IMG/VR virus record: IMGVR_UViG_3300050132_000038 | Span: 62,001 to 126,000 of that record | Strand: one strand, 5' to 3' | DNA length: 64,000 bases | Part shown: piece after piece, positions 1 through 64,000 of the stretch | Layout of the letters: every line of letters begins with the position of its first letter | Position numbering within the stretch: position 1 is the stretch's first letter | The notes under the pieces: generated by a model | Told to the model about the DNA's origin: nothing | What the model saw: the letters and a program-made list of their open reading frames with translations, nothing else | Databases searched by the model: none | Position numbers and translations under genes: made by a program

Positions 1-9
1 CTATTTACA

Positions 10-417
10 TTAGTGCTGAATAGGAGTGGTCAGCGGAAGTGTTAATGTAATTGATTGACGGAAGACTGGACGCACATAAATGTCCTCACCACGTTCAAGC
101 ACACCATCGACGTGATAACCATTGCAGTACCACACGCCTCTAATCGGATCGCAGCTAACGTCTACAACACGAGGCCAGATCGTGCCTGCACTAGATTGCA
201 GTGGAAGATAACCAGGGACGTGATACAGGCCATCGGCAACAGGAGTTGCTGAGGAGTAACCGATAGTCTGTCCAAGGCTCGGCACACCAGAACCCATCGG
301 CACGTTAGCTACCAGGATGGATGGTGGATCGCCTGGAGGCATTCCACCATTGGTGAGTTCTTGTGCTTGCGCACTGAAGGCTACACCAAGCAGTGCTACT
401 AGTAAGAGTTGCTTCAT
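10..417 (-). CDS. Exported protein (Sec signal peptide, two Cys)
   Basis: N-terminus MKQLLLVALLGVAFSAQA is a classic signal peptide; mature part contains YHVPGY...IWPRVVDVSC...CNGY. Confidence 0.75.
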   Translation of the reverse strand: MKQLLLVALLGVAFSAQAQELTNGGMPPGDPPSILVANVPMGSGVPSLGQTIGYSSATPVADGLYHVPGYLPLQSSAGTIWPRVVDVSCDPIRGVWYCNGYHVDGVLERGEDIYVRPVFRQSITLTLPLTTPIQH

Positions 418-426
418 CGTTGCTCC

Positions 427-600
427 CTACTCCGTAGTTGAGTCCTTAGATGCATCGGCCTCTACACTAAGCTTGGCAACCAGTGCATCAACCTGATCCT
501 GCGTTGCGTGACCTTCTGCACGCGCTTCATCAGCCCGGTCCAGCCACTTTGCGTCTTCATTACCTCCGCTCGGGTCTTCATTACTATTATTTTCAGACAT
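427..600 (-). CDS. Small acidic hypothetical protein
   Basis: Packed ORF, start taken at MSENNS; no motif recognised. Confidence 0.6.
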   Translation of the reverse strand: MSENNSNEDPSGGNEDAKWLDRADEARAEGHATQDQVDALVAKLSVEADASKDSTTE

Positions 601-629
601 GATTAGTTCCTTTATGAGTTTATTCAAAA

Positions 630-1328
630 TTACTTGGTAACAGACTGCGCACGCATTTCCGCATTGGCTTTGATGATAGCGGCGTGTGCTTGAATTTCTT
701 CGGCGGTCTTCATCTGCGGCGTTACCGTCATCAGCACACCCTTCGAGTCCAACAAAGCGAGAGGGCGTTGAACAACGGCTGCTGCTACGGGTGCCGGAGT
801 AACGACCGAGCCAGGAGCAACTGCTTGGCCGGTATCAGGATCAATTAGAGGACGACCGGCTGCAACCCACTCGGCCTTCGTCATTGGGCAACCACGGCGA
901 ATGGTGGCCCCATCTTTGCGACGATCAATAACACCACCCGACACAGAGATCGAATAGCGAATGTCGTCATTGGTACAGAGAAGGGCCATTGCTGCGGAGT
1001 GCTCGCCCATGTTCCATTCTTCACGCGCGTTCTTCAACATCGTGCAATTGGAATCTGTCCAGGTCGAACCAAGGGCTACACCGAACGACATACCGGTCGC
1101 ACCCATCGACGAACTACCCATACACGTATCATTTGAAGAGGTGAGCGAGGGAGCGAATGCCGAGGAGGTTGCGTAGCGAACGGTACTATCAGAAACAGGG
1201 GCGAACAACAGGGAACCACCTTGTGCTGCACTCTGCGTACTTGCATTCGATGCCGTGCTTGCAGTCTGTGCAAAGGCTACAGCTGACGATAGAGAAAGTA
1301 CAGTTGCTACTAGGAGCTTCTTATTCAT
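630..1328 (-). CDS. Exported Cys-containing protein
   Basis: Signal peptide MNKKLLVATVLSLSSAVAFA; core TCMGSSSMG...DSNCTMLKNAREEWNMG...ALLC. Confidence 0.75.
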   Translation of the reverse strand: MNKKLLVATVLSLSSAVAFAQTASTASNASTQSAAQGGSLLFAPVSDSTVRYATSSAFAPSLTSSNDTCMGSSSMGATGMSFGVALGSTWTDSNCTMLKNAREEWNMGEHSAAMALLCTNDDIRYSISVSGGVIDRRKDGATIRRGCPMTKAEWVAAGRPLIDPDTGQAVAPGSVVTPAPVAAAVVQRPLALLDSKGVLMTVTPQMKTAEEIQAHAAIIKANAEMRAQSVTK

Positions 1329-1362
1329 GTTTTCGTCCAATTAAGGAGGGCAAATGTGAAAA

Positions 1363-1396
1363 GAGGTGGATAGGGAACTTAATCCCTATCCACCTC
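1363..1396 (-). terminator. Rho-independent terminator after 1432..2175
   Basis: 14-bp inverted repeat gaggtggataggga/tccctatccacctc followed by TTTT on the - strand. Confidence 0.8.
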
Positions 1397-1431
1397 AGTC
1401 TAGCTAGATGTTACGTGTGAAGCTTTGTTGA

Positions 1432-2175
1432 TTACGGGTTGTTGCTGACTGGGTTGTTGATAAGCGTTGCGCCTGCGCCTTCACCCGTCGTGATAGCACC
1501 GCCGAAGTTGAAACCACCATTCGTGTTAACAGTGATGGTGCTCGGATCGCTAAGAGCTGTACTACCAACCGTCAATCCCGAACCTTGGGTGGTAGCCGTT
1601 GCGCCCCAGGCGTCGCCCGTCAGCGTCGACGTAATATCCGTGGTGGACGTCGAACCGGTGGTCTTGTTTACGCTAGAGCTATTCGTGGACGAGAGGCTCG
1701 TGGTGTAGCTACCACCCTCAGCTGAACCAACAGCCCCACCTTGGTTTCTACCAGCAACAATGTTATTGCCACTGACCAGCGTAATATTACCGGAGCTGCT
1801 ACCGCCGTTTACTGTGGTATTCTCACTGGTGTTGGCGTCAGCCGAACCAGTCGAGACTGCGCTACCCGTGCCTGCGCCCGAGCTGAGGTTCCAGCCGTAT
1901 GCGCTACCGCTATTAGCAATAGTACCGGAGGTGGTTGCTACGCCGCTCTTGCTGATACCTGCCGTCGAGGTAACTGCAGAACTTTCGCTATTGAAAGCTT
2001 GAGACTCGCTCGATCCACCATTGAAAGAACTAAAGCTACCGCTAATCGTGTTAGCAACTCCTGCGCCACCACCAGTACTGGCCGAGACACCAGCAGGAAT
2101 AGTCGAAGGGCTACCTGCAAAAGCCGAAGCTGCGAACATTGCGGAAATAGCTGCGGCGATAATGATCTTGTTCAT
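1432..2175 (-). CDS. Exported Ser/Thr/Gly/Asn-rich low-complexity protein
   Basis: Signal peptide MNKIIIAAAISAMFAASAFA; mature chain has no Cys and very few charged residues. Confidence 0.8.
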   Translation of the reverse strand: MNKIIIAAAISAMFAASAFAGSPSTIPAGVSASTGGGAGVANTISGSFSSFNGGSSESQAFNSESSAVTSTAGISKSGVATTSGTIANSGSAYGWNLSSGAGTGSAVSTGSADANTSENTTVNGGSSSGNITLVSGNNIVAGRNQGGAVGSAEGGSYTTSLSSTNSSSVNKTTGSTSTTDITSTLTGDAWGATATTQGSGLTVGSTALSDPSTITVNTNGGFNFGGAITTGEGAGATLINNPVSNNP

Positions 2176-2325
2176 GTGTGTGATATTCCAAATTGGATTT
2201 TGAATGAAGGTTTGTTTTCTCTACAGCTTACTGCGATCTATACTACGGGTGCTGCTAATCAGTGAAGCTATAGAGTCAAAAGATCTTAATCATTACTTTT
2301 CTATTTGTTGGAATTCGTTACTTGT

Positions 2326-2333
2326 TATTTACA
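2326..2333 (-). promoter_or_regulatory. TGTAAATA putative late promoter upstream of the exported-protein operon
   Basis: Exact motif in intergenic DNA on the coding strand. Confidence 0.6.
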
Positions 2334-2347
2334 GCAGTGAAAAACTT

Positions 2348-2422
2348 TGGCAGGGGAGGAAGGGATCGAACCTTCGCGTGCTAGTGTCAAAGACTAGTGC
2401 CGTACCACTTGGCTACTCCCCT
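2348..2422 (-). tRNA. tRNA-Gln (anticodon TTG)
   Basis: Cloverleaf: AGGGGAG/CTCCCCT acceptor, GCC/GGC D stem, CTAGT-CT TTG AC-ACTAG anticodon arm, GAAGG TTCGATC CCTTC T arm, encoded CCA. Confidence 0.95.
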
Positions 2423-2435
2423 ACTTCATACTCTT

Positions 2436-2443
2436 TATTTACA
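2436..2443 (-). promoter_or_regulatory. TGTAAATA motif directly upstream of tRNA-Gln
   Basis: Exact motif 13 nt before tRNA position 1 and right after the stop of 2444..2704. Confidence 0.65.
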
Positions 2444-2704
2444 CTAGTACGAACAGCGACTAGCAATGGTCTTGCCATTCTCGTTCATAACGTAGGCGTT
2501 ACCTACTAGTGGATAGGGCATCTCGGAACCATCACGGCGTTTGATAAGTGCCACTACCTTGCAGGTGTACTCACGATATGTTTCAGACTCACCTGTACGA
2601 AGGAACTGCAATACTTCGTCATCGGTGATCTGGACGAGGGTGAAATCCTTGGCTGGATCGTCGTCAGGCATATCTTGTTCTGACATTAACTTCAATGTAA
2701 GCAT
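2444..2704 (-). CDS. Hypothetical protein
   Basis: Packed ORF with RBS; no motif recognised. Confidence 0.7.
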   Translation of the reverse strand: MLTLKLMSEQDMPDDDPAKDFTLVQITDDEVLQFLRTGESETYREYTCKVVALIKRRDGSEMPYPLVGNAYVMNENGKTIASRCSY

Positions 2705-2757
2705 TTTCCTACTCCTAGTAATTGAGCATCTCTGCTCATTGATAAACCTTGCACTCT

Positions 2758-2859
2758 TTAGTTACAGTGTATACCCGATACTATGTCGAACAGCACTATG
2801 CCAACCATTGCTACGAATAGAATAGCCTCTAGCCAGCTACCACCATCAGAATCACGCAT
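2758..2859 (-). CDS. 33-aa membrane peptide (not in ORF track)
   Basis: MRDSDGGSWLEAILFVAMVGIVLFDIVSGIHCN preceded by AAGGAATAAGG. Confidence 0.55.
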   Translation of the reverse strand: MRDSDGGSWLEAILFVAMVGIVLFDIVSGIHCN

Positions 2860-2908
2860 CCTTATTCCTTATTTGAAGGTCTAGCAAAAGTAGGAATCTA
2901 CTCTTTAT

Positions 2909-3310
2909 TTACAGTTGAGCCTCAGAAAACTTTTTACGGAACTCCAGGGGCTTCGAGATACCCAGGAACGGCTCTTGGGGATTACCAGCACCTGCCACAA
3001 CCACCGAACCGTAATTCAAGATGCGACCCATGAAGGTTTGATCCACGCGAATCGTTTCAACTTTTGACAACGGGATCTCGATCACTCTACGACTGATAAA
3101 ACCTTTCTTCGACACCAACCGCTTGTTTGTAATCACCAACTCAGTTGTGGCAAAGTTGCAGAACACCAGCAATAGCAAGATCAAGCCGATACCAAACACT
3201 GGAATAAGGATGATGCCGAGGACGATCATCCAGAAGGAATTCCACAAACTAAGTGATGCGGTGTAGACAACGTGCTCGCCTTGCGTGAGTGTCTTTTCAG
3301 TGTACGTCAT
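2909..3310 (-). CDS. Membrane protein with bacterial PH domain (YdbS/bPH_2-like)
   Basis: TM hairpin followed by ELVITNKRLVSKKGFISRRVIEIPLSKVETIRVDQTFMGRILNYGSVVV. Confidence 0.8.
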   Translation of the reverse strand: MTYTEKTLTQGEHVVYTASLSLWNSFWMIVLGIILIPVFGIGLILLLLVFCNFATTELVITNKRLVSKKGFISRRVIEIPLSKVETIRVDQTFMGRILNYGSVVVAGAGNPQEPFLGISKPLEFRKKFSEAQL

Positions 3311-3319
3311 GTTCTTTAT

Positions 3320-3610
3320 TTACAGGGGGTAATCAGGTGCAGCTGCAAGTATGGCACGGTAAGCAGCTTCCATACTACTGTATCGTCCAGTATGTTCCGC
3401 CTGTTCACAGTGAACACCTGCGATAACCATCTTGTCTGTAGGCTCCAGAGGTACCAACTTCCATCCGGCTAACAGAGCTTGATGCGCACGCCAGAATCGC
3501 TGCAGCACGGCACGTTCAGTAGGACAACCGTCGGCTTCTTTACATACACTGTCGGCACTCTCTGCATCACACGATACACAAGCCTTCGGGAACTCGACAA
3601 CATTGCTCAT
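3320..3610 (-). CDS. Hypothetical phage protein
   Basis: WKLVPLEPTDKMVIAG...AYRAILAAAP phage-type C-terminus. Confidence 0.7.
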   Translation of the reverse strand: MSNVVEFPKACVSCDAESADSVCKEADGCPTERAVLQRFWRAHQALLAGWKLVPLEPTDKMVIAGVHCEQAEHTGRYSSMEAAYRAILAAAPDYPL

Positions 3611-3645
3611 CTTACGTCCTTGTTGGTAATACGCATACAGGTTAT

Positions 3646-3867
3646 TTACAGTAGGTTTCCGTTTTCATCGTAGGTGGCGACTATGCCGCGGGTATCCCAC
3701 TTTATCTTTGCTTGCTGATCCCTAGCTACTTGGTGTTTGACGTGATCTTCAGCGTCACCCCTATAGAAGAACGGTTTACTGCAGGTACACCAGAAGAAGA
3801 ACTCGCGTCGCTGTACTACATGATACCCGTCTGCTCTACGCTTAATTCGATACTTTGGTTTGTTCAT
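3646..3867 (-). CDS. Hypothetical protein
   Basis: Start taken at MNKPKY; no motif recognised. Confidence 0.6.
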   Translation of the reverse strand: MNKPKYRIKRRADGYHVVQRREFFFWCTCSKPFFYRGDAEDHVKHQVARDQQAKIKWDTRGIVATYDENGNLL

Positions 3868-4153
3868 AGTTTGCGGTGATTGGACATACGTGGAGAGGGC
3901 ACACAATACGCAGCCACGACTTCTCAATCTTATACTCGAAGGTTGAACTCTCGTTGAATAACTCGTGCTCCTGCCCACTTGCATGAAGCATCCGCATACT
4001 ATTTACAGTGAGTGCAAGTGTCTCAGGGGTGTGCGGTTGAGTAGATAATTCATACAGCACTTCCTTCACCGTTGGGTTCGAGTCAAACCTCAACGTGAAG
4101 TGCTGGGTGCGTACTGGCGTTACCATCACCACATAGTATACATGCTGCTCCAT
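3842..4153 (-). CDS. Hypothetical protein
   Basis: Packed ORF on local coding strand. Confidence 0.6.
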   Translation of the reverse strand: MEQHVYYVVMVTPVRTQHFTLRFDSNPTVKEVLYELSTQPHTPETLALTVNSMRMLHASGQEHELFNESSTFEYKIEKSWLRIVCPLHVCPITANYEQTKVSN

Positions 4154-4188
4154 TTTCGACTCCTCAGAATCCGAAGAGCCGAAGCTCC

Positions 4189-4506
4189 TCAGTAATGAAC
4201 AGTAGGGAGTGAATAGCGGATCTTCCAGGTCGGCCTACATCTTTCAAACTCCCAGATGTTTAACGGCTTTCCTATAGCGCTCTCGTTGCCCACCCACTCC
4301 CTAACCTTACGCGCACAGTGCGCTCTACTTTGAGACTTGAATGTTGAAACCCGCAAGAGTTCCAGAACTGTTATTGCTTCATCGGTATTACAAGCACGTA
4401 CAATCTTAAGGTACTGCTCAAGTGTGAGATCAACCTGGGCAGCGAACAGTGCTTGTCGTTCTCTCAATACACTAACAATATCAACACCCTCAATAGCGGC
4501 ATACAT
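4189..4506 (-). CDS. Hypothetical protein
   Basis: ORF with RBS AGGAGG. Confidence 0.7.
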   Translation of the reverse strand: MYAAIEGVDIVSVLRERQALFAAQVDLTLEQYLKIVRACNTDEAITVLELLRVSTFKSQSRAHCARKVREWVGNESAIGKPLNIWEFERCRPTWKIRYSLPTVHY

Positions 4507-4564
4507 AGCGATCCTCCTGTGTTACTGGGAAGGGCTTGTACCGATGACCTACAGTTCTGTTTTT

Positions 4565-5524
4565 TTATACTAACTCTGTGCGGAGCTTCTCGAACAGGTT
4601 TTGAACTTGCGTCTCAGTAAAGCTAAAGTATTTTGAAGCCTTGCGTAAGTATCGTGGATAGGAAATCTCCTCTATCAAACTTGAGTTATCGACCTCTAAG
4701 TAATCCGAAAACCCTTCGTCGTGGTGCCCTGCACAACACATTAAAAATCGTTGAACGTCCTCACGCATACCCTTCTTCTCTGCCAGGGATACCAAGGTCT
4801 CCAACTTGTCTTTGAGGTCACGCTGCGGTTCATCGTCAACCGCTACGTGTGCCAGTGTGTCGTATGCAACATGGCGAGCTTCAAACAATCCCTCTGCCGT
4901 CTTTTGCAATCTATTGCGAGACGGTGCCGTGTAATACTGAATCTGATTCTGCCCGCAGTTGTGAATCGCAGACTTCGCTACGTTGGTTACGTGAAGCAGC
5001 GATTCAAAACGAGGATACGTTACATAGATGGCTCGCATCGCCCACGTGGTCATCTCTGTTTCCAGAAGCGACCGTTCAATGCCATAGGACCGAATCAGGA
5101 ACAGCAAACACTTTGAAATGTATTTACCAATGTACTGAGACATTGCCTGGCAGTTCAACGTGTCACCAACGATTGCGTCCAGGTCGTCAGGGGTCCACGC
5201 GTCAAACTTGATACTCAGGTGCTTCAGGTTCAGCTTCGATAGCAAACGATAATCGGAGGAGGCGATGCCATACGCTTTATACTTCGGTGCCTCTGTGTTG
5301 TAGTGCCGTGCTTTATGCACAGCCCACGCATACGTCTTGCAGTTCTTGAGAACGTAACCATCCTTGCGAATGGAGTGCAACACCTTATCTGAAATCTCAC
5401 GGTCGTCGATGAAGTGAACGAGTTGGATCTGAGTGATACGGTGAAACAGGTAGGCGAATACTGCACCGCCTACCTTGAGCACAGTCTTCTGATCTAGGTT
5501 CCAAAGTTTCGACAGTGAAGTCAT
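4565..5524 (-). CDS. Hypothetical protein, possibly a divergent sigma-factor-like protein
   Basis: 319-aa helical ORF; central segment loosely resembles sigma region 2 (function confidence low). Confidence 0.75.
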   Translation of the reverse strand: MTSLSKLWNLDQKTVLKVGGAVFAYLFHRITQIQLVHFIDDREISDKVLHSIRKDGYVLKNCKTYAWAVHKARHYNTEAPKYKAYGIASSDYRLLSKLNLKHLSIKFDAWTPDDLDAIVGDTLNCQAMSQYIGKYISKCLLFLIRSYGIERSLLETEMTTWAMRAIYVTYPRFESLLHVTNVAKSAIHNCGQNQIQYYTAPSRNRLQKTAEGLFEARHVAYDTLAHVAVDDEPQRDLKDKLETLVSLAEKKGMREDVQRFLMCCAGHHDEGFSDYLEVDNSSLIEEISYPRYLRKASKYFSFTETQVQNLFEKLRTELV

Positions 5525-5527
5525 GGC

Positions 5528-6205
5528 TTACCTCCCCTTGATAGTGAACTCAAGCGGATCAGTCTTGCGCCGCGTCTTCTTTTCTTCTTTGTTGTACCAG
5601 TCAGAGGGGACTGAGTCGATGCTCGGTGGTTCATAGTTATCGACGACCGATGCCTTCTTGATAATCTTGTTCTGTGGATCGAATATCAATCCAGCCTCAG
5701 TCAGCTCTGCTTTCTTTTTCTTCCACTCCGAGAACACCATAAGGTCTTCACTGGAAGTGAGAAACGATGTGAACCGTGATCCCCTGGTTTTCATACTGGG
5801 TGAACCAATCAACATCAGCTCACCACTGCTGGTATACCCTGCTGAATACGCTGCCAAGTAATTCGAGATGTAATCGCGACCAACACGGAAGAACAACTTG
5901 GTGCCAATCGGAAACTTCTTTTTCTTCTGACCACGAAACATGCCTAAGAGAATTCGACGCTGCTTGTGCGTCGTGCTTTGGAACAGTGCTGCGATTTGAA
6001 CAAACTGATCGGTGTTCGTTGCCAATGCCGTGATGTCAGGTGTGAAGCACTTTGGTGCTAAACCAACTGCTCGTACTCCTTCCGCTGAACAAACTGCCTC
6101 TCGGGTTGAATGAGCATGATGACGGAAATGGAGGCACTCGCCACAGCGAAACGCCTCATCCAAAGATTTAGCACTAGCTGTGCCGAGCACGTTCTTTTTC
6201 AACAT
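5528..6205 (-). CDS. Hypothetical protein with N-terminal Cys cluster
   Basis: CGECLHF...VC...KCF. Confidence 0.75.
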   Translation of the reverse strand: MLKKNVLGTASAKSLDEAFRCGECLHFRHHAHSTREAVCSAEGVRAVGLAPKCFTPDITALATNTDQFVQIAALFQSTTHKQRRILLGMFRGQKKKKFPIGTKLFFRVGRDYISNYLAAYSAGYTSSGELMLIGSPSMKTRGSRFTSFLTSSEDLMVFSEWKKKKAELTEAGLIFDPQNKIIKKASVVDNYEPPSIDSVPSDWYNKEEKKTRRKTDPLEFTIKGR

Positions 6206-6306
6206 ATTGGGATAGGGTTTTCTATAATTCTAGTTGATGGAAATTTCGTTATTCCGTCAGTAGCGTGAGTCCGTTCACGCTAGGTTCTCCGTTGTGCCGA
6301 CACCTT

Positions 6307-6336
6307 ATTATCGCATGAAAATGGGGGTCATGTCAA
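6307..6336 (-). promoter_or_regulatory. Sigma70-like promoter
   Basis: TTGACA-18 nt-GATAAT with extended -10 TG. Confidence 0.7.
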
Positions 6337-6359
6337 TACCCCCACTTTTCGGGGTATTG
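6334..6359. terminator. Hairpin overlapping the -35 box
   Basis: caatacccc/ggggtattg 9-bp inverted repeat. Confidence 0.5.
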
Positions 6360-6366
6360 CACAGAA

Positions 6367-6531
6367 TTATTCAGTGATCTCGCCTTCTGGGTAGTGAATA
6401 GCTTCCCAGGCCATCATAGCATCAGTGATCTCGATGAACTCAGGATTCACCCAGGGATCCTCGTCCGTGTCCACAATAGCGTTGCCCTTAGCTGTGGCCT
6501 GCCTGTACTCTTCTTCAGTACTGATAATCAT
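6367..6531 (-). CDS. 54-aa hypothetical protein (not in ORF track)
   Basis: MIISTEEEYRQATAKGNAIVDTDEDPWVNPEFIEITDAMMAWEAIHYPEGEITE, preceded by GGAGG. Confidence 0.65.
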   Translation of the reverse strand: MIISTEEEYRQATAKGNAIVDTDEDPWVNPEFIEITDAMMAWEAIHYPEGEITE

Positions 6532-6809
6532 AAGACCTCCCTGGTATCTGTAAAATCCTTTGCGAGCAGGATCGGCTTGTCTAGTGCTTCGAGCATTCTA
6601 TGCAGAACTCTTTTAGCACCGTCATCCCCTGCATCTACGTCCCACACAATAGTGGCCGGGCGCGTACTGTACGACTGTGGAACATCATTATAGTAAGAGA
6701 CTTCGTGTACTGCTCTCCAAGTCTCTTTCTCGCCCCCAACTAAGGCAGTGCTCTCCACTACGCGATAATTCCAACTACTCTTGGGTTCGGTCGTATCAAT
6801 GATCGTCAT
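6528..6809 (-). CDS. Hypothetical phage protein
   Basis: WNYRVV...AVHEVSYY...LHRMLEALDKPIL phage-type motif. Confidence 0.7.
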   Translation of the reverse strand: MTIIDTTEPKSSWNYRVVESTALVGGEKETWRAVHEVSYYNDVPQSYSTRPATIVWDVDAGDDGAKRVLHRMLEALDKPILLAKDFTDTREVL

Positions 6810-6824
6810 TCAGGCCCCTAGTGG

Positions 6825-7151
6825 TTAGCGAACGATTGCAATGCCTGAGGTGTTCTCGAGGTAGATGTCTTCCAGCTGCTTGGGTACCGGACGCATGAGA
6901 ATGTACATCTCCGTGTCAAAGTCGATCTCGTCTAGTGCAGGGAATACACCGAGCGTTAGGTAAGGCATCATCGAGATTGACAGTTGACCTTGTTGACCCG
7001 TGCCTTGAACAATCAATGACATTGGCTTCTTGAGGGTTGCATACAGCATATCGTTTACTACTAGGCGCCCCAGTACGGTACTACCATTAGTAAGGTGAAT
7101 GGCAACTACGTCGTTGAGTTTCGGCTGGTGGGTGTTATTGATTTCAGTCAT
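6825..7151 (-). CDS. Hypothetical protein, Sm-like fold suspected
   Basis: VVAIHLTNGSTVLGRL...LKKPMSL...SMMPYL pattern. Confidence 0.7.
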   Translation of the reverse strand: MTEINNTHQPKLNDVVAIHLTNGSTVLGRLVVNDMLYATLKKPMSLIVQGTGQQGQLSISMMPYLTLGVFPALDEIDFDTEMYILMRPVPKQLEDIYLENTSGIAIVR

Positions 7152-7155
7152 TGTG

Positions 7156-7611
7156 TTACTCCTGGGAACAGTGTTTGTTGTAGAGGGTATCGATAGCGAA
7201 GCTCACAATCGCTTCTCTGCTCTTAAGTTGTGGGTAGATCTTTTTCAGGTAATCCAGCTTGCTTTGTAGTTCTCGGTCTAGTGTTAGGAGCACCGAGGTA
7301 GTCTTATTCGGATCTCCCTTTACTAACTCGAAGGCATTGAACACGCGGGTCGCTAACCAGAGCAACTTCTTAGTGTGCTCACTAGACTCTCCTGCTAGTA
7401 AATCAAAGTACGGCTTCTTTGAAGAAAGCCGATTTGCAATCTTATGCAGCTTCGCATGATGGGAGTCGCACAGGCTCACTAACGGCCCATCTGTACCACC
7501 CGCCTTCCTCGGGATTATGTGGTGTTCCTCTCGGAGGCAGGGGCCAGGAGGAACTGAATCTACGAAGCGTCTCTCGCAGACCCAGCAATACGGCAATGTG
7601 ATACTTTCCAT
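7156..7611 (-). CDS. HNH endonuclease-family protein
   Basis: CWVC...EEHHIIPRKAGGTD...VSLCDSHHAKLH zinc-HNH motif. Confidence 0.75.
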   Translation of the reverse strand: MESITLPYCWVCERRFVDSVPPGPCLREEHHIIPRKAGGTDGPLVSLCDSHHAKLHKIANRLSSKKPYFDLLAGESSEHTKKLLWLATRVFNAFELVKGDPNKTTSVLLTLDRELQSKLDYLKKIYPQLKSREAIVSFAIDTLYNKHCSQE

Positions 7612-7654
7612 TTGGAATTGTCCAGCTAGAAAACGGTTTCAGTGCCGCTGTGTA

Positions 7655-7924
7655 TCATTCCATTACTACATGCACACCGGCTTGCGCCAAGATGTTGCGG
7701 AGAACCGTGATTGAGATGTCAGCGGTGGTTTTGCGACCACCCAAGAATTCTTGAACCTCCATCGTGTACTTATCTGCATCTTCGTGATCGCTAGGGTACG
7801 CGCTGACGCCGATAGCTGCACCGTTTACGAACAGATACACGATAGGCTTGGCGTCCTTCTTGGCTTCATGCTGTTCGACCTTACCCGAACCCCAAGGGGT
7901 TGCCCACTCTTTATTCATGTTCAT
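7655..7924 (-). CDS. Hypothetical protein
   Basis: Packed ORF with RBS. Confidence 0.65.
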   Translation of the reverse strand: MNMNKEWATPWGSGKVEQHEAKKDAKPIVYLFVNGAAIGVSAYPSDHEDADKYTMEVQEFLGGRKTTADISITVLRNILAQAGVHVVME

Positions 7925-7932
7925 TCCTTAAC

Positions 7933-8433
7933 TTAAACAAGGGTTGCCATTTGGGACACGTAGAAATCAGTGTCGGGTACGTATTCAAAATTCTGAGACA
8001 TTACGAACTCAGCGTCGAACACTAGAGGCATTCGATTGGCGTACAACACATCCGACACACTGTTAAGAAAGCCTCGGAAGTGTTTAGCCTTCGGTGGCAT
8101 GTATCGCTTCAATACTAAGAAGGGGTGGTAGTAATCACCGTAGAACAGTGACGGGGCATTCTCCCGTACCACCTGACACCGCTTACTCAATTCCGAACTA
8201 ACTAAGGGAAGTAGTAGGGACGATGACTGGGTAGACGAGTCATACCAGATGTTCATCGAACCAGCTTCTGCAATGTACACGTTTGAAGCTTCGGCCTGCA
8301 TGTTACCTAGCGAACTGTTGACTTCCACGTACGCCTGACTAAGATCAAGCTCGAAGGGACACGCGCTGAATATCTGCCGGAGGTAATTCAGTGTCCCTTC
8401 ATCCGGCAACACAAGCAATTGATTAACTAGCAT
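7933..8433 (-). CDS. Hypothetical protein
   Basis: Packed ORF with RBS AGGAG. Confidence 0.7.
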   Translation of the reverse strand: MLVNQLLVLPDEGTLNYLRQIFSACPFELDLSQAYVEVNSSLGNMQAEASNVYIAEAGSMNIWYDSSTQSSSLLLPLVSSELSKRCQVVRENAPSLFYGDYYHPFLVLKRYMPPKAKHFRGFLNSVSDVLYANRMPLVFDAEFVMSQNFEYVPDTDFYVSQMATLV

Positions 8434-8441
8434 TACTACTC

Positions 8442-8747
8442 CTAGAGTCTACTAACCATAGTAAGTTTGTAGTGGCGAATTGCACCGTACAAGATACCTG
8501 ATTCAAATCCTTGTCTGTTAGCGAATGGTGCTTCTAGTTTCTTTGTAAGCGAGTCTGCGTATTCTGCGTACAGCTCTACTAGACCCGAGGAACTAAGCTT
8601 AGACGCACAGCTATACCCTGCTAGAAAGCCTGCCCTGAATTCATTCTTGCACCTACCGAAGATACGACAGGTGTACGGGTATCCATACTGCTGGAGATAC
8701 CGGGATAATGCCTCTTCTGGCGTGGGTTCTTTCTTAGTAAATTCCAT
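8442..8747 (-). CDS. Hypothetical protein
   Basis: Start taken at MEFTKK. Confidence 0.6.
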   Translation of the reverse strand: MEFTKKEPTPEEALSRYLQQYGYPYTCRIFGRCKNEFRAGFLAGYSCASKLSSSGLVELYAEYADSLTKKLEAPFANRQGFESGILYGAIRHYKLTMVSRL

Positions 8748-8748
8748 G

Positions 8749-9771
8749 TTAACCGCCACTCGCAAATCCCCAGTTAAGTAATGTCACTGCCTTGCCCGGG
8801 AACGCCGAGGCAAATAGATCGAGTTCACGTTCAGGCATCAACCAGAACCATGCACCACCGGCTGCGCCGTATGCGCGCTCATCCACGAATTGATACTTCT
8901 GCTTGGTTTGCTTTTGCACAAGTTTGCGAATCGAGTCTGCGACTTCCAACCACTTCTCACGCGGGATCGATTTGCCCTCAGCCTTCTGCTTTTCGGTTAG
9001 CCCAACTGCCTTGGGGTTAATACCGATCACCAATTGATTGTGCAACACGGGATAACCACCCAAGGACTCTGCTTTCAATCCCGCACGTTGCAGCGCTTGC
9101 ACAGAGAGGAATCCGGTTGCTGCTTTGTTCGATGCTTTGGCGAGAGGGATAACAGGCATACGTGACACCACGAAGTCTTTGTCTTTCAGTGACGCGAGCT
9201 TCTTTGACTCCTCTGCAGTCTGCTGGATAACCTTTGTGATTTCCTCAGTCCACAGTGCATCGTCTGGCCCTGCCGTTACCTTCTTCGCTTCATAGCTTGC
9301 GGTGGCCTTCACAATCAATTCATCTACGTGCGTCAGGGCATCCGTGCAACTGACGATGGACAGCGCCTTCTGCGATGTTGCGGCTCCTACGTACACACCC
9401 TCACGCAAACTCGTGAGTTCATTCATTGCTGCCTTCAGATGCTTCGACACTCCGACGGGTGGCTTGCTTTGTGCAATAGTCTGAATCGTTTTCAATGCAG
9501 CGGTCAGCTTCTTCAATTGCTGTGGCTTCTCCACAACATACAGACGGGAGACTGCAGTGGTCGCCTTAGCTAACGATATGCGTAACTCCTTCAATGCAGT
9601 AACACGATTCTCGGCCTTGAGCAGAATCTGTGCGTCGTCCGGGCCAGCCTTACTCCCGATCTGCAACATGGCCGTAATCTTTTCCATCTGTGAGTTGTTC
9701 TTGGTGGCCGTGCCCTTGCGTGCTTGAAGCCGGTCAAAGTTTGAGTCTACGATACGCATGGGGTTCTTCAT
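8749..9771 (-). CDS. Hypothetical coiled-coil-rich protein
   Basis: 340-aa ORF with RBS; no motif recognised. Confidence 0.8.
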   Translation of the reverse strand: MKNPMRIVDSNFDRLQARKGTATKNNSQMEKITAMLQIGSKAGPDDAQILLKAENRVTALKELRISLAKATTAVSRLYVVEKPQQLKKLTAALKTIQTIAQSKPPVGVSKHLKAAMNELTSLREGVYVGAATSQKALSIVSCTDALTHVDELIVKATASYEAKKVTAGPDDALWTEEITKVIQQTAEESKKLASLKDKDFVVSRMPVIPLAKASNKAATGFLSVQALQRAGLKAESLGGYPVLHNQLVIGINPKAVGLTEKQKAEGKSIPREKWLEVADSIRKLVQKQTKQKYQFVDERAYGAAGGAWFWLMPERELDLFASAFPGKAVTLLNWGFASGG

Positions 9772-9858
9772 GACTGCTCCTACTTGGTAACTTGATAAAA
9801 GGTAGAGGATTATCCGAGAACAAGCCTCTAACTTCTAACTTCTAGAGCGCAAAACGAC

Positions 9859-9907
9859 AAAAGGGAACAGAGCAAACTAGTGAGACTAGAATACGCTGTT
9901 CCCTTTT
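9859..9907 (-). terminator. Long hairpin terminator after the histone-like gene
   Basis: aaaagggaacag/ctgttccctttt 12-bp stem with inner ctag/ctag stem. Confidence 0.7.
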
Positions 9908-9939
9908 AACTAAACTACGATTTGACTGTTACTTCTGGA

Positions 9940-10416
9940 TTACGGAATCAGGAAGTCGTCATTGCCAGCCTTTGCCTTCTTCACCGGCTTTGCTGCAACC
10001 TTCGCTTTACCTGCCTTAGCAGCCGGTTTTGCTTTCGGGCCTTTGGCGGTTGCTGCCTTGACCGGTGCCTTGCCAGCCTTGGCTGCTTTCGCCACAACCT
10101 TACCAGCCTTTGCGACCTTGCCTACAACCTTCTTCGTTTTGGCCGGTGCTTCGTCGGCTGCTGCGGCCTTCGCTTTCGGACCCTTCGTTGCCTTCACTGC
10201 CTTGGCGGTAGCGCCGGCCTTTGCTTTCTGCGTGCGAGGTGCCTTAGCGACCTTCCCTGCTGCCTTCGCTTCCTTTGCGGCTTCAATGCGAGCTTGTGCG
10301 CGCTCCAGTTGCGTCGTCAATCGTGCAATCGTGCGGTCGCCAGTTGCGATCATCTTTGCTGCGGCCTTCAATGCGGTTGCGATTTGTTTGGCTTGGGAGA
10401 TTTGTGCGGTTGCCAT
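9940..10416 (-). CDS. Histone H1-like Lys/Ala-rich DNA-binding protein
   Basis: Repetitive KAAKAGKAPVKAATAKGPKAKPAAK composition. Confidence 0.8.
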   Translation of the reverse strand: MATAQISQAKQIATALKAAAKMIATGDRTIARLTTQLERAQARIEAAKEAKAAGKVAKAPRTQKAKAGATAKAVKATKGPKAKAAAADEAPAKTKKVVGKVAKAGKVVAKAAKAGKAPVKAATAKGPKAKPAAKAGKAKVAAKPVKKAKAGNDDFLIP

Positions 10417-10465
10417 TTTATGTGTTTCCTTTGTTTCAGTTTGGGAGGGTTAAGACTACAGGTTA

Positions 10466-10494
10466 ATTGTATCACACTTTTTATGTTTGTGAAA
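10466..10494 (-). promoter_or_regulatory. Sigma70-like promoter for the histone-like gene
   Basis: TTTCAC-17 nt-TACAAT with extended -10; a TGTAAATA also lies at 10514-10521. Confidence 0.6.
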
Positions 10495-10561
10495 TACAAA
10501 TTACTACATTGTATATTTACAACAGTTTGCGAAAAACTTTACTACATTTTGAATAGTTAAA

Positions 10562-10585
10562 TTGGGAGTTGGTTAAAACTCCCAA
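10562..10585 (-). terminator. Hairpin terminator
   Basis: ttgggagtt/aactcccaa stem 8 nt after the stop of 10594..11670. Confidence 0.65.
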
Positions 10586-10593
10586 CCAGGGAA

Positions 10594-11670
10594 TTACTTG
10601 GTAATCGGGTAAATCGGGAATACCTTCGTGGACTTCTTGAAACGACATTTGACACTTAGGTCTATAGTTGTTGCGTGTGCTAGATATATAAACGGGTCGC
10701 GAATTTCGCGCTGTGGGTAGTCGTCAAAGGCTACCGGAACTGCGATGGCCGAAGTGTTGCCGACTTTTACGTAACTCACCGGACGAGGATATTCAAGAGT
10801 CGCACGATTCAACTTGGCCTCTTCCATGTAGAAGCCACACAGCAAAGGGAGTGAGTCGAAACGAACTGGCTCACGCTTAGTCTCGACGACCTCCGTGAAC
10901 TCTACCAGGTTAGAAGCATTAAAGACTGCCATACCACCTACTGCGACCAGCGAGACAGTCGCAAGATCATCTCCATCAGGGTGCTTCTGAATCCTTACCA
11001 CATTACCGAGCAGTGTGTCAGGAACATCAACGTGTGCGACGTTCGTACCGATCGAGAACACAGGGGCGGGTTCGATCTTATCGAAGACTGGCTTCTCGGC
11101 TTCGATCTGTGCCGGGACCAGCTCGAGCTCATCAAGATCCCACTCCTCGCCATCGTCTGCCTCTGGATCAACTGCTACCGCCGCAGTGTTACTCATATCG
11201 TCGATAAAAAATATCGTACCCAGAAACTTGCGGTTTATAACCAAGCGCACTGCGTCACCGACTTTGAATTTGGGCTCAACTACTTTCACTTCTGTGGGAG
11301 CCTCGACCTTGTTGAGATCGATAATCTCAAACGTGTAGGCCCAACCCTCATGGTAGAAGTTTGCGTTCCCTGCTTTCTTCAACGAGCGTCGAAAGTCTTG
11401 GTGCTGCCGATCCGGCAACTTGTGGGAGGTGAATGCCTTGCGAAGTGACGTGTGTTCCGTGGTGCATCCGTTAACCGTGACTCGCACGCCATCACGTTTG
11501 GTGCGGGCTGCACGGGTTGCAGGATCTTCCCAGCTCGTTTTGACACTGTTGGCAATCTTCTGATTGATAGACTTGGTGGTCGGGAATGCAAAGGCCTTCA
11601 CTTGCTCTTGGTTCTTTGCGATCTTCGCTTGCGTGTTCTTTGTTGCTGCTTGTGCTTTCTTCGATGCCAT
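10594..11670 (-). CDS. Multidomain hypothetical protein with SH3/KOW-like modules
   Basis: Basic N-terminus, then FKVGDAVRL and FSIGTNVAHV barrel-type starts. Confidence 0.75.
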   Translation of the reverse strand: MASKKAQAATKNTQAKIAKNQEQVKAFAFPTTKSINQKIANSVKTSWEDPATRAARTKRDGVRVTVNGCTTEHTSLRKAFTSHKLPDRQHQDFRRSLKKAGNANFYHEGWAYTFEIIDLNKVEAPTEVKVVEPKFKVGDAVRLVINRKFLGTIFFIDDMSNTAAVAVDPEADDGEEWDLDELELVPAQIEAEKPVFDKIEPAPVFSIGTNVAHVDVPDTLLGNVVRIQKHPDGDDLATVSLVAVGGMAVFNASNLVEFTEVVETKREPVRFDSLPLLCGFYMEEAKLNRATLEYPRPVSYVKVGNTSAIAVPVAFDDYPQREIRDPFIYLAHATTIDLSVKCRFKKSTKVFPIYPITK

Positions 11671-11737
11671 GATGATAATTCCTAGAAGTGCGCGGGACGT
11701 TTGGCAAGGGAGCCCCGCTAAAGCCCTGTGAGACAAG

Positions 11738-12118
11738 TTACGCGTGACAGAATGTCCGGAAGATAACTACTGATTCTTTAGGGTTGCGTTTAATGACGAG
11801 CGCTGAGTGCGTGAGACCGAACGTAATAGTTACACCAATGTCTTCAATATCGGATTGTACGAAGGGTAGTGCCTTACTCCACAGCTTCTCGGTCGCTTTC
11901 TGCTTAGGGATTTTTAAGAGGCGCTTTATAGCTTTCTTCTGACTGCAATCTACGACAACAGAGACCATCGTCCGCGCTGCATTCGACTCAAACTGAAGCC
12001 AGGCGGTGACCGGATTTAAACCTGCGTCCCGTGCGAACATAAAGGCACGGCCTACTACGTCAGTCTCAAAACCGGGTGTCTGCTCCCGTAGTGGGATTGC
12101 CTGTTTGAATTTCTGCAT
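11738..12118 (-). CDS. Hypothetical protein
   Basis: ORF with RBS. Confidence 0.7.
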   Translation of the reverse strand: MQKFKQAIPLREQTPGFETDVVGRAFMFARDAGLNPVTAWLQFESNAARTMVSVVVDCSQKKAIKRLLKIPKQKATEKLWSKALPFVQSDIEDIGVTITFGLTHSALVIKRNPKESVVIFRTFCHA

Positions 12119-12167
12119 GTTCTGTTTCCTTTTTCGTTAGGTTAGGGGCCGAAGCCCCGTATCAGAA

Positions 12168-12395
12168 TTACTGGGTTACGAAGGGTACGAGGAATTCGGC
12201 GAGGGCACATCTATGCTCAGGGCCAAAGTCCATATCGAGTGAAAGCAAAACCATATAGTCATCGGTCAGCACTCGGCCTACAACCCCGATGCGCTTTTCA
12301 GGTTTCGATTTCAATGCCACCTGGGTTCCCACCGTGAATTCCGGGAAGCGATAGTCAACAGTGACTTTCTTGAGATGGGAAGTGCTTACTTTCAT
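12168..12395 (-). CDS. Small SH3-like hypothetical protein
   Basis: FTVGTQVALKSKPEKRIGVV; first gene after a sigma70 promoter. Confidence 0.65.
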   Translation of the reverse strand: MKVSTSHLKKVTVDYRFPEFTVGTQVALKSKPEKRIGVVGRVLTDDYMVLLSLDMDFGPEHRCALAEFLVPFVTQ

Positions 12396-12440
12396 TTGAT
12401 TTCCTTTTCGTTGGGATTTTCTATCCTTCACCTACACCCT

Positions 12441-12469
12441 ATTGTAACACGTTTTCCCAGTCTGTGCAA
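12441..12469 (-). promoter_or_regulatory. Sigma70-like (early) promoter
   Basis: TTGCAC-17 nt-TACAAT with AT-rich upstream region. Confidence 0.75.
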
Positions 12470-12538
12470 ATTATTTTCAATTATTTTGTTGTATTTTCAC
12501 GACACCTGGGTTTGCCTAAATTTTTTTGTGCAAACTAC

Positions 12539-13735
12539 CTACGCACCCTTGACGCACATTACCTGCTTCAACACATGTACCACGTCTATCAGATCCTTTG
12601 AATTCTCGATCACGGTATCAATGTTCTTGTAGGCTGCTGGAATCTCATCGAGGACAGAATCATCCTTCAAGCATTCCACGCCCTCAGTTTGCCTCACCAG
12701 ATCAGCAACGGTGAAACGCCTACGAGCTTCCGTCCTGGACATCGAACGTCCCGCGCCATGCGAGCATGAGCAGTAACTCAGCTTGTTTCCCTTACCCTTA
12801 ACGATGTAAGATTTCTGGCCCATCGATCCAGGAATGATCCCTAGCTCACCTTCCTTCGCGGAGATAGCGCCCTTACGAGTGATCCACAGATTCTTCCCGA
12901 AGTGGTTCTCCTTCGTGACGTAATTGTGGTGGGTGTTAATGGCTTCCTGGGTTACAGAGAACTCGATTGGTATGTGCCGCTGTAATGCAGATATAACACT
13001 CAACATCATTACCTTGCGATTCAACAAGGCGTAGTCTTGTGCCCACCCTACAGCTTCCATGTATGCGTTGAAGTCTTCGCTGTCTTCGGGAAGGTACGCC
13101 AGATCCTCATCCGGGAGATTGATGAACCATCCTTGCATTGCCTTCTTCGCCTTCTCGATGAAGTGAGAAGCAATCATGTTGCCTATACCACGAGAACCAG
13201 AGTGGAGCATAATCCACACGTCCTGATTCTCGTCTATGCAGATTTCGATGAAGTGATTACCAGAACCAAGGGTACCTACTTGTTGTGCTGCCTTACGTGT
13301 AAGCCTATCGATTTTTCCGATCCCAGGGCTGCGTTCTTGGATAGAGGACAGTTCGGAACTATGAGTATCAGACCACTCCCTAGGAATTCGATCCTCCTTG
13401 TGTTCATAGCGACCAGTTGGTACATCCCGTTCGATCTGGTTCCGAATCTCTTTCAGGTTATCTGGTAGGTCTGAAGCTTTGAGCGACAGGCGGACAGCGT
13501 TCATGCCACACCCAAGATCTACGCCGACTGCCGCAGGGATGACTGCCTTCTCAGTTGCGATCACCGTACCGATTGTTGACCCCTTACCTGCGTGTACATC
13601 GGGCATGAGTGCCACACCGTTGTGGTGGATGAAGGGCAGACGCGCAATGTTCTTCGCCTGGTTTAACGCCGCGTCTTCAATATCGTCAGTCCACAACCTA
13701 ATCAACCTAGACCCTTCGTCAGCAATAACTTTCAT
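12539..13735 (-). CDS. rtcB: RtcB-family RNA 3'-phosphate/5'-OH ligase
   Basis: MPDVHAGKG, AVGVDLGCG, GTLGSGNHFIE, HSGSRG, THHNYV, HRKGA-like TRKGA, IPGSMG, SHGAGR, LDEIPAAYK motifs. Confidence 0.95.
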   Translation of the reverse strand: MKVIADEGSRLIRLWTDDIEDAALNQAKNIARLPFIHHNGVALMPDVHAGKGSTIGTVIATEKAVIPAAVGVDLGCGMNAVRLSLKASDLPDNLKEIRNQIERDVPTGRYEHKEDRIPREWSDTHSSELSSIQERSPGIGKIDRLTRKAAQQVGTLGSGNHFIEICIDENQDVWIMLHSGSRGIGNMIASHFIEKAKKAMQGWFINLPDEDLAYLPEDSEDFNAYMEAVGWAQDYALLNRKVMMLSVISALQRHIPIEFSVTQEAINTHHNYVTKENHFGKNLWITRKGAISAKEGELGIIPGSMGQKSYIVKGKGNKLSYCSCSHGAGRSMSRTEARRRFTVADLVRQTEGVECLKDDSVLDEIPAAYKNIDTVIENSKDLIDVVHVLKQVMCVKGA

Positions 13736-13736
13736 C

Positions 13737-13874
13737 TCAGTCCTCGTTACGATTCTTATGTTTGCCGTACCCTTGCTTCTGCAAGTGCTTGCGATTGGCA
13801 AACCTAGAGCATCGGTTAATCTTCAACCCATATCTTGCTACTGGGTTACGAACCGAAGTCCGTACCTTAGTCAT
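13737..13874 (-). CDS. 45-aa basic peptide (not in ORF track)
   Basis: MTKVRTSVRNPVARYGLKINRCSRFANRKHLQKQGYGKHKNRNED fills the gap exactly between flanking genes. Confidence 0.65.
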   Translation of the reverse strand: MTKVRTSVRNPVARYGLKINRCSRFANRKHLQKQGYGKHKNRNED

Positions 13875-13877
13875 ATG

Positions 13878-14213
13878 CTACTCCTTGTCGAATTGGTGCA
13901 GCATTTCAAGCATCGTGGCATACCGTGATTCAATCGCCCAATGGTCAACCAGCACCCTCTGGTTTGCGGAACCCCAGGGAAACCGCATGAACACCCAATC
14001 GAAGTCCCGCTCATCTGCTTGAGCTGCAGGCATAACCCGAACCTCGTGGCCATCTAGCTTAGTTAAGTCCTCTAGCATTATTCGGAGCATATTCGCGTGG
14101 CTATGGCTATGGGTAATCACGCACACCTCGTAGCCCTCGCTGGATAATCGAATTGCCTCCTCTAACATTCGAGTTGTGCGCCCTGTCCCACGTTGCGTAT
14201 CAACATCGTACAT
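13878..14213 (-). CDS. Small P-loop-like phage protein
   Basis: QRGTGRTTRML and VLVDHW motifs. Confidence 0.7.
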   Translation of the reverse strand: MYDVDTQRGTGRTTRMLEEAIRLSSEGYEVCVITHSHSHANMLRIMLEDLTKLDGHEVRVMPAAQADERDFDWVFMRFPWGSANQRVLVDHWAIESRYATMLEMLHQFDKE

Positions 14214-14225
14214 AAAAGATTCTCC

Positions 14226-15740
14226 TTAGACCACTGTCAGGGTTTCATTATCCTTGGCGTGTTTGAAGCTTCGATCCTTCTCGATTGCTGCCCGTGTGTC
14301 AGCCAGGTCTAACAGGATTTTCGACTTCGGCTTCTTTTGCCACGCCTGTAATTGTTTCAATACGCCTTGCTGCTCCTTCATCTTGGTATTTAGCGCCTGC
14401 TCTTCCAAACGTGTTAACTGGTCGAGCCGCAAAGCCAAGATTTGCTTCACTTGTTCGACAGTGAGTTTCAGCTTTTTCACAATGTACGCCGTAGGATCTG
14501 GTGTCTTCCGCACCGCGTAGATAACCGTATCCAACTTGTCCACTGCGAAGATCAACAGCTTGGAGTAGGCAATCGCTGCCTCCTGCTTATGCACACGATA
14601 CGCCAAACTCTTGAGTTCCAACTCGATACGCATCTTCAGCCATTGCACAATCAGCTGTGGAACAGACAAGGCCAAGAACTTGGTCTCGAACGTTGTAATG
14701 CCATCGACTGTTTGTGCTTCTCGCTTCGTTACGTTGATCTTGAACGAGCATGACTGACGAGTTGCCAGTTGCACCTTCTCCACATACTTATCGAACTGGG
14801 TAAAGTTGTATGCAGCTTTGCATTCGATGGTGAGGGTGGCTGAACCTTTAGAGTTATAGCACCGTTGGGTTTCAGGCATAGCCCTAACCTTATCAATGAA
14901 GCGTTGCAGGTTGGTACCTGGAGGCCAGTCAGAGATCACCATCTTCTTATGATCCCGGTCTACCTCAATGTCAGATTCAAACTTCACGTTCGTTTCCGAC
15001 TCCCTGAACATCTTGATCCACGCTTCCTTGTTCTCCTTGGTATTGAGAAGATGCCCGCCCCACTTGTGGGCGAACTTCAACGCTTTGGCGAAGTCTAAAG
15101 ATTGAAGCTTCTCACCTTTCAACAAACGTTCGAGTACACCGATCACTGATTCGGGAGTGAACGTTGGTAGTGAGGTAGTGATACCCACACCGATACCCTC
15201 ACCTCCGTTGATAATGACATTAGGCAACTGTGCAGGTAATGTTACTGGCTCAATATCCTTGTCGTCGTAGTTAGGCACAAATGTTGTAACATCTTTGTGG
15301 ATGTAGTCCGACAGGAAGAACGATTGACCGTACGCAGAGAGGCGCATATTCGTATAACGCATCGCAGCTGCGTCGTCGATCATGTTACCCCAGTTCCCCT
15401 TACCGTGAATGGCAGGCGTGGGGTGATTGACGATTGTAGTGATTGCACCTGCGATGGAACTATCTCCGTGAGGGTGCCACCTACCCATAACCAACCCCAC
15501 TACACGCGCTGTCTTCTCAAACGTGGAGAAGGACTCCTTAGACGCTCCCCACAGGATACGCCTCTGCACCGGCTTGAGACCGTCGTACAAGTCAGGCACT
15601 GACCGATCAAGATTAACTGCTATGGCGTACGTTGTCATGTTACGCTTACCGAAGTCGCGCAGTGCCTCGTCCTTCACATGCTTATCAGCAGCAGGTACCA
15701 GACCACCAGTAGGTGCCTTAGTTTTCTTCTTCGTTACCAT
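14226..15740 (-). CDS. gyrA: Type IIA topoisomerase subunit A (GyrA/ParC-like, no CTD)
   Basis: DGLKPVQRRILW, KTARVVG, HPHGDSSI, AAAMRYT (catalytic Tyr); only 504 aa. Confidence 0.92.
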   Translation of the reverse strand: MVTKKKTKAPTGGLVPAADKHVKDEALRDFGKRNMTTYAIAVNLDRSVPDLYDGLKPVQRRILWGASKESFSTFEKTARVVGLVMGRWHPHGDSSIAGAITTIVNHPTPAIHGKGNWGNMIDDAAAMRYTNMRLSAYGQSFFLSDYIHKDVTTFVPNYDDKDIEPVTLPAQLPNVIINGGEGIGVGITTSLPTFTPESVIGVLERLLKGEKLQSLDFAKALKFAHKWGGHLLNTKENKEAWIKMFRESETNVKFESDIEVDRDHKKMVISDWPPGTNLQRFIDKVRAMPETQRCYNSKGSATLTIECKAAYNFTQFDKYVEKVQLATRQSCSFKINVTKREAQTVDGITTFETKFLALSVPQLIVQWLKMRIELELKSLAYRVHKQEAAIAYSKLLIFAVDKLDTVIYAVRKTPDPTAYIVKKLKLTVEQVKQILALRLDQLTRLEEQALNTKMKEQQGVLKQLQAWQKKPKSKILLDLADTRAAIEKDRSFKHAKDNETLTVV

Positions 15741-15748
15741 TTTAGTCC

Positions 15749-18292
15749 TTACGCTGCTTTACGTTTAATGAGGGCCTTCTTAACGGCTACCACTTTCTTT
15801 ACGGGAGCTTCCTCGGCGTCATTGCCCGTAGAACTGGAAGGTAAGCCTAGCATGTCTCTTCGGTACTGAACATTATCGTCCATCAACTTTACAAAATCCA
15901 CCTTATCATCGGATTCGATAGCTTTGATACGTATCACCTTACGAGTCTCTGGATTCATTGCGAGGATCCGCATGAGATTTGCGTCTAGCTCACCCCACCC
16001 TTTAATATGATTTACAAGGACCGTGGAGGGGGCTTTGAACTTCAGCAGTTTCTTCTGCGTCTCGGATACAGTGTCTCCTGTAATCAACTGCCCTTTGTGA
16101 ACTGCATAGAACTCAGGGGCATTTGACACGTACACCATACCCTTCTTGAATAGTTCGGGTAGGTAACGGTAGAATAGGGTTAGCAGCAGACTATTGATGT
16201 GACAGTTACTGGAGACGATACCAGAAGGTAGAATGAAGTTATGATAACGCGGGACCGTCAAACAGTAAACAGGTACAGGCTCCTTCAACTTCTGAATCCG
16301 CATCTTCGACACAGGGGCAAACCCAAGGCCGGTCAGCTTGTCACAGCTCGAGGGATTGCGTGACTTGTTGGACGAGGGAAGGAATACCCGATCGCCAATC
16401 TTCAAGTCCTCTGATGCAACATACACCAGATTATCGAAGTTTGTCGGCTGAGTACGACGACCATACATTGCATTGGTGACCAAACACATCCACTTATGCG
16501 ACATATCCACTTTGTACTTGGTACCTCCGATCTCCAAGGCAACGAGCGTGTCCACATTCTTAACTAGCTCTGCTGTTGCAGGTGCCCATGTCTCTTTAGC
16601 GCCAGTCCACACCGGAACTTCGAAGATGGGAGCTGCTACAGAGTACGGGCCACCGCGGTCTACGGCAGTAAGTTCGTAAATCTCCCGCTCATACTCTGAA
16701 CCATTTATACGAACTCGAATTTTGGTGTCACGCACAAACGGGCCGTCTGGGTCCGGGTCGGCCAAGCAGATGATCTTACCGATAGTCAGCTTCGAGTAGG
16801 GATCACTTGCTTTCACGTCGTAGCCAATTGCTGCCAGAATGTTAATCACTTCCTCTGACTCTAATGCCTTGCCCTTATTATCCTTTAAGCTGTTGAGAAT
16901 TTTCCCGCGAAGTGGAAGCACCCCTTGATATGGAAAACGAGCCTCCTTGGTCGTGCCCCCGGCACTGTCTCCCTCTACTAAGAACAGCTCCCGGTCCTGC
17001 GGTTTAGTCCGACTGTCGAATGCGGCATACTTTGCGGGTAGCCCATTGCGCTTTACCGCGTTGAGCTTGCCTGCTGCCTTCTTCGACATTGTGAACTTGG
17101 TCTTCAACTCATTCATCTGCGTAGCGCGGTCTGCAATGCGCTGAGCCAATGCCTTGTTCTCTTTGAAGAACTTCGTTGTCGCAAGCGTGAGGGCCGTTTC
17201 AAAGTCCTTACCCACTCGATCGTCAGTCAGCTTTGCCTTATCCTGGGAACTGAACTGTGCCTTGTGCAACTTTGCATTCACGAGGCCCACCAAACCTTCC
17301 TTCAAGTCGGCCTCACGGAATACCGGAACCTGCTTGCCGTCCACCTTCTTCGTTTTGATGAATGGCTTCAAGCCTGCATACAGAGCACCCGTTACTGAAT
17401 CAACGTGCTTACCGCCCTGCCCGTTGTTCAAACCATTAGTGAAGCCTCGCACATCACAGCCATCATAGTTTGAGAATGCGACAACCACATCAGCAAGGCT
17501 TGAGCTGTTCTCAAACATCTGACGCTCGCCCTCAGTCTTTAGCTTCAGCATACGCTGGGCTACGTACTCCGTCGGACCCTTCTTCGACAGAAATTGTTTT
17601 GCACCCTTTGCGCTACTTATAGTGATGGAGAACCCAGGGTTGAGGTATGACATAATCTCAGCCCACTCTACCGCCATTGATGCAGGAAATGACTTGGCTG
17701 AGAAGATGGTGGAGTCAGGCTTGAAATGGATCACCGTACCAGATGTAGGGCGCTTACCATTCCACAGCTTAGGTGCTGTCTTAGCCGCAGCAACAGGGGA
17801 CGTAAGTTTACCTTTCTTGAAACCAATCGTGTGCCATTTGCCTTTGAAGAAGGTACACGCGTCGAAGAAGTCAGCCGTGGCATTCGTGCCCTTCGCGCCT
17901 ACGCCGTGCGTGCCCACTGAAATCTTGTAAGCGTCATCACGATATTTGCCTGACGTATGCAATTCCCCGAACACTGCTTGCATAGTGGACATGGTGAAAA
18001 TCTTTTCACCGCTTCCCGTAGTTGCTTCCCACTTCTTAATGCCCTGCGGAATGCCGTGTCCATTGTCCGTCACCCAGTACGAACCGTCTGAGTCAACATG
18101 GAGATGCACCGAGTCGTTACGCCCAGCCAAGTGCTCGTCCAGTCCATTGTCGAGGAGCTCTCGGGCGCAAAGCCATACCCCGGAGGCATCCACACTGCCA
18201 AGATACATAGAGGGGTTTCGGCGGATTGATTCCGGGAATCGTAATGTCTCGATGTGACTGCTATCGTACTCTGCTACCTTCTTGGTTGCCAT
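15749..18292 (-). CDS. gyrB: Type IIA topoisomerase subunit B (GyrB/ParE-like) with intein
   Basis: ELLDNGLDE, DNGHGIP, GTHGVG, LFLVEGDSAGG, PLRGKILN, ADPDPDG...HINSLLLTLF. Confidence 0.95.
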   Translation of the reverse strand: MATKKVAEYDSSHIETLRFPESIRRNPSMYLGSVDASGVWLCARELLDNGLDEHLAGRNDSVHLHVDSDGSYWVTDNGHGIPQGIKKWEATTGSGEKIFTMSTMQAVFGELHTSGKYRDDAYKISVGTHGVGAKGTNATADFFDACTFFKGKWHTIGFKKGKLTSPVAAAKTAPKLWNGKRPTSGTVIHFKPDSTIFSAKSFPASMAVEWAEIMSYLNPGFSITISSAKGAKQFLSKKGPTEYVAQRMLKLKTEGERQMFENSSSLADVVVAFSNYDGCDVRGFTNGLNNGQGGKHVDSVTGALYAGLKPFIKTKKVDGKQVPVFREADLKEGLVGLVNAKLHKAQFSSQDKAKLTDDRVGKDFETALTLATTKFFKENKALAQRIADRATQMNELKTKFTMSKKAAGKLNAVKRNGLPAKYAAFDSRTKPQDRELFLVEGDSAGGTTKEARFPYQGVLPLRGKILNSLKDNKGKALESEEVINILAAIGYDVKASDPYSKLTIGKIICLADPDPDGPFVRDTKIRVRINGSEYEREIYELTAVDRGGPYSVAAPIFEVPVWTGAKETWAPATAELVKNVDTLVALEIGGTKYKVDMSHKWMCLVTNAMYGRRTQPTNFDNLVYVASEDLKIGDRVFLPSSNKSRNPSSCDKLTGLGFAPVSKMRIQKLKEPVPVYCLTVPRYHNFILPSGIVSSNCHINSLLLTLFYRYLPELFKKGMVYVSNAPEFYAVHKGQLITGDTVSETQKKLLKFKAPSTVLVNHIKGWGELDANLMRILAMNPETRKVIRIKAIESDDKVDFVKLMDDNVQYRRDMLGLPSSSTGNDAEEAPVKKVVAVKKALIKRKAA
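16205..16741 (-). mobile_element. 179-aa class 3 mini-intein in GyrB
   Basis: Insert PFVRDTKI...SHKW...VYCLTV...HNFILPSGIVSSN followed by +1 Cys; removing it restores DPDG-CHINSLLL. Confidence 0.88.
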
Positions 18293-18294
18293 TC

Positions 18295-19071
18295 TTATTC
18301 TGCCGGGTTATCAAAATTATGTTGATCGAAGTTTGGGATGGACATGAGTGCTGCAATCAATGGCTTGACCGTTGAGAGCTCTGTGTATGTACACCGGGTG
18401 CTATGTAACGGCTTGTAGACACCGCCCTGGGATACCTCAATCAAGAGATGCACATACCCAATGCGATGTTCCTTGCCACGCTCTTGAGACATAGGCGGAG
18501 GTGCCACACTGACCGTCTTCGATTTATAATTGTCGAAGGTGAATGTCAATCGGGTGAACCCGAGCTTCAAACGAATCGGGGTCAATTCCTCAGGATCTTG
18601 CTCTAATTCTATGACTGGCAACTTCTCTGAGTCCAACCAATAGTTTACATTGAGCCGCATACGGGTTTTCACTTGCGACAGCTCGAACGTAAATCCATAG
18701 CCCCAGCGGGTGAAGAACTTCTCCAACACTGCTTGCAGCTTGGGTATCGTTTCCGTAGCCTCAGCGAATGACTCAGGCTTCACCGCGTCGAACCGCATGG
18801 ACGTCGCTTGAATGTCACAGCGCCTATTGTCTTTGCGTAACCACGATGCACCAACCTTATCGAGGAAGGGTTCAAGTATAGTTGTCTTGAAGTTTACTTC
18901 CTTGGCCCTGATCTTGTTCTTGACCATGAGACCAAGGGTGGGGATGAAGTCTTGATGAATTCTTAGTAAGGGGACGCCCGCTTTTCTTAGGGCTAGATAG
19001 GACTCAGTGTTAGCCGGTATGTACCATTGTTTGATTTTGGTTAGCTGAATTTCTTTGACAGGAGCTTTCAT
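18295..19071 (-). CDS. Hypothetical protein
   Basis: 258-aa ORF coupled to gyrB. Confidence 0.75.
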   Translation of the reverse strand: MKAPVKEIQLTKIKQWYIPANTESYLALRKAGVPLLRIHQDFIPTLGLMVKNKIRAKEVNFKTTILEPFLDKVGASWLRKDNRRCDIQATSMRFDAVKPESFAEATETIPKLQAVLEKFFTRWGYGFTFELSQVKTRMRLNVNYWLDSEKLPVIELEQDPEELTPIRLKLGFTRLTFTFDNYKSKTVSVAPPPMSQERGKEHRIGYVHLLIEVSQGGVYKPLHSTRCTYTELSTVKPLIAALMSIPNFDQHNFDNPAE

Positions 19072-19400
19072 TGCTCTATGATCTCCGAGGGATTTTCTAA
19101 CGCTGCGTAGAATCGCTCTTGGAATGCGGGACTCTGCTTTGCAACAGTAGCCAGGATGCGTGCCTCCGCCTCTGCGTCTCTTGAGTTGCGGGCTTGCAGT
19201 ACGTGCTGGGCGTATCGGTATGCCTTACCGACTACGACTATTTGAATCTCTGCAGCAGGGCAATGCTGGTTGCCCTTGGTGTAATGACAGTTGGTGAACT
19301 TCTTTGTTGCTTGTGCATCTAGATACTTACATTCTTTGCACTGATTCGAGTACAGTGCTACGAATTCTTTCTCTGTGCTTCTAATTTTGTTTTTGTCCAC
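19068..19400 (-). CDS. Cys-cluster hypothetical protein
   Basis: CKEC...CH...HCP. Confidence 0.7.
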   Translation of the reverse strand: MDKNKIRSTEKEFVALYSNQCKECKYLDAQATKKFTNCHYTKGNQHCPAAEIQIVVVGKAYRYAQHVLQARNSRDAEAEARILATVAKQSPAFQERFYAALENPSEIIEQ

Positions 19401-19430
19401 TTCGCTCTTCCATGTGAGAAAAACGCAAAT

Positions 19431-19456
19431 AGGCCCAGGGATTTCTCCCCAGGCCC
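19431..19456 (-). terminator. Hairpin with GAAA loop
   Basis: GGGCCTGGGGA-GAAA-TCCCTGGGCCT followed by a T-rich tail on the - strand. Confidence 0.65.
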
Positions 19457-19470
19457 GTAGTCACTACATA

Positions 19471-20331
19471 TTAGAACAGTGCATCTTCATCGTCGTCTTC
19501 TGCTTCGTCGTCTTCATCATCTTCCTCTTCCGACTCGTCATCTTCGTCGTCTTCTTCCGACTCGTCATCTTCGTCGTCTTCTTCCGACTCGTCGTCTTCT
19601 TCTTCCTCTTCTTCTTCCTCGACTACCTTCTTAGCCTTACCGCGCTTCTTCGGTGCCGGCTCTTCCTCTTCCTCTTCCTCTTCTTCGTCGTCCTCTTCTT
19701 CCTCTTCTTCCTCGGCTTCATCATCTTCCGACTCGTCGTCAGCTTCGTCTTCCTCGTCAGCTTCGTCTTCTTCGGATTCGTCGTCAGCCTCTTCTTCGGC
19801 TTCGGCTTCGACTGCACCACCGAACGGGTTGATACTACTGATGAACACTGCTGCCGGGTCCAACACGCCAACCGCACCCTGGTCCGTCACGTACACAGTC
19901 TTGCCGCGCACTTCCTTGACTTCCTGGATGATACCGATTGCAACCAATGCCTCATGCACAATCGTTGTGCCCACAACAGCCTTCACCGTAGCCATCGGGA
20001 TAATCGAACCGTCTGCGCCAAAGTATGCTGCTGCCGTCGGCTTGTTACCACCAGCTTCGGTCTGCACGGTCATCTTGATGAACACCTGTGCGCCAATCGG
20101 ACTTGCTGCTTCGGCTGCTGCCGCGGCTTCCGCCTCTTCCTTCGCTGCTAGGCGCGCTGCTTTCTTTGCGGCCAGTGCTTCCTTCTTCGCTGCTGCTTCT
20201 TTCGCTGCGATACGTGCTGCTTTCTTTTCTGCGAGTGCCATTGCTTTTGCCTTTGCTGCGTTTACCGGAACCTTCTTTGCTGCAACAGTCTTAGCCGCAA
20301 CCTTACCTGCTACTTTCTTTTGAATCGCCAT
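19471..20331 (-). CDS. Protein with Lys/Ala-rich N-terminus and about 85-aa poly-acidic tail
   Basis: KKVAGKVAAK...; C-terminal E/D tracts interrupted by one KKRGKAKK patch. Confidence 0.8.
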   Translation of the reverse strand: MAIQKKVAGKVAAKTVAAKKVPVNAAKAKAMALAEKKAARIAAKEAAAKKEALAAKKAARLAAKEEAEAAAAAEAASPIGAQVFIKMTVQTEAGGNKPTAAAYFGADGSIIPMATVKAVVGTTIVHEALVAIGIIQEVKEVRGKTVYVTDQGAVGVLDPAAVFISSINPFGGAVEAEAEEEADDESEEDEADEEDEADDESEDDEAEEEEEEEDDEEEEEEEEEPAPKKRGKAKKVVEEEEEEEEDDESEEDDEDDESEEDDEDDESEEEDDEDDEAEDDDEDALF

Positions 20332-20470
20332 GTTTGATAACTTCCTAGGATGTTGGAAAAATTCCAGTGTTGCGCGAGCACCGGAAACTCGTTTACTTAT
20401 ACAACGTATTTACAAGAGAACTTTAAAAGTGAAAATGCTGAACTACGTATTGCATATTTACAGTCTGAAT

Positions 20471-21277
20471 TTATTCTTCGTCTGCGTCAGCTTCAACCTT
20501 CTTGCCTCGCACCTTTTTCGGGGGCATGAGGACAGTCTTGAATGCTGCCGGGAGGATACGCGAGGCTTTACGGAATGCACGATACACCGGATCATTCTTC
20601 TCCAGGTCAACTGCGGACATGCGACCAGTCTTCGCCGACTTCACGCCCTGGGCAATCGACTTCACAATAACCGAGATCGAACCATCCGCTGCTTTACGAT
20701 TGATACGCAAAAGAAGCTTGAAGCTCGTGTTAGCCGGGAGGCGCATTGCTGCACGATGCACCAGACGCGTTTTCTTTTCGCCGTCAGTTGCCGTGAACTT
20801 CTCCGTTGTCATACGCTCTTTCAAGTCAGCCGGGTACTTCTTGTCATTCGTTGCCTTGAACGTGACTGCCGAGAAACGCGACATGATACCGATCATCGTC
20901 ACGGGGTCGTAACCCATCAGATCAAACTTCTTCTTGTCGTCAGCGTTCGGATCATATCGACCTACATAACGAGTGGCCTTGATTTGCGAACCCAGGAGGC
21001 CGTCCTTCTCAGTACGCAGCGATACTTCCAAGAAGTGCGGCTTGAAGTCTGCAGGTGCTTCAAACGTCGGCAGTGCATTCTTCTTTGCTTTGGCCTTCGG
21101 CTTAGCCGTACCGTTTGCGCGAGCGATACGCGCCTTCTCCAGCGGCGTCATATCCTTGGTTGCCTTCGCAGGTGCCTTCGTGGACTTCACCATCGTGCCA
21201 ACCTTCTTGATCGGGATAACCTTTGCCTTGGTTTTAACGGGTGCCTTTGCTGCTACTTTCTTAGTTGCGATTGCCAT
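20471..21277 (-). CDS. Basic DNA-binding-like protein with histone-like N-terminus
   Basis: K/A/P-rich first 70 aa, then a basic globular region. Confidence 0.8.
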   Translation of the reverse strand: MAIATKKVAAKAPVKTKAKVIPIKKVGTMVKSTKAPAKATKDMTPLEKARIARANGTAKPKAKAKKNALPTFEAPADFKPHFLEVSLRTEKDGLLGSQIKATRYVGRYDPNADDKKKFDLMGYDPVTMIGIMSRFSAVTFKATNDKKYPADLKERMTTEKFTATDGEKKTRLVHRAAMRLPANTSFKLLLRINRKAADGSISVIVKSIAQGVKSAKTGRMSAVDLEKNDPVYRAFRKASRILPAAFKTVLMPPKKVRGKKVEADADEE

Positions 21278-21405
21278 TTGATGCTCCGGGTTTGGTGAGT
21301 CTTGAAATTGGGTGTGTGGCTCTTTGCTGCATATCAGTGAAGCTACCTACTCGATGAATCTAAATTCCCCTTGCTGCCACTTATATTGAATTCGTATTTA
21401 CAGGG

Positions 21406-21699
21406 CTACCAGCAGATTAAAAATTCTACCTCGCGGCGTCCATCTTTGCCAGGGACTGAAACAAATTCGTCTTCGTACTTGAATTCTTCGTACTTGAATC
21501 CGGCACTCCTCAATCCCTGAACGACCGCAGTGAACTCTGCGTCATTAAGAAACTCGATGTACTCAAGCTCGCGTCCAGTAGACGCGTGGGCTCGGATCTG
21601 TGTATCCAGCCTAGACAGAATCCGGGCTATACGTTCTTCCTGAGATTCATCTTCATTAGAGCGATGGTGCAGATCAGTTGCTTCTTGTGCGGTAATCAT
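21406..21699 (-). CDS. Hypothetical protein
   Basis: Packed ORF. Confidence 0.65.
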   Translation of the reverse strand: MITAQEATDLHHRSNEDESQEERIARILSRLDTQIRAHASTGRELEYIEFLNDAEFTAVVQGLRSAGFKYEEFKYEDEFVSVPGKDGRREVEFLICW

Positions 21700-21722
21700 C
21701 TGCTATTTCCTTTAGCTGGTTA

Positions 21723-22394
21723 TCAAAGGTCTGCAAGCTCTCGCTGCAATTCAACAATCGACGCCCTGAGGCGCTGCTCGGCGTACTCTGCTGCCTTCTT
21801 CGGTTTACCTAACACATGCTGCCTCACGATTTGAAACTCGGCCGTGTTTTGCAAAAGATTCAGGGAAAGCCTGGGGCGCTCCTTTTCCTGTTCACAATAA
21901 TCAACAGATTCCTGGGAACTCCTCCAGAACAGACTGTCCCGTGTAAGGATTATATACAGTTCTTGCAAAAATGTATAGTCTTTTAACCGATATGCCGTTA
22001 AAACTTGCTGAAATAACTCGTTTGACCCCCCTCTGTCAGGGTGAACCAGGGGGGCAAGCATTCGATACGCGGTTTTCAACAGGTGGGCTTGGGCATTATA
22101 AAGCTGCTCCGTGCCATTCGGTATGAAGCCTGCTGCCGTTATCGAATCCTGGGCAATCGTTGCGGGGGTTCCCTTAGTGTTGATTCGGATTTCATACCGC
22201 AGATGCTTAACCAGCTTGGTTAGTCCTTCGTGCTCTGCATAATACAAATTGCAAACTGTCAGAACCTGCTGATATAGCTTCTTGAACTTTTGACGTTCCT
22301 TTTCAACTTGAGACCACAGGACGGTGTATCGATGAACGTTACCTAAGTCAATCACCGCCTTATCGGAACATACTAACGCGGTACACTTACTCAC
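21723..22394 (-). CDS. J-domain-containing protein (start uncertain)
   Basis: AYRMLAPLVHPDRGGSNELFQQVLTAY, HPD motif. Confidence 0.75.
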   Translation of the reverse strand: MSKCTALVCSDKAVIDLGNVHRYTVLWSQVEKERQKFKKLYQQVLTVCNLYYAEHEGLTKLVKHLRYEIRINTKGTPATIAQDSITAAGFIPNGTEQLYNAQAHLLKTAYRMLAPLVHPDRGGSNELFQQVLTAYRLKDYTFLQELYIILTRDSLFWRSSQESVDYCEQEKERPRLSLNLLQNTAEFQIVRQHVLGKPKKAAEYAEQRLRASIVELQRELADL

Positions 22395-22668
22395 GCTCGT
22401 TCTCCCCCTTCTTAAATCCACACCAGTTACAGCGGGTACAGCCAGGAGGATGGACACACGGCCTCTCGTTCTCCTCCTTCTCCAAGAGTTCCGCGTACTC
22501 CGTGAAGTCTATCTCGTCCTGTGCAAACTTTCTAAAAGCGGGATCAAACGGCCTCATACCTTGTTTGAACTGTGATGCATCGAGGGCAATAAGCAGTGCT
22601 TCACTGCTCGTCATTGCGCCGAACTTACCACGATAGCGATTGATTCGCATCAAGTCGAACTTAGTCAT
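22387..22668 (-). CDS. Hypothetical protein with C-terminal Cys motif
   Basis: CVHPPGCTRCNWCG. Confidence 0.6.
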   Translation of the reverse strand: MTKFDLMRINRYRGKFGAMTSSEALLIALDASQFKQGMRPFDPAFRKFAQDEIDFTEYAELLEKEENERPCVHPPGCTRCNWCGFKKGENERE

Positions 22669-22951
22669 AGTAACCCTGCGCCTCATGCGTCATTGCAACC
22701 GGATCAGCCCACGCGCCTTTACCAGTTGGTTGAATTGCGGAAATCCTTATATGAGTGGTATACATCGTCGGCTCGTCATTCAGAAACACAATGAAGCCGC
22801 GACGTACATCTGCGGGGTTACTCACCCACTGCTGTTCCTTCTCAGAATACACAATGCGGCAGATGTGTGTATGTTCGTCTGCGGAAACCACGGTGTCACC
22901 CTCTTGAACTGCAACCAGCGTGCCGACTGGCGGGATCATATACTTGTTCAT
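22661..22951 (-). CDS. Hypothetical protein
   Basis: Packed ORF. Confidence 0.65.
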   Translation of the reverse strand: MNKYMIPPVGTLVAVQEGDTVVSADEHTHICRIVYSEKEQQWVSNPADVRRGFIVFLNDEPTMYTTHIRISAIQPTGKGAWADPVAMTHEAQGYYD

Positions 22952-23274
22952 GCTGATTGTCCTTGCAAGAATTGATCTGGGGTAGAGAAAGAAAACAGGG
23001 AGCGCAAACCACCTTCCTGCGGACGTGCTTTCCGAACATTATTCGGGACGTTGAGTTCTACCCATTGTTCGGCTGCTGCTTGCGTAGGGAAGGGCTCGAT
23101 CGCCGCATACGTTTTAATCGCGGTTCCAAATTCATTCTGCACCGTAACCTTGCGAGTTGCAGAGCGCACGGGTATCCACTTGGATTGTCCAGGGCTACGG
23201 ATCAACACGATGAAATGAGGGGCGCGGTATTCAATAGCGACTGCGGGGAGATGTGATTTGTTTGTGTTGAACAT
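22948..23274 (-). CDS. Hypothetical protein
   Basis: Packed ORF; TGTAAATA upstream at 23321-23328. Confidence 0.65.
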   Translation of the reverse strand: MFNTNKSHLPAVAIEYRAPHFIVLIRSPGQSKWIPVRSATRKVTVQNEFGTAIKTYAAIEPFPTQAAAEQWVELNVPNNVRKARPQEGGLRSLFSFSTPDQFLQGQSA

Positions 23275-23331
23275 TTTCGTGTGTTCCTTATATCATTGAA
23301 AATTTAAATTGTGAAACTTGTATTTACAGTG

Positions 23332-23688
23332 CTAATAAGTGTAGCCCTTCGGTTTCTTGATTGCGCCTTCGATATAGGCGGTCTCCACACGCTCAAGTCG
23401 GAGTTCAAGCACTACTACCCAACCATCGCCCTGAGTCTTCTTGTTACACAGGCCAAGTGCTGAGTGCTTCATCACGTTAGGGGACAGCCCACCATCAGAG
23501 AACACACGATCAGGACCGTTAATAATGCTGTTCAGCTCAGTCCGCATACGCCGATGATCTTCTTCGCTGTCTGAATACTGCTCGGCGCTCCGGAGATGAT
23601 TTGACCAGTAAGGATAACCACCACTCTGTGAATCAATGGCGAGGTACTGATACGTTTTGTTGTCAAGAGTACAGGCAATGACTTTCAT
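23332..23688 (-). CDS. Hypothetical protein
   Basis: ORF with RBS. Confidence 0.7.
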   Translation of the reverse strand: MKVIACTLDNKTYQYLAIDSQSGGYPYWSNHLRSAEQYSDSEEDHRRMRTELNSIINGPDRVFSDGGLSPNVMKHSALGLCNKKTQGDGWVVVLELRLERVETAYIEGAIKKPKGYTY

Positions 23689-23738
23689 TTGGTTTTCCTT
23701 TAGTTTAATTTAACGTGCGAAACGCTGAGCGAGGGCTT

Positions 23739-23966
23739 TTAGAAAAAGTGGATGTGTTGTTCTGGACCTTCTTTAGGCTTGAAAACGATTGCGGTCCCTT
23801 CGGCCTGCTTAGACATGATTAGTTGATAGACAGCTAAGGCACGACGTACGACTTCCGACAGGCTCTCGATGCCGTGGGCGTCACGCAAAGCCTCGATCTT
23901 CTCTTTGACCTCAACAGGCATATCGAGGTTTAGGCGAACCTTAGGAAGCTTCTTCTCCGGGCGCAT
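23739..23966 (-). CDS. Ribbon-helix-helix (CopG/Arc-like) DNA-binding protein
   Basis: VRLNLDMPVEVKEKIEALRDAHGIESLSEVVRRALAVY. Confidence 0.8.
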   Translation of the reverse strand: MRPEKKLPKVRLNLDMPVEVKEKIEALRDAHGIESLSEVVRRALAVYQLIMSKQAEGTAIVFKPKEGPEQHIHFF

Positions 23967-23977
23967 GATTTATTCCT

Positions 23978-24424
23978 TTACAGTGGTGTCGTGAACTTCA
24001 GCTTATACTTACGTGCAACCCTCGCAAACTCTTTAATCCAGTAAGCCCGGACTCGGTTTCGATAGTCTTGGTTCTTTGGACCTTGCTCTAAATTCCCCTT
24101 GTGGGGAGCACCGTCGTGTGCATCTTGCAAGCTCTGTATTACATTCTCATGGGTCTTTAGTGCATTGAAGTAATCAACATGCCTGGCGTGGTAAGCGCGG
24201 CCGTCGCGTATCACGTCCTGGGATAGAACGTTCTCCATTCTCCAGTGGTAGATAGAGTCAGGAATAACACAACCAAAAGCGCACATAAGGCCTCCGTTGC
24301 CACGGTACGCACAATTACCATCGCCATCTACTGATGGCTCGCCTTGCTTAAACAAGAAGGTCGTGATGTAGTCGAACAGCTCTTGTTTTGTAGTGTTAGC
24401 AGTCAGTTCAGTAATCATAGTCAT
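23978..24424 (-). CDS. Hypothetical phage protein
   Basis: CAYRG...MCAFGCVIPD...LQDAHD. Confidence 0.75.
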   Translation of the reverse strand: MTMITELTANTTKQELFDYITTFLFKQGEPSVDGDGNCAYRGNGGLMCAFGCVIPDSIYHWRMENVLSQDVIRDGRAYHARHVDYFNALKTHENVIQSLQDAHDGAPHKGNLEQGPKNQDYRNRVRAYWIKEFARVARKYKLKFTTPL

Positions 24425-24433
24425 CCCTTTAGT

Positions 24434-24880
24434 TTAGCGTGCGAAACGCTGAGCGAGGGCTGCGAGCTTATCAGCAGCTGCAGGAACTTTGTATGCTTCA
24501 TCAATCGTCTGGAGAGTGCTCGACTGTGAAGTACGAATAAGGTATTGATTGTCGATGTACGCCGTGACTTTCACTTCCGGGTTTGCCCGTAACATCAGCA
24601 GCCGCAACTCCTGAACACGCTGAGCGTCGTACTCACGATACCACTTGCGAATAATCGACGTCGCAAGCTTCAACTTCTCTGAAGCACGGAACGTGTTAGA
24701 GGCATTGAGACGATACCAGCCCATCGAGCGGTAGAACATACGAACACCATGCGGGAATGCCACTCGGCCATTCAGCTCTTCGACGTGCATGAAGGCGCGC
24801 AAGCTTAATTCTTCGTCTTTGGTGAGACGCAGAGTAACGTGAGCAACTTCGTCGTTTTGGAAGTGGGGGAACATTTGCAT
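24434..24880 (-). CDS. Hypothetical protein
   Basis: ORF with RBS. Confidence 0.7.
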   Translation of the reverse strand: MQMFPHFQNDEVAHVTLRLTKDEELSLRAFMHVEELNGRVAFPHGVRMFYRSMGWYRLNASNTFRASEKLKLATSIIRKWYREYDAQRVQELRLLMLRANPEVKVTAYIDNQYLIRTSQSSTLQTIDEAYKVPAAADKLAALAQRFAR

Positions 24881-24926
24881 TTTTGAATCTCCGTTTCTTA
24901 GGGAGTTTGAAATCGGTGATACTAGT

Positions 24927-25232
24927 TTACCGGCAGAACTCAGAGAGGAAATCCGACAGCTTCATACCCATACTACGGTTGCGGCTTGAGTCAAAACCAA
25001 TGCCCTTACTATTAAGGTACGCTTGCAGTGCAAGGCCGTTAGCATCATCCGTGACACCGTGACAGCTCATCATCTTGATGTATATGTCGTCTTCATAACC
25101 ATCACACTCAAGAACCATAGTGGATCCGTGATCCGGGGTCAGTCCCGGTAATGCCAGAATTGCGGCGTCTGCTTTATCCAGAATAGCAGCCTGTTCAGAG
25201 TCATCGAGTGCGTAGAATTGAGCGATGTTCAT
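24927..25232 (-). CDS. Hypothetical protein
   Basis: ORF with RBS. Confidence 0.7.
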   Translation of the reverse strand: MNIAQFYALDDSEQAAILDKADAAILALPGLTPDHGSTMVLECDGYEDDIYIKMMSCHGVTDDANGLALQAYLNSKGIGFDSSRNRSMGMKLSDFLSEFCR

Positions 25233-25271
25233 TTGAGAATTCCTTTTCGTTAGGGATAATCAGTTTAAAAC

Positions 25272-25658
25272 TTAACGGGTAACTGAGTGCTTGTTGATTG
25301 GGAGATACACACCGTATGCGTCTTTGTGTCGGCACGAGCGATTGCAGGAGGCATCAACCAACTCGATGTGAACTTCACGCTCGCCACTGTATTGAGTAAG
25401 TCGAACTTGGTTGCCAGCAAACCAGATCTCGATGATATTGGCAGCGCCGTAGTTTGCCTTCTTGAGGCGCTTTACTGTTGCACCCTTCACACTAGCGAGC
25501 ACAAGCTTGGCGTGTGCGAACAACTCGTCCATAGGAACATGTTTGATAAACGTAGCAGCAAACAAAGCATTGCTGTTCTTCTCATTACGAACAAGTGTTG
25601 CTTCAACTGCGAACACCATCTTGATAAACTTCTTAGCTTGCTTTACATTGGCTTTCAT
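25272..25658 (-). CDS. Hypothetical protein
   Basis: ORF with RBS. Confidence 0.7.
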   Translation of the reverse strand: MKANVKQAKKFIKMVFAVEATLVRNEKNSNALFAATFIKHVPMDELFAHAKLVLASVKGATVKRLKKANYGAANIIEIWFAGNQVRLTQYSGEREVHIELVDASCNRSCRHKDAYGVYLPINKHSVTR

Positions 25659-25700
25659 TTGTTTTCCTTTTCGGTGGGAGTGTGAAATCAGTTTACAGTA

Positions 25701-26063
25701 TTAAACTTTCTGGAGCTCGTCACGCATATCATCATCTAGGAACGTGTCATCGTCCCAGAAGCGCTGAATGACTTCCCTGTTCAACGCTATCCAATCTCGA
25801 ACCTTGGACAACTCCGACTGGGAAATCTTTACATCACCATTTCGATGGACACCCTCAAGATCAAGAGTGAAGTTATCGTCGGGTGAATAAGTGTTTCGTA
25901 TGTTTGAAACTTTAACGCGACAAGCATGTTGGGGGTAGCGTTTTGAAATCCAAACCAGAATGTTACCCAAGCCTGTTCGCTTACCTTGCAACGTTGCCAT
26001 TGCCTCAATTCTGAATGACGCTTCAAGTCTTTGCGCCGCATTCAATTCTATTTTCTTGTCCAT
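25701..26063 (-). CDS. Hypothetical protein (DUF4160-like C-terminus, tentative)
   Basis: WIALNREVIQRFWD; AGGAGG RBS. Confidence 0.7.
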   Translation of the reverse strand: MDKKIELNAAQRLEASFRIEAMATLQGKRTGLGNILVWISKRYPQHACRVKVSNIRNTYSPDDNFTLDLEGVHRNGDVKISQSELSKVRDWIALNREVIQRFWDDDTFLDDDMRDELQKV

Positions 26064-26090
26064 TCTGAACCTCCTTTGCCTTACGCTTTC

Positions 26091-26121
26091 AGTATATCAC
26101 AGTTTTAGGGGTTTTGTACAA
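26091..26121 (-). promoter_or_regulatory. Extended -10 sigma70-like promoter
   Basis: TGnTATACT; TTGTAC lies 19 nt upstream (long spacer). Confidence 0.5.
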
Positions 26122-26180
26122 TAAATATCGTCTGGAAGGTCAAATTTGCGTAAAAACAACAGAAAAACGACCTCTTTTGC

Positions 26181-26390
26181 TCAGAATTTAGGCGGGTATT
26201 TGAGGGTTAGCCATGCCTCAAACTTGCGGATTGCCTCCCTCCGGCCCTCTGCGGGGAAATAGTGAACCGATTGACCGTTGACCGACACCCTATAGAGGAC
26301 ACCATCGAAGAATGCTAACACTACATGGGTGTTCGGGTAATGTTTCAGATTCAGATGCCTTAGCGAACTCATGGGAAGACCCTCCTGCAT
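26181..26390 (-). CDS. Hypothetical protein
   Basis: Packed ORF. Confidence 0.5.
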   Translation of the reverse strand: MQEGLPMSSLRHLNLKHYPNTHVVLAFFDGVLYRVSVNGQSVHYFPAEGRREAIRKFEAWLTLKYPPKF

Positions 26391-26707
26391 CCGCGCTTTG
26401 CGTAAAAGCGACGCATCATAGTCAGATCGTTAACTCGGGCAAAGACAAAGTTATAACGTAGGAAGCGAGACGTTCGCCGCTGACCGAGTAGCTTGCGATC
26501 TGAGCCTAGTGGGCCGAAGGAAGAGAAGCGACCGTCATTGCCTAGAGACGCTACTTGGTGAGCACTAAGTTGAAACAATAGGGTGAGCTTTGACGCTTTA
26601 GCACCACGCTTACGTAGGACGAAACGATATACTGCCTCCAGCTTATGAATACCCATGTCAGGTAGGGTTTTAAAGTCACGACGGTTGAGCTTACTTAGTA
26701 TTCTCAT
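26369..26707 (-). CDS. Basic hypothetical protein
   Basis: Packed ORF. Confidence 0.6.
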   Translation of the reverse strand: MRILSKLNRRDFKTLPDMGIHKLEAVYRFVLRKRGAKASKLTLLFQLSAHQVASLGNDGRFSSFGPLGSDRKLLGQRRTSRFLRYNFVFARVNDLTMMRRFYAKRGCRRVFP

Positions 26708-26946
26708 TGCTTATCATCCCTAACATGAGTGTACGGTTTATCCACGGCACCCCTGTCGATGACCTCCAGCAGGTTGATACCCAGCTTGTCAGAGATGACA
26801 CCAACTAATTGTGCCAAGCGTTGTACCTGCTCCTCTAGGCAGGGGGCTTTCTCCCAGGATCTTGAGTGAGTAATATAATCTTGTACTATGTCGGCCCCAC
26901 TAGCACTTTGTTCCCAGGCGGAATTAGGGTAAGTTATTTTGTACAT
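26704..26946 (-). CDS. Hypothetical protein
   Basis: Packed ORF. Confidence 0.65.
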   Translation of the reverse strand: MYKITYPNSAWEQSASGADIVQDYITHSRSWEKAPCLEEQVQRLAQLVGVISDKLGINLLEVIDRGAVDKPYTHVRDDKQ

Positions 26947-26949
26947 AAG

Positions 26950-27237
26950 TTAGCCCCGTATAATTACGAGAGGTGCCACCTGCTCCTCGTGCTTAAGCCT
27001 GTAGCTTGGATCAACTGTGTCGAAGTCTATAGAGGCGAGCAGCGTGTCCTTCCTGTTCTGACGGAACACAACTAGGATAGCGTGGGCTACATCCTCTACA
27101 CCGTCGACCTTCTCCGCACAACGAACGATAACCGTGGAACCCAGTTCCATGTCACCTACATTGTACTTGTGCGACTGATCGTACCGGTCCTTCAACGTGT
27201 TAGCGAGAAGCTCTTTCTCTTTCTGTGTGAGTTGCAT
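26950..27237 (-). CDS. Hypothetical protein
   Basis: Packed ORF with RBS. Confidence 0.65.
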   Translation of the reverse strand: MQLTQKEKELLANTLKDRYDQSHKYNVGDMELGSTVIVRCAEKVDGVEDVAHAILVVFRQNRKDTLLASIDFDTVDPSYRLKHEEQVAPLVIIRG

Positions 27238-27246
27238 GATCGTTCC

Positions 27247-27441
27247 TTACACTTTCGTACATAGTAAGTCATAGACGGTATGACGAAACAGATCATGTGC
27301 CGCTATGATCTTCTCAGCAACGTCCTTTGGTATACCATCAAAAATATCCCCACGTTGGTCTGCCACGTCTACAGTACCGTCAGGACGTGTTCCCCAGATC
27401 ATGTAGATGCCAATCTTCTCGTCCACATACTTTTCACGCAT
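27247..27441 (-). CDS. Hypothetical protein
   Basis: Packed ORF with RBS. Confidence 0.65.
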   Translation of the reverse strand: MREKYVDEKIGIYMIWGTRPDGTVDVADQRGDIFDGIPKDVAEKIIAAHDLFRHTVYDLLCTKV

Positions 27442-27450
27442 CGTTATTCC

Positions 27451-27663
27451 TTAATCTTCAAGTCGAAGACGTGCGTCCTTAACCCGATCGAGATTGCGTT
27501 CACTTAGATTCTCTATGATGAAGCACCCATGACCGTCCTCATGCGAAAGGGTAAGGCCATGCACACGACATAGTTCGTCGTACGCCGCTATGAAGTCCTC
27601 AACCTTCTGCGGAGACTCCACTCGCGCACCCTGTATTTTATCCCACCGCTTAACTTTACTCAT
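27451..27663 (-). CDS. Hypothetical protein
   Basis: Packed ORF; LSHEDGHGCFIIE. Confidence 0.65.
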   Translation of the reverse strand: MSKVKRWDKIQGARVESPQKVEDFIAAYDELCRVHGLTLSHEDGHGCFIIENLSERNLDRVKDARLRLED

Positions 27664-28370
27664 GATCTTTCCTTTGCCAGAGTAGAGACTACAGGTAGTC
27701 CATCTTTACGAGGGCGGCCTCGGGACAGCTCGTCAATTCGACGGTTAGCTTTTGGTGCCACGGTAGCACGGTACTCCTCGCCACCCAGTACCCAGCCTGC
27801 GTGAGCATACTTGATAATTGTCTTGGCGTGCTGCTCAGATACAGACTCCGCTACAAGCTTCGAGTATGCCGCCTGGCGCGCGAAGGGAGTATTGCCCAAG
27901 GCCCAGTACTCAGCGTGAGGCGTCAAATTTGTATCTAGGGAAACGCCTAGGTTGTGTAGCTGACTAGATGCTTTGCTAGGTAACTGATGCGTAGCAGCCT
28001 CTGCGTCAATTAGAACAGAGCAACGTAGGAACCACTCAGCGGAGTCTACAACGGTAGCGCGATAACGGCCTTGCCACAGCGTGCCACTCCGCTTGTAGGC
28101 CCTATTGTATAGAGCAACATATGTGCGGCCTACACCTTGAATTGTTTTCGATAAACTTTGATCGTTACCTGGGGTAACAAGTAGTTGAACACCGCTAGGG
28201 AGCATAGAGTACGCATGGATCTTCAAGTCGTGGCGTTTGGCATTCGCTACGAGCAGATTATAAAACTTTGCTTGATCGGCCAGGGCAGGGAACGGATTGA
28301 CTCCAGATATGGTGTCAAGAATCACGTACTGTACTTCGTTAGGAATGAATAGACGGGGAAGGCGTGCCAT
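27660..28370 (-). CDS. RAYT/Y1 transposase-like protein, catalytically degenerate
   Basis: MARLPRL, IHAY.ML, LLVTP, YNRAYKRSGTLWQGRY, YWALGNTP, GWVLG, RGRPRK are retained; HUH reads SGVQLL and the catalytic Tyr is absent. Confidence 0.85.
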   Translation of the reverse strand: MARLPRLFIPNEVQYVILDTISGVNPFPALADQAKFYNLLVANAKRHDLKIHAYSMLPSGVQLLVTPGNDQSLSKTIQGVGRTYVALYNRAYKRSGTLWQGRYRATVVDSAEWFLRCSVLIDAEAATHQLPSKASSQLHNLGVSLDTNLTPHAEYWALGNTPFARQAAYSKLVAESVSEQHAKTIIKYAHAGWVLGGEEYRATVAPKANRRIDELSRGRPRKDGLPVVSTLAKERS

Positions 28371-28421
28371 TTGTTTTCTCTTTTTATGTTGTTAGTTAGC
28401 GCCTCTCGGGGCGCCAGCATG

Positions 28422-28805
28422 TTACGCTTTGAGTTGACCTTCGACTGCACGCTTGATACGATCTTCAGTGCGCTGCTTCAACCAGTTAAGTGCTTGAACT
28501 ACGTGATGCAGTGCCATATCATTCTCAGCGCAGGGATAGGGACCAATCTGAAATGAGTTAAGCCGATCTGCTACGATTGCCAACAGGACTTCGTGAGTAA
28601 CGCCGTTGATACCATTCACAGGGATCGGCCCGTTCTGGAAATTGATATTCACAATAGGGCTTGCGTATTCTATACCTTCTGGGTCTGGAGAGTAGTACGC
28701 AACATACTCGTGGCTAGCACCGCCGGCACCTGGCTCGTCTGTTACGGCAATAAATAGTTCATTCTTTTCGTTGCCTGCTACTTTGTGGCTCGTGACTTGT
28801 CGCAT
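28422..28805 (-). CDS. tad1: Tad1-family anti-defence sponge protein
   Basis: GAGGASHEY...INFQNGP...GVTHEVLLAIVADRLNSFQIGPYPCAENDMALHHVVQALNWLKQRTEDRIKRAVEG follows the recalled Tad1 consensus over its full length. Confidence 0.8.
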   Translation of the reverse strand: MRQVTSHKVAGNEKNELFIAVTDEPGAGGASHEYVAYYSPDPEGIEYASPIVNINFQNGPIPVNGINGVTHEVLLAIVADRLNSFQIGPYPCAENDMALHHVVQALNWLKQRTEDRIKRAVEGQLKA

Positions 28806-28825
28806 TTTTTTTAATTCTCCAGGGG

Positions 28826-29407
28826 TTAAGCTGCAATTACAAAACGATAGTAGAAGTGTTTCTGTAGATTATGTCCCCAGGCTTCTGACTCGATGCACCG
28901 TAGCCACAGCCTAAAGGATGAATCGTCCTGCCAGTCAACCGGATTCGTATCAAACATAACACCTACTTTATGTCCAGACTTTGTTGCTTTGCCCAATAGG
29001 TCTAGCCAGAAGCGCTTCCCATCATCACTCTGAGACGCATCTGAGACTATATAGTTATACCTATGCAGAAGAATCTCGAACACTACAAACTTCGCTAATC
29101 CGGTAACGGCTGAGTTACCTGCGCGGCGCCACACCGCTACTTGGGTAACGCTATTTGAGGGTAGCTGAAGTAACTTCTCTGCTTTGAGATGTACTAGATA
29201 CACGATCTCCGCTTCATCGGAAATCGCAACAATGTACGATTCTTTACTAGAGATCTTAAACTCTACCAGTGGTAACTCATTATAAATCGAGATTTGCTCA
29301 TGTGTGTACTTCGTGTACAGCTCTTGTAACTTACGTCTGTTGTCTTCAAAATCTTTTAGACCGAACTGAACTGGGTCTACTAGATATGGGGCCGAAGTTA
29401 CTTCCAT
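28826..29407 (-). CDS. GNAT-fold-like hypothetical protein (paralog of 36837..37415)
   Basis: VWRR...GLAKFVVF..LLHRY.YIVSD.SQS..GKRFW.DLL. Confidence 0.75.
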   Translation of the reverse strand: MEVTSAPYLVDPVQFGLKDFEDNRRKLQELYTKYTHEQISIYNELPLVEFKISSKESYIVAISDEAEIVYLVHLKAEKLLQLPSNSVTQVAVWRRAGNSAVTGLAKFVVFEILLHRYNYIVSDASQSDDGKRFWLDLLGKATKSGHKVGVMFDTNPVDWQDDSSFRLWLRCIESEAWGHNLQKHFYYRFVIAA

Positions 29408-29418
29408 GATTTTTCCTT

Positions 29419-29841
29419 TTAGGTTTTCTTAACTAGCTTAGAGAGCAGGGATGATACTTTCGGTTTGTCTTTCTTGTGTAGACGCGCTTCGAGTTGCTTC
29501 TTTGGGGTCTTCGCCTTGTTGAAGTCTTGCTCAGGTCCATCACCGAGCCACTCCTCAGTCGGAGTGCAGTCGCGGTCGCTGAATCGTAGATACTCTGTTT
29601 GCATCCGCAGGAGTTTATCAGGGAAGGGATTAGGATTACTGTAACGTTCCGTAAACAAGATGGTCTTCTCGAGGCTTCGACTGAAAGCATTCTGAAACAT
29701 GGAGTTGATCGTCTTTCCCGAGAGGGGAACAGGTTGTAGCTCAGGTTCCGGTTTTACTGTTCTACCAGTAGGGCTTAATCCTTTTTCTTTCAACATAGCC
29801 ATTATGCGTTGCTGGTGCGGCTGAATTTTATCGTCGGTCAT
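29419..29841 (-). CDS. Hypothetical protein
   Basis: TGTAAATA at 29871-29878 upstream. Confidence 0.65.
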   Translation of the reverse strand: MTDDKIQPHQQRIMAMLKEKGLSPTGRTVKPEPELQPVPLSGKTINSMFQNAFSRSLEKTILFTERYSNPNPFPDKLLRMQTEYLRFSDRDCTPTEEWLGDGPEQDFNKAKTPKKQLEARLHKKDKPKVSSLLSKLVKKT

Positions 29842-30083
29842 CGCCTACTCCGTTGGTGGGGTATATGCTATATTTACAGGAATTCGCATATCGCATTTTT
29901 AATGTGTAAGAGGAATTCACACATTCCACAATTTTACACAAATCCAAAACACAGGATTTATCTTTAGACTGACAGATAGCCATAGAATTATAGAACAAGG
30001 CTCTGTTACGTATCTTAGCCTCGGGACTAGCCGGATTGATAGCTGTATTGATCTCTCCTAAACTAGTTAAAGAGGAACTCAAA

Positions 30084-31136
30084 ATGGCTGATCTTGTTAA
30101 TCCCACGGTACTGAGCACTGGCGGTCTCATGGGTAGTGGTTATGGCAACAACGGTGGCTTGATGGGCGGGGATGGTATTGGCTCCTTGCTTATCGGTGCT
30201 CTTCTGTTTGGCGGTGGCCTGGGTGGTGGCTTTGGTGGCCGTAATGGTTTGGCTGCTACTGCTGGGGATACTGTGACTACTGCTCATCTTCAATCGGCAT
30301 TGAATCAACAAACCCAGAGCCAGAATACCAACAACATTCTGCAAAGCTTGGCTACCATCCAGCAGCTGATCCCTGAGAACGAGGGTCGCGTTCAAGCGGC
30401 TATCGCCGGTGCTCAGATCGCTTTGGGCAATCAAGCTTCACAAGGTCAACTGGCGGCAGCTAACCAAGCTTCGCAAGGGCAGTTGCAAGTTGCTGCTTCC
30501 ACGGCCCTGCTGACCAACAACGTTGCAGACGCACGCCACAACATCAACGATAACATCCATGCAGGTGTGCTTTCCCAACTCGCAGGGCAAGCCGCGATTA
30601 CGGCAGGTGTAGTTGAAGCCCGCAAGGATATTAACGATAACATTCACCTGGGTCGCTCGGAAGCAGCAAACGGTTTCTCTAGTGCTTCGTTGCAAGCTGC
30701 AAACTATAGTGCCGCAACCCAGTTGGGTATTGCTAACCTGGGTCTTCAGACTGCTCAACAAACGTCTGTTCTTACGGATCAAATCCGTGATGACGGCGAT
30801 AAGACTCGTTCCCTCATTGTTGCTCAGTACGAAGCTAACCTGCAACGGTTGCTCACGACTGCTCAGAATGAGATTATCGAACTGCGCGGTGATCGCAACA
30901 TGCGTGAAGCACATCGTGGCACGGAAGTTACTGTTAGCCAGAACGTGTCGCAAGCTTCTGCTCAGGCTCAACAGCAACAACAGCAACAACAGCAGTTTGC
31001 TATCCTTTCGCAAATTGCAGCTAGCTTGTCCGGTCTTACCCAGATCGCTCATGCTACGAACCAGAATGTGATTTCTGGTAACAGTGGTGCTGTGCAGACT
31101 GGTCCCCAGAATGCCAATCCCACGAACGTCGCCTAG
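30084..31136 (+). CDS. Gly-rich/hydrophobic N-terminus plus Gln/Asn/Ala-rich coiled-coil protein
   Basis: AGAGGA RBS; GSLLIGALLFGGGLGGGFGG; DGDKTRSLIVAQYE; poly-Q; C-terminal NQNVISGNSGAVQTGPQNANPTNVA. Confidence 0.85.
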   Translation: MADLVNPTVLSTGGLMGSGYGNNGGLMGGDGIGSLLIGALLFGGGLGGGFGGRNGLAATAGDTVTTAHLQSALNQQTQSQNTNNILQSLATIQQLIPENEGRVQAAIAGAQIALGNQASQGQLAAANQASQGQLQVAASTALLTNNVADARHNINDNIHAGVLSQLAGQAAITAGVVEARKDINDNIHLGRSEAANGFSSASLQAANYSAATQLGIANLGLQTAQQTSVLTDQIRDDGDKTRSLIVAQYEANLQRLLTTAQNEIIELRGDRNMREAHRGTEVTVSQNVSQASAQAQQQQQQQQQFAILSQIAASLSGLTQIAHATNQNVISGNSGAVQTGPQNANPTNVA

Positions 31137-31167
31137 TCTGTAAGTAGATTAGGTGTATGGAGGATCA

Positions 31168-31196
31168 GGGGTTCAGTCTCACGAGGGTTGAACCCC
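31168..31196 (+). terminator. Intergenic hairpin
   Basis: ggggttcagtctc-acga-gggttgaacccc. Confidence 0.65.
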
Positions 31197-31218
31197 ATCT
31201 GAAAGACGGAGGACTAAT

Positions 31219-31401
31219 ATGTTAAGCGCACCACTGTTTGCAGCTCGTCAGGACCAGCTGTTGTTTCAACTACGTAACATGAGCCTGCTTAGTGCTATGC
31301 GTCTGCAGGCGTCAAAAGCAACTAACCAGACTGTCATCACCGGCAACTACGGAGCGGTGCAGACGGGCTACCAGAACGCGAATCCTACGAACGTAGGTTG
31401 A
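31219..31401 (+). CDS. 60-aa protein sharing the C-terminal motif of 30084..31136
   Basis: GGAGG RBS; ends NQTVITGNYGAVQTGYQNANPTNVG. Confidence 0.75.
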   Translation: MLSAPLFAARQDQLLFQLRNMSLLSAMRLQASKATNQTVITGNYGAVQTGYQNANPTNVG

Positions 31402-31441
31402 ATTCATTTATACACACGTAAGTACCTTATAAGGAGTTATC

Positions 31442-31771
31442 ATGCCTAATGTTATTGGTGGTTCAATTCATGGGGACGGCCCCAGTGTGATTGGTGGATC
31501 GATTGGTGAGGAGCATCATTACGAAGGGGTGGCTACGCCCGCACCGGTGCGTACCTACGCGCAAACTATTGGTGATGGTGTTACCACAGTGTTTGCAATT
31601 ACTCACAACCTGGGAACTTTGGACACGCAGACTCAAGTGTACAATCCGATCACGGGTCTTCAAGTACCGCCGACGGCGTACACTGCTGTTCACACGAGTG
31701 CTAACGTTACGACGTTGACCTTCACCACAGCACCTGCTGCCGGTGCTGCACGGGCTGTTATCGAAGCCTAA
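31442..31771 (+). CDS. THNL-motif small beta protein with two VIGGSI repeats
   Basis: AQTIGDG...ITHNLGT.D. Confidence 0.8.
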   Translation: MPNVIGGSIHGDGPSVIGGSIGEEHHYEGVATPAPVRTYAQTIGDGVTTVFAITHNLGTLDTQTQVYNPITGLQVPPTAYTAVHTSANVTTLTFTTAPAAGAARAVIEA

Positions 31772-31772
31772 G

Positions 31773-31800
31773 TGAAGCCGGGAGGATCCTCCCGGCTTCA
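31773..31800. repeat. 28-bp perfect palindrome / hairpin
   Basis: TGAAGCCGGGAGGATCCTCCCGGCTTCA. Confidence 0.85.
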
Positions 31801-31852
31801 TCGTTAGACGCCAGTTCTCCCCACTGAGCCAGTTCCAATCTATGGAGTTACC

Positions 31853-32164
31853 ATGGCTGACGTTATTGGTGGTTCAATTAGCGGTGAAGGTCCTTCTGTT
31901 ACCGGCGGATCGATTGGTAGCGGATCAGGTACCAGTGGACCTGTAGTACCTACCGTACCAGTAGATGTAACTTCGTTCACCTTTAGTCAACCTACTCCTG
32001 CAGCCTCTTGGTTGATTACGCATAACTTAAATGGGTTCCCTTCGGTCACTACCACCGACTTAGCAGGTAATGTAATAGTTGGGCAGGTGCAGTATCTAAA
32101 CGCTAATACTGTATTGGTTGTATTCTCTACACCAGTAGCAGGGGTAGCATATTTGAATATGTAG
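31853..32164 (+). CDS. THNL-motif small beta protein with GGSI repeats
   Basis: VIGGSISGEGPSVTGGSIG; WLITHNLNGFPSV. Confidence 0.8.
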   Translation: MADVIGGSISGEGPSVTGGSIGSGSGTSGPVVPTVPVDVTSFTFSQPTPAASWLITHNLNGFPSVTTTDLAGNVIVGQVQYLNANTVLVVFSTPVAGVAYLNM

Positions 32165-32223
32165 TGATGTAAAAGAGCCTTATTGAGTTAGCAGCATTGA
32201 ATCTAACTTAATGGAGTTCTATC

Positions 32224-32622
32224 ATGGCACTTCAAATTTATGCAGCTCTTGGTCTGAACCAAAACCAGATCAATAGCATGGCTTTGGACAACCAAGCCAC
32301 AGCTCCCTTAACACCTGTTGTAGGGCAGATTTACTACAATACAGTTAGCAACACCCCATTTGTGTGGGACGGCACGGCCTGGACATCTATGTTCTCTACA
32401 GGCGGTGCGAGATTCGCGCAGACGATTGGCGATGGTGTAGCTCTATCCTATGCTATAACGCACAACTTGGGAACTCAGGATACAGTTGAATCAGTGTACT
32501 CATCAGCAGCCCCGTTCGCTGAGATCATATCTGTAATTCAGCATACAAGTATAAATACGACAACCTTCATCTTTACCATACCTCCTGTTCTTAACTCAAT
32601 TCGGGTTGTTATCCATTCGTGA
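32224..32622 (+). CDS. THNL-motif protein with fibre-type N-terminal module
   Basis: GQIYYNT...FVWDGTAW then AQTIGDG...ITHNLGTQD. Confidence 0.8.
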   Translation: MALQIYAALGLNQNQINSMALDNQATAPLTPVVGQIYYNTVSNTPFVWDGTAWTSMFSTGGARFAQTIGDGVALSYAITHNLGTQDTVESVYSSAAPFAEIISVIQHTSINTTTFIFTIPPVLNSIRVVIHS

Positions 32623-32680
32623 ACGTCTATCGAAATACCTAGCCTTCCTGATCGATAAATACTTTCTAGGAATTTCACAA

Positions 32681-32992
32681 ATGGCACGTAATGTAACCTT
32701 CACCGTAACAACCGCTCCTGCTGTACTCCCAGCTGGTGTAGCAGATGGTGCTATGCTGCTAATGCAGATTCTTAGTACGGACGCTACGCCAGTTGTAGTG
32801 GCCACCGCTAACGTACCTGCTCCTCTGCTGACTTATACGTTTACCGGTATCGAAGATGGATCGTACATCGCGAGTGTCACAGCGCTGGACTCTACAGGGG
32901 CACCTCTGGGTATAGCAGTACCCCAGCCGTTTGACGTATCTGATCTGTTGTTCAACCAACCGGTATCCCCTATCGCCATCGTGGTGACGTGA
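32681..32992 (+). CDS. Ig/FnIII-like beta-sandwich protein (tentative)
   Basis: YTFTGIEDGSYIASVTALDSTG pattern. Confidence 0.7.
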   Translation: MARNVTFTVTTAPAVLPAGVADGAMLLMQILSTDATPVVVATANVPAPLLTYTFTGIEDGSYIASVTALDSTGAPLGIAVPQPFDVSDLLFNQPVSPIAIVVT

Positions 32993-32993
32993 T

Positions 32994-33149
32994 ATGCCAG
33001 GGCCACTAGTACACCAGGTAGAAGATATTATCGAGGATGTGGTACACCTGGTAGAAGAGTTTGTAAAAGAGTTTGTAAAAGAGGTTGTGGAGTGTGTTGG
33101 GGGCTCGACCTACGCACAACCCATAACGTTGAACGTATCAATAGTCTGA
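32994..33149 (+). CDS. 51-aa Val/Glu-rich peptide (not in ORF track)
   Basis: MPGPLVHQVEDIIEDVVHLVEEFVKEFVKEVVECVGGSTYAQPITLNVSIV, coupled to the previous stop (TGA-T-ATG). Confidence 0.6.
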   Translation: MPGPLVHQVEDIIEDVVHLVEEFVKEFVKEVVECVGGSTYAQPITLNVSIV

Positions 33150-33156
33150 GGAGGAC

Positions 33157-33185
33157 AGGGCAGAAGCATTGCCCTTTCTCTTTTT
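33157..33185 (+). terminator. Rho-independent terminator
   Basis: agggca/tgccct stem plus T-rich tail. Confidence 0.55.
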
Positions 33186-33204
33186 AAGATAGTGGGAGGA
33201 AACT

Positions 33205-33405
33205 ATGAGAAGGCCCTGGGTGCCCCCAACACCAGAACCTAACCAACTTGAGAACTTGATTCAGCAACATCAGTGTTGCACCAATCGGAGTCCTAGCTTC
33301 CTTGAAGGTAATGGGTTGGCCTTACTTGCCGTTGCCTACTTGCTAGGGCGTAGTAGTGCTCCCCGTCCACAGGTGTGGATTATAGACGGAGCGATCAGGA
33401 GGTAA
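33205..33405 (+). CDS. Small protein with a hydrophobic segment
   Basis: GGGAGG RBS; GLALLAVAYLLG. Confidence 0.65.
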   Translation: MRRPWVPPTPEPNQLENLIQQHQCCTNRSPSFLEGNGLALLAVAYLLGRSSAPRPQVWIIDGAIRR

Positions 33406-33406
33406 T

Positions 33407-33616
33407 ATGTACCCGTACGGATTTGGTTTCGGTGGCTTTGGTGGCCCGTTCGTAGGAGGCTTTGGCTCCCCGTTCGGTTTTGGTTTCAATGGATTAGCGT
33501 TCCCCACTCCGTATGTGCGTCGGTCGTTCTTCCCTGGGCCGTTCCTTGGTGGGTACCTTGCACCATATGGACCCTACCTTGCAGCAAGTGGATGGGGTAG
33601 AGGTTGTCGTTGTTGA
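33407..33616 (+). CDS. Gly/Phe/Pro/Tyr-rich 69-aa protein
   Basis: AGGAGG RBS; GFGFGGFGGPF repeats, ends GRGCRC. Confidence 0.75.
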   Translation: MYPYGFGFGGFGGPFVGGFGSPFGFGFNGLAFPTPYVRRSFFPGPFLGGYLAPYGPYLAASGWGRGCRC

Positions 33617-33621
33617 AAGCA

Positions 33622-33664
33622 GAAGAGGGCCACCTAACTTTTATTAGCTTAGGTGGCCCTCTTC
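33622..33664. terminator. Hairpin between convergent genes
   Basis: 16-bp stem gaagagggccacctaa/ttaggtggccctcttc. Confidence 0.85.
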
Positions 33665-33670
33665 CATTTG

Positions 33671-34246
33671 TTACTCAGTCTTCAATTCAGGATTCAGATG
33701 CAGTGGAATCTGAAACTCACTCAGGGGAATCATCACCACTGCCCCTGCTGCGTTCTTAACCTCAACGTTCTTCCAGTTATTATACAAGTCGCGGTCGAAC
33801 TTCTTGACTACCTCAACGGGTTCTCCGTTGTAGAATCCCTTATCTGCCAGTAGCTGCGAACCATAGGCTACTGTATAGTAGTCGTCCTGCTCCTCCTCAG
33901 GATCAATGATACTGAATTTAGGCTTTGGTCGGGTGCTTTCCAGGTAGGACCGCAATTCAAGCGCAAGCTCTTCACTAACGAACTCATACTCGGTATCACT
34001 CTTGCGGGCTGTTTGCCACGAGTAACCTGCTAGGCGGTCATCGAAGTAGATTGCCATGAGGCCAACCCACGTATCAGTGCAATTCCACTTGATTACATAG
34101 TAAGCCTTAACACGGTCATCGAAGTCCTTTGGCAGGTCGTGGTAATAGAGGTCAGGCGGCAAGCCTAGCTCTCGGGCAAGCTCCTCACCGTCTGCGTACT
34201 GGGAATCACTGCGGTCTACATTGCGTAGTGCGTCGATTAGTTTCAT
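33671..34246 (-). CDS. Hypothetical phage protein
   Basis: [10 protein letters not shown] motif. Confidence 0.75.
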
Positions 34247-34692
34247 TTTCTGCTGGCCTCCACAAGGGTGCGAATACGATCTTTAAATTCTTTATGTGAC
34301 TTGCTGTGTGCTTCCGGATCGCGTGCGGCAGCCTCGTAGCCTACGGCGAAGAAGTAAGCCTGTAGCATTATGCTTTCCACCTCCTCTTCTACAGAAGGAA
34401 CTTTAACCACAGAGGCAATTGCCTCTGTGGGCCTAGGTTTTATTACCCAGGAGCTGTTTGCGATTGTGTTGATAATCGATTGCACAGTAGAGCACTGTTC
34501 GGCCTCCTCATCGCTAACCTCTATGTTGAATTCATCTTCGAGAGCCATGATGAGTTCAGCACAGTCCAGACTATCAGCCCCTAAGTCATCGATGATCCTA
34601 GCGTCGTTCTTTATCTCAAGACGGGAGGTACCGAGTTGGAACTCGATAACTTTCTTAACCCGCTCTTCAATGCCTTCTTTAGTATCGTTCAT
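34243..34692 (-). CDS. acpP: Acyl carrier protein with C-terminal extension
   Basis: [12 protein letters not shown]...[36 protein letters not shown]; phosphopantetheinylation Ser intact. Confidence 0.88.
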
Positions 34693-34889
34693 GCTTCATC
34701 TCCTTTCTTTGATGCGTCGCCATGACGCTCTTCTCGAATCTGATATTTAGCAAAATTAGTAAGGACTCTACCCAAGATCGACATAAGTTCACCACACGTC
34801 AGCTCATTTGCATCTGCAATTTTCAATATTCCCAGCTCAATATCACACTGGGCGATGGCTACCATACGTGTACGATCATGTAGTTTCAT
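34689..34889 (-). CDS. Hypothetical protein
   Basis: Packed ORF. Confidence 0.65.
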
Positions 34890-35518
34890 TTGCTTTCCTT
34901 GGTGGTATTCTTCCAGTTGGCGAAACCTAGGAGCTCTCGTTCTACTGCAGTCAGGCGACTCAGTATGATATTGCGTGCCTCTTCCTTAATCTTCTCTTCC
35001 TCGTGCTCCTGTTTCAACTTATTGAGTTCGGCTTCTAGTTCATCGAACTCCCAGTCAGGACTATCTACACGCACGTAGAATTCAAGCGGGCCTTTGGCGT
35101 GTGGGTGGCGTATGTGGATAACAATGGCGAGACCTGGCAACTTGAGATCACCGGTGCGTCCCCTGAACTCCATCTCCGGATCGAACCGCCACGTCACCGT
35201 AGTGGAGTAGTGCTCGCCAGCTAGTATTGCATGGGTGAGAATATCGAACAGGCGAGCTTTGTTATCCCGTAGGTGCGCTGCTTCCGCATCTCGGTCTTTG
35301 GTTTTCCTCGGGTTAAATGGCTCGTCCTCAGTACCAAGCGATTCAAGAGATGCCTCTTTGGGCATGTAGTCATCTATCCCTTCGCCCTCCGCAGTCCCTT
35401 GTATGAAAATCTCACGGCTCGGTGGCCAGGGCTTAAGTGTCGTTAGCTTCTTTGCTTTATGCTCCGGCCGTTGATCTATCGTCGGGCCTACTACCTTGCG
35501 TTTCTTTTCGAGTTCCAT
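34886..35518 (-). CDS. Hypothetical protein
   Basis: Packed ORF. Confidence 0.7.
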   Translation of the reverse strand: MELEKKRKVVGPTIDQRPEHKAKKLTTLKPWPPSREIFIQGTAEGEGIDDYMPKEASLESLGTEDEPFNPRKTKDRDAEAAHLRDNKARLFDILTHAILAGEHYSTTVTWRFDPEMEFRGRTGDLKLPGLAIVIHIRHPHAKGPLEFYVRVDSPDWEFDELEAELNKLKQEHEEEKIKEEARNIILSRLTAVERELLGFANWKNTTKESK

Positions 35519-35522
35519 TCTA

Positions 35523-36326
35523 TTATTCCTTGGTTAGCTTACGTTCGATGAATGCGCGGAGCTGCGTCAACAGTCCGCCGAGGGTTACAAAGTTATCAAT
35601 CTTGTTTGTGCCTTTGACGTGGTTCGAGTATTTAATCATTTGCACCACAAAGTGATAATGGTTAGCGGTCTGCTGTATCTTGTGTAGACCAGGAGTCTGC
35701 TCCATGAATAGGAAGTCCACACGGTCCTTATACTCTTGAGTAATCAAATCCTTCTGACCATTTAGCAATCCGATAACACATATCTTGAGTTTGAAGACTT
35801 CGGCCGTAACCACTGCTTCCTCCACGGGTTCAACGTCCGGGGCCAGGATACCAGGGAGGCGACGATCCAACACTGCATTAACTTCTTGGCGTATTAGCGA
35901 TTGCAAGCGATCGGCACTAGTGGCTTCTTCAATGCGGCGACCTAACTCTGCCCACAGATCAGCCAAGGGGAATTCAGATAACTTGGGAACAGGTGCTGCT
36001 GCCTTCTCCACCTCGGGGTTGAACACTGGCTTGATTGCTTGAGGGTGCCGTGCCTCTACAGATACTACTTTGAGTGCGCTTGTACTGCGCTTCCGCTGAG
36101 GCCTAGGTGCGTCCTCATTGATCGTTACAGCACCTAGACTAGTAATAGCCACTACCGTCTCCGGTTTGGGAGCAGGCTCGACCCCCGCCGTGCCGTTAGC
36201 CATACGACCCAACGTGTTATGGACAGCATGAGCACGAAACTCAGTCATCAGCTCAACCCAGTAGGGACGTATCCATTCAATCTTCTGCGTGGAGTTGAGA
36301 ACTCGATGCTCTTCAATAGGAATCAA
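35523..36326 (-). CDS. Hypothetical protein
   Basis: 267-aa ORF. Confidence 0.75.
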   Translation of the reverse strand: MIPIEEHRVLNSTQKIEWIRPYWVELMTEFRAHAVHNTLGRMANGTAGVEPAPKPETVVAITSLGAVTINEDAPRPQRKRSTSALKVVSVEARHPQAIKPVFNPEVEKAAAPVPKLSEFPLADLWAELGRRIEEATSADRLQSLIRQEVNAVLDRRLPGILAPDVEPVEEAVVTAEVFKLKICVIGLLNGQKDLITQEYKDRVDFLFMEQTPGLHKIQQTANHYHFVVQMIKYSNHVKGTNKIDNFVTLGGLLTQLRAFIERKLTKE

Positions 36327-36495
36327 TTCGTCCTATGCTTGCCGCACGCAATGAAGGTCGGACACTTCTACGTTCTGGGGATCGTTGCGGAGTTCAAAGC
36401 TACGACGTGCTACACTATTCTTCTGCTCGTTTGACCAGTGGTTGCGGTTGCTCATTTGTTCGTTCCTTTTCGTTAGGGGATATATCAGTTACTAT

Positions 36496-36654
36496 TTACG
36501 GTTGTTTCTGCTCAACTGCTTTGCGGAGTTCCTTGCGTAACTCACGTTGAATCTGTCCAAAGTCTGCGAAGGGCTTACCTAATGCTTTTAGGTACGAAGC
36601 CACAGCCCAATCGTGAGCCAGCTGCATACAACGTTCAACCCATTCCTCGTTCAT
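36496..36654 (-). CDS. 52-aa hypothetical protein (not in ORF track)
   Basis: MNEEWVERCMQLAHDWAVASYLKALGKPFADFGQIQRELRKELRKAVEQKQP. Confidence 0.55.
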   Translation of the reverse strand: MNEEWVERCMQLAHDWAVASYLKALGKPFADFGQIQRELRKELRKAVEQKQP

Positions 36655-36827
36655 TTCTTTTCTCCGTAGTGCAAGTCTTTGCGCCAGGGTTTCTGGAGGC
36701 TATTGCCTGTTAGATACGCAGATATTGCCCAAAACGGCCAGTCCCCTACCGATCGCCTAAGATCCTTAGATTGAGCCCGGCGACCTAACGCCTCGAAGTA
36801 ACGCTTCCCTGCTAGTGGCTTTCTCAT
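36651..36827 (-). CDS. 58-aa basic hypothetical protein (not in ORF track)
   Basis: MRKPLAGKRYFEALGRRAQSKDL...; ATGA overlap with the next gene. Confidence 0.55.
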   Translation of the reverse strand: MRKPLAGKRYFEALGRRAQSKDLRRSVGDWPFWAISAYLTGNSLQKPWRKDLHYGEKK

Positions 36828-36836
36828 TGTTTGCTC

Positions 36837-37415
36837 CTAGGCTGCTATAACGAAACGAGTGTAGAAGTGTTTATTTCCCGTACCCCATGACTCCGTCTCG
36901 ACAAGTCGCATCCATTGCACGTAGGATGTGTCACCCTTCCACTCTACTGGATCATCGTCAATAGTAACTCCAACCTTGTGGCCTAGACTAGCAGCGTCAC
37001 CAAGTAGGTCTATCCAGAAATCCCGGCCGCGTTCTGTTTGTGACTTGTCCGACACAATGTATTTATAGCGATGGAGAAGAATACTGAACACCACAAACTT
37101 TGCCAGTCCACGAGCTTGTGGGGCGCCCAGCCTACGCCAAACTTCAACTTGAGTTATGCTACTAGAAGTTAGCTGCGGGAGCTTCTCCGCTTTGAGATGC
37201 ACCAAATATAGAATCGCTGATGTAGGATGCACCAGTACAATGTACGATTCTTTTTCCGATACGGTAAACTCGATGAGTGGTAGTTCACGGTGCAACCCAA
37301 TCTTCTTGTTCGGGTATTTGTCGTAGAAGTCCTGAAGCCTACGCTTGTTAGACTCAGGGTCCTTGAGGTTGAAGTGGGTTGGGTCTAGGAGATACGGTGC
37401 AGAGGTTATTTCCAT
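36837..37415 (-). CDS. GNAT-fold-like hypothetical protein (paralog of 28826..29407)
   Basis: Collinear with 28826..29407 from MEITSAPYL to RFVIAA. Confidence 0.75.
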   Translation of the reverse strand: MEITSAPYLLDPTHFNLKDPESNKRRLQDFYDKYPNKKIGLHRELPLIEFTVSEKESYIVLVHPTSAILYLVHLKAEKLPQLTSSSITQVEVWRRLGAPQARGLAKFVVFSILLHRYKYIVSDKSQTERGRDFWIDLLGDAASLGHKVGVTIDDDPVEWKGDTSYVQWMRLVETESWGTGNKHFYTRFVIAA

Positions 37416-37657
37416 GATTTATCCTTGTTGTAGAAGTCGATCGGTGTGCCCTGAGCGTCTACGATGCACACAGCTTTTCGTTTCAGCACCGCGATGAGAA
37501 TGTGTGGGTCAATCGTTATAGTCACTACGTGCCTCAGCTAAATCTTTAATTACTACATAGGCAACGGCGATCACGCAAATGGTGATGCCAACTAAAATGA
37601 ATGCTACTGTCATATGTTAATCCTCAGTGAAGCTACAAGCCCAGTGTACGGGGTTAT

Positions 37658-38074
37658 TTACCCAGGGAAACGCCACTTGGCGGGAGGGGCATCGGGATCA
37701 GCCTTTGCCCGCTCTTCAATCTCTTTGTCGGTGAATGGGCCACCGCCGAACATATCCTCTTCGTCCTCGTCTTCCTCTTCGTCGTACTCGCCGTAGTCCT
37801 CTTCATCGTCATCATCGACTTCACTGTTCGTGAAGTCTTGCCTAGGCGTAGGGAAGGGCCACACGGCCGCCGCGTTTACTTTCTTGTCTTCGATTGTCAT
37901 GCTCACTCCTTGGTCGGTAAGGGGAGTAGGCTCGTGTAATTGCGAGCCTTGGTTCTCAGGGGTCGTACGGCAGTACTGTGCGAAGATAAGGCAGTCATCG
38001 CGCCATATCCTACCGTGACAGTGGGTAATTGCCACGCCACAGTGGCGGCATATTGATTGTTCTACCATGTTCAT
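37658..38074 (-). CDS. Hypothetical protein with acidic tract (start uncertain)
   Basis: AVWPFP...DDDDEEDY...KWRFPG; internal start MTIEDK likely. Confidence 0.6.
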   Translation of the reverse strand: MNMVEQSICRHCGVAITHCHGRIWRDDCLIFAQYCRTTPENQGSQLHEPTPLTDQGVSMTIEDKKVNAAAVWPFPTPRQDFTNSEVDDDDEEDYGEYDEEEDEDEEDMFGGGPFTDKEIEERAKADPDAPPAKWRFPG

Positions 38075-38217
38075 ACTTACCCCTGGTTACTTGATCTGAC
38101 GCCAATCCGGTGTCAGCTTGTCTCGTACCCAGACGTACGCGGAATGCAATAGAGTGGCTGCTGCCACTAGCGGTGCGAATAAGCACCCGAAGAGTGCTAT
38201 TCCAACAGCAAGATCGC

Positions 38218-38529
38218 TCATATTTTCTCCCGGTAGAATAGTGGAGCAACTCGGTAAGGGTCAACCTGAATGAGTGAACCGAAGTCGTCCATCACATAGG
38301 TTCCAGGCTTGGCGTCATGTTGGTGATACAGCCACCACGTCACACGGGAGTGGCTGATTGCGGGGTTGCGAATTGGATGGAACATAGGTTCTGACATTTT
38401 CAAAATCCCAAGGGAACATAGGTGAACATAGGTTCTGACATTTTCTTGCTCCTCGTCCGGTACGTCTTCGTCTTCGAGCCACTCCTGAGTGTCATCTTCA
38501 AAATCCCAGGGGAACACAGGTTCTGACAT
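38218..38529 (-). CDS. Hypothetical protein containing internal DNA repeats
   Basis: Start MSEPVF with RBS CTAAGGAATAAGAAA. Confidence 0.55.
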   Translation of the reverse strand: MSEPVFPWDFEDDTQEWLEDEDVPDEEQENVRTYVHLCSLGILKMSEPMFHPIRNPAISHSRVTWWLYHQHDAKPGTYVMDDFGSLIQVDPYRVAPLFYREKI

Positions 38530-38533
38530 TTTC
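38380..38533. repeat. Three copies of a 22-nt repeat
   Basis: gaaca(t/c)aggttctgacattttc at 38380-38401, 38424-38445, 38512-38533. Confidence 0.85.
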
Positions 38534-38649
38534 TTATTCCTTAGATTTTCTTGCGGCGTGGACGATCTGCTAACTCTTCGTCCACTGAGTGATCGTCGAT
38601 GATTTCCTCTTCCAATGGAAGCCACGGACGCTCCCACCTGTCAATCATG

Positions 38650-38994
38650 TTATTCCTCGTCTGTGTAGGCTAGGGGAACTAGCTTTGGCGCCTCAATCTG
38701 ATACAGCAGGGCTTCGCGGTTAGTCTTGCATACAATCGACCAACCACCGGCACACCCAGGCTCTAGAAGGTACACCCGAGTAAACCGTGCGACTTCACCA
38801 TGTGCGGTCGCAGCGTTTGATGCAGAGGCTAACCTTGAGTAGAATACGGTGGGGCACTCATACGCTACGTACTCCTCATCCGGATACGTGATTTCACAAT
38901 AGTGCGCACCCGGCGCAGGTTCATGCAACACACCCTTCTCGCTTTCGAGAACCCGGATGAGGTCCATCATTTCAGTAAGAATCTTGGTCTTCAT
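38650..38994 (-). CDS. Hypothetical protein
   Basis: Start MKTKIL with RBS CTAAGGAATAAGAAA. Confidence 0.65.
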   Translation of the reverse strand: MKTKILTEMMDLIRVLESEKGVLHEPAPGAHYCEITYPDEEYVAYECPTVFYSRLASASNAATAHGEVARFTRVYLLEPGCAGGWSIVCKTNREALLYQIEAPKLVPLAYTDEE

Positions 38995-39005
38995 TTTCTT
39001 ATTCC

Positions 39006-39683
39006 TTAGTAGCTGATTAGTGTATCGCGTATATCCGGGCGACCGTAGTGCTTGACCGGCAACAGCGGGTTCTGTGTACACGTGTCGTCTTCAATTTCCA
39101 CAGGGACGAATGAGATACGAAAGAACGTGCGCTGTGTCCCTGCTGTTACAGGTGGCCGACGATGTACGATGTACGGATCAATCTGATACAGACGTTTGGG
39201 TTTGAGCACCCGTATGTTTTGTTCCCCAGCACGGTCTTGGAAGAACGTGTGTACGTTATGTTTGAATGGGTCGAAGTCTTCCGGGAATTCAAAACGCTGG
39301 TCCAACACTTCGGTAGGCTGAACGTCAGTCCAAATGTAATTCTGTTCGGGTGCGTGGGGTACGCGCATTGAGAACCCATCGCCGTGCCATTGATCGTCTG
39401 TCACTGACCGTACTTCACCAGAGCGCACAGTCACGTACACGAATGGGTGATCCACGCACAACTGGTTCTGCTGATACACACAACGGGCGATGGTATGGCT
39501 GAGCCAGTGGAGTTCTTTGGGAATCTGCAATCCCTTCGACCACGGCGACTTCACCATCATGCGAAGTATGTATTGATCCTTCGGTGTGGTAGGATCACAC
39601 GCGAAAGATTGCAATGTTTGATCGGCCACAGCATAAGTGGCGAGACTAAGATTTTGTTTAGCGCGCTGTGCAAGAGTTAGCAT
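39006..39683 (-). CDS. 2OG-Fe(II) dioxygenase-like protein
   Basis: WHGDG (HxD), distal VHRRPP His, RTFFRISF Arg. Confidence 0.65.
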   Translation of the reverse strand: MLTLAQRAKQNLSLATYAVADQTLQSFACDPTTPKDQYILRMMVKSPWSKGLQIPKELHWLSHTIARCVYQQNQLCVDHPFVYVTVRSGEVRSVTDDQWHGDGFSMRVPHAPEQNYIWTDVQPTEVLDQRFEFPEDFDPFKHNVHTFFQDRAGEQNIRVLKPKRLYQIDPYIVHRRPPVTAGTQRTFFRISFVPVEIEDDTCTQNPLLPVKHYGRPDIRDTLISY

Positions 39684-39686
39684 GGC

Positions 39687-40022
39687 TTATTCCTCCGAGA
39701 CGTAACTGATTTTCGTTTGAACCCATTCCGAAGTCTTCATCGGAACTGCCTTACCCAACTTTGCAAATATCGCCTGCACCTTCGTGGCGTCAATATCCTT
39801 GCGAGTACGATGTGAGAATTCCAATTGCATGAGATACCCTTCATCGCCGTTGAACTGGAAATTTTCATTTGCTGATTTCGCCGCCAGAAAGTCTGTCAGC
39901 GATTCTTCCTCGGCCTTCAATGCTTTGAGCTTCTCGCGCAACTCAGCGAGCTCTTGTTTAACTCCGTTCAAGCGGTTGGCGTACTCGCGAGGTTTTTTAC
40001 TATTTACAAATTTATACGACAT
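39687..40022 (-). CDS. Hypothetical coiled-coil protein
   Basis: ORF with RBS. Confidence 0.7.
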   Translation of the reverse strand: MSYKFVNSKKPREYANRLNGVKQELAELREKLKALKAEEESLTDFLAAKSANENFQFNGDEGYLMQLEFSHRTRKDIDATKVQAIFAKLGKAVPMKTSEWVQTKISYVSEE

Positions 40023-40054
40023 GATGTTTTTCCTTTTCGATGGGGGTTATCAGT

Positions 40055-40312
40055 TTACACGCGGTCGTTCTGGGAGATAACAATACTAGCCGTACCTCTG
40101 GGGTGAACCTTCGCCATGTGCTCGCGGAACTTGCGACAACTCCTGACAACATTGCGAATCTCGTTACGGACCACAGTGACGTTACCAAAATTCTCCTGAC
40201 GGCGCAGACGTTTTAGGGTCGCGTTAAGGGCACGCTTTAACTTACGCGGCTCGCCTTTCTTAAGAGCCCGATTGATAAGCCACTCGGCGTACTGGATGGC
40301 AGTTCTTGTCAT
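40055..40312 (-). CDS. Basic hypothetical protein
   Basis: Start MTRTAIQ with RBS. Confidence 0.65.
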   Translation of the reverse strand: MTRTAIQYAEWLINRALKKGEPRKLKRALNATLKRLRRQENFGNVTVVRNEIRNVVRSCRKFREHMAKVHPRGTASIVISQNDRV

Positions 40313-40334
40313 GATCTTTCCTTTTCGATGGGGG

Positions 40335-40649
40335 TTAATCGAGATATTCAATTTGGTCGCGCCGCACCATTGCGTACTTGCCGTCGCAGTGGATAACAAC
40401 ATCACGACCCTTGCTAAGTTCAATGTTGTGACGAATCCAGCTTGGTACGTCGCCGCAGACGTCATTGTGGACACGTACAAAATCGTACACATCTTCTTTC
40501 TCGTAAATCTTGTCGGACTTCGTGGTGTACGGCTTCCAAGGTGCCGTGTCAGTCAGTGAACAGTCGCCGCTGTTCACTGTGCGAGGGCCATTGATTTTGC
40601 CAAAAGGCGCATTTATGCGAATAACTGTATTTGCTTTGACGAGCCACAT
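40335..40649 (-). CDS. Hypothetical protein
   Basis: First ORF after a sigma70 promoter. Confidence 0.65.
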   Translation of the reverse strand: MWLVKANTVIRINAPFGKINGPRTVNSGDCSLTDTAPWKPYTTKSDKIYEKEDVYDFVRVHNDVCGDVPSWIRHNIELSKGRDVVIHCDGKYAMVRRDQIEYLD

Positions 40650-40699
40650 TTTCTATTCTCCGTTTTCTATCGGTTTTCTATCTTGTGCCTCTACACCTC

Positions 40700-40728
40700 A
40701 TTTTAACACGTATTTCGACAGGAAACAA
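40700..40728 (-). promoter_or_regulatory. Sigma70-like (early) promoter
   Basis: TTGTTT-17 nt-TAAAAT; -10 context nearly identical to that at 12441. Confidence 0.65.
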
Positions 40729-40981
40729 CAATTTTGTTGCAAATAACACGAATCTGCCTAAATTTTGTGCAGCGTTTAAGCCTTTTTGACCCTCTTTTAA
40801 CCATTTTCCGTGATTCATGGGTATTTCATCAAAAGCCTGTATTTTGGCCCGCCAGAGGGTGCCTACGACGCTGTAGCCTACCTGCAATGGAAGGTTTCCC
40901 TGATATGAATTTAGCCCATGAAATGCAAAGAGCCCCGCACCGATCATTTAAGACCAGAGCAGGGCTCGCTTGAAACTTGAA

Positions 40982-41428
40982 TTACAGGATGACCTGATTG
41001 CGAAGGTATTTAATACGATCGATCAGGCGCTCAAGATTGTCTAAGGAAATGTTTAACGCAACCTGCGTAGGGGACAAGGTCGAGCCTACAGTGGGACGAT
41101 AAACACTCGTGTCAGCTTCGGCCTTATCATTGTTCTCCTCAAACAGGAAACGCGGTAGATAGGGCTCGAGCGTGTTCATAAGGTTAAGCAGTTCGCCGTG
41201 ACCAGTAGCTATCAGCTGGTCGAGCTGCTTCAGGGCTTCGGCAACTGGTGCTTCATCTTTAGCCACGTCAGCTACTGGAGCAGGTGCCTGCGTAATTATC
41301 GAGGGCGGTACCCGATTAATCTTGTCTGCGAAAGCCTGCGCTGCCATATCAGGGGGTAGCTTGGTACTGCTCAGGGTGCGCTTAACGTCATCAGCTGTTC
41401 GGGTCTTCTTACTGGATGAGGTTGCCAT
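40982..41428 (-). CDS. Hypothetical protein
   Basis: Packed ORF. Confidence 0.65.
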   Translation of the reverse strand: MATSSSKKTRTADDVKRTLSSTKLPPDMAAQAFADKINRVPPSIITQAPAPVADVAKDEAPVAEALKQLDQLIATGHGELLNLMNTLEPYLPRFLFEENNDKAEADTSVYRPTVGSTLSPTQVALNISLDNLERLIDRIKYLRNQVIL

Positions 41429-41873
41429 CTGCGGTTGCTCCTTGTTGGTAGGTTTCGATAATCTGGTCGAGATCGATAAGTGCTTGCTCTAGGCACTTCG
41501 TGTAGGTCGGAATCTTTAGCGAGTCCAAAAGGTTCATGTACAACTCACGCACAGGTGAACCGACGGCCTCTACATCTATTACACGGTCGATCAAATCGAA
41601 GTGTCGTTCAGTAAGATCTGGGTTGGACACCACATCTCGGCCACTGGGCGTAGTAGCGCATAGAGTAATGAGGCGGGTGATCTCACGATTGATATACTCC
41701 TTCGCGGTGTTCAAGTCCTTAAGAGGTTCCGGAGAGGCATCAAGGTGAAAAACATAGGTGAAGGCAAAGCCTACATTGAACGATAGGACTTCGGAGATCC
41801 AACCGCTCCTTACACCTGACTTATGCTGAGGAGAGCTCGACGTCGCAATGACAGAATTAGTATTGTCTTGCAC
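41409..41873 (-). CDS. Degenerate DUF3310-like protein (tentative)
   Basis: FNVGFAFTYVF...DLNTAKEYINREI. Confidence 0.55.
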   Translation of the reverse strand: MQDNTNSVIATSSSPQHKSGVRSGWISEVLSFNVGFAFTYVFHLDASPEPLKDLNTAKEYINREITRLITLCATTPSGRDVVSNPDLTERHFDLIDRVIDVEAVGSPVRELYMNLLDSLKIPTYTKCLEQALIDLDQIIETYQQGATADGNLIQ

Positions 41874-42221
41874 TTACGCCTCCAGTTGAGGTTGGTTGCC
41901 TGCTTCATTCTCGCGCTTGCGTAGAATACGTTTTGCGTAGTGTACGATTTTCTGAGCACCATACAAGGAACCGTGTCCTGGCTTGCCGTTGCCACTGCGT
42001 GCGTTAGCCGACCGCCAAATCTCTTTGAAGATGTTCGCTTCATCGAACGTCAAGTTCAGGGCGTCGATAATATCTTCGCACTCTGCGGTGTACGCGGGTT
42101 GGGTTTCACGCTGAGGGTTGGGCACCTGCACTAGGTAGTAATTCGTGCGGCCGCCTTTAACTTCGGTCTCGGCTACTATAGCAGGGGCAGTGGGTACTGG
42201 TGGGGATTCGGTGGTGGTCAT
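41874..42221 (-). CDS. DUF3310-like phage protein
   Basis: ECEDIIDALNLTFDEANIFKEIWR...AQKIVHY. Confidence 0.7.
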   Translation of the reverse strand: MTTTESPPVPTAPAIVAETEVKGGRTNYYLVQVPNPQRETQPAYTAECEDIIDALNLTFDEANIFKEIWRSANARSGNGKPGHGSLYGAQKIVHYAKRILRKRENEAGNQPQLEA

Positions 42222-42403
42222 GGGGAACCTAAATTACGGATTGCGTTAATTACCAGTCGGGGAACTAGCGTAGGAGTTCTGTTCTTTGCAAGGGCAACCA
42301 ACATCGATGCCCTGGTCTTAGGTAGACCGTTAGGCAGCGAGTTGAGTGCTTTGTGAACTTCTTCGATACGTGACTGCTGGGTAATTGCGAACCTCTGAGT
42401 CAT
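42218..42403 (-). CDS. Hypothetical protein
   Basis: Packed ORF. Confidence 0.55.
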   Translation of the reverse strand: MTQRFAITQQSRIEEVHKALNSLPNGLPKTRASMLVALAKNRTPTLVPRLVINAIRNLGSP

Positions 42404-42437
42404 TCTACTTCACTTAACGGAGGAGGTGAAATCCGTC

Positions 42438-43157
42438 CTACACTGCAGCCGACTTGGAAGCCTTAGACATAGCACTCAGCTTGGTCTTGACTGCTGCTAC
42501 AGTCTTCGGATGGTTCTTCAGGTTGTCACGCAGATACTTCAGCTCACGGCGATTGAAACGGGCACGGGTACGCAAAGCATTCAATGCCTTAATATCCGCT
42601 TCCGTTGCAACCTTGTCGGCAAACATAACGAAAGAAGCGGTGAGGCCGTTCTCGTCAGTTTCCAATCCTGCCTTAGCTGCCGAAGCCAGTGTGATTTCCT
42701 GATTGGGTCCGATCACCGAAACTGGGTTCTCTTCGTCTTCTTTGAAACCATCAGTGCGAGTAATCGACACGTTGGAATCAGCGATAGTACGAGGAGCACC
42801 TGCTTCCTTGATGTGCTGCGTGATGGCGAACAAACGTTGACGTTCTTCCTTGGCACCATCTTCACGGAGAATCTTTTGTGCGGTAGGTTCGTCGATGATA
42901 GTCAACAAACCATTACGCACTGCTGCCCGAAAATCTGTTGATTCGAGGATACGATGCTTCGGGAAGTTGGTGGTCAAGTCAACAGGCAACCAAGTCGAGG
43001 GAACCTTGAGAGCTTGTCCTTGTTGACCAACGTTACCTGGGATGGACAACAAGATGTCTCCGTTGATTTCCAGGAGGGACTCTGCGCCAGTGTTACGAAC
43101 CCAAACAGAACCCAGGGGGCCGAGAGTTTCCAATTGTGCAACGGTAAGCGTCTTCAT
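42438..43157 (-). CDS. Hypothetical protein (TWLP family)
   Basis: 239 aa; shares a domain with 47071..47763. Confidence 0.8.
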   Translation of the reverse strand: MKTLTVAQLETLGPLGSVWVRNTGAESLLEINGDILLSIPGNVGQQGQALKVPSTWLPVDLTTNFPKHRILESTDFRAAVRNGLLTIIDEPTAQKILREDGAKEERQRLFAITQHIKEAGAPRTIADSNVSITRTDGFKEDEENPVSVIGPNQEITLASAAKAGLETDENGLTASFVMFADKVATEADIKALNALRTRARFNRRELKYLRDNLKNHPKTVAAVKTKLSAMSKASKSAAV

Positions 43158-43230
43158 TTTGATTTTCCATTATAGTCCTGGGAAGGGTGGTTGACCGGGA
43201 TGGTCTTTGTGAACTCGTTGGTTCACGGGA

Positions 43231-43482
43231 TCACGAGTCTTGTAGCTCGTGTTTGATCTTGAATGCTAAACTATTGCGTAAGATATTTACAACAGCAGAA
43301 TCAATTGGTGGTAGACCTACTAAGGCTGCGAACTCAACTGGGGTAAAGTCTGAGTTTGCGAATACCTCACTATATTTACAGAGGCCGTTGACGCGGTGCT
43401 TCCACATACACTGAGAAGTCTCCAGTGGGCACTCTGCTACCGATAACTGTTTGTGGATGATAATGCAGTAGGCAGTCATCAC
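43231..43482 (-). CDS. Cys-rich hypothetical protein
   Basis: YCII...ECP...CMWKH...LCKY. Confidence 0.65.
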   Translation of the reverse strand: MMTAYCIIIHKQLSVAECPLETSQCMWKHRVNGLCKYSEVFANSDFTPVEFAALVGLPPIDSAVVNILRNSLAFKIKHELQDS

Positions 43483-44150
43483 GATACTCCATTAAGTATT
43501 TTTCGACGTTGATAGCGAATACGTTTTCTCAACTCTTCATCGACGTCCAAGGACTTCAACCACTCTTTGAACGGGAAGTCAACCTGCTTAGGCTGAACTA
43601 CCTTAGTTCCGTCATTAGCAAATTCCTTGTGTAGAACTTTTCGTTTAGCTTCAACGACAGCAGCCGCTTCATGAAGATCGTCGAAGTATCCTAGGTAGTA
43701 CAGAACACCGTTAGACCTAATCTGAGCGAACCACTTGTTCTTCCTAGCAGCCCAGCTAACACCTTTAATTCCAGATTTGTTATTTGATGCTAGAGAGGAG
43801 TTGGCTTGATTCTGTGCGTTAGTTGCTAGTCTGAGATTCTTCCAGCTGTTGTTAGTGTTATCTGTGTCGGCGTGATCCACTTCAAATTTCCCAGGGTCTT
43901 TACCAGTAACCAACTTCCAGATGATTCGGTGTATGTAGAAGTTAGAGTGGTTAAGCTGAACAATCGGGCGGCCTCCTGAGGTAGTACTGGATAACACTTT
44001 ACCGGAGAAGCGGGAATTCCAGCCATCCGCATTACCACTCGAAGGGAAATGACTATAAGGGCGAACTCTCCACACTAAGTTTCCCGTCTCTGGATCGTAG
44101 TCAAAGCACTCTTTGAGAAACTTCAGGCGAGGTAGTTTCTTAAAACGCAT
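43479..44150 (-). CDS. HNH homing endonuclease with AP2 domain
   Basis: FDYDPETGNL, IHRIIW, VDHADTDNTNNSWKNLRLAT..QN, SGIKGVSW...KWFAQI...YLGYFD. Confidence 0.9.
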   Translation of the reverse strand: MRFKKLPRLKFLKECFDYDPETGNLVWRVRPYSHFPSSGNADGWNSRFSGKVLSSTTSGGRPIVQLNHSNFYIHRIIWKLVTGKDPGKFEVDHADTDNTNNSWKNLRLATNAQNQANSSLASNNKSGIKGVSWAARKNKWFAQIRSNGVLYYLGYFDDLHEAAAVVEAKRKVLHKEFANDGTKVVQPKQVDFPFKEWLKSLDVDEELRKRIRYQRRKILNGVS

Positions 44151-44160
44151 GAGGGAGCTC

Positions 44161-45180
44161 CTAACTTACAGTGTTAAGAATCTTTCGTCTAATAGATTTT
44201 ATTTTCTTCCGCATAGCCTCGTCTACATCTAGGCTGGAAACCCAGGTGCGAAAGAAGTCTTCCGTCTTGAACGACACAGCCTGTCCCTCGGTTAAGTCTT
44301 CGGTGAGGACCATCTGCAGGTCCTCCTTCGACTTGAATGGCTTAATCATTACGATGTTTGAAAACTTACCGTAGTCCGATGCCGATACATCCGCCCCATC
44401 CTGGATGACTAGCTTCACTAGATTGAACCCACCCTCTGGAATAGTTGCCAGGTCATCTCGAGTGTTCAGTACGATAGTGTGCAGCTTGTATTTGGGGTCG
44501 TGCTTGACCAGCCGGATTTCGTAATCCTTCGGCCCGTTGAATTCTATGTGATGGAAATACTTTGGAAGGCTTTCTCCAAAGTTTTGTTGATATAGTGTTC
44601 CGCTGTAATACGTGTTACGGACTCTATGAGCGGTATGCAAATGTCCAGCGACGATAACGGACTTGGAGTCTGTAAGATCATCTGATCCCATGACACGCCC
44701 CGCGTCGTTCTTACTTCCGCGAACTTCTTTATGGTAGACATTGAGAGCCTTACTATCGAAGGATTCGTGAGGGTACGGGAGGAACCGAACTGGAGCACCG
44801 TCGATCTCTACCGTCTTTGGTTTAGTGTAGAACTTCACGTTAGACTTAGAGTACAAGAGCTTCAACAGTTCTAGGGAATGCCCGGTGTCCGGTGTTTCTC
44901 CATAGAGGTCATGGTTCCCTAGGATGATATGGAACGTGAAGTCATCGTTTGATGCAAGGAATCTTGAGAGGGCCATCATCCCCTGATACGAACCCCTGGG
45001 TGAATCAAAAATATCCCCGTACAGCAGAGTGGTATTGATCCCATGCTTCCTCCCGTATTGTAAAACCTTTTCCATCTCCTCCGTTACCATTTGATCGGAG
45101 TCCTGCACGTACTTCGATAGTCCACCCGACCCGTCTGCGCTCGACAGGTGCAGGTCCCCGATGCCCAAAAATTCAGCCAC
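44161..45180 (-). CDS. SbcD/Mre11 (T4 gp47-like) recombination nuclease subunit
   Basis: GDLHL, GDIFD, LGNHD, AGHLH, YSGTL..NFGE metallophosphoesterase motifs. Confidence 0.8.
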   Translation of the reverse strand: MAEFLGIGDLHLSSADGSGGLSKYVQDSDQMVTEEMEKVLQYGRKHGINTTLLYGDIFDSPRGSYQGMMALSRFLASNDDFTFHIILGNHDLYGETPDTGHSLELLKLLYSKSNVKFYTKPKTVEIDGAPVRFLPYPHESFDSKALNVYHKEVRGSKNDAGRVMGSDDLTDSKSVIVAGHLHTAHRVRNTYYSGTLYQQNFGESLPKYFHHIEFNGPKDYEIRLVKHDPKYKLHTIVLNTRDDLATIPEGGFNLVKLVIQDGADVSASDYGKFSNIVMIKPFKSKEDLQMVLTEDLTEGQAVSFKTEDFFRTWVSSLDVDEAMRKKIKSIRRKILNTVS

Positions 45181-45190
45181 AGCAATTCTC

Positions 45191-45382
45191 CTACTTCTTT
45201 AACTTAATACGAATCTCTACAGTTTCTTTCTTAGAGAAGTTTTCAGTTCCTACGTGATAGCGCCTACGAAGTACGATAGGGTCTAGGTTATCGCAAGCCT
45301 GTATCCAGCTGGAGGAAACAACATCGAGTTCCAGAGTGGAAGCACCGTCCTCGTCTAAACAGCTAATACTGAATACGCTCAT
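45191..45382 (-). CDS. Hypothetical protein
   Basis: Packed ORF. Confidence 0.55.
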   Translation of the reverse strand: MSVFSISCLDEDGASTLELDVVSSSWIQACDNLDPIVLRRRYHVGTENFSKKETVEIRIKLKK

Positions 45383-45594
45383 ATCAATACGCCACTAGGC
45401 CATGCTTTAGCTTCATTAAGACACCAGCCTAGGTAAAGACCCTCTACATAATCATCTAGATATCTACCGGCAGTGTCCTGAGTAAAATCAATTTTGGCGT
45501 CTGGGTAGTTGTCCTCAATCATAGATATGAATTTCTTCTGATTGTCCTCAGAGCCTAGTAGGGTTTTCCAACGCACACTACGATTAACTCTCAT
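45379..45594 (-). CDS. Hypothetical protein
   Basis: Packed ORF. Confidence 0.6.
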   Translation of the reverse strand: MRVNRSVRWKTLLGSEDNQKKFISMIEDNYPDAKIDFTQDTAGRYLDDYVEGLYLGWCLNEAKAWPSGVLI

Positions 45595-45778
45595 TAGTAT
45601 TCCTCCTCGTCAAACTCTAGTTCAAATCTAGCTTTGTGCTCTGTGCAGAACGTGTTGTACTTGCGATACTTGTTACCATCGTCGTCAGTAGGTAAAGTAT
45701 ATCCTACAGGTGCTCACAGTATTTGGCAACTACACCAGGAGAGTTAGGTATGAGGACCCATCTACAATTGTGAACCAT
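45594..45778 (-). pseudogene. Frameshifted Cys/His microgene
   Basis: MVHNCRWVLIPNSPGVVAKYCE continues in another frame as APVGYTLPTDDDGNKYRKYNTFCTEH...; 185 nt, one base short of a triplet multiple. Confidence 0.5.
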
Positions 45779-45779
45779 A

Positions 45780-46043
45780 TCAAATACCAATCAGTGTGTA
45801 GCCGTTCTCAAAAGCTTCGGCAGGACTGTAGGAGGTGTAGCCGTCTTCGTACACAACGTAGTAACCACCGGCTTGCGGTCTGTGTTTATAGTACCAGTCA
45901 TAGTCTATATACACAGGAGATAAGTTTGGGTCTGTAGGTACTATACACACGAGTGAGATACCATCCGGTGTTTCTTCATAGCTAACAGCGAGGATTTTGA
46001 AGGCGTGTACTTTCTTGTGGCTCTGGTATTGTGGCAAGTTCAT
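45780..46043 (-). CDS. Conserved small phage protein (GGYYVVYEDGY.S.SP..AFE type)
   Basis: LPQYQSHKKVHAFKI...GGYYVVYEDGYTSYSPAEAFENGY. Confidence 0.75.
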   Translation of the reverse strand: MNLPQYQSHKKVHAFKILAVSYEETPDGISLVCIVPTDPNLSPVYIDYDWYYKHRPQAGGYYVVYEDGYTSYSPAEAFENGYTLIGI

Positions 46044-46411
46044 TTCGATTCTCCGGTAAATAATTCCAAGATCTCATTCATCGTCGAACGAGAGAATGCT
46101 GTGTTACTTTTATCAGCGGCATGAATACGAAGGCGTTCAATTAAACTTGCATCTGGAACTTTGTTGGACAGGGGTTCCCAATCACGTTCAAAGACTTCAG
46201 CTGAGACAATCACTGCTTCCTCGCCGGATACAACGTAGTAGCTACCGGCCTCTATGTTGTGCCATTCTCGACGGCATAATGCCTTACTTATGTCGATATG
46301 CTCGCCGTCCTCTACTATAAGAACACCACGAAACGAATCTGGACCCGAGGCAATCTCTATGCGGGTAATCTTTGCGGCCATTACCCGTTCTTTCTGTTGG
46401 TACTCTTTCAT
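46040..46411 (-). CDS. Diverged paralog of 45780..46043
   Basis: AAKIT...GSYYVV...SAEVFERDW. Confidence 0.65.
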   Translation of the reverse strand: MKEYQQKERVMAAKITRIEIASGPDSFRGVLIVEDGEHIDISKALCRREWHNIEAGSYYVVSGEEAVIVSAEVFERDWEPLSNKVPDASLIERLRIHAADKSNTAFSRSTMNEILELFTGESK

Positions 46412-46425
46412 TTTAGCTTTCCTGG

Positions 46426-46659
46426 TTAGCCGAAGCGGTTACGCTGTTCCGTAACTGCGTAGTCAGCCCATAGACCTGCTAACTTCACTTTCCCCTCACC
46501 GGAGGTTACTAGTGTACCTTCTATCTTCCAGCCAGATGCTGAGATAGCAGTGGGGAGTAGTTTAAGAAAGGCAGCTGTCCAGAGCGTCTTGTCAGCGTGA
46601 TCCATCCCGTTTGTGGATACTGCTAGGTTAGGTATAGCTTCTTGAGCAGCGGTATTCAT
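46426..46659 (-). CDS. Hypothetical protein
   Basis: Packed ORF. Confidence 0.6.
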   Translation of the reverse strand: MNTAAQEAIPNLAVSTNGMDHADKTLWTAAFLKLLPTAISASGWKIEGTLVTSGEGKVKLAGLWADYAVTEQRNRFG

Positions 46660-46937
46660 TTTAGTTTCTTCTCCTCGTTCAACATCTCTGCCATGATCTC
46701 CTGCTTCGTACTGAGGAAATCTTGCATCGCCACGTTCCGGTCTGCATGGTGTTTCGCCCAGATGTCCTCCACCTGGTACATACGGAAGTCCTCAGGAGCA
46801 CGGAAGAACACGCTATACATTGATCTATGTGGGACGTGGGTGATAGAGATAACTGTTGCGCCTTCGTCCTCAACTATGTTGGCGAGGATTGCGGCGTCGT
46901 GTGTATCACTCGCAAACATCAAGTGTATCTTACTCAT
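46656..46937 (-). CDS. Hypothetical protein
   Basis: TGTAAATA at 46958-46965, 20 nt upstream of the ATG. Confidence 0.65.
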   Translation of the reverse strand: MSKIHLMFASDTHDAAILANIVEDEGATVISITHVPHRSMYSVFFRAPEDFRMYQVEDIWAKHHADRNVAMQDFLSTKQEIMAEMLNEEKKLK

Positions 46938-47070
46938 GGCTTCTCCGGTAACTAAGTTATTTACAGTGAATCCAGGAACATCTGGCCTATGTCTTCCAGT
47001 GAGGGCATAGTGGGCTGTGCGTCGGATTCTTGTAGAGCTTGTGCCTCATCTTCAGTTAGGATATTGTCCA

Positions 47071-47763
47071 TTACTTACTCCCGGAGGTCATGTTGTTGAT
47101 CGTAGCCTGTGCATCTTTTAGAATTGAGAGCTCTTGCGTAAGTTGTTCCCGTGCAAGAGCAGACTCCGCAACGAGCATCTTCTTATCGGCTATAGTCTGA
47201 GCCAACCGATCTTTCTCAGCTTGTGCGGCAGGTTCCGATAGCAGGCGTCGCGCTACTGAGGGATCTATAATCAAGATGGACTTGTCATTAACTCGATCCC
47301 AGAAGCCAGAGATCAATGATAACTTCGCCGGGGACACTAGGGCATGAACGTTGATAGGCAACCACGTCTGCGGGATAGTGAAGAAATCCTGATTCTGTTT
47401 AGCCTCGACTAGGCTGGCTAGAAGGTGCTTCTGTGCAGCGTGGTAATCACCCCACTTGTGCGCCCAATCCTTTTCTGCTGGAGGGTAGGGGAATATGTGA
47501 TCGTCAATAGGACGGGAGGTCAACGAGAATACAAACTCACCTGCAGCACCTAGTACATCTATTGAGTTGTTGAGTATCCAGAGCTCTTTGAGCTCAACTA
47601 CAGCGAGGACTTCGGGCTCGGCTTCTTTAGCCATAGACTCTATTGTGTCCTGCAACCGCTTGGCGTCCCAGTCTGGAGCCCATTCTATTTTGGTGAGGGT
47701 AGTTGTGGGTTTGGGTTTACCAGTCAGCCACTGCTTGAACTTGTGGTGAATTTTCTTAATCAT
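47071..47763 (-). CDS. Hypothetical protein (TWLP family domain)
   Basis: TIPQTWLPIN...IIDPSVARRLLSEPAAQAEKDRL. Confidence 0.7.
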   Translation of the reverse strand: MIKKIHHKFKQWLTGKPKPTTTLTKIEWAPDWDAKRLQDTIESMAKEAEPEVLAVVELKELWILNNSIDVLGAAGEFVFSLTSRPIDDHIFPYPPAEKDWAHKWGDYHAAQKHLLASLVEAKQNQDFFTIPQTWLPINVHALVSPAKLSLISGFWDRVNDKSILIIDPSVARRLLSEPAAQAEKDRLAQTIADKKMLVAESALAREQLTQELSILKDAQATINNMTSGSK

Positions 47764-48212
47764 TTGTTTTTCTCGTTGAAGATCGTGATGTAGTTGTTGA
47801 GTGGTACGTCTTCCCACCGTTCATATCTAAGCTTAGTCGAGGGATCGAACAAGGCAGAGCCATCCCAATAGACGACGTGCATCTCGTTCTCAAGATTTAG
47901 GGAGGGCACCTGGATGATAGCTCGACGACCCCACAGTAGGAGCCGGAGCATCGTAGTCTTTAACTCTACTAGACCGTGTGCGTCGGTGAGAAGGTAGCCA
48001 GCGTGGATTGACTGGAAATCTTTCTCCCATGTGAACCCTGCAATGTTCATAATCTTTTCGAGAACAGGACCGGAGGTACCCTTGAGGTCCATCTCGGCTA
48101 GTTCCTCGTGGGTTAGCTTCCCTCTAATGTATGCGTGACTAACGGAAGCAGCCATCGACACACAGCAGAGGTAGCAGTCTCGGTCTCTTCGTTGAGTAAT
48201 TAGTTCAGTCAT
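47760..48212 (-). CDS. Papain-like (C39-type) peptidase-fold protein
   Basis: QRRDRDCYLCCVSM (Q...C) and MHVVYWDG..LFDP (H...D). Confidence 0.6.
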   Translation of the reverse strand: MTELITQRRDRDCYLCCVSMAASVSHAYIRGKLTHEELAEMDLKGTSGPVLEKIMNIAGFTWEKDFQSIHAGYLLTDAHGLVELKTTMLRLLLWGRRAIIQVPSLNLENEMHVVYWDGSALFDPSTKLRYERWEDVPLNNYITIFNEKNK

Positions 48213-48396
48213 TGTGCCCACCGTTGTTATACATGTTGAGTAGTGCCGTGGCAATCAGTGGTACGTCCCACTCACGAACCTGCTTAGTGGAAGCCATCAA
48301 CTGGTTAGCCATTCGCATAGCCCATGGAGGAATGCCTTTGTAGTTACCATCTTCGTCGGGAGTGAAGCCCTCAGGTAGTCGCATGTCCGTGCTCAT
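48205..48396 (-). CDS. Hypothetical protein
   Basis: Start MSTDMR. Confidence 0.6.
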   Translation of the reverse strand: MSTDMRLPEGFTPDEDGNYKGIPPWAMRMANQLMASTKQVREWDVPLIATALLNMYNNGGHND

Positions 48397-48415
48397 TGAC
48401 GTTCTCCTACGGTTC

Positions 48416-48607
48416 TCATTGCTGCTCCCATTTAACAACGTCAGCTTTACCAGTGAACACGAGGTATGCCAACTTGAATCGTCTGAACAGATAGAGACCA
48501 GAGTAGCCGAGAGGACGACAGGGTACCCAGCGGCCGTTTACAAGTCTCAGCAGTTCTTTAGTTATAGTCGCAACGGACTCAGGTGAGTATAGACTAGGTA
48601 CGTTCAT
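48416..48607 (-). CDS. Hypothetical phage protein
   Basis: WVPCRPLGY...AYLVFTGKADVVKW. Confidence 0.7.
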   Translation of the reverse strand: MNVPSLYSPESVATITKELLRLVNGRWVPCRPLGYSGLYLFRRFKLAYLVFTGKADVVKWEQQ

Positions 48608-48837
48608 TTAATGCTCCCTATACGGACAAGGTCTTCAACGAGAACCACGGAAGGTTTGTACATCTCCAAGAAAGTAGTCCAGTCGGCACCCGTCATTCTC
48701 TTCTCTGAGGCCGCCGCCTCCTCGTTGGCGTAGCGAACAGGAATACCTAACGCTTTCATTAAGATTTCGATCTCGCCGAGGATGGCAGACTTACCCGAGC
48801 CTACTCTACCCCTTACTGTAATTGTGATTTCACTCAT
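48604..48837 (-). CDS. Hypothetical phage protein
   Basis: ITITVRGRVGSGKSAILGEIEILMKALG. Confidence 0.7.
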   Translation of the reverse strand: MSEITITVRGRVGSGKSAILGEIEILMKALGIPVRYANEEAAASEKRMTGADWTTFLEMYKPSVVLVEDLVRIGSIK

Positions 48838-48953
48838 ACGATGTTCCAAAGAAACAGGAAAAGGTCTAGTCCCATTTTACCAACTAGAAGGAGAATCATA
48901 CCTAAAACTATAATACATATTACGGCGAACAGCGCATCCATCAGGTGTCTCCT

Positions 48954-49190
48954 TTAGACGATAGCGCCAAACCGCTGCATCACAAGCTTCTGGTGAGCAC
49001 ACGCTAATAGCTCACTAGCATTAACAGGATCTGCACTGCCAAATCCTAAGACTGGTAGACCGGTAGCCTCAAGGACAACCACAGCGCCTATCGCCTTGCC
49101 GTACTTCCCATTCTCAAGATCATCGGCTAGCTGACGTAGCATTGCCGGTACGTCGCTTAAGTCTGAGGTAGGTAATTTCGTAACTGTCAT
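48954..49190 (-). CDS. Hypothetical phage protein
   Basis: DVPAMLRQLADDLENG. Confidence 0.7.
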   Translation of the reverse strand: MTVTKLPTSDLSDVPAMLRQLADDLENGKYGKAIGAVVVLEATGLPVLGFGSADPVNASELLACAHQKLVMQRFGAIV

Positions 49191-49606
49191 TATTGAGGGT
49201 CTCCGTATTCGTTCCAGTCGCTATCATCGTCTTTATCTTTGTAGCCAAGTATTGATAACCAGTCTACGTGTAGAGCTCTTGGGATCATAGGCATCTCTTG
49301 ACGCTCTCCATCCTTATAGTATTCGTACTCCTTCACTATAAGACTCTCAGGTGGGTTAAAGCCTAGGCTCCCTCGAAGGTTCAAATCGAACTCAGCACCA
49401 AACATCTCGAGTGTTGTAGGGTTTAGCACGGACACAAAGATAGAGCACGCAGTCCAGTTGTGTTGGGGATCGTCTGATCCAGCGTACTTACGTAACAGGG
49501 GTATCAGGGCTTCGGCTAGATTGTTAGAGTCGGTATCTATTGTTCCCACAAGATCAGCAGCTCCTCCCTGTTGACCGTACTGATCGGCAATGAAAACTAA
49601 GTACAT
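49190..49606 (-). CDS. Hypothetical protein
   Basis: Packed ORF. Confidence 0.65.
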   Translation of the reverse strand: MYLVFIADQYGQQGGAADLVGTIDTDSNNLAEALIPLLRKYAGSDDPQHNWTACSIFVSVLNPTTLEMFGAEFDLNLRGSLGFNPPESLIVKEYEYYKDGERQEMPMIPRALHVDWLSILGYKDKDDDSDWNEYGDPQ

Positions 49607-49776
49607 TGTCTTAACTCCTGTAGAGACGAATTACGGTGTACCATTGATCAGTGTTTCGTGGCGCTGCCTGGAGTTGCTGTATTGCATCCTCAGCTAACTG
49701 CGGCGTGGAGAAGTCTACGACCACAGAGGAAACTGCGCAGCCGTGGCTATCGCCTACGTGAGTGCTGATAAGTAGT

Positions 49777-50112
49777 TTAAACATTGGAGTCCTTTAGCTG
49801 TTGAACTGCTTGGTCTATAACCGAATCCATATCTAAATCGATCAAAGGTTGTTTCTTCGGATCTAAGATAACTTCAGTGTCAGAGTCTTCGTGGAGGAAC
49901 CCTGCGATCTCTGCGTTTCTCTCTGCTTGCCTGAATGTCTGAAGGGGAACCATCGCCATTAGAGCCAGACTAGTTTGCAGAAAGTTATGCAGGCGATCTA
50001 TATCTTGTTCGTCTACAAGTCCTCGTCGAACGTTGTTCAAAGTTCGTATAGTGTTCTTACGGTAGAGACCTATGATGTGATCTTTACCTCGTGAATCTTT
50101 CTTTGTGCTCAT
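49777..50112 (-). CDS. Hypothetical protein
   Basis: TGTAAATA upstream at 50148-50155. Confidence 0.7.
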   Translation of the reverse strand: MSTKKDSRGKDHIIGLYRKNTIRTLNNVRRGLVDEQDIDRLHNFLQTSLALMAMVPLQTFRQAERNAEIAGFLHEDSDTEVILDPKKQPLIDLDMDSVIDQAVQQLKDSNV

Positions 50113-50146
50113 CTTCTAGGCAGTTCTCAGTGAGACTAGTTATGAT

Positions 50147-50656
50147 TTATTTACAAGGGTACTCTTCACCGTAGTCCTCATCGTCACCGAACGGATCATC
50201 TGTAGGTTCACCGATGGAGAGTACCTTGATAAACCTGTAGCCTTTGGGATCATCAACTAGCGTGAGCGTATACACTGCGTAATGCACTTTCGGGTACACA
50301 GTGTCCTGGTAGGGTTGGACTTGTACAGCTTGAACCTTATAGAGCTCTCCGTTACACAGCTTAAACATAGAGGGGTAGAAGTATGGATCCTGCTCGAAGC
50401 ACTCCAGGCCGGTTATTGTTGAATCCTCGTAGAATAAAGTACACATGAGCTTCTGTGAGAACCCTGAGGCTGGGTTCGTACGGGTGAAGCGGGCGTGCAC
50501 TGGGTATTGAGCACCACCAGTAGGTAACTTTGATTTGACCTCGGGCTCAGGGTTAATCCAGGACTTCAAGATCTGAATCTGCTCCTTGGCAAGCTTTACT
50601 TTGTTCCACGAGGCTTCAGCGACTACCATGTTGAAGTCTTCGTCGATGATTATCAT
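50147..50656 (-). CDS. Hypothetical protein
   Basis: Packed ORF. Confidence 0.7.
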   Translation of the reverse strand: MIIIDEDFNMVVAEASWNKVKLAKEQIQILKSWINPEPEVKSKLPTGGAQYPVHARFTRTNPASGFSQKLMCTLFYEDSTITGLECFEQDPYFYPSMFKLCNGELYKVQAVQVQPYQDTVYPKVHYAVYTLTLVDDPKGYRFIKVLSIGEPTDDPFGDDEDYGEEYPCK

Positions 50657-50660
50657 TTAG

Positions 50661-51617
50661 TTACTCCTTGGTTAGAGTTGGTTGGCAGTAAGCAATTTCT
50701 AAGAAGGCTGCCAAGGACGCCGCGGTCGCCCTAAGTTCTTGCTGTCGCTCTTTAGACTGTCCCGCTAGTATTCGAATCCGTTTTATATTAGGTGCTGAAA
50801 ACGGTTTAACTTTAAATGGGGCCTCGACCTGTAAGGCAATTGCGGTCATAGGGACCTGCTCTAAGTCATCCATGCTATAAATTTTGTGAAGGTAGCCGCT
50901 ATTCTTCTTAGCGGCCCTCTCTACTTTTTCTACAGTAACGATGGCAGGTTTAACTTTCTTAATGACCCGGGACAGGTGCCCCTCAGAGGTTACTTGAGAA
51001 TAGCCGAGCAGATTACATTTCTCGATCTTCCATAGCTCATCTGACTTGTAGTTTATGTAGTGGAAAGCGGGATCAGAATTATTTGCCAGTGTGCCCGCGT
51101 AGAAGGTGTTTCTAAATCGTAATTCTCTGTGCAGGTGTCCAGCTACAGTAACAGCATCACTCTTCTTCATTCCTACCTTAAAGTCCAAGCCTAACTTCTT
51201 TTCAACTTCGGGGACAGCAGCGTGGACTACATTCAGAGCATCGAACATTAGTCGCGCATGAGGCCACGGATTAAAGTTTACGTGAGCTCCGTCTATGTCT
51301 ACCACTTCGGCCCTAGAACTGAAGACGGTAACGTTATGAGCTCTGAGCAGATCTAGGCTACAGGAGGATGCTTCCCGATTGTTAAAGAGATCATGATTAC
51401 CAGCGATGATCCAGAAGCGTAGGTCATTGTACTCGGCAAATAGTTTTCGTAGCTTGCGGACAACGGTAAGGTCACCATCCTCTACAAGGTCCCCGTACTG
51501 AAAGATATTTTGTATCCTCCTCTTTCTCGCAATGTCACAGACGTGAGAAATCCTGAACAGGCGCGATTTCATGTTGGTAGGTTCGAGATGCAGATCTGCT
51601 ATCCCTAGTGCTCTCAT
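50661..51617 (-). CDS. Second SbcD/Mre11-like metallophosphoesterase
   Basis: ADLHL, YGDLVE, AGNHD, AGHLH, YAGTL. Confidence 0.75.
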   Translation of the reverse strand: MRALGIADLHLEPTNMKSRLFRISHVCDIARKRRIQNIFQYGDLVEDGDLTVVRKLRKLFAEYNDLRFWIIAGNHDLFNNREASSCSLDLLRAHNVTVFSSRAEVVDIDGAHVNFNPWPHARLMFDALNVVHAAVPEVEKKLGLDFKVGMKKSDAVTVAGHLHRELRFRNTFYAGTLANNSDPAFHYINYKSDELWKIEKCNLLGYSQVTSEGHLSRVIKKVKPAIVTVEKVERAAKKNSGYLHKIYSMDDLEQVPMTAIALQVEAPFKVKPFSAPNIKRIRILAGQSKERQQELRATAASLAAFLEIAYCQPTLTKE

Positions 51618-52921
51618 TTCGTTTGGTCCACGTAAGTAGGTTTAGAGAAGTCGAGCTTCAGTGTGGCAGCGGCCTGGGCTAATCTCTTCGACTCCCGCGT
51701 TTTAGTCAAGATACCTGATAGCTCTTCCAAGTATAACGCCGCCCCCTTCGCAGATGATAACCACCGCTTAGTATGATCCTTCGTATTGGTCAACAGCCCT
51801 GCCTGCCCCTGCAGCATAATCAGATGCGCGTCAGGTGAAATGTCTAAACTTAGGTTCAATGATTCCGCCCACGTTACTAACCGAGGATCCCACGCAACCT
51901 TCTTCTTCCCTGCGTTAGTCTTGTACTCCTCTTCCCATAGCTTCATCATCCCTCGATGCTGTAGAGCAAATGGATTGTCTACAGTCACCATGTAGGATAA
52001 GCACGTACGCTCTATAGCATAGGTCATCAACGCTTCCACCGCACCTTTCCAGCCACGCTCAGGATACTCCCGCTTCACGTAGTCATACAAACCTTTGATA
52101 GTAGGCTTGGCCCCTAAACTCCAATAGTTCTTTAGATAGTAGTTACTCACAGTAAGATCGAACCGCAATCGTTTCTCCAGGTCCTGCTCCTCTTCACTAC
52201 CCATTGCCTTCTCGTTATCACGCTTCTCCTGTGCTTTATTATAAAGACACAGATGCATTAGCTTGTTACCCTTCCCTAACTTATCGCCTTTAGCATAGAT
52301 CGCCAAGGCTATTGAATCATCGTACTGATCCCCTACGCTACGCTTCATAGCTAATTCTTGCAACAGTGATATGTAACGTTCTCCGGTGTGCAGCCGCGTC
52401 TCATACATAAAATACCAACGATCAATCAATTCTCTCATTAGCTTTTCATTCTTCAATGGTGAACTATACTGCGCGAACGTTACTGAATGAATGTTGATAT
52501 TCCCAATCTTTACCTGCTGCGTTAGCCGGGTAACGTCTACACCCTTCTTACCCAGGAACTCTAGTACAAAGTAGAATATATCCTGCACCTGTGTCCGTAG
52601 CTTCAAGTTACCGAACGTATTGTCCCCACTGAACACTGATGCTGGATTAGCTAACACATTGAAGAACCATGTGGATCCTGCACGACCATCCTGTCGTAGT
52701 GTTACTGTTATTGCTGAACCTAGCTTCTTGAACTTCCCTGGGTTCATAATGAATATGATTCCCCCATCCTTATCGCGCAGTCCTCCATTCTTTTCCATTA
52801 CAGCCATTAGCTTCTTACTTTCCTTATCAGAGCATTCAACACCATTACTCTCGAAGGTCGTATCATCAACATCTAGGTCTGTTCCCATATTGATATTGTC
52901 CACCATTGCGTATGTCTTCAT
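51614..52921 (-). CDS. Rep_trans / phage gene II-X-like replication initiator homolog
   Basis: ANPASVFSGDNTFG, LCLYNKAQEKRDN (resembles the catalytic IYNKKQERKDN of pT181-family Rep), LRFDLTV. Confidence 0.65.
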   Translation of the reverse strand: MKTYAMVDNINMGTDLDVDDTTFESNGVECSDKESKKLMAVMEKNGGLRDKDGGIIFIMNPGKFKKLGSAITVTLRQDGRAGSTWFFNVLANPASVFSGDNTFGNLKLRTQVQDIFYFVLEFLGKKGVDVTRLTQQVKIGNINIHSVTFAQYSSPLKNEKLMRELIDRWYFMYETRLHTGERYISLLQELAMKRSVGDQYDDSIALAIYAKGDKLGKGNKLMHLCLYNKAQEKRDNEKAMGSEEEQDLEKRLRFDLTVSNYYLKNYWSLGAKPTIKGLYDYVKREYPERGWKGAVEALMTYAIERTCLSYMVTVDNPFALQHRGMMKLWEEEYKTNAGKKKVAWDPRLVTWAESLNLSLDISPDAHLIMLQGQAGLLTNTKDHTKRWLSSAKGAALYLEELSGILTKTRESKRLAQAAATLKLDFSKPTYVDQTK

Positions 52922-52950
52922 TGCCCTATCCCTTACCTTGATCTATGAAT

Positions 52951-53121
52951 CTACACATACCTAAACTATGTGTAGTCTATTTACATGCGTATTCGTTACC
53001 TGCGTATTCACCCTGAGTTAAACTATGTGTAACTATTCATGCAATTAATACACTTACTCATATATATTGATATTGTTATATTATACCCAAACTCAGGGTT
53101 ACTCATAGTTAAACTATGTGT
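52951..53121. repeat. Iteron-like direct repeats, inverted repeats and AT-rich core at the strand switch
   Basis: TAAACTATGTGT at 52962, 53019, 53110; ccctgagtt/aactcaggg at 53011 and 53090; ctacacata/tatgtgtag hairpin at 52951-52975. Confidence 0.8.
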
Positions 53122-53222
53122 GAGATACCCATATCGAGATGACGTATCATTTAACGAAAATGAAATTGTAGGGTGTGGATTCCTGCGTACCTATAGTTTG
53201 GATATAAGTAAAAAAATCTACC

Positions 53223-53230
53223 TGTAAATA
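53223..53230 (+). promoter_or_regulatory. TGTAAATA promoter starting the + strand block
   Basis: Exact motif 28 nt before the ATG; its divergent partner is at 52978-52985 on the - strand. Confidence 0.65.
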
Positions 53231-53258
53231 ACTAGTGTTCAACGTGGAGACTTATACA

Positions 53259-53576
53259 ATGACTGATGAAGAAGCGTACCGAGGATGGTTAGCTCGCAAG
53301 AACGGAGTAGCAGCTACAGCACACGAGGCTTTCCTCGCAGGGGTCAAACGTTACAAGGAGTTGTGGCTTCGAGAGCAAGAACTCAACTTACAGATGGAAG
53401 CTGAACTTCAGAGCGGTAGTCTGCCCTCTAGTCGTTACACCTTCGATCCTCATAATGTATTCGATCAATGGTTGATCCGCAACTTCAAGACTGGTGACAT
53501 TACCTCACGAGAACATAACCTGATGTTTAGCGTGTGGTACGCTCTCAAATCTGATAAGGAGAATCACAATGATTGA
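53259..53576 (+). CDS. Hypothetical protein
   Basis: Start MTDEEA with RBS GGAG. Confidence 0.7.
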   Translation: MTDEEAYRGWLARKNGVAATAHEAFLAGVKRYKELWLREQELNLQMEAELQSGSLPSSRYTFDPHNVFDQWLIRNFKTGDITSREHNLMFSVWYALKSDKENHND

Positions 53577-53838
53577 ACTAACCGATGACCAGCTTGATGA
53601 CATTTGGGATGCAATACCTGACTCTATTGACTATCGTTCTTTTGAGGAAGCAGAACGAGACTTTCGCTTGAAGTTTGCACGAGCTGTACTGCGGGTAGCC
53701 TACCCCGAAGCACAATGGATTACAAGATTACGCGTTGAAGTTACGCTCTCCAAGATGACTCACAACTTTACGTTCACCCGCGATGAAGTCATCGAGTTGT
53801 TAGGTGGTAAATTCAATCTGTTAAAGGATTCAAAGTGA
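53569..53838 (+). CDS. Hypothetical protein
   Basis: MIELTDDQLDDIW...FARAV phage-type start. Confidence 0.65.
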   Translation: MIELTDDQLDDIWDAIPDSIDYRSFEEAERDFRLKFARAVLRVAYPEAQWITRLRVEVTLSKMTHNFTFTRDEVIELLGGKFNLLKDSK

Positions 53839-54083
53839 ATGAAGAATGGAAACAATCTGTTATCGAAGGGCTGATGATGCTGACGGGCACTGCTAGACGG
53901 GGTACCCCTCGTAAAGCTAAACTAGCACGGAAGTACAGCTATACCCGTACCACATTATCCTTCTGGTACAAGGGAGCAGTACCCAAAGTAAGCTGTAGTT
54001 CTGCTCGCATAGACATCAAACCCGTGGAGCTCCCTTTACAAGTAACTCAGGTGCAGCTAGAGTACACAGGAGAACGCAAGTGA
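53835..54083 (+). CDS. Hypothetical protein
   Basis: Packed ORF. Confidence 0.55.
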   Translation: MNEEWKQSVIEGLMMLTGTARRGTPRKAKLARKYSYTRTTLSFWYKGAVPKVSCSSARIDIKPVELPLQVTQVQLEYTGERK

Positions 54084-54373
54084 GTGATGACCAAATCATA
54101 CCTACTACCGTTATCAAACAGCTTCTAAACGTCTTAGCGTTCTACGGTAACGAACGCAACATCGAGTGGGTAACGTTTCAGAAGGGGAAGCGTGAGCAGC
54201 AACTTAAGCGGCTACAGAATGACTCCTCCTGGCAACAAACTGGTGAAGACCATCGGGGTCATGAGGAGTTTAGAGAGAATGGGAAACAAGCTCTCGACGT
54301 ACTATCCGCCCTTGAGCAAGCTCTACCCGATTCCTTCTGGGATAGCGTAGAAGTACAAAAGGAAACCATATGA
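54080..54373 (+). CDS. Hypothetical protein
   Basis: Packed ORF. Confidence 0.6.
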   Translation: MSDDQIIPTTVIKQLLNVLAFYGNERNIEWVTFQKGKREQQLKRLQNDSSWQQTGEDHRGHEEFRENGKQALDVLSALEQALPDSFWDSVEVQKETI

Positions 54374-54804
54374 TAGTTACATCTGACATGCTGCAAGTGT
54401 TTCTCGAACGTATGCAGTACAATCGCCACCGTCCGGTCTCGTATAAATATGCACTCTACACAGCAGTGCAAGCAGCAATTAAGTTAGACCCTACGTTAGA
54501 TCCGATGCTTGAGAGTGACCACCACGAACTTGAAGCATCTCTGGTAGCCGAATGTGTAATGAGCCATCTGTATGACTTTGCATCGTCCTACAACTCTGAA
54601 TCTATTAGTGATCCCATTCTCTACGCTAATAAGCACGAAGCCATTAAAGAGGTGTTAGCCCAATTAGCACATAAGCACGAAGCCATTAAAGAGGTGTTAG
54701 CCCAATTAGCACGAGGAACCTTCTCACTGTATGACAACCCGTACCAAGAGATCTGTTCAAGCAGTACCCACCTGACACCGAGGATTCAAAATGAGCAAGG
54801 GTGA
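54370..54804 (+). CDS. Hypothetical protein with internal 14-aa duplication
   Basis: KHEAIKEVLAQLA twice. Confidence 0.6.
   Translation: MIVTSDMLQVFLERMQYNRHRPVSYKYALYTAVQAAIKLDPTLDPMLESDHHELEASLVAECVMSHLYDFASSYNSESISDPILYANKHEAIKEVLAQLAHKHEAIKEVLAQLARGTFSLYDNPYQEICSSSTHLTPRIQNEQG
54629..54712. repeat. Perfect 42-nt tandem duplication
   Basis: ataagcacgaagccattaaagaggtgttagcccaattagcac x2. Confidence 0.9.
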
Positions 54805-55054
54805 CGCTCAAGTGTGGTATGCCAGTACCAAAGCACACAGGGTAGACAAGGAAGAAACCACGAGCATATTCGATGACATAGATTATGAAGGATTCATAAA
54901 GTTTGCGAAACTCCAAGGCTACAATCTCAAGCGTACTATAGAGACTTCAGGTATAACAACTGAACTAGGAATAGGTCCAGCAACCTTCTACTATGATAAC
55001 ACTGAACATGCATGGCGTGGTTGGGCCAACCGTACTCAGAAAACAAAGGAGTAA
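54791..55054 (+). CDS. Hypothetical protein
   Basis: Packed ORF. Confidence 0.6.
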   Translation: MSKGDAQVWYASTKAHRVDKEETTSIFDDIDYEGFIKFAKLQGYNLKRTIETSGITTELGIGPATFYYDNTEHAWRGWANRTQKTKE

Positions 55055-55057
55055 CAA

Positions 55058-55408
55058 ATGAAAACAGTAGAAGCTGTTCCATCACGTGGTAGACACTGGT
55101 TGATCTGGCCCACAGATGCAACTGAGTGGATGCTCACCTACAGCGAAGACTTGGCGAAGAAAGCTAAACAGTACTCTTGGGGCTGTATAGAGTACGCAGA
55201 AGTTGTAGAGTCTCCAGAGGTCTGTACGCCAGCAGATGCTCTGGTTCTACGCCAAGCAAACCACGCACTAGTAGACGAGCTTCAACAGGCTCGACAACTG
55301 CTAGCCGATGCTTGTGCCTACATTGCATCTCATTATGAGGAAGGCTACAAACAACCAGCGGCAGCACTAGCAGCTAAAATTATTAAATTCTTAGGAGAAC
55401 CAAAATGA
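55058..55408 (+). CDS. Hypothetical protein
   Basis: Packed ORF with RBS. Confidence 0.65.
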   Translation: MKTVEAVPSRGRHWLIWPTDATEWMLTYSEDLAKKAKQYSWGCIEYAEVVESPEVCTPADALVLRQANHALVDELQQARQLLADACAYIASHYEEGYKQPAAALAAKIIKFLGEPK

Positions 55409-55701
55409 GCAGCGATAGCAAACACGCTATGAAATCTATAGAGTCTCGCATCCAAACTATGTACGATGGTATTCCTGAGCACATAAAGGAGGACATCTGT
55501 GAGGCTACCGTGTGGGCTCGTGAAACGTTAACTAATTACGAAGGAGCAGGACATTGCATTTACGTTACTGCAAAGTCTAATGGCCTAGTTGTTTGTTCTT
55601 TTGCAAAGCCTGAGTGGCCAGGGGACCATTGCGGCCGAGGTATGGAGCACGGAGCAGAAGCTATAGTGATGGCAGTCTGCGAATATCTCTGCGGTGCCTA
55701 A
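55405..55701 (+). CDS. Hypothetical protein
   Basis: Packed ORF. Confidence 0.65.
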   Translation: MSSDSKHAMKSIESRIQTMYDGIPEHIKEDICEATVWARETLTNYEGAGHCIYVTAKSNGLVVCSFAKPEWPGDHCGRGMEHGAEAIVMAVCEYLCGA

Positions 55702-55715
55702 CAAGGAGAAACGAA

Positions 55716-55865
55716 ATGAGTGAGGACGAGTATCTGTGTAAACGTACACAGTTATACAATCAGAGGGAAGAGGGCTTTCGTATAATAAAGCGTGTTGACA
55801 CGGAACTTAAAGCACTAGACACCGAGTACAAAAGTTCTAAATCCCTCCTACCCAAAGTTAAATAA
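55716..55865 (+). CDS. Small hypothetical protein
   Basis: AAGGAGAAACGAAATG start. Confidence 0.6.
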   Translation: MSEDEYLCKRTQLYNQREEGFRIIKRVDTELKALDTEYKSSKSLLPKVK

Positions 55866-55898
55866 CTCATTGCTAAGATCAACTAACGGAGAAACGAA

Positions 55899-56108
55899 AT
55901 GAGTATTGCAGATGACCTAGCAGCAGAGGTGCGTTCTCAGTGTTTAGCAGCTGAACACTTCAAGAACTTGTGGATGGCAACCAATGATGAACTGGAGGCA
56001 GTGAAACAGAAGAATGCGTTACTCGTACAAGAGTTACGCAAGGCAAAGCAAGACGATGGAGATGACGACATGTACAAGGCTATGTACCCCGGAATATTCA
56101 AGGACTAA
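55899..56108 (+). CDS. Hypothetical protein
   Basis: CGGAGAAACGAAATGAGT start, same leader as 55716. Confidence 0.65.
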   Translation: MSIADDLAAEVRSQCLAAEHFKNLWMATNDELEAVKQKNALLVQELRKAKQDDGDDDMYKAMYPGIFKD

Positions 56109-56111
56109 AAA

Positions 56112-56267
56112 ATGACTAGTGATCGAGACTGGACTGAGGACTTCCATCACGAGAACGGACAATATATGAACGTCTGCATTAAGTGTGAGCAGACCTTCAT
56201 TGGGTACAAGCGACGCTTCATCTGCAAACTGTGCTACACACCACTAGAGACAGGAGAACACCTATGA
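56112..56267 (+). CDS. 51-aa zinc-finger microprotein (not in ORF track)
   Basis: DWTEDFHHENGQYMNVCIKC...KRRFICKLC. Confidence 0.7.
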   Translation: MTSDRDWTEDFHHENGQYMNVCIKCEQTFIGYKRRFICKLCYTPLETGEHL

Positions 56268-56752
56268 CACCAGAACGTGTTGAAGAAATTTGGAAATCAC
56301 TTCCGTACATAGACCTAATACCTCTAGGCCCGACGGAGTACAAGGCTGCACTACGGTTTAGGTTTGCTCAGGCTATGCTGGCAGCCCAGGCAACGGAAGA
56401 CGGTGTTCCTGCTCCCGCAGTAGAAGAAGGGCAGCGAGCTCGAGATCTAGAATTCGTGATGTTGCAGGAAGATCGTGATGGTGCATTCGCTAGACTTGCA
56501 GCACTCCAAGCAGAAGTTACGGCTTTGATAAAGGTTGCTGTGTATGCAGATAGTGTATGCCCTATTCTACGCAAGGCCGGGTACACTGGTAAAGCCCAAG
56601 CCCTGGAGCGTCGCATTAAAGAAGCGTATGACCTATCAACAGATAAACGGGTTTACGGCAAAGAGGAGGAGCAGTTCAAGATACTGGGTGAGATTGCAAA
56701 GAGTCTTGGAACTAAGACTGAAATAGGCCACAAGGAGAATCCAAATGAGTAA
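56264..56752 (+). CDS. Hypothetical protein
   Basis: Start MTPERV. Confidence 0.65.
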   Translation: MTPERVEEIWKSLPYIDLIPLGPTEYKAALRFRFAQAMLAAQATEDGVPAPAVEEGQRARDLEFVMLQEDRDGAFARLAALQAEVTALIKVAVYADSVCPILRKAGYTGKAQALERRIKEAYDLSTDKRVYGKEEEQFKILGEIAKSLGTKTEIGHKENPNE

Positions 56753-56993
56753 GCTAGTTAAGCAAAGATTCTATATCGACTTCGAGTACGACGTTAAGGC
56801 CATTCCCAAGAAGGAAGTTCAGGCGTGCATCAAACAGGCGTTACAAAATGAGCTAGTAGACCTAGCTCGTGACTTCCAGACCTCCATCAAGAGTTCTACT
56901 GTTACTGTCTCTAGTGAGCCTCGGCAGGTCCGAAAGTCTAGGCAAGCCAGTAAAGATTACGAGGTACAATACAAGCAGCGTTGGACCTACTAA
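56745..56993 (+). CDS. Hypothetical protein
   Basis: Packed ORF. Confidence 0.6.
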   Translation: MSKLVKQRFYIDFEYDVKAIPKKEVQACIKQALQNELVDLARDFQTSIKSSTVTVSSEPRQVRKSRQASKDYEVQYKQRWTY

Positions 56994-56994
56994 C

Positions 56995-57450
56995 ATGCGT
57001 GAGTACTTCATAGCGGCAACCCTAGTTATCTGTGTGTTCTTAATTATACGTCTCCACCAGAAAGAGAAGAAGCCAAAACAATCGCTATTCCATGTCACTG
57101 CTACTCCAGAGACACGAGCACGCGCTGAACTATGGAGACAACGAGAAGCCCCTCTCGTACCTGAAGATCTAGTAGTCCTATCCAAGCTATCGTACACCGT
57201 CGAAGATATAGACTTTGGGCATTGCGTAACCTTTCCAGGACGTAGGGTTTATAACCACGTTATCCTGGTGGACTTCGGTAGTGGTAGCCCTGAGTTCCAC
57301 CTCAATGATAACCATGACAAGGTGCCTGACAAGTACCCACCATTCACTCGTAACGGATGTTTGATCTATGGGATGTTTGTTACTTCTAAGGAACCCCTGT
57401 ATAACAATGTATGGGAATGCAACATTGACTACTTTGAGGAAACCAAATGA
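56995..57450 (+). CDS. Membrane-anchored hypothetical protein
   Basis: N-terminal TM YFIAATLVICVFLIIRL. Confidence 0.65.
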   Translation: MREYFIAATLVICVFLIIRLHQKEKKPKQSLFHVTATPETRARAELWRQREAPLVPEDLVVLSKLSYTVEDIDFGHCVTFPGRRVYNHVILVDFGSGSPEFHLNDNHDKVPDKYPPFTRNGCLIYGMFVTSKEPLYNNVWECNIDYFEETK

Positions 57451-57689
57451 CTAGTAGCTTTACTTTCTCTCTACCACAGTACACACCGTGTCTAGGACTC
57501 CCAGGTAACAAAGACTGGAGTCCTACAGATAAAATGACTATAAACTTTGAAGAGGTACCAGATGCTACTAGTTACCGAGTGTACTTCGGGGGTGCCCCGA
57601 GTCGCTATCAAGTTCAGAAACGTAAACTGCGTCTACAGTTCAACAAGCGCAAGAAACAACGTAGAGCAACTACCGGGAGACGCAAGTGA
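57447..57689 (+). CDS. Hypothetical protein
   Basis: Packed ORF. Confidence 0.55.
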   Translation: MTSSFTFSLPQYTPCLGLPGNKDWSPTDKMTINFEEVPDATSYRVYFGGAPSRYQVQKRKLRLQFNKRKKQRRATTGRRK

Positions 57690-58036
57690 CCGATAAGGAA
57701 ATCAGCGAATCGTCTAAGCTCCTGAAGGCAGCGCTGGATAGATCAGACGCAGGCTTCCGAAGCTACGCACGTAAATTGAAGAAAGCCGGTGAGGACGATT
57801 CTATAGAAGCGCAGTACGACGCCTGCTTAGAGGACATGCTAGGTTGCTATGATGCTGCAGTGGACGCTTACGTTAAAGAGAACCTTTGTTTGCTCCGGGA
57901 GATGGCAGCTGCTCAACGTATAGCGGAGCGTACTGCCTATGCTAAGGCCTATGACACTGCTACCCGGAGGCTCTGCCAATTCGCTATCGCTGCAGTTATC
58001 GTAATTTGTCTCGTAGTTCTAGTATGCAGATATTAA
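57686..58036 (+). CDS. C-terminally anchored membrane protein
   Basis: FAIAAVIVICLVVLVC. Confidence 0.65.
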   Translation: MTDKEISESSKLLKAALDRSDAGFRSYARKLKKAGEDDSIEAQYDACLEDMLGCYDAAVDAYVKENLCLLREMAAAQRIAERTAYAKAYDTATRRLCQFAIAAVIVICLVVLVCRY

Positions 58037-58441
58037 TTGAGGAAGACTATAATGTTAGATCCTACTATCGTTAAACCTAGCTATCGAGTTAGGCAACGTC
58101 TCCAGCACAAGCTGGTGAAGAAGACGATCAAACAATTGGAGGAGAGTATGCGCCGAACATCTGAGACTAGTTCCCAGCACTACCCGTTCATCAGTGGTGT
58201 CCAGCAGAATTATTCTACCCCGAACCAACTCCAACAGAATGCAGCGTACGAGGAGTGGCTAAACCAGAGTTTGCGAAACCAAGAACAGTTCCGTTCCAGG
58301 CAACCCGAGATTCCCAAACCAGAAAAACCTGAGGTAAAGTATTGTCCACCCAATACAGAAGGCACGTACTGGGATTCTTTGATTGGAGGCCTCGTGTTCC
58401 TCATAGCAGTGTCCACCATGCTTTGGGTACTTTTTCGTTGA
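58037..58441 (+). CDS. C-terminally anchored membrane protein
   Basis: LIGGLVFLIAVSTMLWVLF. Confidence 0.6.
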   Translation: MRKTIMLDPTIVKPSYRVRQRLQHKLVKKTIKQLEESMRRTSETSSQHYPFISGVQQNYSTPNQLQQNAAYEEWLNQSLRNQEQFRSRQPEIPKPEKPEVKYCPPNTEGTYWDSLIGGLVFLIAVSTMLWVLFR

Positions 58442-58442
58442 C

Positions 58443-58450
58443 TGTAAATA
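58443..58450 (+). promoter_or_regulatory. TGTAAATA putative late promoter
   Basis: Directly after a stop codon, 18 nt before the ATG at 58469. Confidence 0.65.
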
Positions 58451-58468
58451 AAAGGAAAGGGGAAACTA

Positions 58469-58699
58469 ATGAAAGTATGGTTGAGTGACGAACTAAGTGC
58501 CCGAGCGAAGGCCGCTGGTGTTCAAGACACGCTGAATCTGTACATAGGTCTAGAGTTTACTTTAGAACTTCTACTGGAGATCATACAGAATCCAAAGATG
58601 CCTACCGTCGTACCTACGATAATCCGTAAATACACTCTAGACGCACCGCCTGCAGCAACTATAGGTGACATACTTCTATGTCATGTTCATGAATGGTGA
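58469..58699 (+). CDS. Hypothetical protein
   Basis: ORF after the promoter motif. Confidence 0.6.
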   Translation: MKVWLSDELSARAKAAGVQDTLNLYIGLEFTLELLLEIIQNPKMPTVVPTIIRKYTLDAPPAATIGDILLCHVHEW

Positions 58700-58805
58700 T
58701 TGCAGGTAGGCTACGATAGCGTACGACCTATCCTACGGCCTGAAAATAGGGGTTATGCACAATTACCCACAAACCGGATAATATACCTAAAGAAGAGGTT
58801 TTCTA

Positions 58806-59516
58806 ATGTCAGATCTAGCAACTGTAGTTCACGAAATTCCAAAAGATTTAACTGACCTGTACGCAGTGTTAAATGTTCCACGGGATGCCACTGTTCAGGA
58901 AATTAAAGCAGCGTACCGTTTGGCTGCTATGCTGTATCATCCAGATAGGCAGAATGGTAGCTCAGAATTATTCCAAGCAGTTCAGCGGGCGTACGAAGTG
59001 TTGATGGACCCTAAGAAGCGTAAGCATTACGACGAAACTGGAAGGCTGCCCATCGACGACGAGAAGCTCAGGGAAGAAGCGTTGTCCGTTGTGAACTTCA
59101 ACCTGATCCAGGTGATCGACCAGATTGCACAATCCCCTGATCCTACTATGGAAGTGTGGCGTGTCAATCCGGTAGCTTCGGTGAAGTCTAAACTCAGCCA
59201 AGAACTTGTTAACGCTCGACAGAACCTACTGGGTATCCACAAAGCAATCAGACGCTACAAAGCAATGCTGAAGCGGTTCAAGAACAAGAAAGCTGAGAGC
59301 TTCGAGAACTCTCCTGTTGGTTTCCTAATGAATGAGAAGCTGACCAATCTCGAAGACACCATCGAGAAGGTGGAGAATATAATTAAGATTCATGAGTACG
59401 CAGTCGAGCTGTGTGACGACTACAACTACGATCAAGCCGACGATACACCTCCACCGCAGCCCCAGTCCTATCAGGATCTGCAAACCATTTTCTTTAATAC
59501 GTGGCCTACCCGGTAG
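58806..59516 (+). CDS. DnaJ-domain protein
   Basis: DLYAVLNVPRDATVQEIKAAYR..AMLYHPDR...LFQAVQRAYEVLMDPKKRKHYD. Confidence 0.9.
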   Translation: MSDLATVVHEIPKDLTDLYAVLNVPRDATVQEIKAAYRLAAMLYHPDRQNGSSELFQAVQRAYEVLMDPKKRKHYDETGRLPIDDEKLREEALSVVNFNLIQVIDQIAQSPDPTMEVWRVNPVASVKSKLSQELVNARQNLLGIHKAIRRYKAMLKRFKNKKAESFENSPVGFLMNEKLTNLEDTIEKVENIIKIHEYAVELCDDYNYDQADDTPPPQPQSYQDLQTIFFNTWPTR

Positions 59517-59533
59517 CCCAAGGAGAATTGCAA

Positions 59534-60403
59534 ATGAAAGTCCAACGATACTTACAGATTGGTAGTGCAATGTGCCCTGCCGTAGACTCAGGTAGCTGGG
59601 TGTCAGCTTTTGACTACGATGCCTTGGCCTCAAAGCTAGAGCAGTACAAAGATCTGTGTGCAGCACTGTACCAGATGGCAGGACTTGTAGGAGCCCCGGT
59701 ACGTTTCCTAGACGCACTACACGATGCAGCCTCTGGTGAGATTTTAGTTAATCCTATTGACGCACTGCTTCCTACTACGATAGAGGAGTACACTGATCCT
59801 CGTGGTTGTGTCACAGCCTCCTATAACGAGGAAGGTTGTATCGTAGCAGTTACAAGACAAGATGAAGAAGGGAAGATCCTATCGGTCATCGCAGAGACTC
59901 ACACTGAGTGGAAGAGCGCTACACATTATACAATCCACGAGGTAGTTGTACACCCTGGCAATCTCCCCTGGATGCCTTCGCCTGACTATCCTGTAGATCC
60001 GTCACCTAATCACCCAGGTGCGCAGTTTCACATTGAAACTAACGTAGCAGACTTACAGAAGTGTCAGCGGTACTACTTAGATCCTGCTTTTAAAGAACAA
60101 GTTGAGGCACACACGCATATTGGTTCCAACTTCGATGAAGTTCTAAAGGAAGACGGGATACTGGAAGAAGTAACGGCTAAAGCTCAGGCACGAGTCGAAG
60201 CACTAAATAAAGGTTTATATCTAGGGAAGACCATATGCTACTCCGTGCCTACTGAGAAAGGAGACCGTTGGGTTCTAGGTAGCGTCCCCGGACGAGAATG
60301 GGAGTTCTTCTCCGACGCAGTGGCTTGGGGCAACGCTAACGGCTACCTAGTGGAGATGGAGAGCTCATTACCTAAGGAACATAGAGATGACGCAGCGGAT
60401 TAA
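59534..60403 (+). CDS. Mosaic hypothetical phage protein
   Basis: VQRY...GSWVSAFDYDAL N-terminus typical of Ead/Ea22-like proteins. Confidence 0.7.
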   Translation: MKVQRYLQIGSAMCPAVDSGSWVSAFDYDALASKLEQYKDLCAALYQMAGLVGAPVRFLDALHDAASGEILVNPIDALLPTTIEEYTDPRGCVTASYNEEGCIVAVTRQDEEGKILSVIAETHTEWKSATHYTIHEVVVHPGNLPWMPSPDYPVDPSPNHPGAQFHIETNVADLQKCQRYYLDPAFKEQVEAHTHIGSNFDEVLKEDGILEEVTAKAQARVEALNKGLYLGKTICYSVPTEKGDRWVLGSVPGREWEFFSDAVAWGNANGYLVEMESSLPKEHRDDAAD

Positions 60404-60611
60404 ATTTACTGAAGCAGAGATCAAGGCGTTATCAGAATCACCCACTGCCCTCAAAGCATTGGCCTACTGGCACGAGGTACAAGCAACTATCGGAGAAGCT
60501 TCGGGCTTCTCTTGCACAGCTAATGACGAGCGGAGTCAGCAGTTACTCGCTGAATCCCGACGTCTGTATAATCGCTATGATAATGGTGACGATCCAGGGT
60601 TCACCGAGTAA
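60387..60611 (+). CDS. Hypothetical protein
   Basis: Packed ORF. Confidence 0.6.
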   Translation: MTQRIKFTEAEIKALSESPTALKALAYWHEVQATIGEASGFSCTANDERSQQLLAESRRLYNRYDNGDDPGFTE

Positions 60612-60698
60612 CACGTAGTAGAGAATAGCAGCAGAGCACTAGAAGAGGATTACTATAACAACTAGCCTTACTGAGTATGCCCTTTAGAATTAATGAAC

Positions 60699-60706
60699 TA
60701 TAAATA
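60699..60706 (+). promoter_or_regulatory. TATAAATA (T4 late consensus) variant promoter
   Basis: Intergenic, 17 nt before the ATG at 60724. Confidence 0.55.
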
Positions 60707-60723
60707 ATCTACTGGAGTATCTC

Positions 60724-60936
60724 ATGGACCTTTTAGACGCACTTAGCATTATCGCCTCCTCGTATAACGCTCGCACTGCTGAAGAACAGCAGGTCTACAA
60801 TCGCGCACGAGACATAGCCGAAGCTCACGCAGAACAAGTAATGGCTCGAGAGTGCGGGAGAATGCAGCCTGTAGCTCGCACCGAATACCTAGAGGTAGAG
60901 TCGCACTACCACTACCAACCATTTCAACTACAGTAA
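60724..60936 (+). CDS. Hypothetical protein
   Basis: ORF with RBS GGAG. Confidence 0.6.
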   Translation: MDLLDALSIIASSYNARTAEEQQVYNRARDIAEAHAEQVMARECGRMQPVARTEYLEVESHYHYQPFQLQ

Positions 60937-60942
60937 GAACAG

Positions 60943-61701
60943 ATGACCCTATCATACGATTTTGAAGGTACAGGAGACTGGCCGGAATATAAAGCACTAG
61001 CTGAGACTGCGATGGCACTCGCTATAGCAGAGCAGCGTGAAGTGGTAGTAAAGTGGAATAACTGGGTAAAGCCTTATAACAACTATGGTGAAGTAGTTCC
61101 TGTCCAATACTTCAAGTTTAACCCTGGTATGCAGTCTCAGCATATACGAGGTCAATACCTAAACATACAAGTTAAAGAGGAGGCTGTATGGCCGCCTACT
61201 ACCCCACTGGTGAGTACAGGGCAGACCAAAGTGTATTGGACTAATGAAGATGTATTACGTTGGCTGGACTCTATAGTGCAGCAGATGATAGATGATGACT
61301 GGACTCCTGACTACATAGTAGGTGTAGCACGTGGTGGCCTAGTTCCAGCAGTTATGCTTTCACACTATTTCAAAGTCCCACTCCATGTCTTGAGTGTTTC
61401 GTTTCGGGATAACGCAAATCATAACCTATCGAAGCTGCCTGCAGTTGCTGAGGAGCTCTTCTGGCCGGCTGCTCTTGTTGTCGATGATATTAATGATTCA
61501 GGAAAGACCTTAAGCTACATCCAATCCAACTGGAGCACTGGCCTAGGGCTCCCCTGCCAGAATGTACACTACGCGGTACTCCTGAACAAGAAGAGTAGCA
61601 GCTTTAAAGATGTTGACTACTGTGGCCGTGTACTGAATAGTTTTCGCAGTGAGGTCCTGGATACCGACTGGCACGTCTTCCCTTGGGAGCAGTACCGATG
61701 A
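60943..61701 (+). CDS. Type I phosphoribosyltransferase (xanthine/guanine PRT-like) with N-terminal extension
   Basis: IVGVARGGLVPAVMLSH, LVVDDINDSGKTL (PRPP loop), WHVFPWE. Confidence 0.85.
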   Translation: MTLSYDFEGTGDWPEYKALAETAMALAIAEQREVVVKWNNWVKPYNNYGEVVPVQYFKFNPGMQSQHIRGQYLNIQVKEEAVWPPTTPLVSTGQTKVYWTNEDVLRWLDSIVQQMIDDDWTPDYIVGVARGGLVPAVMLSHYFKVPLHVLSVSFRDNANHNLSKLPAVAEELFWPAALVVDDINDSGKTLSYIQSNWSTGLGLPCQNVHYAVLLNKKSSSFKDVDYCGRVLNSFRSEVLDTDWHVFPWEQYR

Positions 61702-62294
61702 CTACTTGGTTTACTTCCGACCTTCACTTAGGTCACGAGCCTATTCTCGAATTCACCAACCGTAGGGCGCAGTGTCCGTTATCCGCAATGCGGCCTGCTA
61801 TTACTGAACACGATGAGTGGGTTATCGGAGAGCTTAACTACTACGTCAAGCCTACAGACGAACTGTACATCCTAGGTGACGTATCGTTTCACAAGAAGTG
61901 GCATTCAGGATCTCTCATTGAGTCGATCAACGGTAAGAAGCATCTAGTGTTAGGCAACCACGATCAACGTCTGGCTGACTTCTATCAAATGTCAGGACTG
62001 TTTGCTTCCGTTAGCATCCTCTCGGAGTTCAAGCTTAATAGGAAACGGGTTATCTGCTGTCACTACCCAATCGCCCAATGGAGTGCTGGCCACCACGGCT
62101 CTTGGATGTTGCATGGGCACACCCACGGAGACTTTGATTACGAGAAAGCCAACCTTGCAGATAAACGAATCTTGGACGTAGGCTTCGACAATGCCTATAG
62201 GGTACTGGGCACCCATCGCCCTTTCTCCTTTGAGGACATTACTATACTATTTGAAGATCGGGTATCGATCGAACACCACGGGAAGGCAGACTAA
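61698..62294 (+). CDS. Calcineurin-like metallophosphoesterase
   Basis: FTSDLHLGH, LGDVS, LGNHD, CHYP, LHGHTH, DVGFD. Confidence 0.9.
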   Translation: MTTWFTSDLHLGHEPILEFTNRRAQCPLSAMRPAITEHDEWVIGELNYYVKPTDELYILGDVSFHKKWHSGSLIESINGKKHLVLGNHDQRLADFYQMSGLFASVSILSEFKLNRKRVICCHYPIAQWSAGHHGSWMLHGHTHGDFDYEKANLADKRILDVGFDNAYRVLGTHRPFSFEDITILFEDRVSIEHHGKAD

Positions 62295-62296
62295 TC

Positions 62297-62647
62297 ATGG
62301 GTACTCTACACTACGGTATAAATCTTAGCCGTAAAGAAATCTTCTGCCTTGGTAAGTACAGTAAGTATTCCATAGTACAGCCAATGTGGGACGGGGCCAC
62401 AGATGAGGAGATTATCAAGCAGGCGATGGGAAGCGAGACTTCTGCTATTACGCGGACACACTTCACCTCCCTAGTTGCACGAATTCGGGTCTTTAATATT
62501 CACAAGGTAATTCATGAAGACGATCTGGATCTGGATGGTGCGTGCACTGAGTACGAGGACTACATCTACAAAGACTCTGTGTACGTCAACGACTCCGATA
62601 TGTTTGGCAAGACTGTTAGGCAACATAGTGATGAAAACGGGTATTAA
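62297..62647 (+). CDS. Hypothetical protein
   Basis: Packed ORF. Confidence 0.65.
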   Translation: MGTLHYGINLSRKEIFCLGKYSKYSIVQPMWDGATDEEIIKQAMGSETSAITRTHFTSLVARIRVFNIHKVIHEDDLDLDGACTEYEDYIYKDSVYVNDSDMFGKTVRQHSDENGY

Positions 62648-62669
62648 GATCACTACATAGGAGGGTAGT

Positions 62670-62942
62670 ATGAACCACCAGATACTAATAGACTTTGCAG
62701 TTGTAGTGGCCGGAACCTGCTTATACATAGTGGTCACCCGGCTGTTCTCTATGAACAGCACTACCAGCAAGGTCAACTTATACAACCGAGGTTACGTCCA
62801 CGCCGCGTCAACACTACTCCGGAACGAGAGTACCCCAGACTCCCTGCTAGAGCTTGCACATAATCCCTTCCACCAAAATGAATTCGACGAAGGTATAAAA
62901 CAAGCAGTGCATGACTTTATACACTATAGGGATATCTCATGA
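62670..62942 (+). CDS. Membrane-anchored hypothetical protein
   Basis: N-terminal TM. Confidence 0.65.
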   Translation: MNHQILIDFAVVVAGTCLYIVVTRLFSMNSTTSKVNLYNRGYVHAASTLLRNESTPDSLLELAHNPFHQNEFDEGIKQAVHDFIHYRDIS

Positions 62943-63433
62943 CTGATCTTGAATTCAATCAAGATGGTTGCCCTCTGCTACCCGACACCGTCGCCGAGAT
63001 ACAGCGTAGAATTACCGAAGCGCTTGCTGTCCCTAACATCATGCTAGAGCCTTCCCACGGACCACTAACTGAATGGCTGATGGAAGTTTCTGAGCACTAC
63101 CTGGAGTCTATGAAGAACCAGAAGTCTATTGAGGACTTCTCAGTTAATGTGGGTACCCCTTACGTCGTCTACAAGTTTCGGATCACCAAGAAGGGTTATG
63201 TGATTGAGCACCGCCGGGATACCATAACGGGAGCTCTATCTGAACACCGTGCGGATTACTGGGCTTTGAAAGGCCGCCAAGGGCCGCATAAGAGTCGTAG
63301 GCTTCTACGTAGGCTTGCACGTCATACACTCGGTGAGTACGCACCTGTGGATATGTTTTTCACACCTGTAAAGCCTGCTGAGTATATTACCTTAAACCTA
63401 ACCATTGATAAAGACGGAGCAACGTATGAGTGA
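62939..63433 (+). CDS. Small protein resembling the tail-sheath C-terminal domain
   Basis: YLESMKNQKSIEDFSV...VDMFFTPVKPAEYITLNLTIDKDGATYE. Confidence 0.6.
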   Translation: MTDLEFNQDGCPLLPDTVAEIQRRITEALAVPNIMLEPSHGPLTEWLMEVSEHYLESMKNQKSIEDFSVNVGTPYVVYKFRITKKGYVIEHRRDTITGALSEHRADYWALKGRQGPHKSRRLLRRLARHTLGEYAPVDMFFTPVKPAEYITLNLTIDKDGATYE

Positions 63434-63713
63434 CGACGCTGGCCTAGCAAAGATTAACCTCCTGGGCGCCTTACCCTACTTTCGGCACGCTGTTTCCGAA
63501 GCGAAGAAGCTCGGTCCGGCGCAGCTAGGTATAATCGCTGTACTACCTGATGGTTCTAAGAAGCTTGAAATCAGTTTCGACTGCGAGGAGTTCTTTAAGG
63601 ACCTCGCAATTGTTTTAGGTGCCGGCCCACAGACTGAGGAAGAAACAGTCAAAGCCGACGCCCTAAAGTTCGTACAAATCCACAACATTACATCCGGAGA
63701 AGCACATGAGTAA
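63426..63713 (+). CDS. Hypothetical protein
   Basis: Start MSDDAG. Confidence 0.65.
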   Translation: MSDDAGLAKINLLGALPYFRHAVSEAKKLGPAQLGIIAVLPDGSKKLEISFDCEEFFKDLAIVLGAGPQTEEETVKADALKFVQIHNITSGEAHE

Positions 63714-64000
63714 CGCAAGTAACTTGACCGCAATGATCGACAAGCTGGTAACGGAAAAGACCTTCACGATGGATGCTCTCCAGGCAATCCAGGAGCTGAA
63801 GGTTAAGGCAGAGCACCTTGAAGACTCCAATCTAAAGTTGGAAGCTCAACTCAAGGATTCCAAGGCAGAACGTAGCACCCTCAGTAACCAACTCGCGATG
63901 GCTAATGGTCTAGTAATAGACTGGAAGACCCGTGAGCAAGAATTGGTTAAGCGTGAACTGAAGGTCACTGAGCACGAGAAGACTGCAGCTGTTGCTAACG
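63706..64000 (+). CDS. Coiled-coil protein, truncated by the window end
   Basis: MSNASNLTAMIDKLVTEKTFTMDAL... open to the end of the window. Confidence 0.7.
   Translation, partial: MSNASNLTAMIDKLVTEKTFTMDALQAIQELKVKAEHLEDSNLKLEAQLKDSKAERSTLSNQLAMANGLVIDWKTREQELVKRELKVTEHEKTAAVAN

What the first reader, a model, noticed from the sequence alone, without database searches (positions are those of the whole stretch)
43479..45180. Homing endonuclease carrying a copy of its neighbour's C-terminus
Seen: the SbcD-like nuclease ends FRTWVSSLDVDEAMRKKIKSIRRKILNTVS and the downstream HNH-AP2 ORF ends FKEWLKSLDVDEELRKRIRYQRRKILNGVS. Inference: the endonuclease invaded the 3' end of the nuclease gene, bringing a replacement C-terminus (and so an immune target site) and fusing in frame to the displaced original tail. 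This is the footprint of intron-less homing, and it predicts the cleavage site.
Basis: partly seen in the sequence, partly recalled or inferred. Interest (0 to 1): 0.6.

Follow-up and report, generated by a model that had tools for sequence, protein, structure and literature searches.

The report
Homing endonuclease carrying spare nuclease tail
A selfish HNH endonuclease gene has inserted into the end of a jumbo phage's Mre11/SbcD repair-nuclease gene, bringing a foreign replacement for the last 30 codons and reading on into the displaced original ones; close relatives without the insert show the intact target site, an arrangement known from fungal mitochondria that I did not find described for phages.

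Summary
The window comes from a 218.9 kb peat-metagenome jumbo phage related to Ralstonia phage phiRSL1. The Mre11/SbcD-like nuclease (44161-45180, minus strand) and the next ORF, an HNH_3+AP2 endonuclease (43479-44150), end in homologous tails of about 32 residues (E = 6e-10). Two metagenome contigs (L016, L017) and one contig in an independent sequencing run carry the same nuclease without the HNH. Removing exactly 682 nt (43572-44253) from the window rebuilds their sequence. The tail fused to the HNH differs from the L016 tail at 1 of 96 nt and at no residue. The tail on the nuclease differs at 47 of 96 nt, with third codon positions saturated, while the rest of the gene is 92% identical. 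The insert is therefore a cassette: foreign tail, stop codon, ribosome-binding site, then the HNH gene without a stop of its own. The tail is a separate helix-turn-helix behind a disordered linker, where Mre11 proteins bind Rad50. A complex prediction with the phage's SbcC-like protein gave only weak support. Cleavage, homing and the donor lineage are untested. The arrangement parallels mobile-ORF gene hybrids of fungal mitochondria.

The parts
44161..45180 (-). Mre11/SbcD-like nuclease gene (339 aa), now a hybrid of native body and foreign tail
   Evidence: Pfam Metallophos 29.8 bits, above the cut-off. phrog_100 SbcD-like, E = 1.6e-37. AlphaFold model pLDDT 89.5, with top PDB matches to Mre11 chains of Mre11:Rad50 and E. 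coli SbcCD complexes, E = 9e-15.
44923..45194 (-). 5' part of the nuclease gene with no mismatch to the HNH-free allele L016
   Evidence: Mismatch map. The 204 nt further upstream are 99% identical. Run X4 contigs also match perfectly here.
44254..44922 (-). About 670 nt of nuclease body that is about 10% diverged from L016; candidate co-conversion tract (inferred)
   Evidence: 73 mismatches, all between 44922 and 44252. A 180-nt block (44655-44834) is identical to L017, so the tract is itself mosaic.
43572..44253 (-). Inserted cassette, 682 nt, absent from L016, L017 and a contig of run X4
   Evidence: blastn breakpoints. Deleting it rebuilds the L016 sequence across the junction. X4 contig joint skips 682 nt.
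44161..44253 (-). Tail A: foreign replacement C-terminus (codons 310-339 plus TAG)
   Evidence: 47 of 96 nt and 11 of 32 aa differ from the L016 tail; 22 of 32 third positions differ; dN 0.50. Keeps the family-conserved W313, I327, R331 and N336. Forms helices 306-316 and 321-337.
44151..44162 (-). AGGAG ribosome-binding site overlapping the nuclease stop codon, 7 nt before the HNH ATG; 10-nt spacer
   Evidence: Read directly from the sequence.
43479..44150 (-). HNH_3 + AP2 endonuclease ORF (223 aa): 193 cassette codons plus 30 native tail codons
   Evidence: Pfam HNH_3 56.6 bits and AP2 22.3 bits. phrog_99, E = 1.5e-62. Invariant D92, H93, N105 and N114 kept. Best PDB match is I-HmuI, then AP2 domains.
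43806..43937 (-). HNH_3 catalytic domain (residues 72-115)
   Evidence: the only HNH_3 match in the genome.
43662..43775 (-). AP2 DNA-binding domain (residues 126-163)
43572..43607 (-). Linker of about 12 codons between the family's normal C-terminus and tail B; ends in GACTTC CCG
   Evidence: All 11 free-standing relatives stop within a few residues of the conserved HGEFA motif. Low pLDDT in this segment, below 50 at residues 188-190.
43479..43571 (-). Tail B: displaced native C-terminus of the nuclease (30 codons plus TGA), in frame with the HNH
   Evidence: Last 30 residues identical to P0002. DNA differs from L016 at one position. Predicted helix-turn-helix at residues 194-200 and 205-219.
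43231..43479 (-). Conserved 82-aa downstream gene whose ATG shares one base with the stop of tail B (TGATG)
   Evidence: Same one-base overlap between native nuclease and this gene in L016 (4961).

Best explanation
A mobile cassette sits inside the 3' end of the phage's Mre11/SbcD-like nuclease gene. It consists of a foreign copy of the last 30 codons of the nuclease gene, a stop codon, a ribosome-binding site and an HNH-AP2 endonuclease gene that has no stop of its own. It entered between codons 309 and 310, at the start of the C-terminal helix-turn-helix module. The foreign tail completes the nuclease, so the gene stays functional. Its saturated nucleotide divergence removes the native sequence at the left junction. 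The native tail is pushed downstream and is translated as the C-terminus of the endonuclease, keeping the original stop/start overlap with the next gene. These points are shown: the insertion, its exact limits, which tail is native and which is foreign, and intact catalytic residues. These points are inferred: the HNH protein recognises the intact native sequence spanning GACTTC|TTCAAAGAG in naive phages; it nicks or cuts there or nearby during co-infection; and repair from the invaded genome copies the cassette and some upstream flank (intron-less homing with co-conversion). The right-hand junction is non-homologous, so it was probably made once by illegitimate joining at or near the break.
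For: Empty-site alleles come from three independent data sets: L016, L017 and a contig of run X4 that skips 682 nt. Tail B differs from the L016 tail at 1 of 96 nt and 0 aa. Tail A differs at 47 of 96 nt, while the gene body has dN 0.024 and dS 0.34. Body identity to P0002 is 96.4% but tail A identity only 65.6%; other pairs with bodies at least 90% identical have tails 91-97% identical. A tail-B-only search hits just P0002 and P0003. None of 13 nuclease loci from relatives has the HNH. Free-standing HNH-AP2 relatives end about 40 residues earlier. HNH_3 domain, conserved catalytic residues and an I-HmuI top structural match are present. There is no intron RNA and no intein domain. The sharp change from 0 to about 10% mismatches at 44922 fits a co-conversion tract. 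The HNH+AP2 architecture is a recognised homing-endonuclease family in phages (PMC10448857).
Against: No enzymology exists, so neither cleavage nor preferential inheritance is shown. All HNH-bearing contigs are near-identical and may represent one population, so spread is not documented. No donor was found: no sampled nuclease has a tail close to tail A, and no HNH relative exceeds 45% identity. These phages are mosaic elsewhere too, so the diverged upstream tract need not stem from the insertion event. Free-standing endonucleases may cut far from their insertion site (PMC2988022).
Confidence: 0.85

Rival explanations
1. The fusion is not just a scar. By capturing the nuclease's partner-binding helix-turn-helix, the endonuclease docks on the phage's SbcC/Rad50-like protein. 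That would either couple its break to the recombination machinery or compete with the nuclease. This reading is compatible with the insertion history above.
For: The tail is an autonomous helix-turn-helix behind a disordered linker in both proteins, as in Mre11 proteins solved with Rad50. The genome encodes a 748-aa SbcC-like protein. The complex prediction of that protein with HNH residues 181-223 scored 0.50 against a best control of 0.05. The runs agreed in at least 70% of contacts, and partner pLDDT was about 70. The verdict was weak support; in the tool's calibration the mark was reached by 51 of 78 solved complexes and 2 of 108 mismatched pairs, but scores at or under 0.60 were few among the solved complexes.
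Against: Tail B is one nucleotide away from the native allele, so the insertion is too recent for retention to indicate selection. No other HNH-AP2 relative carries such a tail. The complex score is in the range where passes are more often wrong than right unless the prior was high, and a pass may reflect memory of solved Mre11:Rad50 complexes.
Confidence: 0.15
2. The HNH gene is a passenger without homing activity, either decayed or serving another role, that landed here once by illegitimate recombination. The spare tail merely allowed the phage to survive the accident.
For: Only one HNH-bearing lineage is sampled. No relative has this HNH at this site.
Against: The compact foreign-tail/stop/ribosome-site/ORF unit implies the tail and HNH were already neighbours in a donor, which is the normal position of a free-standing endonuclease next to its target gene. 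Catalytic residues are intact. The gene family is a known homing family (PMC10448857).
Confidence: 0.1
3. The tail was duplicated in tandem within this genome and one copy then diverged, with the HNH arriving between the copies later.
For: Two homologous tails in direct orientation.
Against: The divergence is extremely asymmetric: 1 versus 47 differences in 96 nt relative to the same outgroup. Tail A is saturated at synonymous sites while the gene body has dS 0.34. The left boundary of divergence coincides with the insert boundary to the base.
Confidence: 0.02
4. The HNH-free alleles are secondary losses of the cassette rather than naive targets.
For: A 6-nt GACTTC repeat flanks most of the insert.
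Against: Deletion between those repeats would leave an extra CCG codon that L016 and L017 lack. All 13 loci from more distant relatives also lack the HNH and have single tails.
Confidence: 0.03

Closest known systems
Mobile-ORF gene hybrids of fungal mitochondria (Allomyces macrogynus atp6; Glomus atp6, atp9, cox2, nad3; Rhizopus atp9; Mortierella cox2), as described in PMC3630166
   Same: An endonuclease ORF enters the 3' part of a gene and carries a foreign C-terminus that completes it. The native C-terminus lies downstream and is nearly identical to that of a close relative, while the foreign copy is far more diverged (64-81% there, 51% here). Reading frames can be in phase.
   Different: The host here is a dsDNA jumbo phage, not an organelle. 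The endonuclease is HNH+AP2 rather than LAGLIDADG or GIY-YIG. The foreign tail ends in a stop codon and the endonuclease has its own ribosome site and ATG. It is the endonuclease, not the host gene, that is fused to the native remnant.
Intron-less homing of free-standing endonucleases in T-even phages (Seg and Mob proteins; PMC2988022)
   Same: A free-standing endonuclease gene sits next to a conserved DNA-metabolism gene, with presence/absence polymorphism among relatives and diverged flanks expected from co-conversion. HNH members nick one strand.
   Different: In the description I read (PMC2988022), the T4 elements are free-standing genes with no mention of duplicated or replaced host coding sequence; here the element is inside a gene and brings a spare gene end. 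Activity is untested here.
HNH+AP2 homing endonucleases of phages, cyanobacteria and protists (IPA-HNH of ICP1, PMC10448857); I-HmuI as structural reference
   Same: N-terminal HNH domain followed by an AP2 DNA-binding domain. Best structural matches are I-HmuI and AP2 domains.
   Different: At most 45% identity to any sampled member. It is the only one with a host-gene tail appended.
Endonuclease-split 'genes in pieces' in phages (from my own recollection: Aeh1 nrdA split by mobE, T4 genes 39/60)
   Same: An endonuclease gene lies within an essential gene without an intron or intein.
   Different: Those genes are left split into two polypeptides that reassemble. Here the gene is kept whole by a replacement end.

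Membership tests
Mre11/SbcD nuclease | Calcineurin-like phosphoesterase domain | tested here: met
   Pfam Metallophos 29.8 bits against a cut-off of 21.5; phrog_100.
Mre11/SbcD nuclease | Mre11 fold (nuclease plus capping domain) | tested here: met
   Foldseek top hits 3qg5_C, 3tho_B and 6s6v_A, E = 1e-13 to 1e-15, TM about 0.6.
Mre11/SbcD nuclease | C-terminal helix-turn-helix that binds the Rad50/SbcC coiled coil | tested here: inconclusive
   The element is predicted behind a disordered linker. Binding has only weak in-silico support: 0.50 against a best control of 0.05.
Mre11/SbcD nuclease | Rad50/SbcC partner encoded in the genome | tested here: met
   748-aa ORF at G000:C1:200560-202806, phrog_77 E = 2e-43. 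The Pfam SbcC_Walker_B and AAA_23 matches fall just below their cut-offs.
HNH homing endonuclease (HNH_3 + AP2) | HNH catalytic domain with conserved residues | tested here: met
   HNH_3 56.6 bits against a cut-off of 24.8. D92, H93, N105 and N114 are invariant in 12 sequences. I-HmuI is the best PDB match.
HNH homing endonuclease (HNH_3 + AP2) | AP2 DNA-binding domain | tested here: inconclusive
   Pfam AP2 scores 22.3 bits, below the 33.3 cut-off. However, the model matches plant AP2 domains, and aligned relatives have AP2 annotated.
HNH homing endonuclease (HNH_3 + AP2) | Presence/absence at one defined site among close relatives | tested here: met
   A 682-nt block is present in the window and absent in L016, L017 and a run X4 contig.
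HNH homing endonuclease (HNH_3 + AP2) | Site-specific cleavage of the empty allele and super-Mendelian inheritance | not testable with these tools
   Needs enzyme assays and crosses.
Mobile-ORF C-terminal replacement hybrid | Foreign C-terminus upstream of the endonuclease ORF, and a native C-terminus downstream that matches a close relative | tested here: met
   Tail B differs from L016 at 1 of 96 nt; tail A at 47 of 96 nt.
Mobile-ORF C-terminal replacement hybrid | Hybrid gene remains intact and plausibly functional | tested here: met
   The ORF is open. Tail A keeps the family-conserved residues and the predicted helix-turn-helix. Function itself was not assayed.
Intron- or intein-borne endonuclease | Group I/II intron RNA or Hint/intein domain around the endonuclease | tested here: not met
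   No Rfam match at E up to 1 in 42900-45700. No intein domain in Pfam. A stop codon and a ribosome site separate the two ORFs.

The most novel reading that the evidence does not exclude
The endonuclease has acquired a working copy of the Mre11 partner-binding module and uses it to ride on the phage's Rad50/SbcC complex. The enzyme that makes the break would then be physically coupled to the machine that resects and repairs it. That would be a selfish element hijacking the very repair nuclease whose gene it invades.
Probability: 0.12. Interest if true: 0.8.

Novelty: new variant of a known kind. Interest (0 to 1): 0.55.

Why it matters
The locus offers a natural filled-site/empty-site pair with base-level resolution. 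It shows that a phage homing endonuclease can colonise the inside of a conserved gene without an intron or intein, by carrying a spare gene end. The strategy is documented for fungal mitochondria, and I did not find it described for phages in the papers searched. It gives a precise, testable target for an uncharacterised HNH-AP2 enzyme. It also shows that the swapped unit coincides with a structural module, the partner-binding helix-turn-helix behind a flexible linker, which may explain why this position tolerates replacement. For annotation it is a warning: short duplicated gene ends next to nuclease genes can mark such cassettes, and the 223-aa protein is a chimera.

Tried and rejected
- **Phage collection, DNA search:** megablast of the locus found nothing.
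- **Named relatives:** phiRSL1, BcepSauron and Motura (54-56% and 41% identity) were too distant to tell the tails apart. The same held for six IMG/VR loci at 58-64%.
- **Donor searches failed:** HNH relatives in viral and metagenome contigs reach at most 43-45% identity. No sampled nuclease tail is close to tail A. A viral-contig scan with tail A found no relative (one search was a query that was too short).
- **Generality not shown:** long HNH relatives are tandem HNH-AP2 doublets or carry extra AP2 repeats, not host-gene remnants. Extra genes at the same boundary in L017 and L016 match no family.
- **Uninformative searches:** the sequence search of solved structures gave only spurious ankyrin-repeat hits. 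The promoter/terminator scan gave no more than chance. Insert GC (45.2%) is close to the window's 48.5% and says nothing.
- **Artefact set aside:** a 40-nt record in run X3 at 43667-43696 is a palindromic fold-back artefact, not a variant.
- **Literature:** searches for a phage precedent of the tail duplication found none. That is not proof of absence, since subscription journals are not covered.
- searches failed on a term format and were repeated.
- **Complex prediction:** the result was weak support only and is used only for the rival and novel readings.

Full report
**Observation.** On the minus strand the window holds a 339-aa ORF (44161-45180), followed after 10 nt by a 223-aa ORF (43479-44150). 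Their C-termini align at 23 of 41 identities, E = 6e-10, and nothing else in the two proteins aligns. The window is bases 62001-126000 of a 218,861-bp IMG/VR virus record with direct terminal repeats. The same DNA occurs in peat metagenomes.

**The two genes.**
- The first protein has a calcineurin-like phosphoesterase domain and matches the SbcD-like phage family phrog_100. Its AlphaFold model (pLDDT 89.5) matches Mre11 chains of Mre11:Rad50 and E. coli SbcCD structures at E down to 9e-15.
- Its nearest named relatives are the nucleases of the jumbo phages phiRSL1 (56%) and BcepSauron/Saruman (54%).
- The second protein has an HNH_3 domain well above the Pfam cut-off and an AP2 domain below it. 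It matches phrog_99 at E = 1.5e-62. Its model is best matched by the HNH homing endonuclease I-HmuI and then by plant AP2 domains.
- It is the only HNH_3 gene in the genome.

**Empty-site alleles.**
- A search of the large protein collection with tail B alone returned just the query and two nucleases, P0002 and P0003. These are also the closest nucleases overall, at 94% and 90% identity.
- The last 30 residues of P0002 are identical to the last 30 residues of the HNH protein.
- Their contigs L016 and L017 have no HNH gene. In L016 the nuclease stop shares one base with the start of the next 82-aa gene, exactly as tail B does in the window.
- blastn places window 45194-44252 on L016 3928-4870 and window 43580-43180 on L016 4863-5259. 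Deleting window 43572-44253, 682 nt, rebuilds the L016 sequence across the junction apart from scattered single-base differences.
- In a peat run from another study and year (X4), one contig joins the same two flanks and skips 682 nt. Another run (X5) holds a perfect 151-nt piece of the HNH gene.
- None of the 13 nuclease loci fetched from relatives contains the HNH.

**Which tail is native.**
- Over 32 codons, tail B differs from the L016 tail at 1 nt and no residue.
- Tail A differs at 47 of 96 nt, 11 residues and 22 of 32 third positions. Synonymous divergence is saturated and dN is 0.50.
- The 306 upstream codons have dN 0.024 and dS 0.34.
- Across 47 family members, pairs with bodies at least 90% identical have tails 91-97% identical. 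The window against P0002 has 96.4% in the body but 65.6% in tail A, a value typical of lineages only 70-80% identical.
- Tail A is therefore foreign and tail B is the displaced original.
- A tandem duplication within this genome cannot give this asymmetry. Secondary loss of the cassette between the flanking GACTTC repeats would leave a CCG codon that the empty alleles lack.

**Anatomy of the cassette.**
- The 682 nt consist of 93 nt of tail A with its TAG, a 10-nt spacer and 579 nt (193 codons) of HNH ORF.
- An AGGAG overlaps the TAG and lies 7 nt before the HNH ATG. The foreign tail and the endonuclease gene therefore form one tight unit, as expected if the HNH once sat just downstream of the nuclease gene in a donor phage.
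- All 11 free-standing relatives of the HNH end within a few residues of the conserved HGEFA motif. The window's protein continues with about 12 linker residues and then tail B. It has no stop of its own and borrows the native one, which preserves the overlap with the next gene.
- No Rfam family, and thus no group I or II intron, is found in 42900-45700. No intein domain is present.

**The tail as a module.**
- The nuclease model has a disordered stretch at 299-305, followed by helices 306-316 and 321-337. The junction (codons 309/310) lies at the start of this helix-turn-helix.
- In solved Mre11:Rad50 complexes, a C-terminal element of this kind binds the Rad50 coiled coil. This is established knowledge of the family; the entries are listed.
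- The phage encodes a 748-aa SbcC-like protein far outside the window.
- In the HNH model, tail B again forms a helix-turn-helix behind a low-confidence linker.
- A complex prediction of the SbcC-like protein with HNH residues 181-223 scored 0.50 in three agreeing runs, against a best control of 0.05, with partner pLDDT about 70. The tool calls this weak support. In its calibration the mark was reached by 51 of 78 solved complexes and 2 of 108 mismatched pairs, but scores at or under 0.60 were rare among true complexes, and a pass may reflect memory of solved complexes.
- I take this as modest support that the tail is the partner-binding element. That would explain why an invading element must supply a replacement. 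It is not evidence that the fused copy is used.

**Flanks.**
- The window has no mismatch to L016 from 45194 to 44923, and the 204 nt further upstream are 99% identical. It then has 73 mismatches between 44922 and 44252. Contigs of run X4 show the same pattern.
- This is what co-conversion of the upstream flank during homing would leave.
- However, a 180-nt block within the tract is identical to L017, and the contigs are mosaic elsewhere. The link to the insertion event is therefore an inference.
- On the other side, foreign sequence ends abruptly at a non-homologous junction and tail B is recipient-type. This suggests the right end was joined at or close to the break.

**Mechanism.**
- The left half of the native site survives next to tail A and the right half survives in tail B, but the two halves are nowhere contiguous.
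- A recognition sequence that spans GACTTC|TTCAAAGAG would therefore be present in naive phages and absent from the invaded genome.
- I propose that the HNH-AP2 protein binds this region in a co-infecting naive phage and nicks or cuts nearby, and that repair copies the cassette.
- The exact cut cannot be read from the sequence. Free-standing phage endonucleases often cleave away from their insertion site, and HNH members nick one strand (PMC2988022).

**Comparison with what is known.**
- The architecture matches the mobile-ORF gene hybrids of fungal mitochondria. First described for Allomyces atp6 and found in several Glomus genes, these have a foreign C-terminus carried by an endonuclease ORF that replaces the native one, which persists downstream and matches a close relative (PMC3630166).
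- It also fits intron-less homing of T-even phages (PMC2988022) and the HNH+AP2 endonuclease family (PMC10448857).
- I found no description of the spare-tail arrangement in a phage, but the searchable library is incomplete.
- I therefore rate it a new variant of a known kind. It is a clean, well-resolved case rather than a new principle.

**Limits.**
- There is no biochemical evidence.
- The donor lineage is unsampled.
- All HNH-bearing contigs may come from one population.

Noticed in passing
L027:1901-7172 (contig OUWB010007277.1, a 249 kb related jumbo phage): A PolA-type DNA polymerase gene is broken up. A homologous HNH-AP2 (35% identical) is embedded in frame inside the 932-aa N-terminal ORF. 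A reverse-strand 395-aa ORF (DUF7487, phrog_3339 'homing endonuclease') follows, and the polymerase resumes in a separate ORF at 6285-7172.
   Followed up: partly
window 45187-45194; L016:3526-3927: L016 carries an extra 128-aa gene of no known family directly upstream of the nuclease, which the window lacks. Run X4 shows a 115-nt loose end at the same point, so this is a second presence/absence polymorphism beside the nuclease gene.
   Followed up: partly
L017:1907-2778, corresponding to window 43479: L017 has two extra genes (209 and 80 aa, no family match) inserted exactly after the nuclease stop codon. More distant relatives have other small genes there, including a NUDIX hydrolase in L010. 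The 3' boundary of the nuclease gene is a variable spot in this phage group.
   Followed up: partly
window 44655-44834: This 180-nt block inside the nuclease gene is identical to L017, although the flanking sequence differs from L017 by 7-40%. It indicates fine-scale recombination among these peat phages.
   Followed up: no
window 43667-43696: In run X3 the assembly breaks here, with a 40-nt low-depth record that reads as a perfect palindrome of the local sequence. It is most likely a fold-back artefact and not a variant.
   Followed up: yes
   Followed up: partly

What the first reader, a model, noticed from the sequence alone, without database searches (positions are those of the whole stretch)
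51614..53235. Rolling-circle-type initiator beside an iteron-like region at the transcription divergence point
Seen: a 435-aa protein with NPASVFSGDNTFG (gene II/X-type NPxKxxxGHNVFG), LYNKAQEKRDN (like the catalytic-Tyr segment of pT181-family Rep) and LRFDLTV; the usual RxDxAxD acidic motif seems replaced (IHSVTFAQ). Immediately upstream are three TAAACTATGTGT repeats, a 9-bp hairpin, a 9-bp inverted pair enclosing an AT-rich core, and back-to-back TGTAAATA promoters. Established: Rep_trans enzymes nick a hairpin origin in small plasmids and filamentous phages and are unexpected in a jumbo-type genome. Inference: either the phage origin is run by a co-opted Rep, or this is a domesticated plasmid/satellite remnant.
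Basis: partly seen in the sequence, partly recalled or inferred. Interest (0 to 1): 0.75.

Follow-up and report, generated by a model that had tools for sequence, protein, structure and literature searches.

The report
Nicking replication initiator in jumbo phage
A 219-kb uncultivated peat phage carries a gene for a DNA-nicking replication starter of the type used by tiny filamentous phages and staphylococcal plasmids, next to a hairpin-and-repeat region that looks like its origin; the same arrangement recurs in other large uncultivated phages, which suggests a previously undescribed way for big phages to start copying their DNA.

Summary
The ORF at 51614..52921 (-) encodes 435 aa. It passes Pfam Phage_CRI (gene II protein) above the curated cut-off. 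Its AF2 model matches the only solved Rep_trans structures best (RepDE, RepSTK1).

Across 78 diverse relatives, Y227, K229, R253 and N92 are invariant. D8 is Asp in 74 of 78 and residue 255 is always D or E. Y227-N-K229-A-Q-E232 aligns with the Tyr191 segment of RepC and with the M13 gpII Tyr197 segment. Motif I (RxD) is missing: T148 replaces the third metal ligand, a state inherited stably in two large clades.

Upstream, the 12-mer TAAACTATGTGT occurs three times and nowhere else in the 218,861-bp genome. One copy lies in a hairpin with a 9-bp stem and a 7-nt loop. Homologous hairpins with compensatory stem changes and a conserved loop (CCTAAAC, CTCTAAC) sit upstream of rep in related phages.

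In 10 of 13 informative loci, rep is the first gene at a divergent, promoter-flanked intergenic region of a large phage contig. Cultured relatives (phiRSL1, BcepSaruman, BCSR5) lack the gene.

Best reading (about 0.6): a working origin-specific nickase that starts phage replication. The skew minimum coincides with the site but follows gene orientation, so it is not independent evidence. Nicking is untested.

The parts
51614..52921 (-). rep gene, 435 aa. Phage_CRI/Rep_trans-type initiator. The catalytic crescent domain spans about res 1-264 (nt 52130-52921); the helical C-terminal domain spans about res 265-435 (nt 51617-52129).
   Evidence: ORF. Pfam PF05144 above cut-off. PHROG 702 'replication protein'. 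AF2 model, pLDDT 74.6. Fold matches to RepDE, RepSTK1 and TBP.
52241..52243 (-). Codon of Tyr227, the predicted nucleophile, in Y227-N-K229-A-Q-E232.
   Evidence: Y227 and K229 are invariant in 78 of 78 relatives. HMMER aligns this segment with the M13 gpII RTLVAYLKHVE segment (Tyr197) and the RepC IRIYNKKQE segment (Tyr191). The codon was read directly.
50661..51617 (-). Downstream gene, 318 aa. Calcineurin-like (SbcD/Mre11-like) metallophosphoesterase. Its start overlaps the rep stop codon by ATGA.
   Evidence: Pfam Metallophos_2 and Metallophos; PHROG 100. It is a paralog of the SbcD-like gene at 44161-45180. Metallophos genes also lie beside rep in L004, L026 and L041.
52951..52975 (+). 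Hairpin H1 with a 9-bp stem and the 7-nt loop CCTAAAC. This is the proposed nick-site hairpin. The predicted nick is on the + strand between T52962 and A52963. It contains iteron 1.
   Evidence: Homologous hairpins occur in L034, L032 and L039: 96.7% of cells are paired and 8 of 10 pairs carry compensatory changes. A TAAAC loop also occurs in L041. The layout resembles pT181 ICRII.
52962..52973 (+). Iteron 1, TAAACTATGTGT.
53019..53030 (+). Iteron 2, TAAACTATGTGT.
53110..53121 (+). Iteron 3, TAAACTATGTGT. It forms the right arm of the near-perfect palindrome 53101-53121.
52978..52985 (-). Phage promoter-like motif TGTAAATA facing rep, 57 nt upstream of the ATG. Hairpin H1 lies just downstream of it.
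   Evidence: 45 co-oriented copies in the genome.
52981..53009 (+). Two tandem 14-nt repeats, TTAC[A/C]TGCGTATTC, 15 nt apart. They overlap the rep promoter motif.
   Evidence: They are unique in the genome.
53010..53099 (.). 10-bp inverted pair ACCCTGAGTT / AACTCAGGGT enclosing an AT-rich core (22-27% GC). This is the candidate DNA-unwinding element.
53223..53230 (+). Phage promoter-like motif TGTAAATA facing the right arm.
53259..53576 (+). First gene of the right arm, about 105 aa, no family match. The listed GTG at 53235 lies too close to the promoter motif to be the start.

Best explanation
The 435-aa protein is a working, origin-specific, tyrosine-dependent DNA nickase of the Phage_CRI/Rep_trans superfamily. 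It serves as the replication initiator of this 219-kb phiRSL1-like phage.

Proposed mechanism, all inferred:
1. A Rep dimer binds the three TAAACTATGTGT units, probably through its helical C-terminal domain.
2. Negative supercoiling and the adjacent 22%-GC core let hairpin H1 extrude.
3. Tyr227 attacks the loop. By analogy with the CTCT/AATA of pT181 and the CTTT/AATA of Ff phages, the cut falls at CCT/AAAC, + strand 52962/52963. The protein becomes covalently joined to the 5' end.
4. The free 3'-OH primes leading-strand synthesis by the phage's own family-A polymerase and DnaB-like helicase. This yields rolling-circle (sigma) concatemers or seeds forks.
5. Because H1 and the 14-nt repeats overlap the rep promoter, Rep binding probably also represses its own gene.

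Shown here: the fold and family, conservation of the catalytic residues, uniqueness of the repeats, conservation and covariation of the hairpin, and the recurrent position of the gene. Not shown: binding, nicking, the nick position, and origin function.
For: Family: Pfam PF05144 scores 23.9 bits against a cut-off of 21.7. 56 of 78 relatives hit PF05144, best E 2.9e-12.

Active site: N92, Y227, K229 and R253 are invariant. D8 is present in 74 of 78, residue 255 is D or E in 78 of 78, and E232 is E or Q in 75 of 78. HMMER aligns the motif with the gpII Tyr197 and RepC Tyr191 segments.

Repeats: they are unique to this locus.

Hairpin: the stem is kept through compensatory changes while the asymmetric loop is conserved, in loci whose Reps are 39-48% identical. 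The same division of labour is described for pT181 plasmids: ICRII is the conserved nick hairpin and ICRIII the Rep-specific repeat (PMC4797284).

Position: rep is the first gene at a divergent intergenic region in 10 distinct large-phage loci. These include a second, collinear 215-kb genome.

Integration into the phage: rep has a phage-type promoter and is translationally coupled to the next gene.

Replisome: the phage encodes PolA and a DnaB-like helicase. No other initiator was identified, but only a few families were searched for.
Against: No biochemical evidence exists.

Motif I (RxD) is absent. T148 replaces one of the three metal ligands and S146 replaces the Arg.

The GC and AT skew minimum at the site follows gene orientation, so it does not support an origin independently.

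A purely unidirectional rolling circle would run head-on into transcription of one whole arm.

Polarity is not fixed. Rep lies on opposite sides of the divergence in G000 and G001. The loop strand relative to rep is flipped in L034 and L041.

Concerted change of both arms of a palindrome is also what a dimeric operator would show.

The cultured relatives phiRSL1, BcepSaruman and BCSR5 replicate without this gene.
Confidence: 0.6

Rival explanations
1. Exapted DNA-binding regulator. The protein keeps the Rep fold and binds the palindromes and iterons to control the two divergent promoters, but it no longer nicks DNA. Replication starts by another route.
For: Motif I with one metal ligand is lost. 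The hairpin and the 14-nt repeats overlap the rep promoter motif. Concerted change of palindrome arms fits a dimeric operator. Cultured relatives lack the gene.
Against: Y227, K229 and R253 are invariant and D8 and D/E255 nearly so, across 78 clusters at 17-50% identity (most under 30%), including both clades that lack the acidic residue 148. A pure binder would not need them. The asymmetric loop is better conserved than the arms, the reverse of a typical operator.
Confidence: 0.12
2. Site-specific nickase for another DNA transaction. It makes a nick that the adjacent SbcD/Mre11-like nuclease processes, to start recombination-dependent replication, resolve concatemers or mark the genome. It does not prime leading-strand synthesis directly.
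For: rep overlaps a Metallophos (SbcD-like) gene by ATGA. Metallophos genes also neighbour rep in L004, L026 and L041. The variable polarity of the module argues against a fixed unidirectional fork.
Against: The association with Metallophos is loose. In G001 the nearest SbcD-like gene lies about 4 kb away on the other arm. The layout of hairpin, direct repeats and AT-rich core is that of a double-strand origin.
Confidence: 0.12
3. Remnant or passenger of a small rolling-circle plasmid, satellite or inovirus captured by the phage, with its own origin, and irrelevant to phage replication.
For: Classical members of the family belong to small replicons (PMC5714925). The gene is absent from phiRSL1, BcepSaruman and BCSR5. 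Local GC is slightly lower than the genome's.
Against: No relative was found by tblastn in 72,556 plasmids or 50,697 phage genomes, nor by a pattern scan in about 185,000 species genomes. All contexts seen are phage contigs, up to 218 kb. The gene keeps its position in two collinear genomes. It has a phage-type promoter and is coupled to the next gene. No integrase or flanking repeats were seen.
Confidence: 0.06

Closest known systems
Gene II protein (gpII) of Ff/IKe filamentous phages, Pfam Phage_CRI PF05144
   Same: The HMM match is above the cut-off. Size is similar: 410-421 aa against 435 aa. The N-P...G-x-N-x-x-G loop, Y-x-K-x-x-E and R-x-[ED] motifs align. In both, the origin combines a nick-site hairpin with nearby repeats; the M13 hairpin was checked.
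   Different: The replicon is 219 kb of dsDNA in a tailed phage, against 6.4 kb of ssDNA. The motif I Arg and Asp are absent. No match to the gene X / C-terminal family exceeds lead level. The relationship is remote: hhalign probability is 60%, and hhalign mis-registers the Tyr.
pT181-family RepC/RepD and RepSTK1, Pfam Rep_trans PF02486
   Same: They are the best structural matches. RepC IRIYNKKQE resembles the LCLYNKAQE found here. The pT181 ICRII hairpin has a 9-bp stem and the loop CTCTAA. The hairpin here has a 9-bp stem and the loop CCTAAAC; the sister locus L034 has the loop CTCTAAC.
   Different: The PF02486 HMM does not match. The R-x-D-x-A-x-D strand reads S-x-T-x-A-x-Y. The C-terminal domain is much larger. 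The phage encodes no PcrA/UvrD-type helicase.
Phage P2 gpA and phiX174 gpA (HUH endonucleases)
   Same: They are functional analogues. P2 is a tailed dsDNA phage that starts rolling-circle replication with its own nicking protein (my own knowledge).
   Different: The fold is unrelated: HUH, with the catalytic Tyr on a helix (PMC5714925). P2 is about 33 kb.
MOBT relaxases (NicK of ICEBs1, Orf20 of Tn916)
   Same: They belong to the Rep_trans fold family. NicK is among the top fold hits.
   Different: They act in conjugative transfer. No conjugation genes are present here.
Iteron-type plasmid origins (RepA/pi type)
   Same: The layout is shared: direct repeats beside an AT-rich region, overlapping the initiator's promoter.
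   Different: Those initiators are winged-helix proteins that melt DNA and do not nick it. The resemblance is in layout only.

Membership tests
Phage_CRI (PF05144, gpII-type initiators) | Profile HMM score above Pfam's gathering cut-off | tested here: met
   23.9 bits against 21.7, res 69-264. 56 of 78 relatives also match.
Phage_CRI / Rep_trans superfamily | Motif III, Y-x-K-x-x-E, with the nucleophilic Tyr at the end of a beta-strand | tested here: met
   Y227-N-K229-A-Q-E232 follows strand 220-227 of the model. Y and K are invariant. The segment aligns with the gpII Tyr197 and RepC Tyr191 segments.
Phage_CRI / Rep_trans superfamily | Motif IV, [WL]-x-R-x-E (metal ligand) | tested here: met
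   R251-L-R253-F-D255. R253 is invariant and residue 255 is D in 69 and E in 9 of 78. Asp stands for Glu, and Arg stands at the W/L position.
Phage_CRI / Rep_trans superfamily | Motif N', the N-terminal Asp (metal ligand) | tested here: met
   D8 is present in 74 of 78. It corresponds to RepSTK1 D9 and RepD D46 (PMC4797284).
Phage_CRI / Rep_trans superfamily | Motif I, R-x-D (third metal ligand; R-x-D-x-A-x-D in Rep_trans) | tested here: not met
   The strand reads S146-V-T148-F-A150-Q-Y152. Column 148 is E in 38 and A, T or S in 40 of 78. The non-acidic state defines two clades.
Phage_CRI / Rep_trans superfamily | Motif II, [TS]-x-[YE]-x-G | tested here: inconclusive
   S203 is conserved (S in 42 and T in 8 of 78). 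The Y/E and G positions could not be placed without a structural superposition.
Rep_trans (PF02486) | Profile HMM match | tested here: not met
   No match in the genome even at E <= 1.
Rep_trans (PF02486) | Crescent-shaped, TBP-like curved beta-sheet catalytic fold | tested here: met
Rolling-circle initiators in general | Site-specific nicking with a covalent 5'-phosphotyrosyl adduct; divalent-metal dependence | not testable with these tools
   Needs biochemistry.
Rolling-circle double-strand origin | Nick-site hairpin with a conserved loop, next to initiator-specific repeats | tested here: met
   Hairpin 52951-75 plus three unique 12-mers. The stem covaries and the loop is conserved in 4 loci. 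The nick itself is unproven.
Iteron-type theta origin | Winged-helix RepA-type initiator | tested here: not met
   The adjacent initiator has the Rep_trans fold. No RepA-type family was hit.

The most novel reading that the evidence does not exclude
A previously undescribed clade of Phage_CRI-like nickases (at least 86 clusters at 50% identity) serves as the replication-origin initiator of large and jumbo tailed phages. It has been seen only in uncultivated, mostly large phage contigs.

In this reading the initiator-origin module is swappable at a conserved divergent 'origin' locus. phiRSL1 has a DEAD-like helicase gene (ORF295) at the syntenic divergence and no Rep. This phage has Rep and no ORF295.

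Two clades of the family would work with a re-modelled metal site that lacks the motif I carboxylate, a change coupled to a D-to-N switch next to the catalytic Tyr.
Probability: 0.35. Interest if true: 0.75.

Novelty: new variant of a known kind. Interest (0 to 1): 0.62.

Why it matters
How most jumbo phages start replication is unknown, and no origin has been defined for the phiRSL1-like group as far as I could find. This locus offers a concrete, testable candidate origin with a predicted initiator, a predicted catalytic residue and a predicted nick site.

It would extend the gpII/Rep_trans initiators from small (kilobase-scale) plasmids, ssDNA phages and conjugative elements to dsDNA genomes above 200 kb. 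It would also give a natural series of cognate Rep-hairpin pairs for studying specificity.

In addition, it supplies two large clades in which one carboxylate of the published D-D-E metal site is replaced. That bears on how this enzyme family binds its metal.

The protein family is absent from cultured phages, plasmids and the species genomes searched. Current annotation pipelines therefore leave it as 'hypothetical'.

Tried and rejected
Searches that found nothing:
- tblastn of this Rep and of two distant relatives (P0016, P0040) against 50,697 phage genomes, and of this Rep against 72,556 plasmids.
- megablast of the locus against phages.
- PDB sequence-profile search, which returned only chance hits.
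- NCBIfam.
- Rfam on the intergenic region.
- A sigma-70 promoter scan.

Misleading alignment: hhalign to IKe gpII aligned the family Tyr to a second Y-x-K segment of gpII rather than to the Tyr197 equivalent. I rejected this in favour of the HMMER alignment and the strand-helix-strand topology.

Skew: the cumulative GC and AT skew minimum falls exactly at the locus in G000 and in G001. I rejected it as independent origin evidence because minus-strand genes in the right arm carry the same skew as the left arm.

Reads: the runs are held only as assembler contigs. No read ends, nick signal or depth gradient could be obtained.

Locus scans: the metagenome scan gave only 3 loci, all duplicates of known ones. 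The genome-collection scan with A1 found none.

Partner helicase: a search for a phage-encoded SF1 (PcrA/RecD-like) helicase found none in this genome.

C-terminal domain: the ESM Atlas gave only lead-level hints to G2P_X_C, Rep_trans and Phage_CRI clusters.
Full report
SETTING

The window is bases 62001-126000 of a 218,861-bp virus record. Its 127-bp exact end repeat is most likely the overlap of a circular or permuted assembly. Public runs that hold the sequence are peat metagenomes.

The phage encodes topoisomerase II, RtcB and an SbcD-like nuclease, a family-A DNA polymerase and a DnaB-like helicase. Its topoisomerase is 63% identical to that of Ralstonia jumbo phage phiRSL1, and 48-56% to those of Burkholderia phages BcepSaruman, BcepSauron and BCSR5. 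It is therefore an uncultivated phiRSL1-like jumbo phage.

A crude ORF map shows almost all genes on the minus strand from 1.9 to 114.9 kb and on the plus strand from 115 to 183 kb. The finding sits exactly at this main divergence point.

THE OBSERVATION

- The ORF 51614..52921 (-) encodes 435 aa with the quoted peptide motifs.
- TAAACTATGTGT occurs three times in direct orientation, at 52962, 53019 and 53110. Shuffles predict 0.23 matches. The genome has no other exact copy.
- The hairpin at 52951-52975 has a 9-bp stem and a 7-nt loop.
- A 10-bp inverted pair (53010-19 / 53090-99) encloses a core of 22-27% GC.
- The octamer TGTAAATA occurs 45 times in the genome, always pointing the same way as the local genes. 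It lies mostly in intergenic DNA or near gene ends, typically some tens of bases upstream of a start codon. Near-variants occur 1-10 times. It is evidently the phage's own promoter element.
- Two copies of that octamer face outward from the repeat region, one toward rep and one toward the right arm.
- Contigs from three runs cover 50500-54658 without a single difference.

THE PROTEIN

Family and fold. Pfam Phage_CRI (the N-terminal domain of filamentous-phage gene II protein) matches residues 69-264 at 23.9 bits, above the 21.7-bit cut-off. PHROG 702 'replication protein' matches weakly.

Active site. An exhaustive profile search found 86 clusters of relatives. In an alignment of 78 of them, N92, Y227, K229 and R253 are invariant. 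D8, N88, P93, N101, G104, A150, Y152 and R251 are nearly so. Residue 255 is always Asp or Glu, and residue 232 is Glu or Gln in 75.

The published motif set is N' (Asp), I (RxD), II, III (YxKxxE) and IV (xRxE) (PMC5714925; PMC4797284). Against it, this protein has N' (D8), III (Y227-N-K229-A-Q-E232) and IV (R253-F-D255). HMMER aligns motif III with the M13 gpII segment RTLVAYLKHVE, in which Tyr197 falls by my count of the translated gene. That this Tyr is the nucleophile is from my own knowledge. HMMER also aligns it with RepC IRIYNKKQE, which holds Tyr191. hhalign put the Tyr on a second YxK segment of IKe gpII. I consider that a local mis-registration.

Motif I is not met. In the wider family this position is Glu in 38 clusters and Ala, Thr or Ser in 40. 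It co-varies with the residue after the catalytic Tyr: YDK goes with Glu and YNK mostly with the non-acidic state. On a maximum-likelihood tree the state changes only twice. This protein sits in a 16-member clade (support 100/99) that is entirely non-acidic. Both non-acidic clades keep the Tyr, Lys, Arg and the two other carboxylates invariant over long divergence. This argues that the enzyme still works with a re-modelled metal site rather than being dead. That is inference.

THE DNA ELEMENT AND ITS RELATIVES

The strongest new evidence is comparative.

Second genome. A 215-kb collinear genome (G001) has a Rep that is 39% identical, at its own main divergence point. Four 26-nt quasi-palindromic repeats of different sequence lie upstream.

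Closest relatives. Homologous hairpins lie upstream of rep in four loci:

| Locus | Rep relation to this one | Hairpin (stem - loop - stem) |
|---|---|---|
| This window | - | CTACACATA - CCTAAAC - TATGTGTAG |
| L034 | sister on the tree, 47% identical | TTACACATA - CTCTAAC - TATGTGTAA, two exact 24-nt copies |
| L032 | 48% identical | TATCCTATA - CCTAAAC - TATAGGATA, read on the complementary strand |
| L039 | 39% identical | TTACACCCTA - CCAAAGT - T[GA]G[GC]GTGTAA, two copies |

L041 has an 8-bp GC-rich stem around the loop TAAAC.

An ungapped alignment of six units shows 96.7% of stem cells paired and 8 of 10 pairs with changes on both sides. No shuffle out of 500 reaches this, and the slid controls give 23-54%. 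The innermost two pairs and loop positions C11 and A15 are invariant.

Both arms of a palindrome would also change together if it were the operator of a dimeric protein. What favours a nick-site hairpin is that the asymmetric centre is the conserved part while the arms change with the protein. This is the pattern described for pT181 plasmids: a conserved ICRII stem-loop carries the nick at its tip, next to a plasmid-specific ICRIII repeat (PMC4797284).

The pT181 hairpin, read from the plasmid itself, is AACCGGCTA-CTCTAA-TAGCCGGTT. The M13 origin hairpin contains GTTCTTTAATA. From my own knowledge both are cut between T and A in YT/AA. By analogy the cut here would be CCT/AAAC, between T52962 and A52963 on the + strand. 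That position is also the first base of each 12-mer.

POSITION

Rep is the first gene of one arm at a divergent intergenic region of 270-490 bp in 10 distinct loci: G000, G001, L004, L026, L028, L032, L034, L039, L041 and L042. Several of these come from long contigs:

| Locus | Contig length |
|---|---|
| G000 | 218 kb |
| G001 | 215 kb |
| L028 | 195 kb |
| L042 | 134 kb |
| L026 | 95 kb |

In three loci the upstream gene is co-directional. Two loci are uninformative.

In several loci the region is bounded by back-to-back copies of the local promoter motif. Replication genes lie close by in some: PolA in L035 and a RecD-like helicase in L034.

No relative was found in cultured phages, plasmids or about 185,000 species genomes. 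phiRSL1, BcepSaruman and BCSR5 have no homologue even by profile search.

WHAT DOES NOT COUNT AS EVIDENCE

The global minimum of cumulative GC and AT skew falls at 114-115 kb in G000 and at 139-140 kb, the Rep upstream region, in G001. However, minus-strand genes in the right arm have the same negative GC skew (-0.041) as the left arm (-0.046), while plus-strand genes there have +0.026. The skew therefore tracks the coding strand, and the coincidence adds nothing beyond the strand switch itself.

MECHANISM AND ITS WEAK POINTS

I propose that Rep binds the repeats and that the AT-rich core and supercoiling expose hairpin H1. Tyr227 then nicks the loop and stays attached to the 5' end. The 3'-OH primes the phage polymerase, giving sigma-type replication and concatemers for packaging. 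Rep also represses its own promoter, which H1 and the 14-nt repeats overlap.

Several points weigh against a simple picture.
- A unidirectional fork would meet head-on transcription over one arm.
- The module is inverted between G000 and G001. Rep is on the left arm in one and the right arm in the other, although the genomes are collinear.
- The loop strand relative to rep is flipped in L034 and L041.
- One metal ligand is missing.
- No SF1 helicase partner is encoded.

A nick that seeds bidirectional forks, or a nick processed by the adjacent SbcD/Mre11-like phosphoesterase into a recombination-dependent start, remains open. That phosphoesterase gene overlaps the rep stop by ATGA, and similar genes neighbour rep in L004, L026 and L041.

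COMPARISON AND NOVELTY

In fold and chemistry this is a gpII/Rep_trans-type initiator, which is a known kind. Four things are new:
- The setting: jumbo and other large tailed phages. I found no paper describing this.
- The existence of a sizeable family restricted to uncultivated phages.
- The altered metal site.
- A conserved origin-like module at the main transcription divergence.

In phiRSL1 the syntenic divergence has a DEAD-like helicase gene (ORF295) opposite the SbcD-like gene and no Rep. This phage has no ORF295 homologue. That hints at exchange of initiators at a fixed locus, but it rests on one comparison.

VERDICT

The most likely function is an origin-specific nicking initiator (about 0.6). 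It is a new variant of a known kind, of moderate to high interest, and directly testable in vitro.

Noticed in passing
whole genome; in the window e.g. 52978-52985 (-), 53223-53230 (+), 58443-58450 (+): TGTAAATA (often CTGTAAATA) is a genome-wide promoter-like motif. There are 45 copies: all 28 left of 115 kb are on the minus strand and all 17 right of it on the plus strand. Many lie in intergenic DNA, typically tens of bases before a start codon. It resembles the T4 late promoter TATAAATA. Related phages use AGTAAATA.
   Followed up: partly
window 54370-54804 (+), repeat at about 54629-54700: This ORF contains an in-frame tandem duplication of a 14-residue segment (HKHEAIKEVLAQLA twice). The assembler contigs of three runs break exactly there, with raised word depth.
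   Followed up: no
window 44161-45180 (-) and 50661-51617 (-): There are two SbcD/Mre11-like metallophosphoesterase paralogs. The first is 64% identical to G001's and 56% to phiRSL1 ORF296. The second, 35% identical to G001's copy of the first, is the one coupled to rep, and it has an unassigned C-terminal part of about 140 aa.
   Followed up: partly
L045 (phiRSL1 202619-205983) versus window 44161-53259: In phiRSL1 the SbcD-like gene is the first gene at a 536-bp divergent region opposite ORF295 (DEAD-like helicase). This phage has no ORF295 homologue, and phiRSL1 has no Rep. This may reflect a swap of initiators at a conserved divergence point.
   Followed up: partly
G001 (L002 5700-7341; genome 139.8-141.4 kb) versus window 51614-53235: The two genomes are collinear, but rep lies on opposite strands and opposite sides of the divergence. 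The origin-rep module is inverted.
   Followed up: partly
L034 3137/3176 and L039 2815/2854: The two hairpin units are spaced exactly 39 nt start to start in both loci, although their sequences differ.
   Followed up: no
alignment A2, columns of residues 148 and 228: Glu148 goes with Asp228 (YDK) and Thr/Ala/Ser148 mostly with Asn228 (YNK). This is a coupled change in the active site that needs only two changes on the tree.
   Followed up: yes
genome ends (outside the window): The 'direct terminal repeat' of the record is an exact 127-bp overlap. This is probably an assembler k-mer artefact of a circular or permuted genome rather than a true terminal repeat.
   Followed up: no
window 53039-53227 (+): This 62-aa ORF spans the AT-rich core and iteron 3. 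It has no promoter motif upstream and no family match, so it is probably not a gene.
   Followed up: no
window 2348-2422 (-); 12539-18292 (-): A tRNA-Gln(TTG) gene, and a block of genes for RtcB RNA ligase and the topoisomerase II small and large subunits.
   Followed up: no
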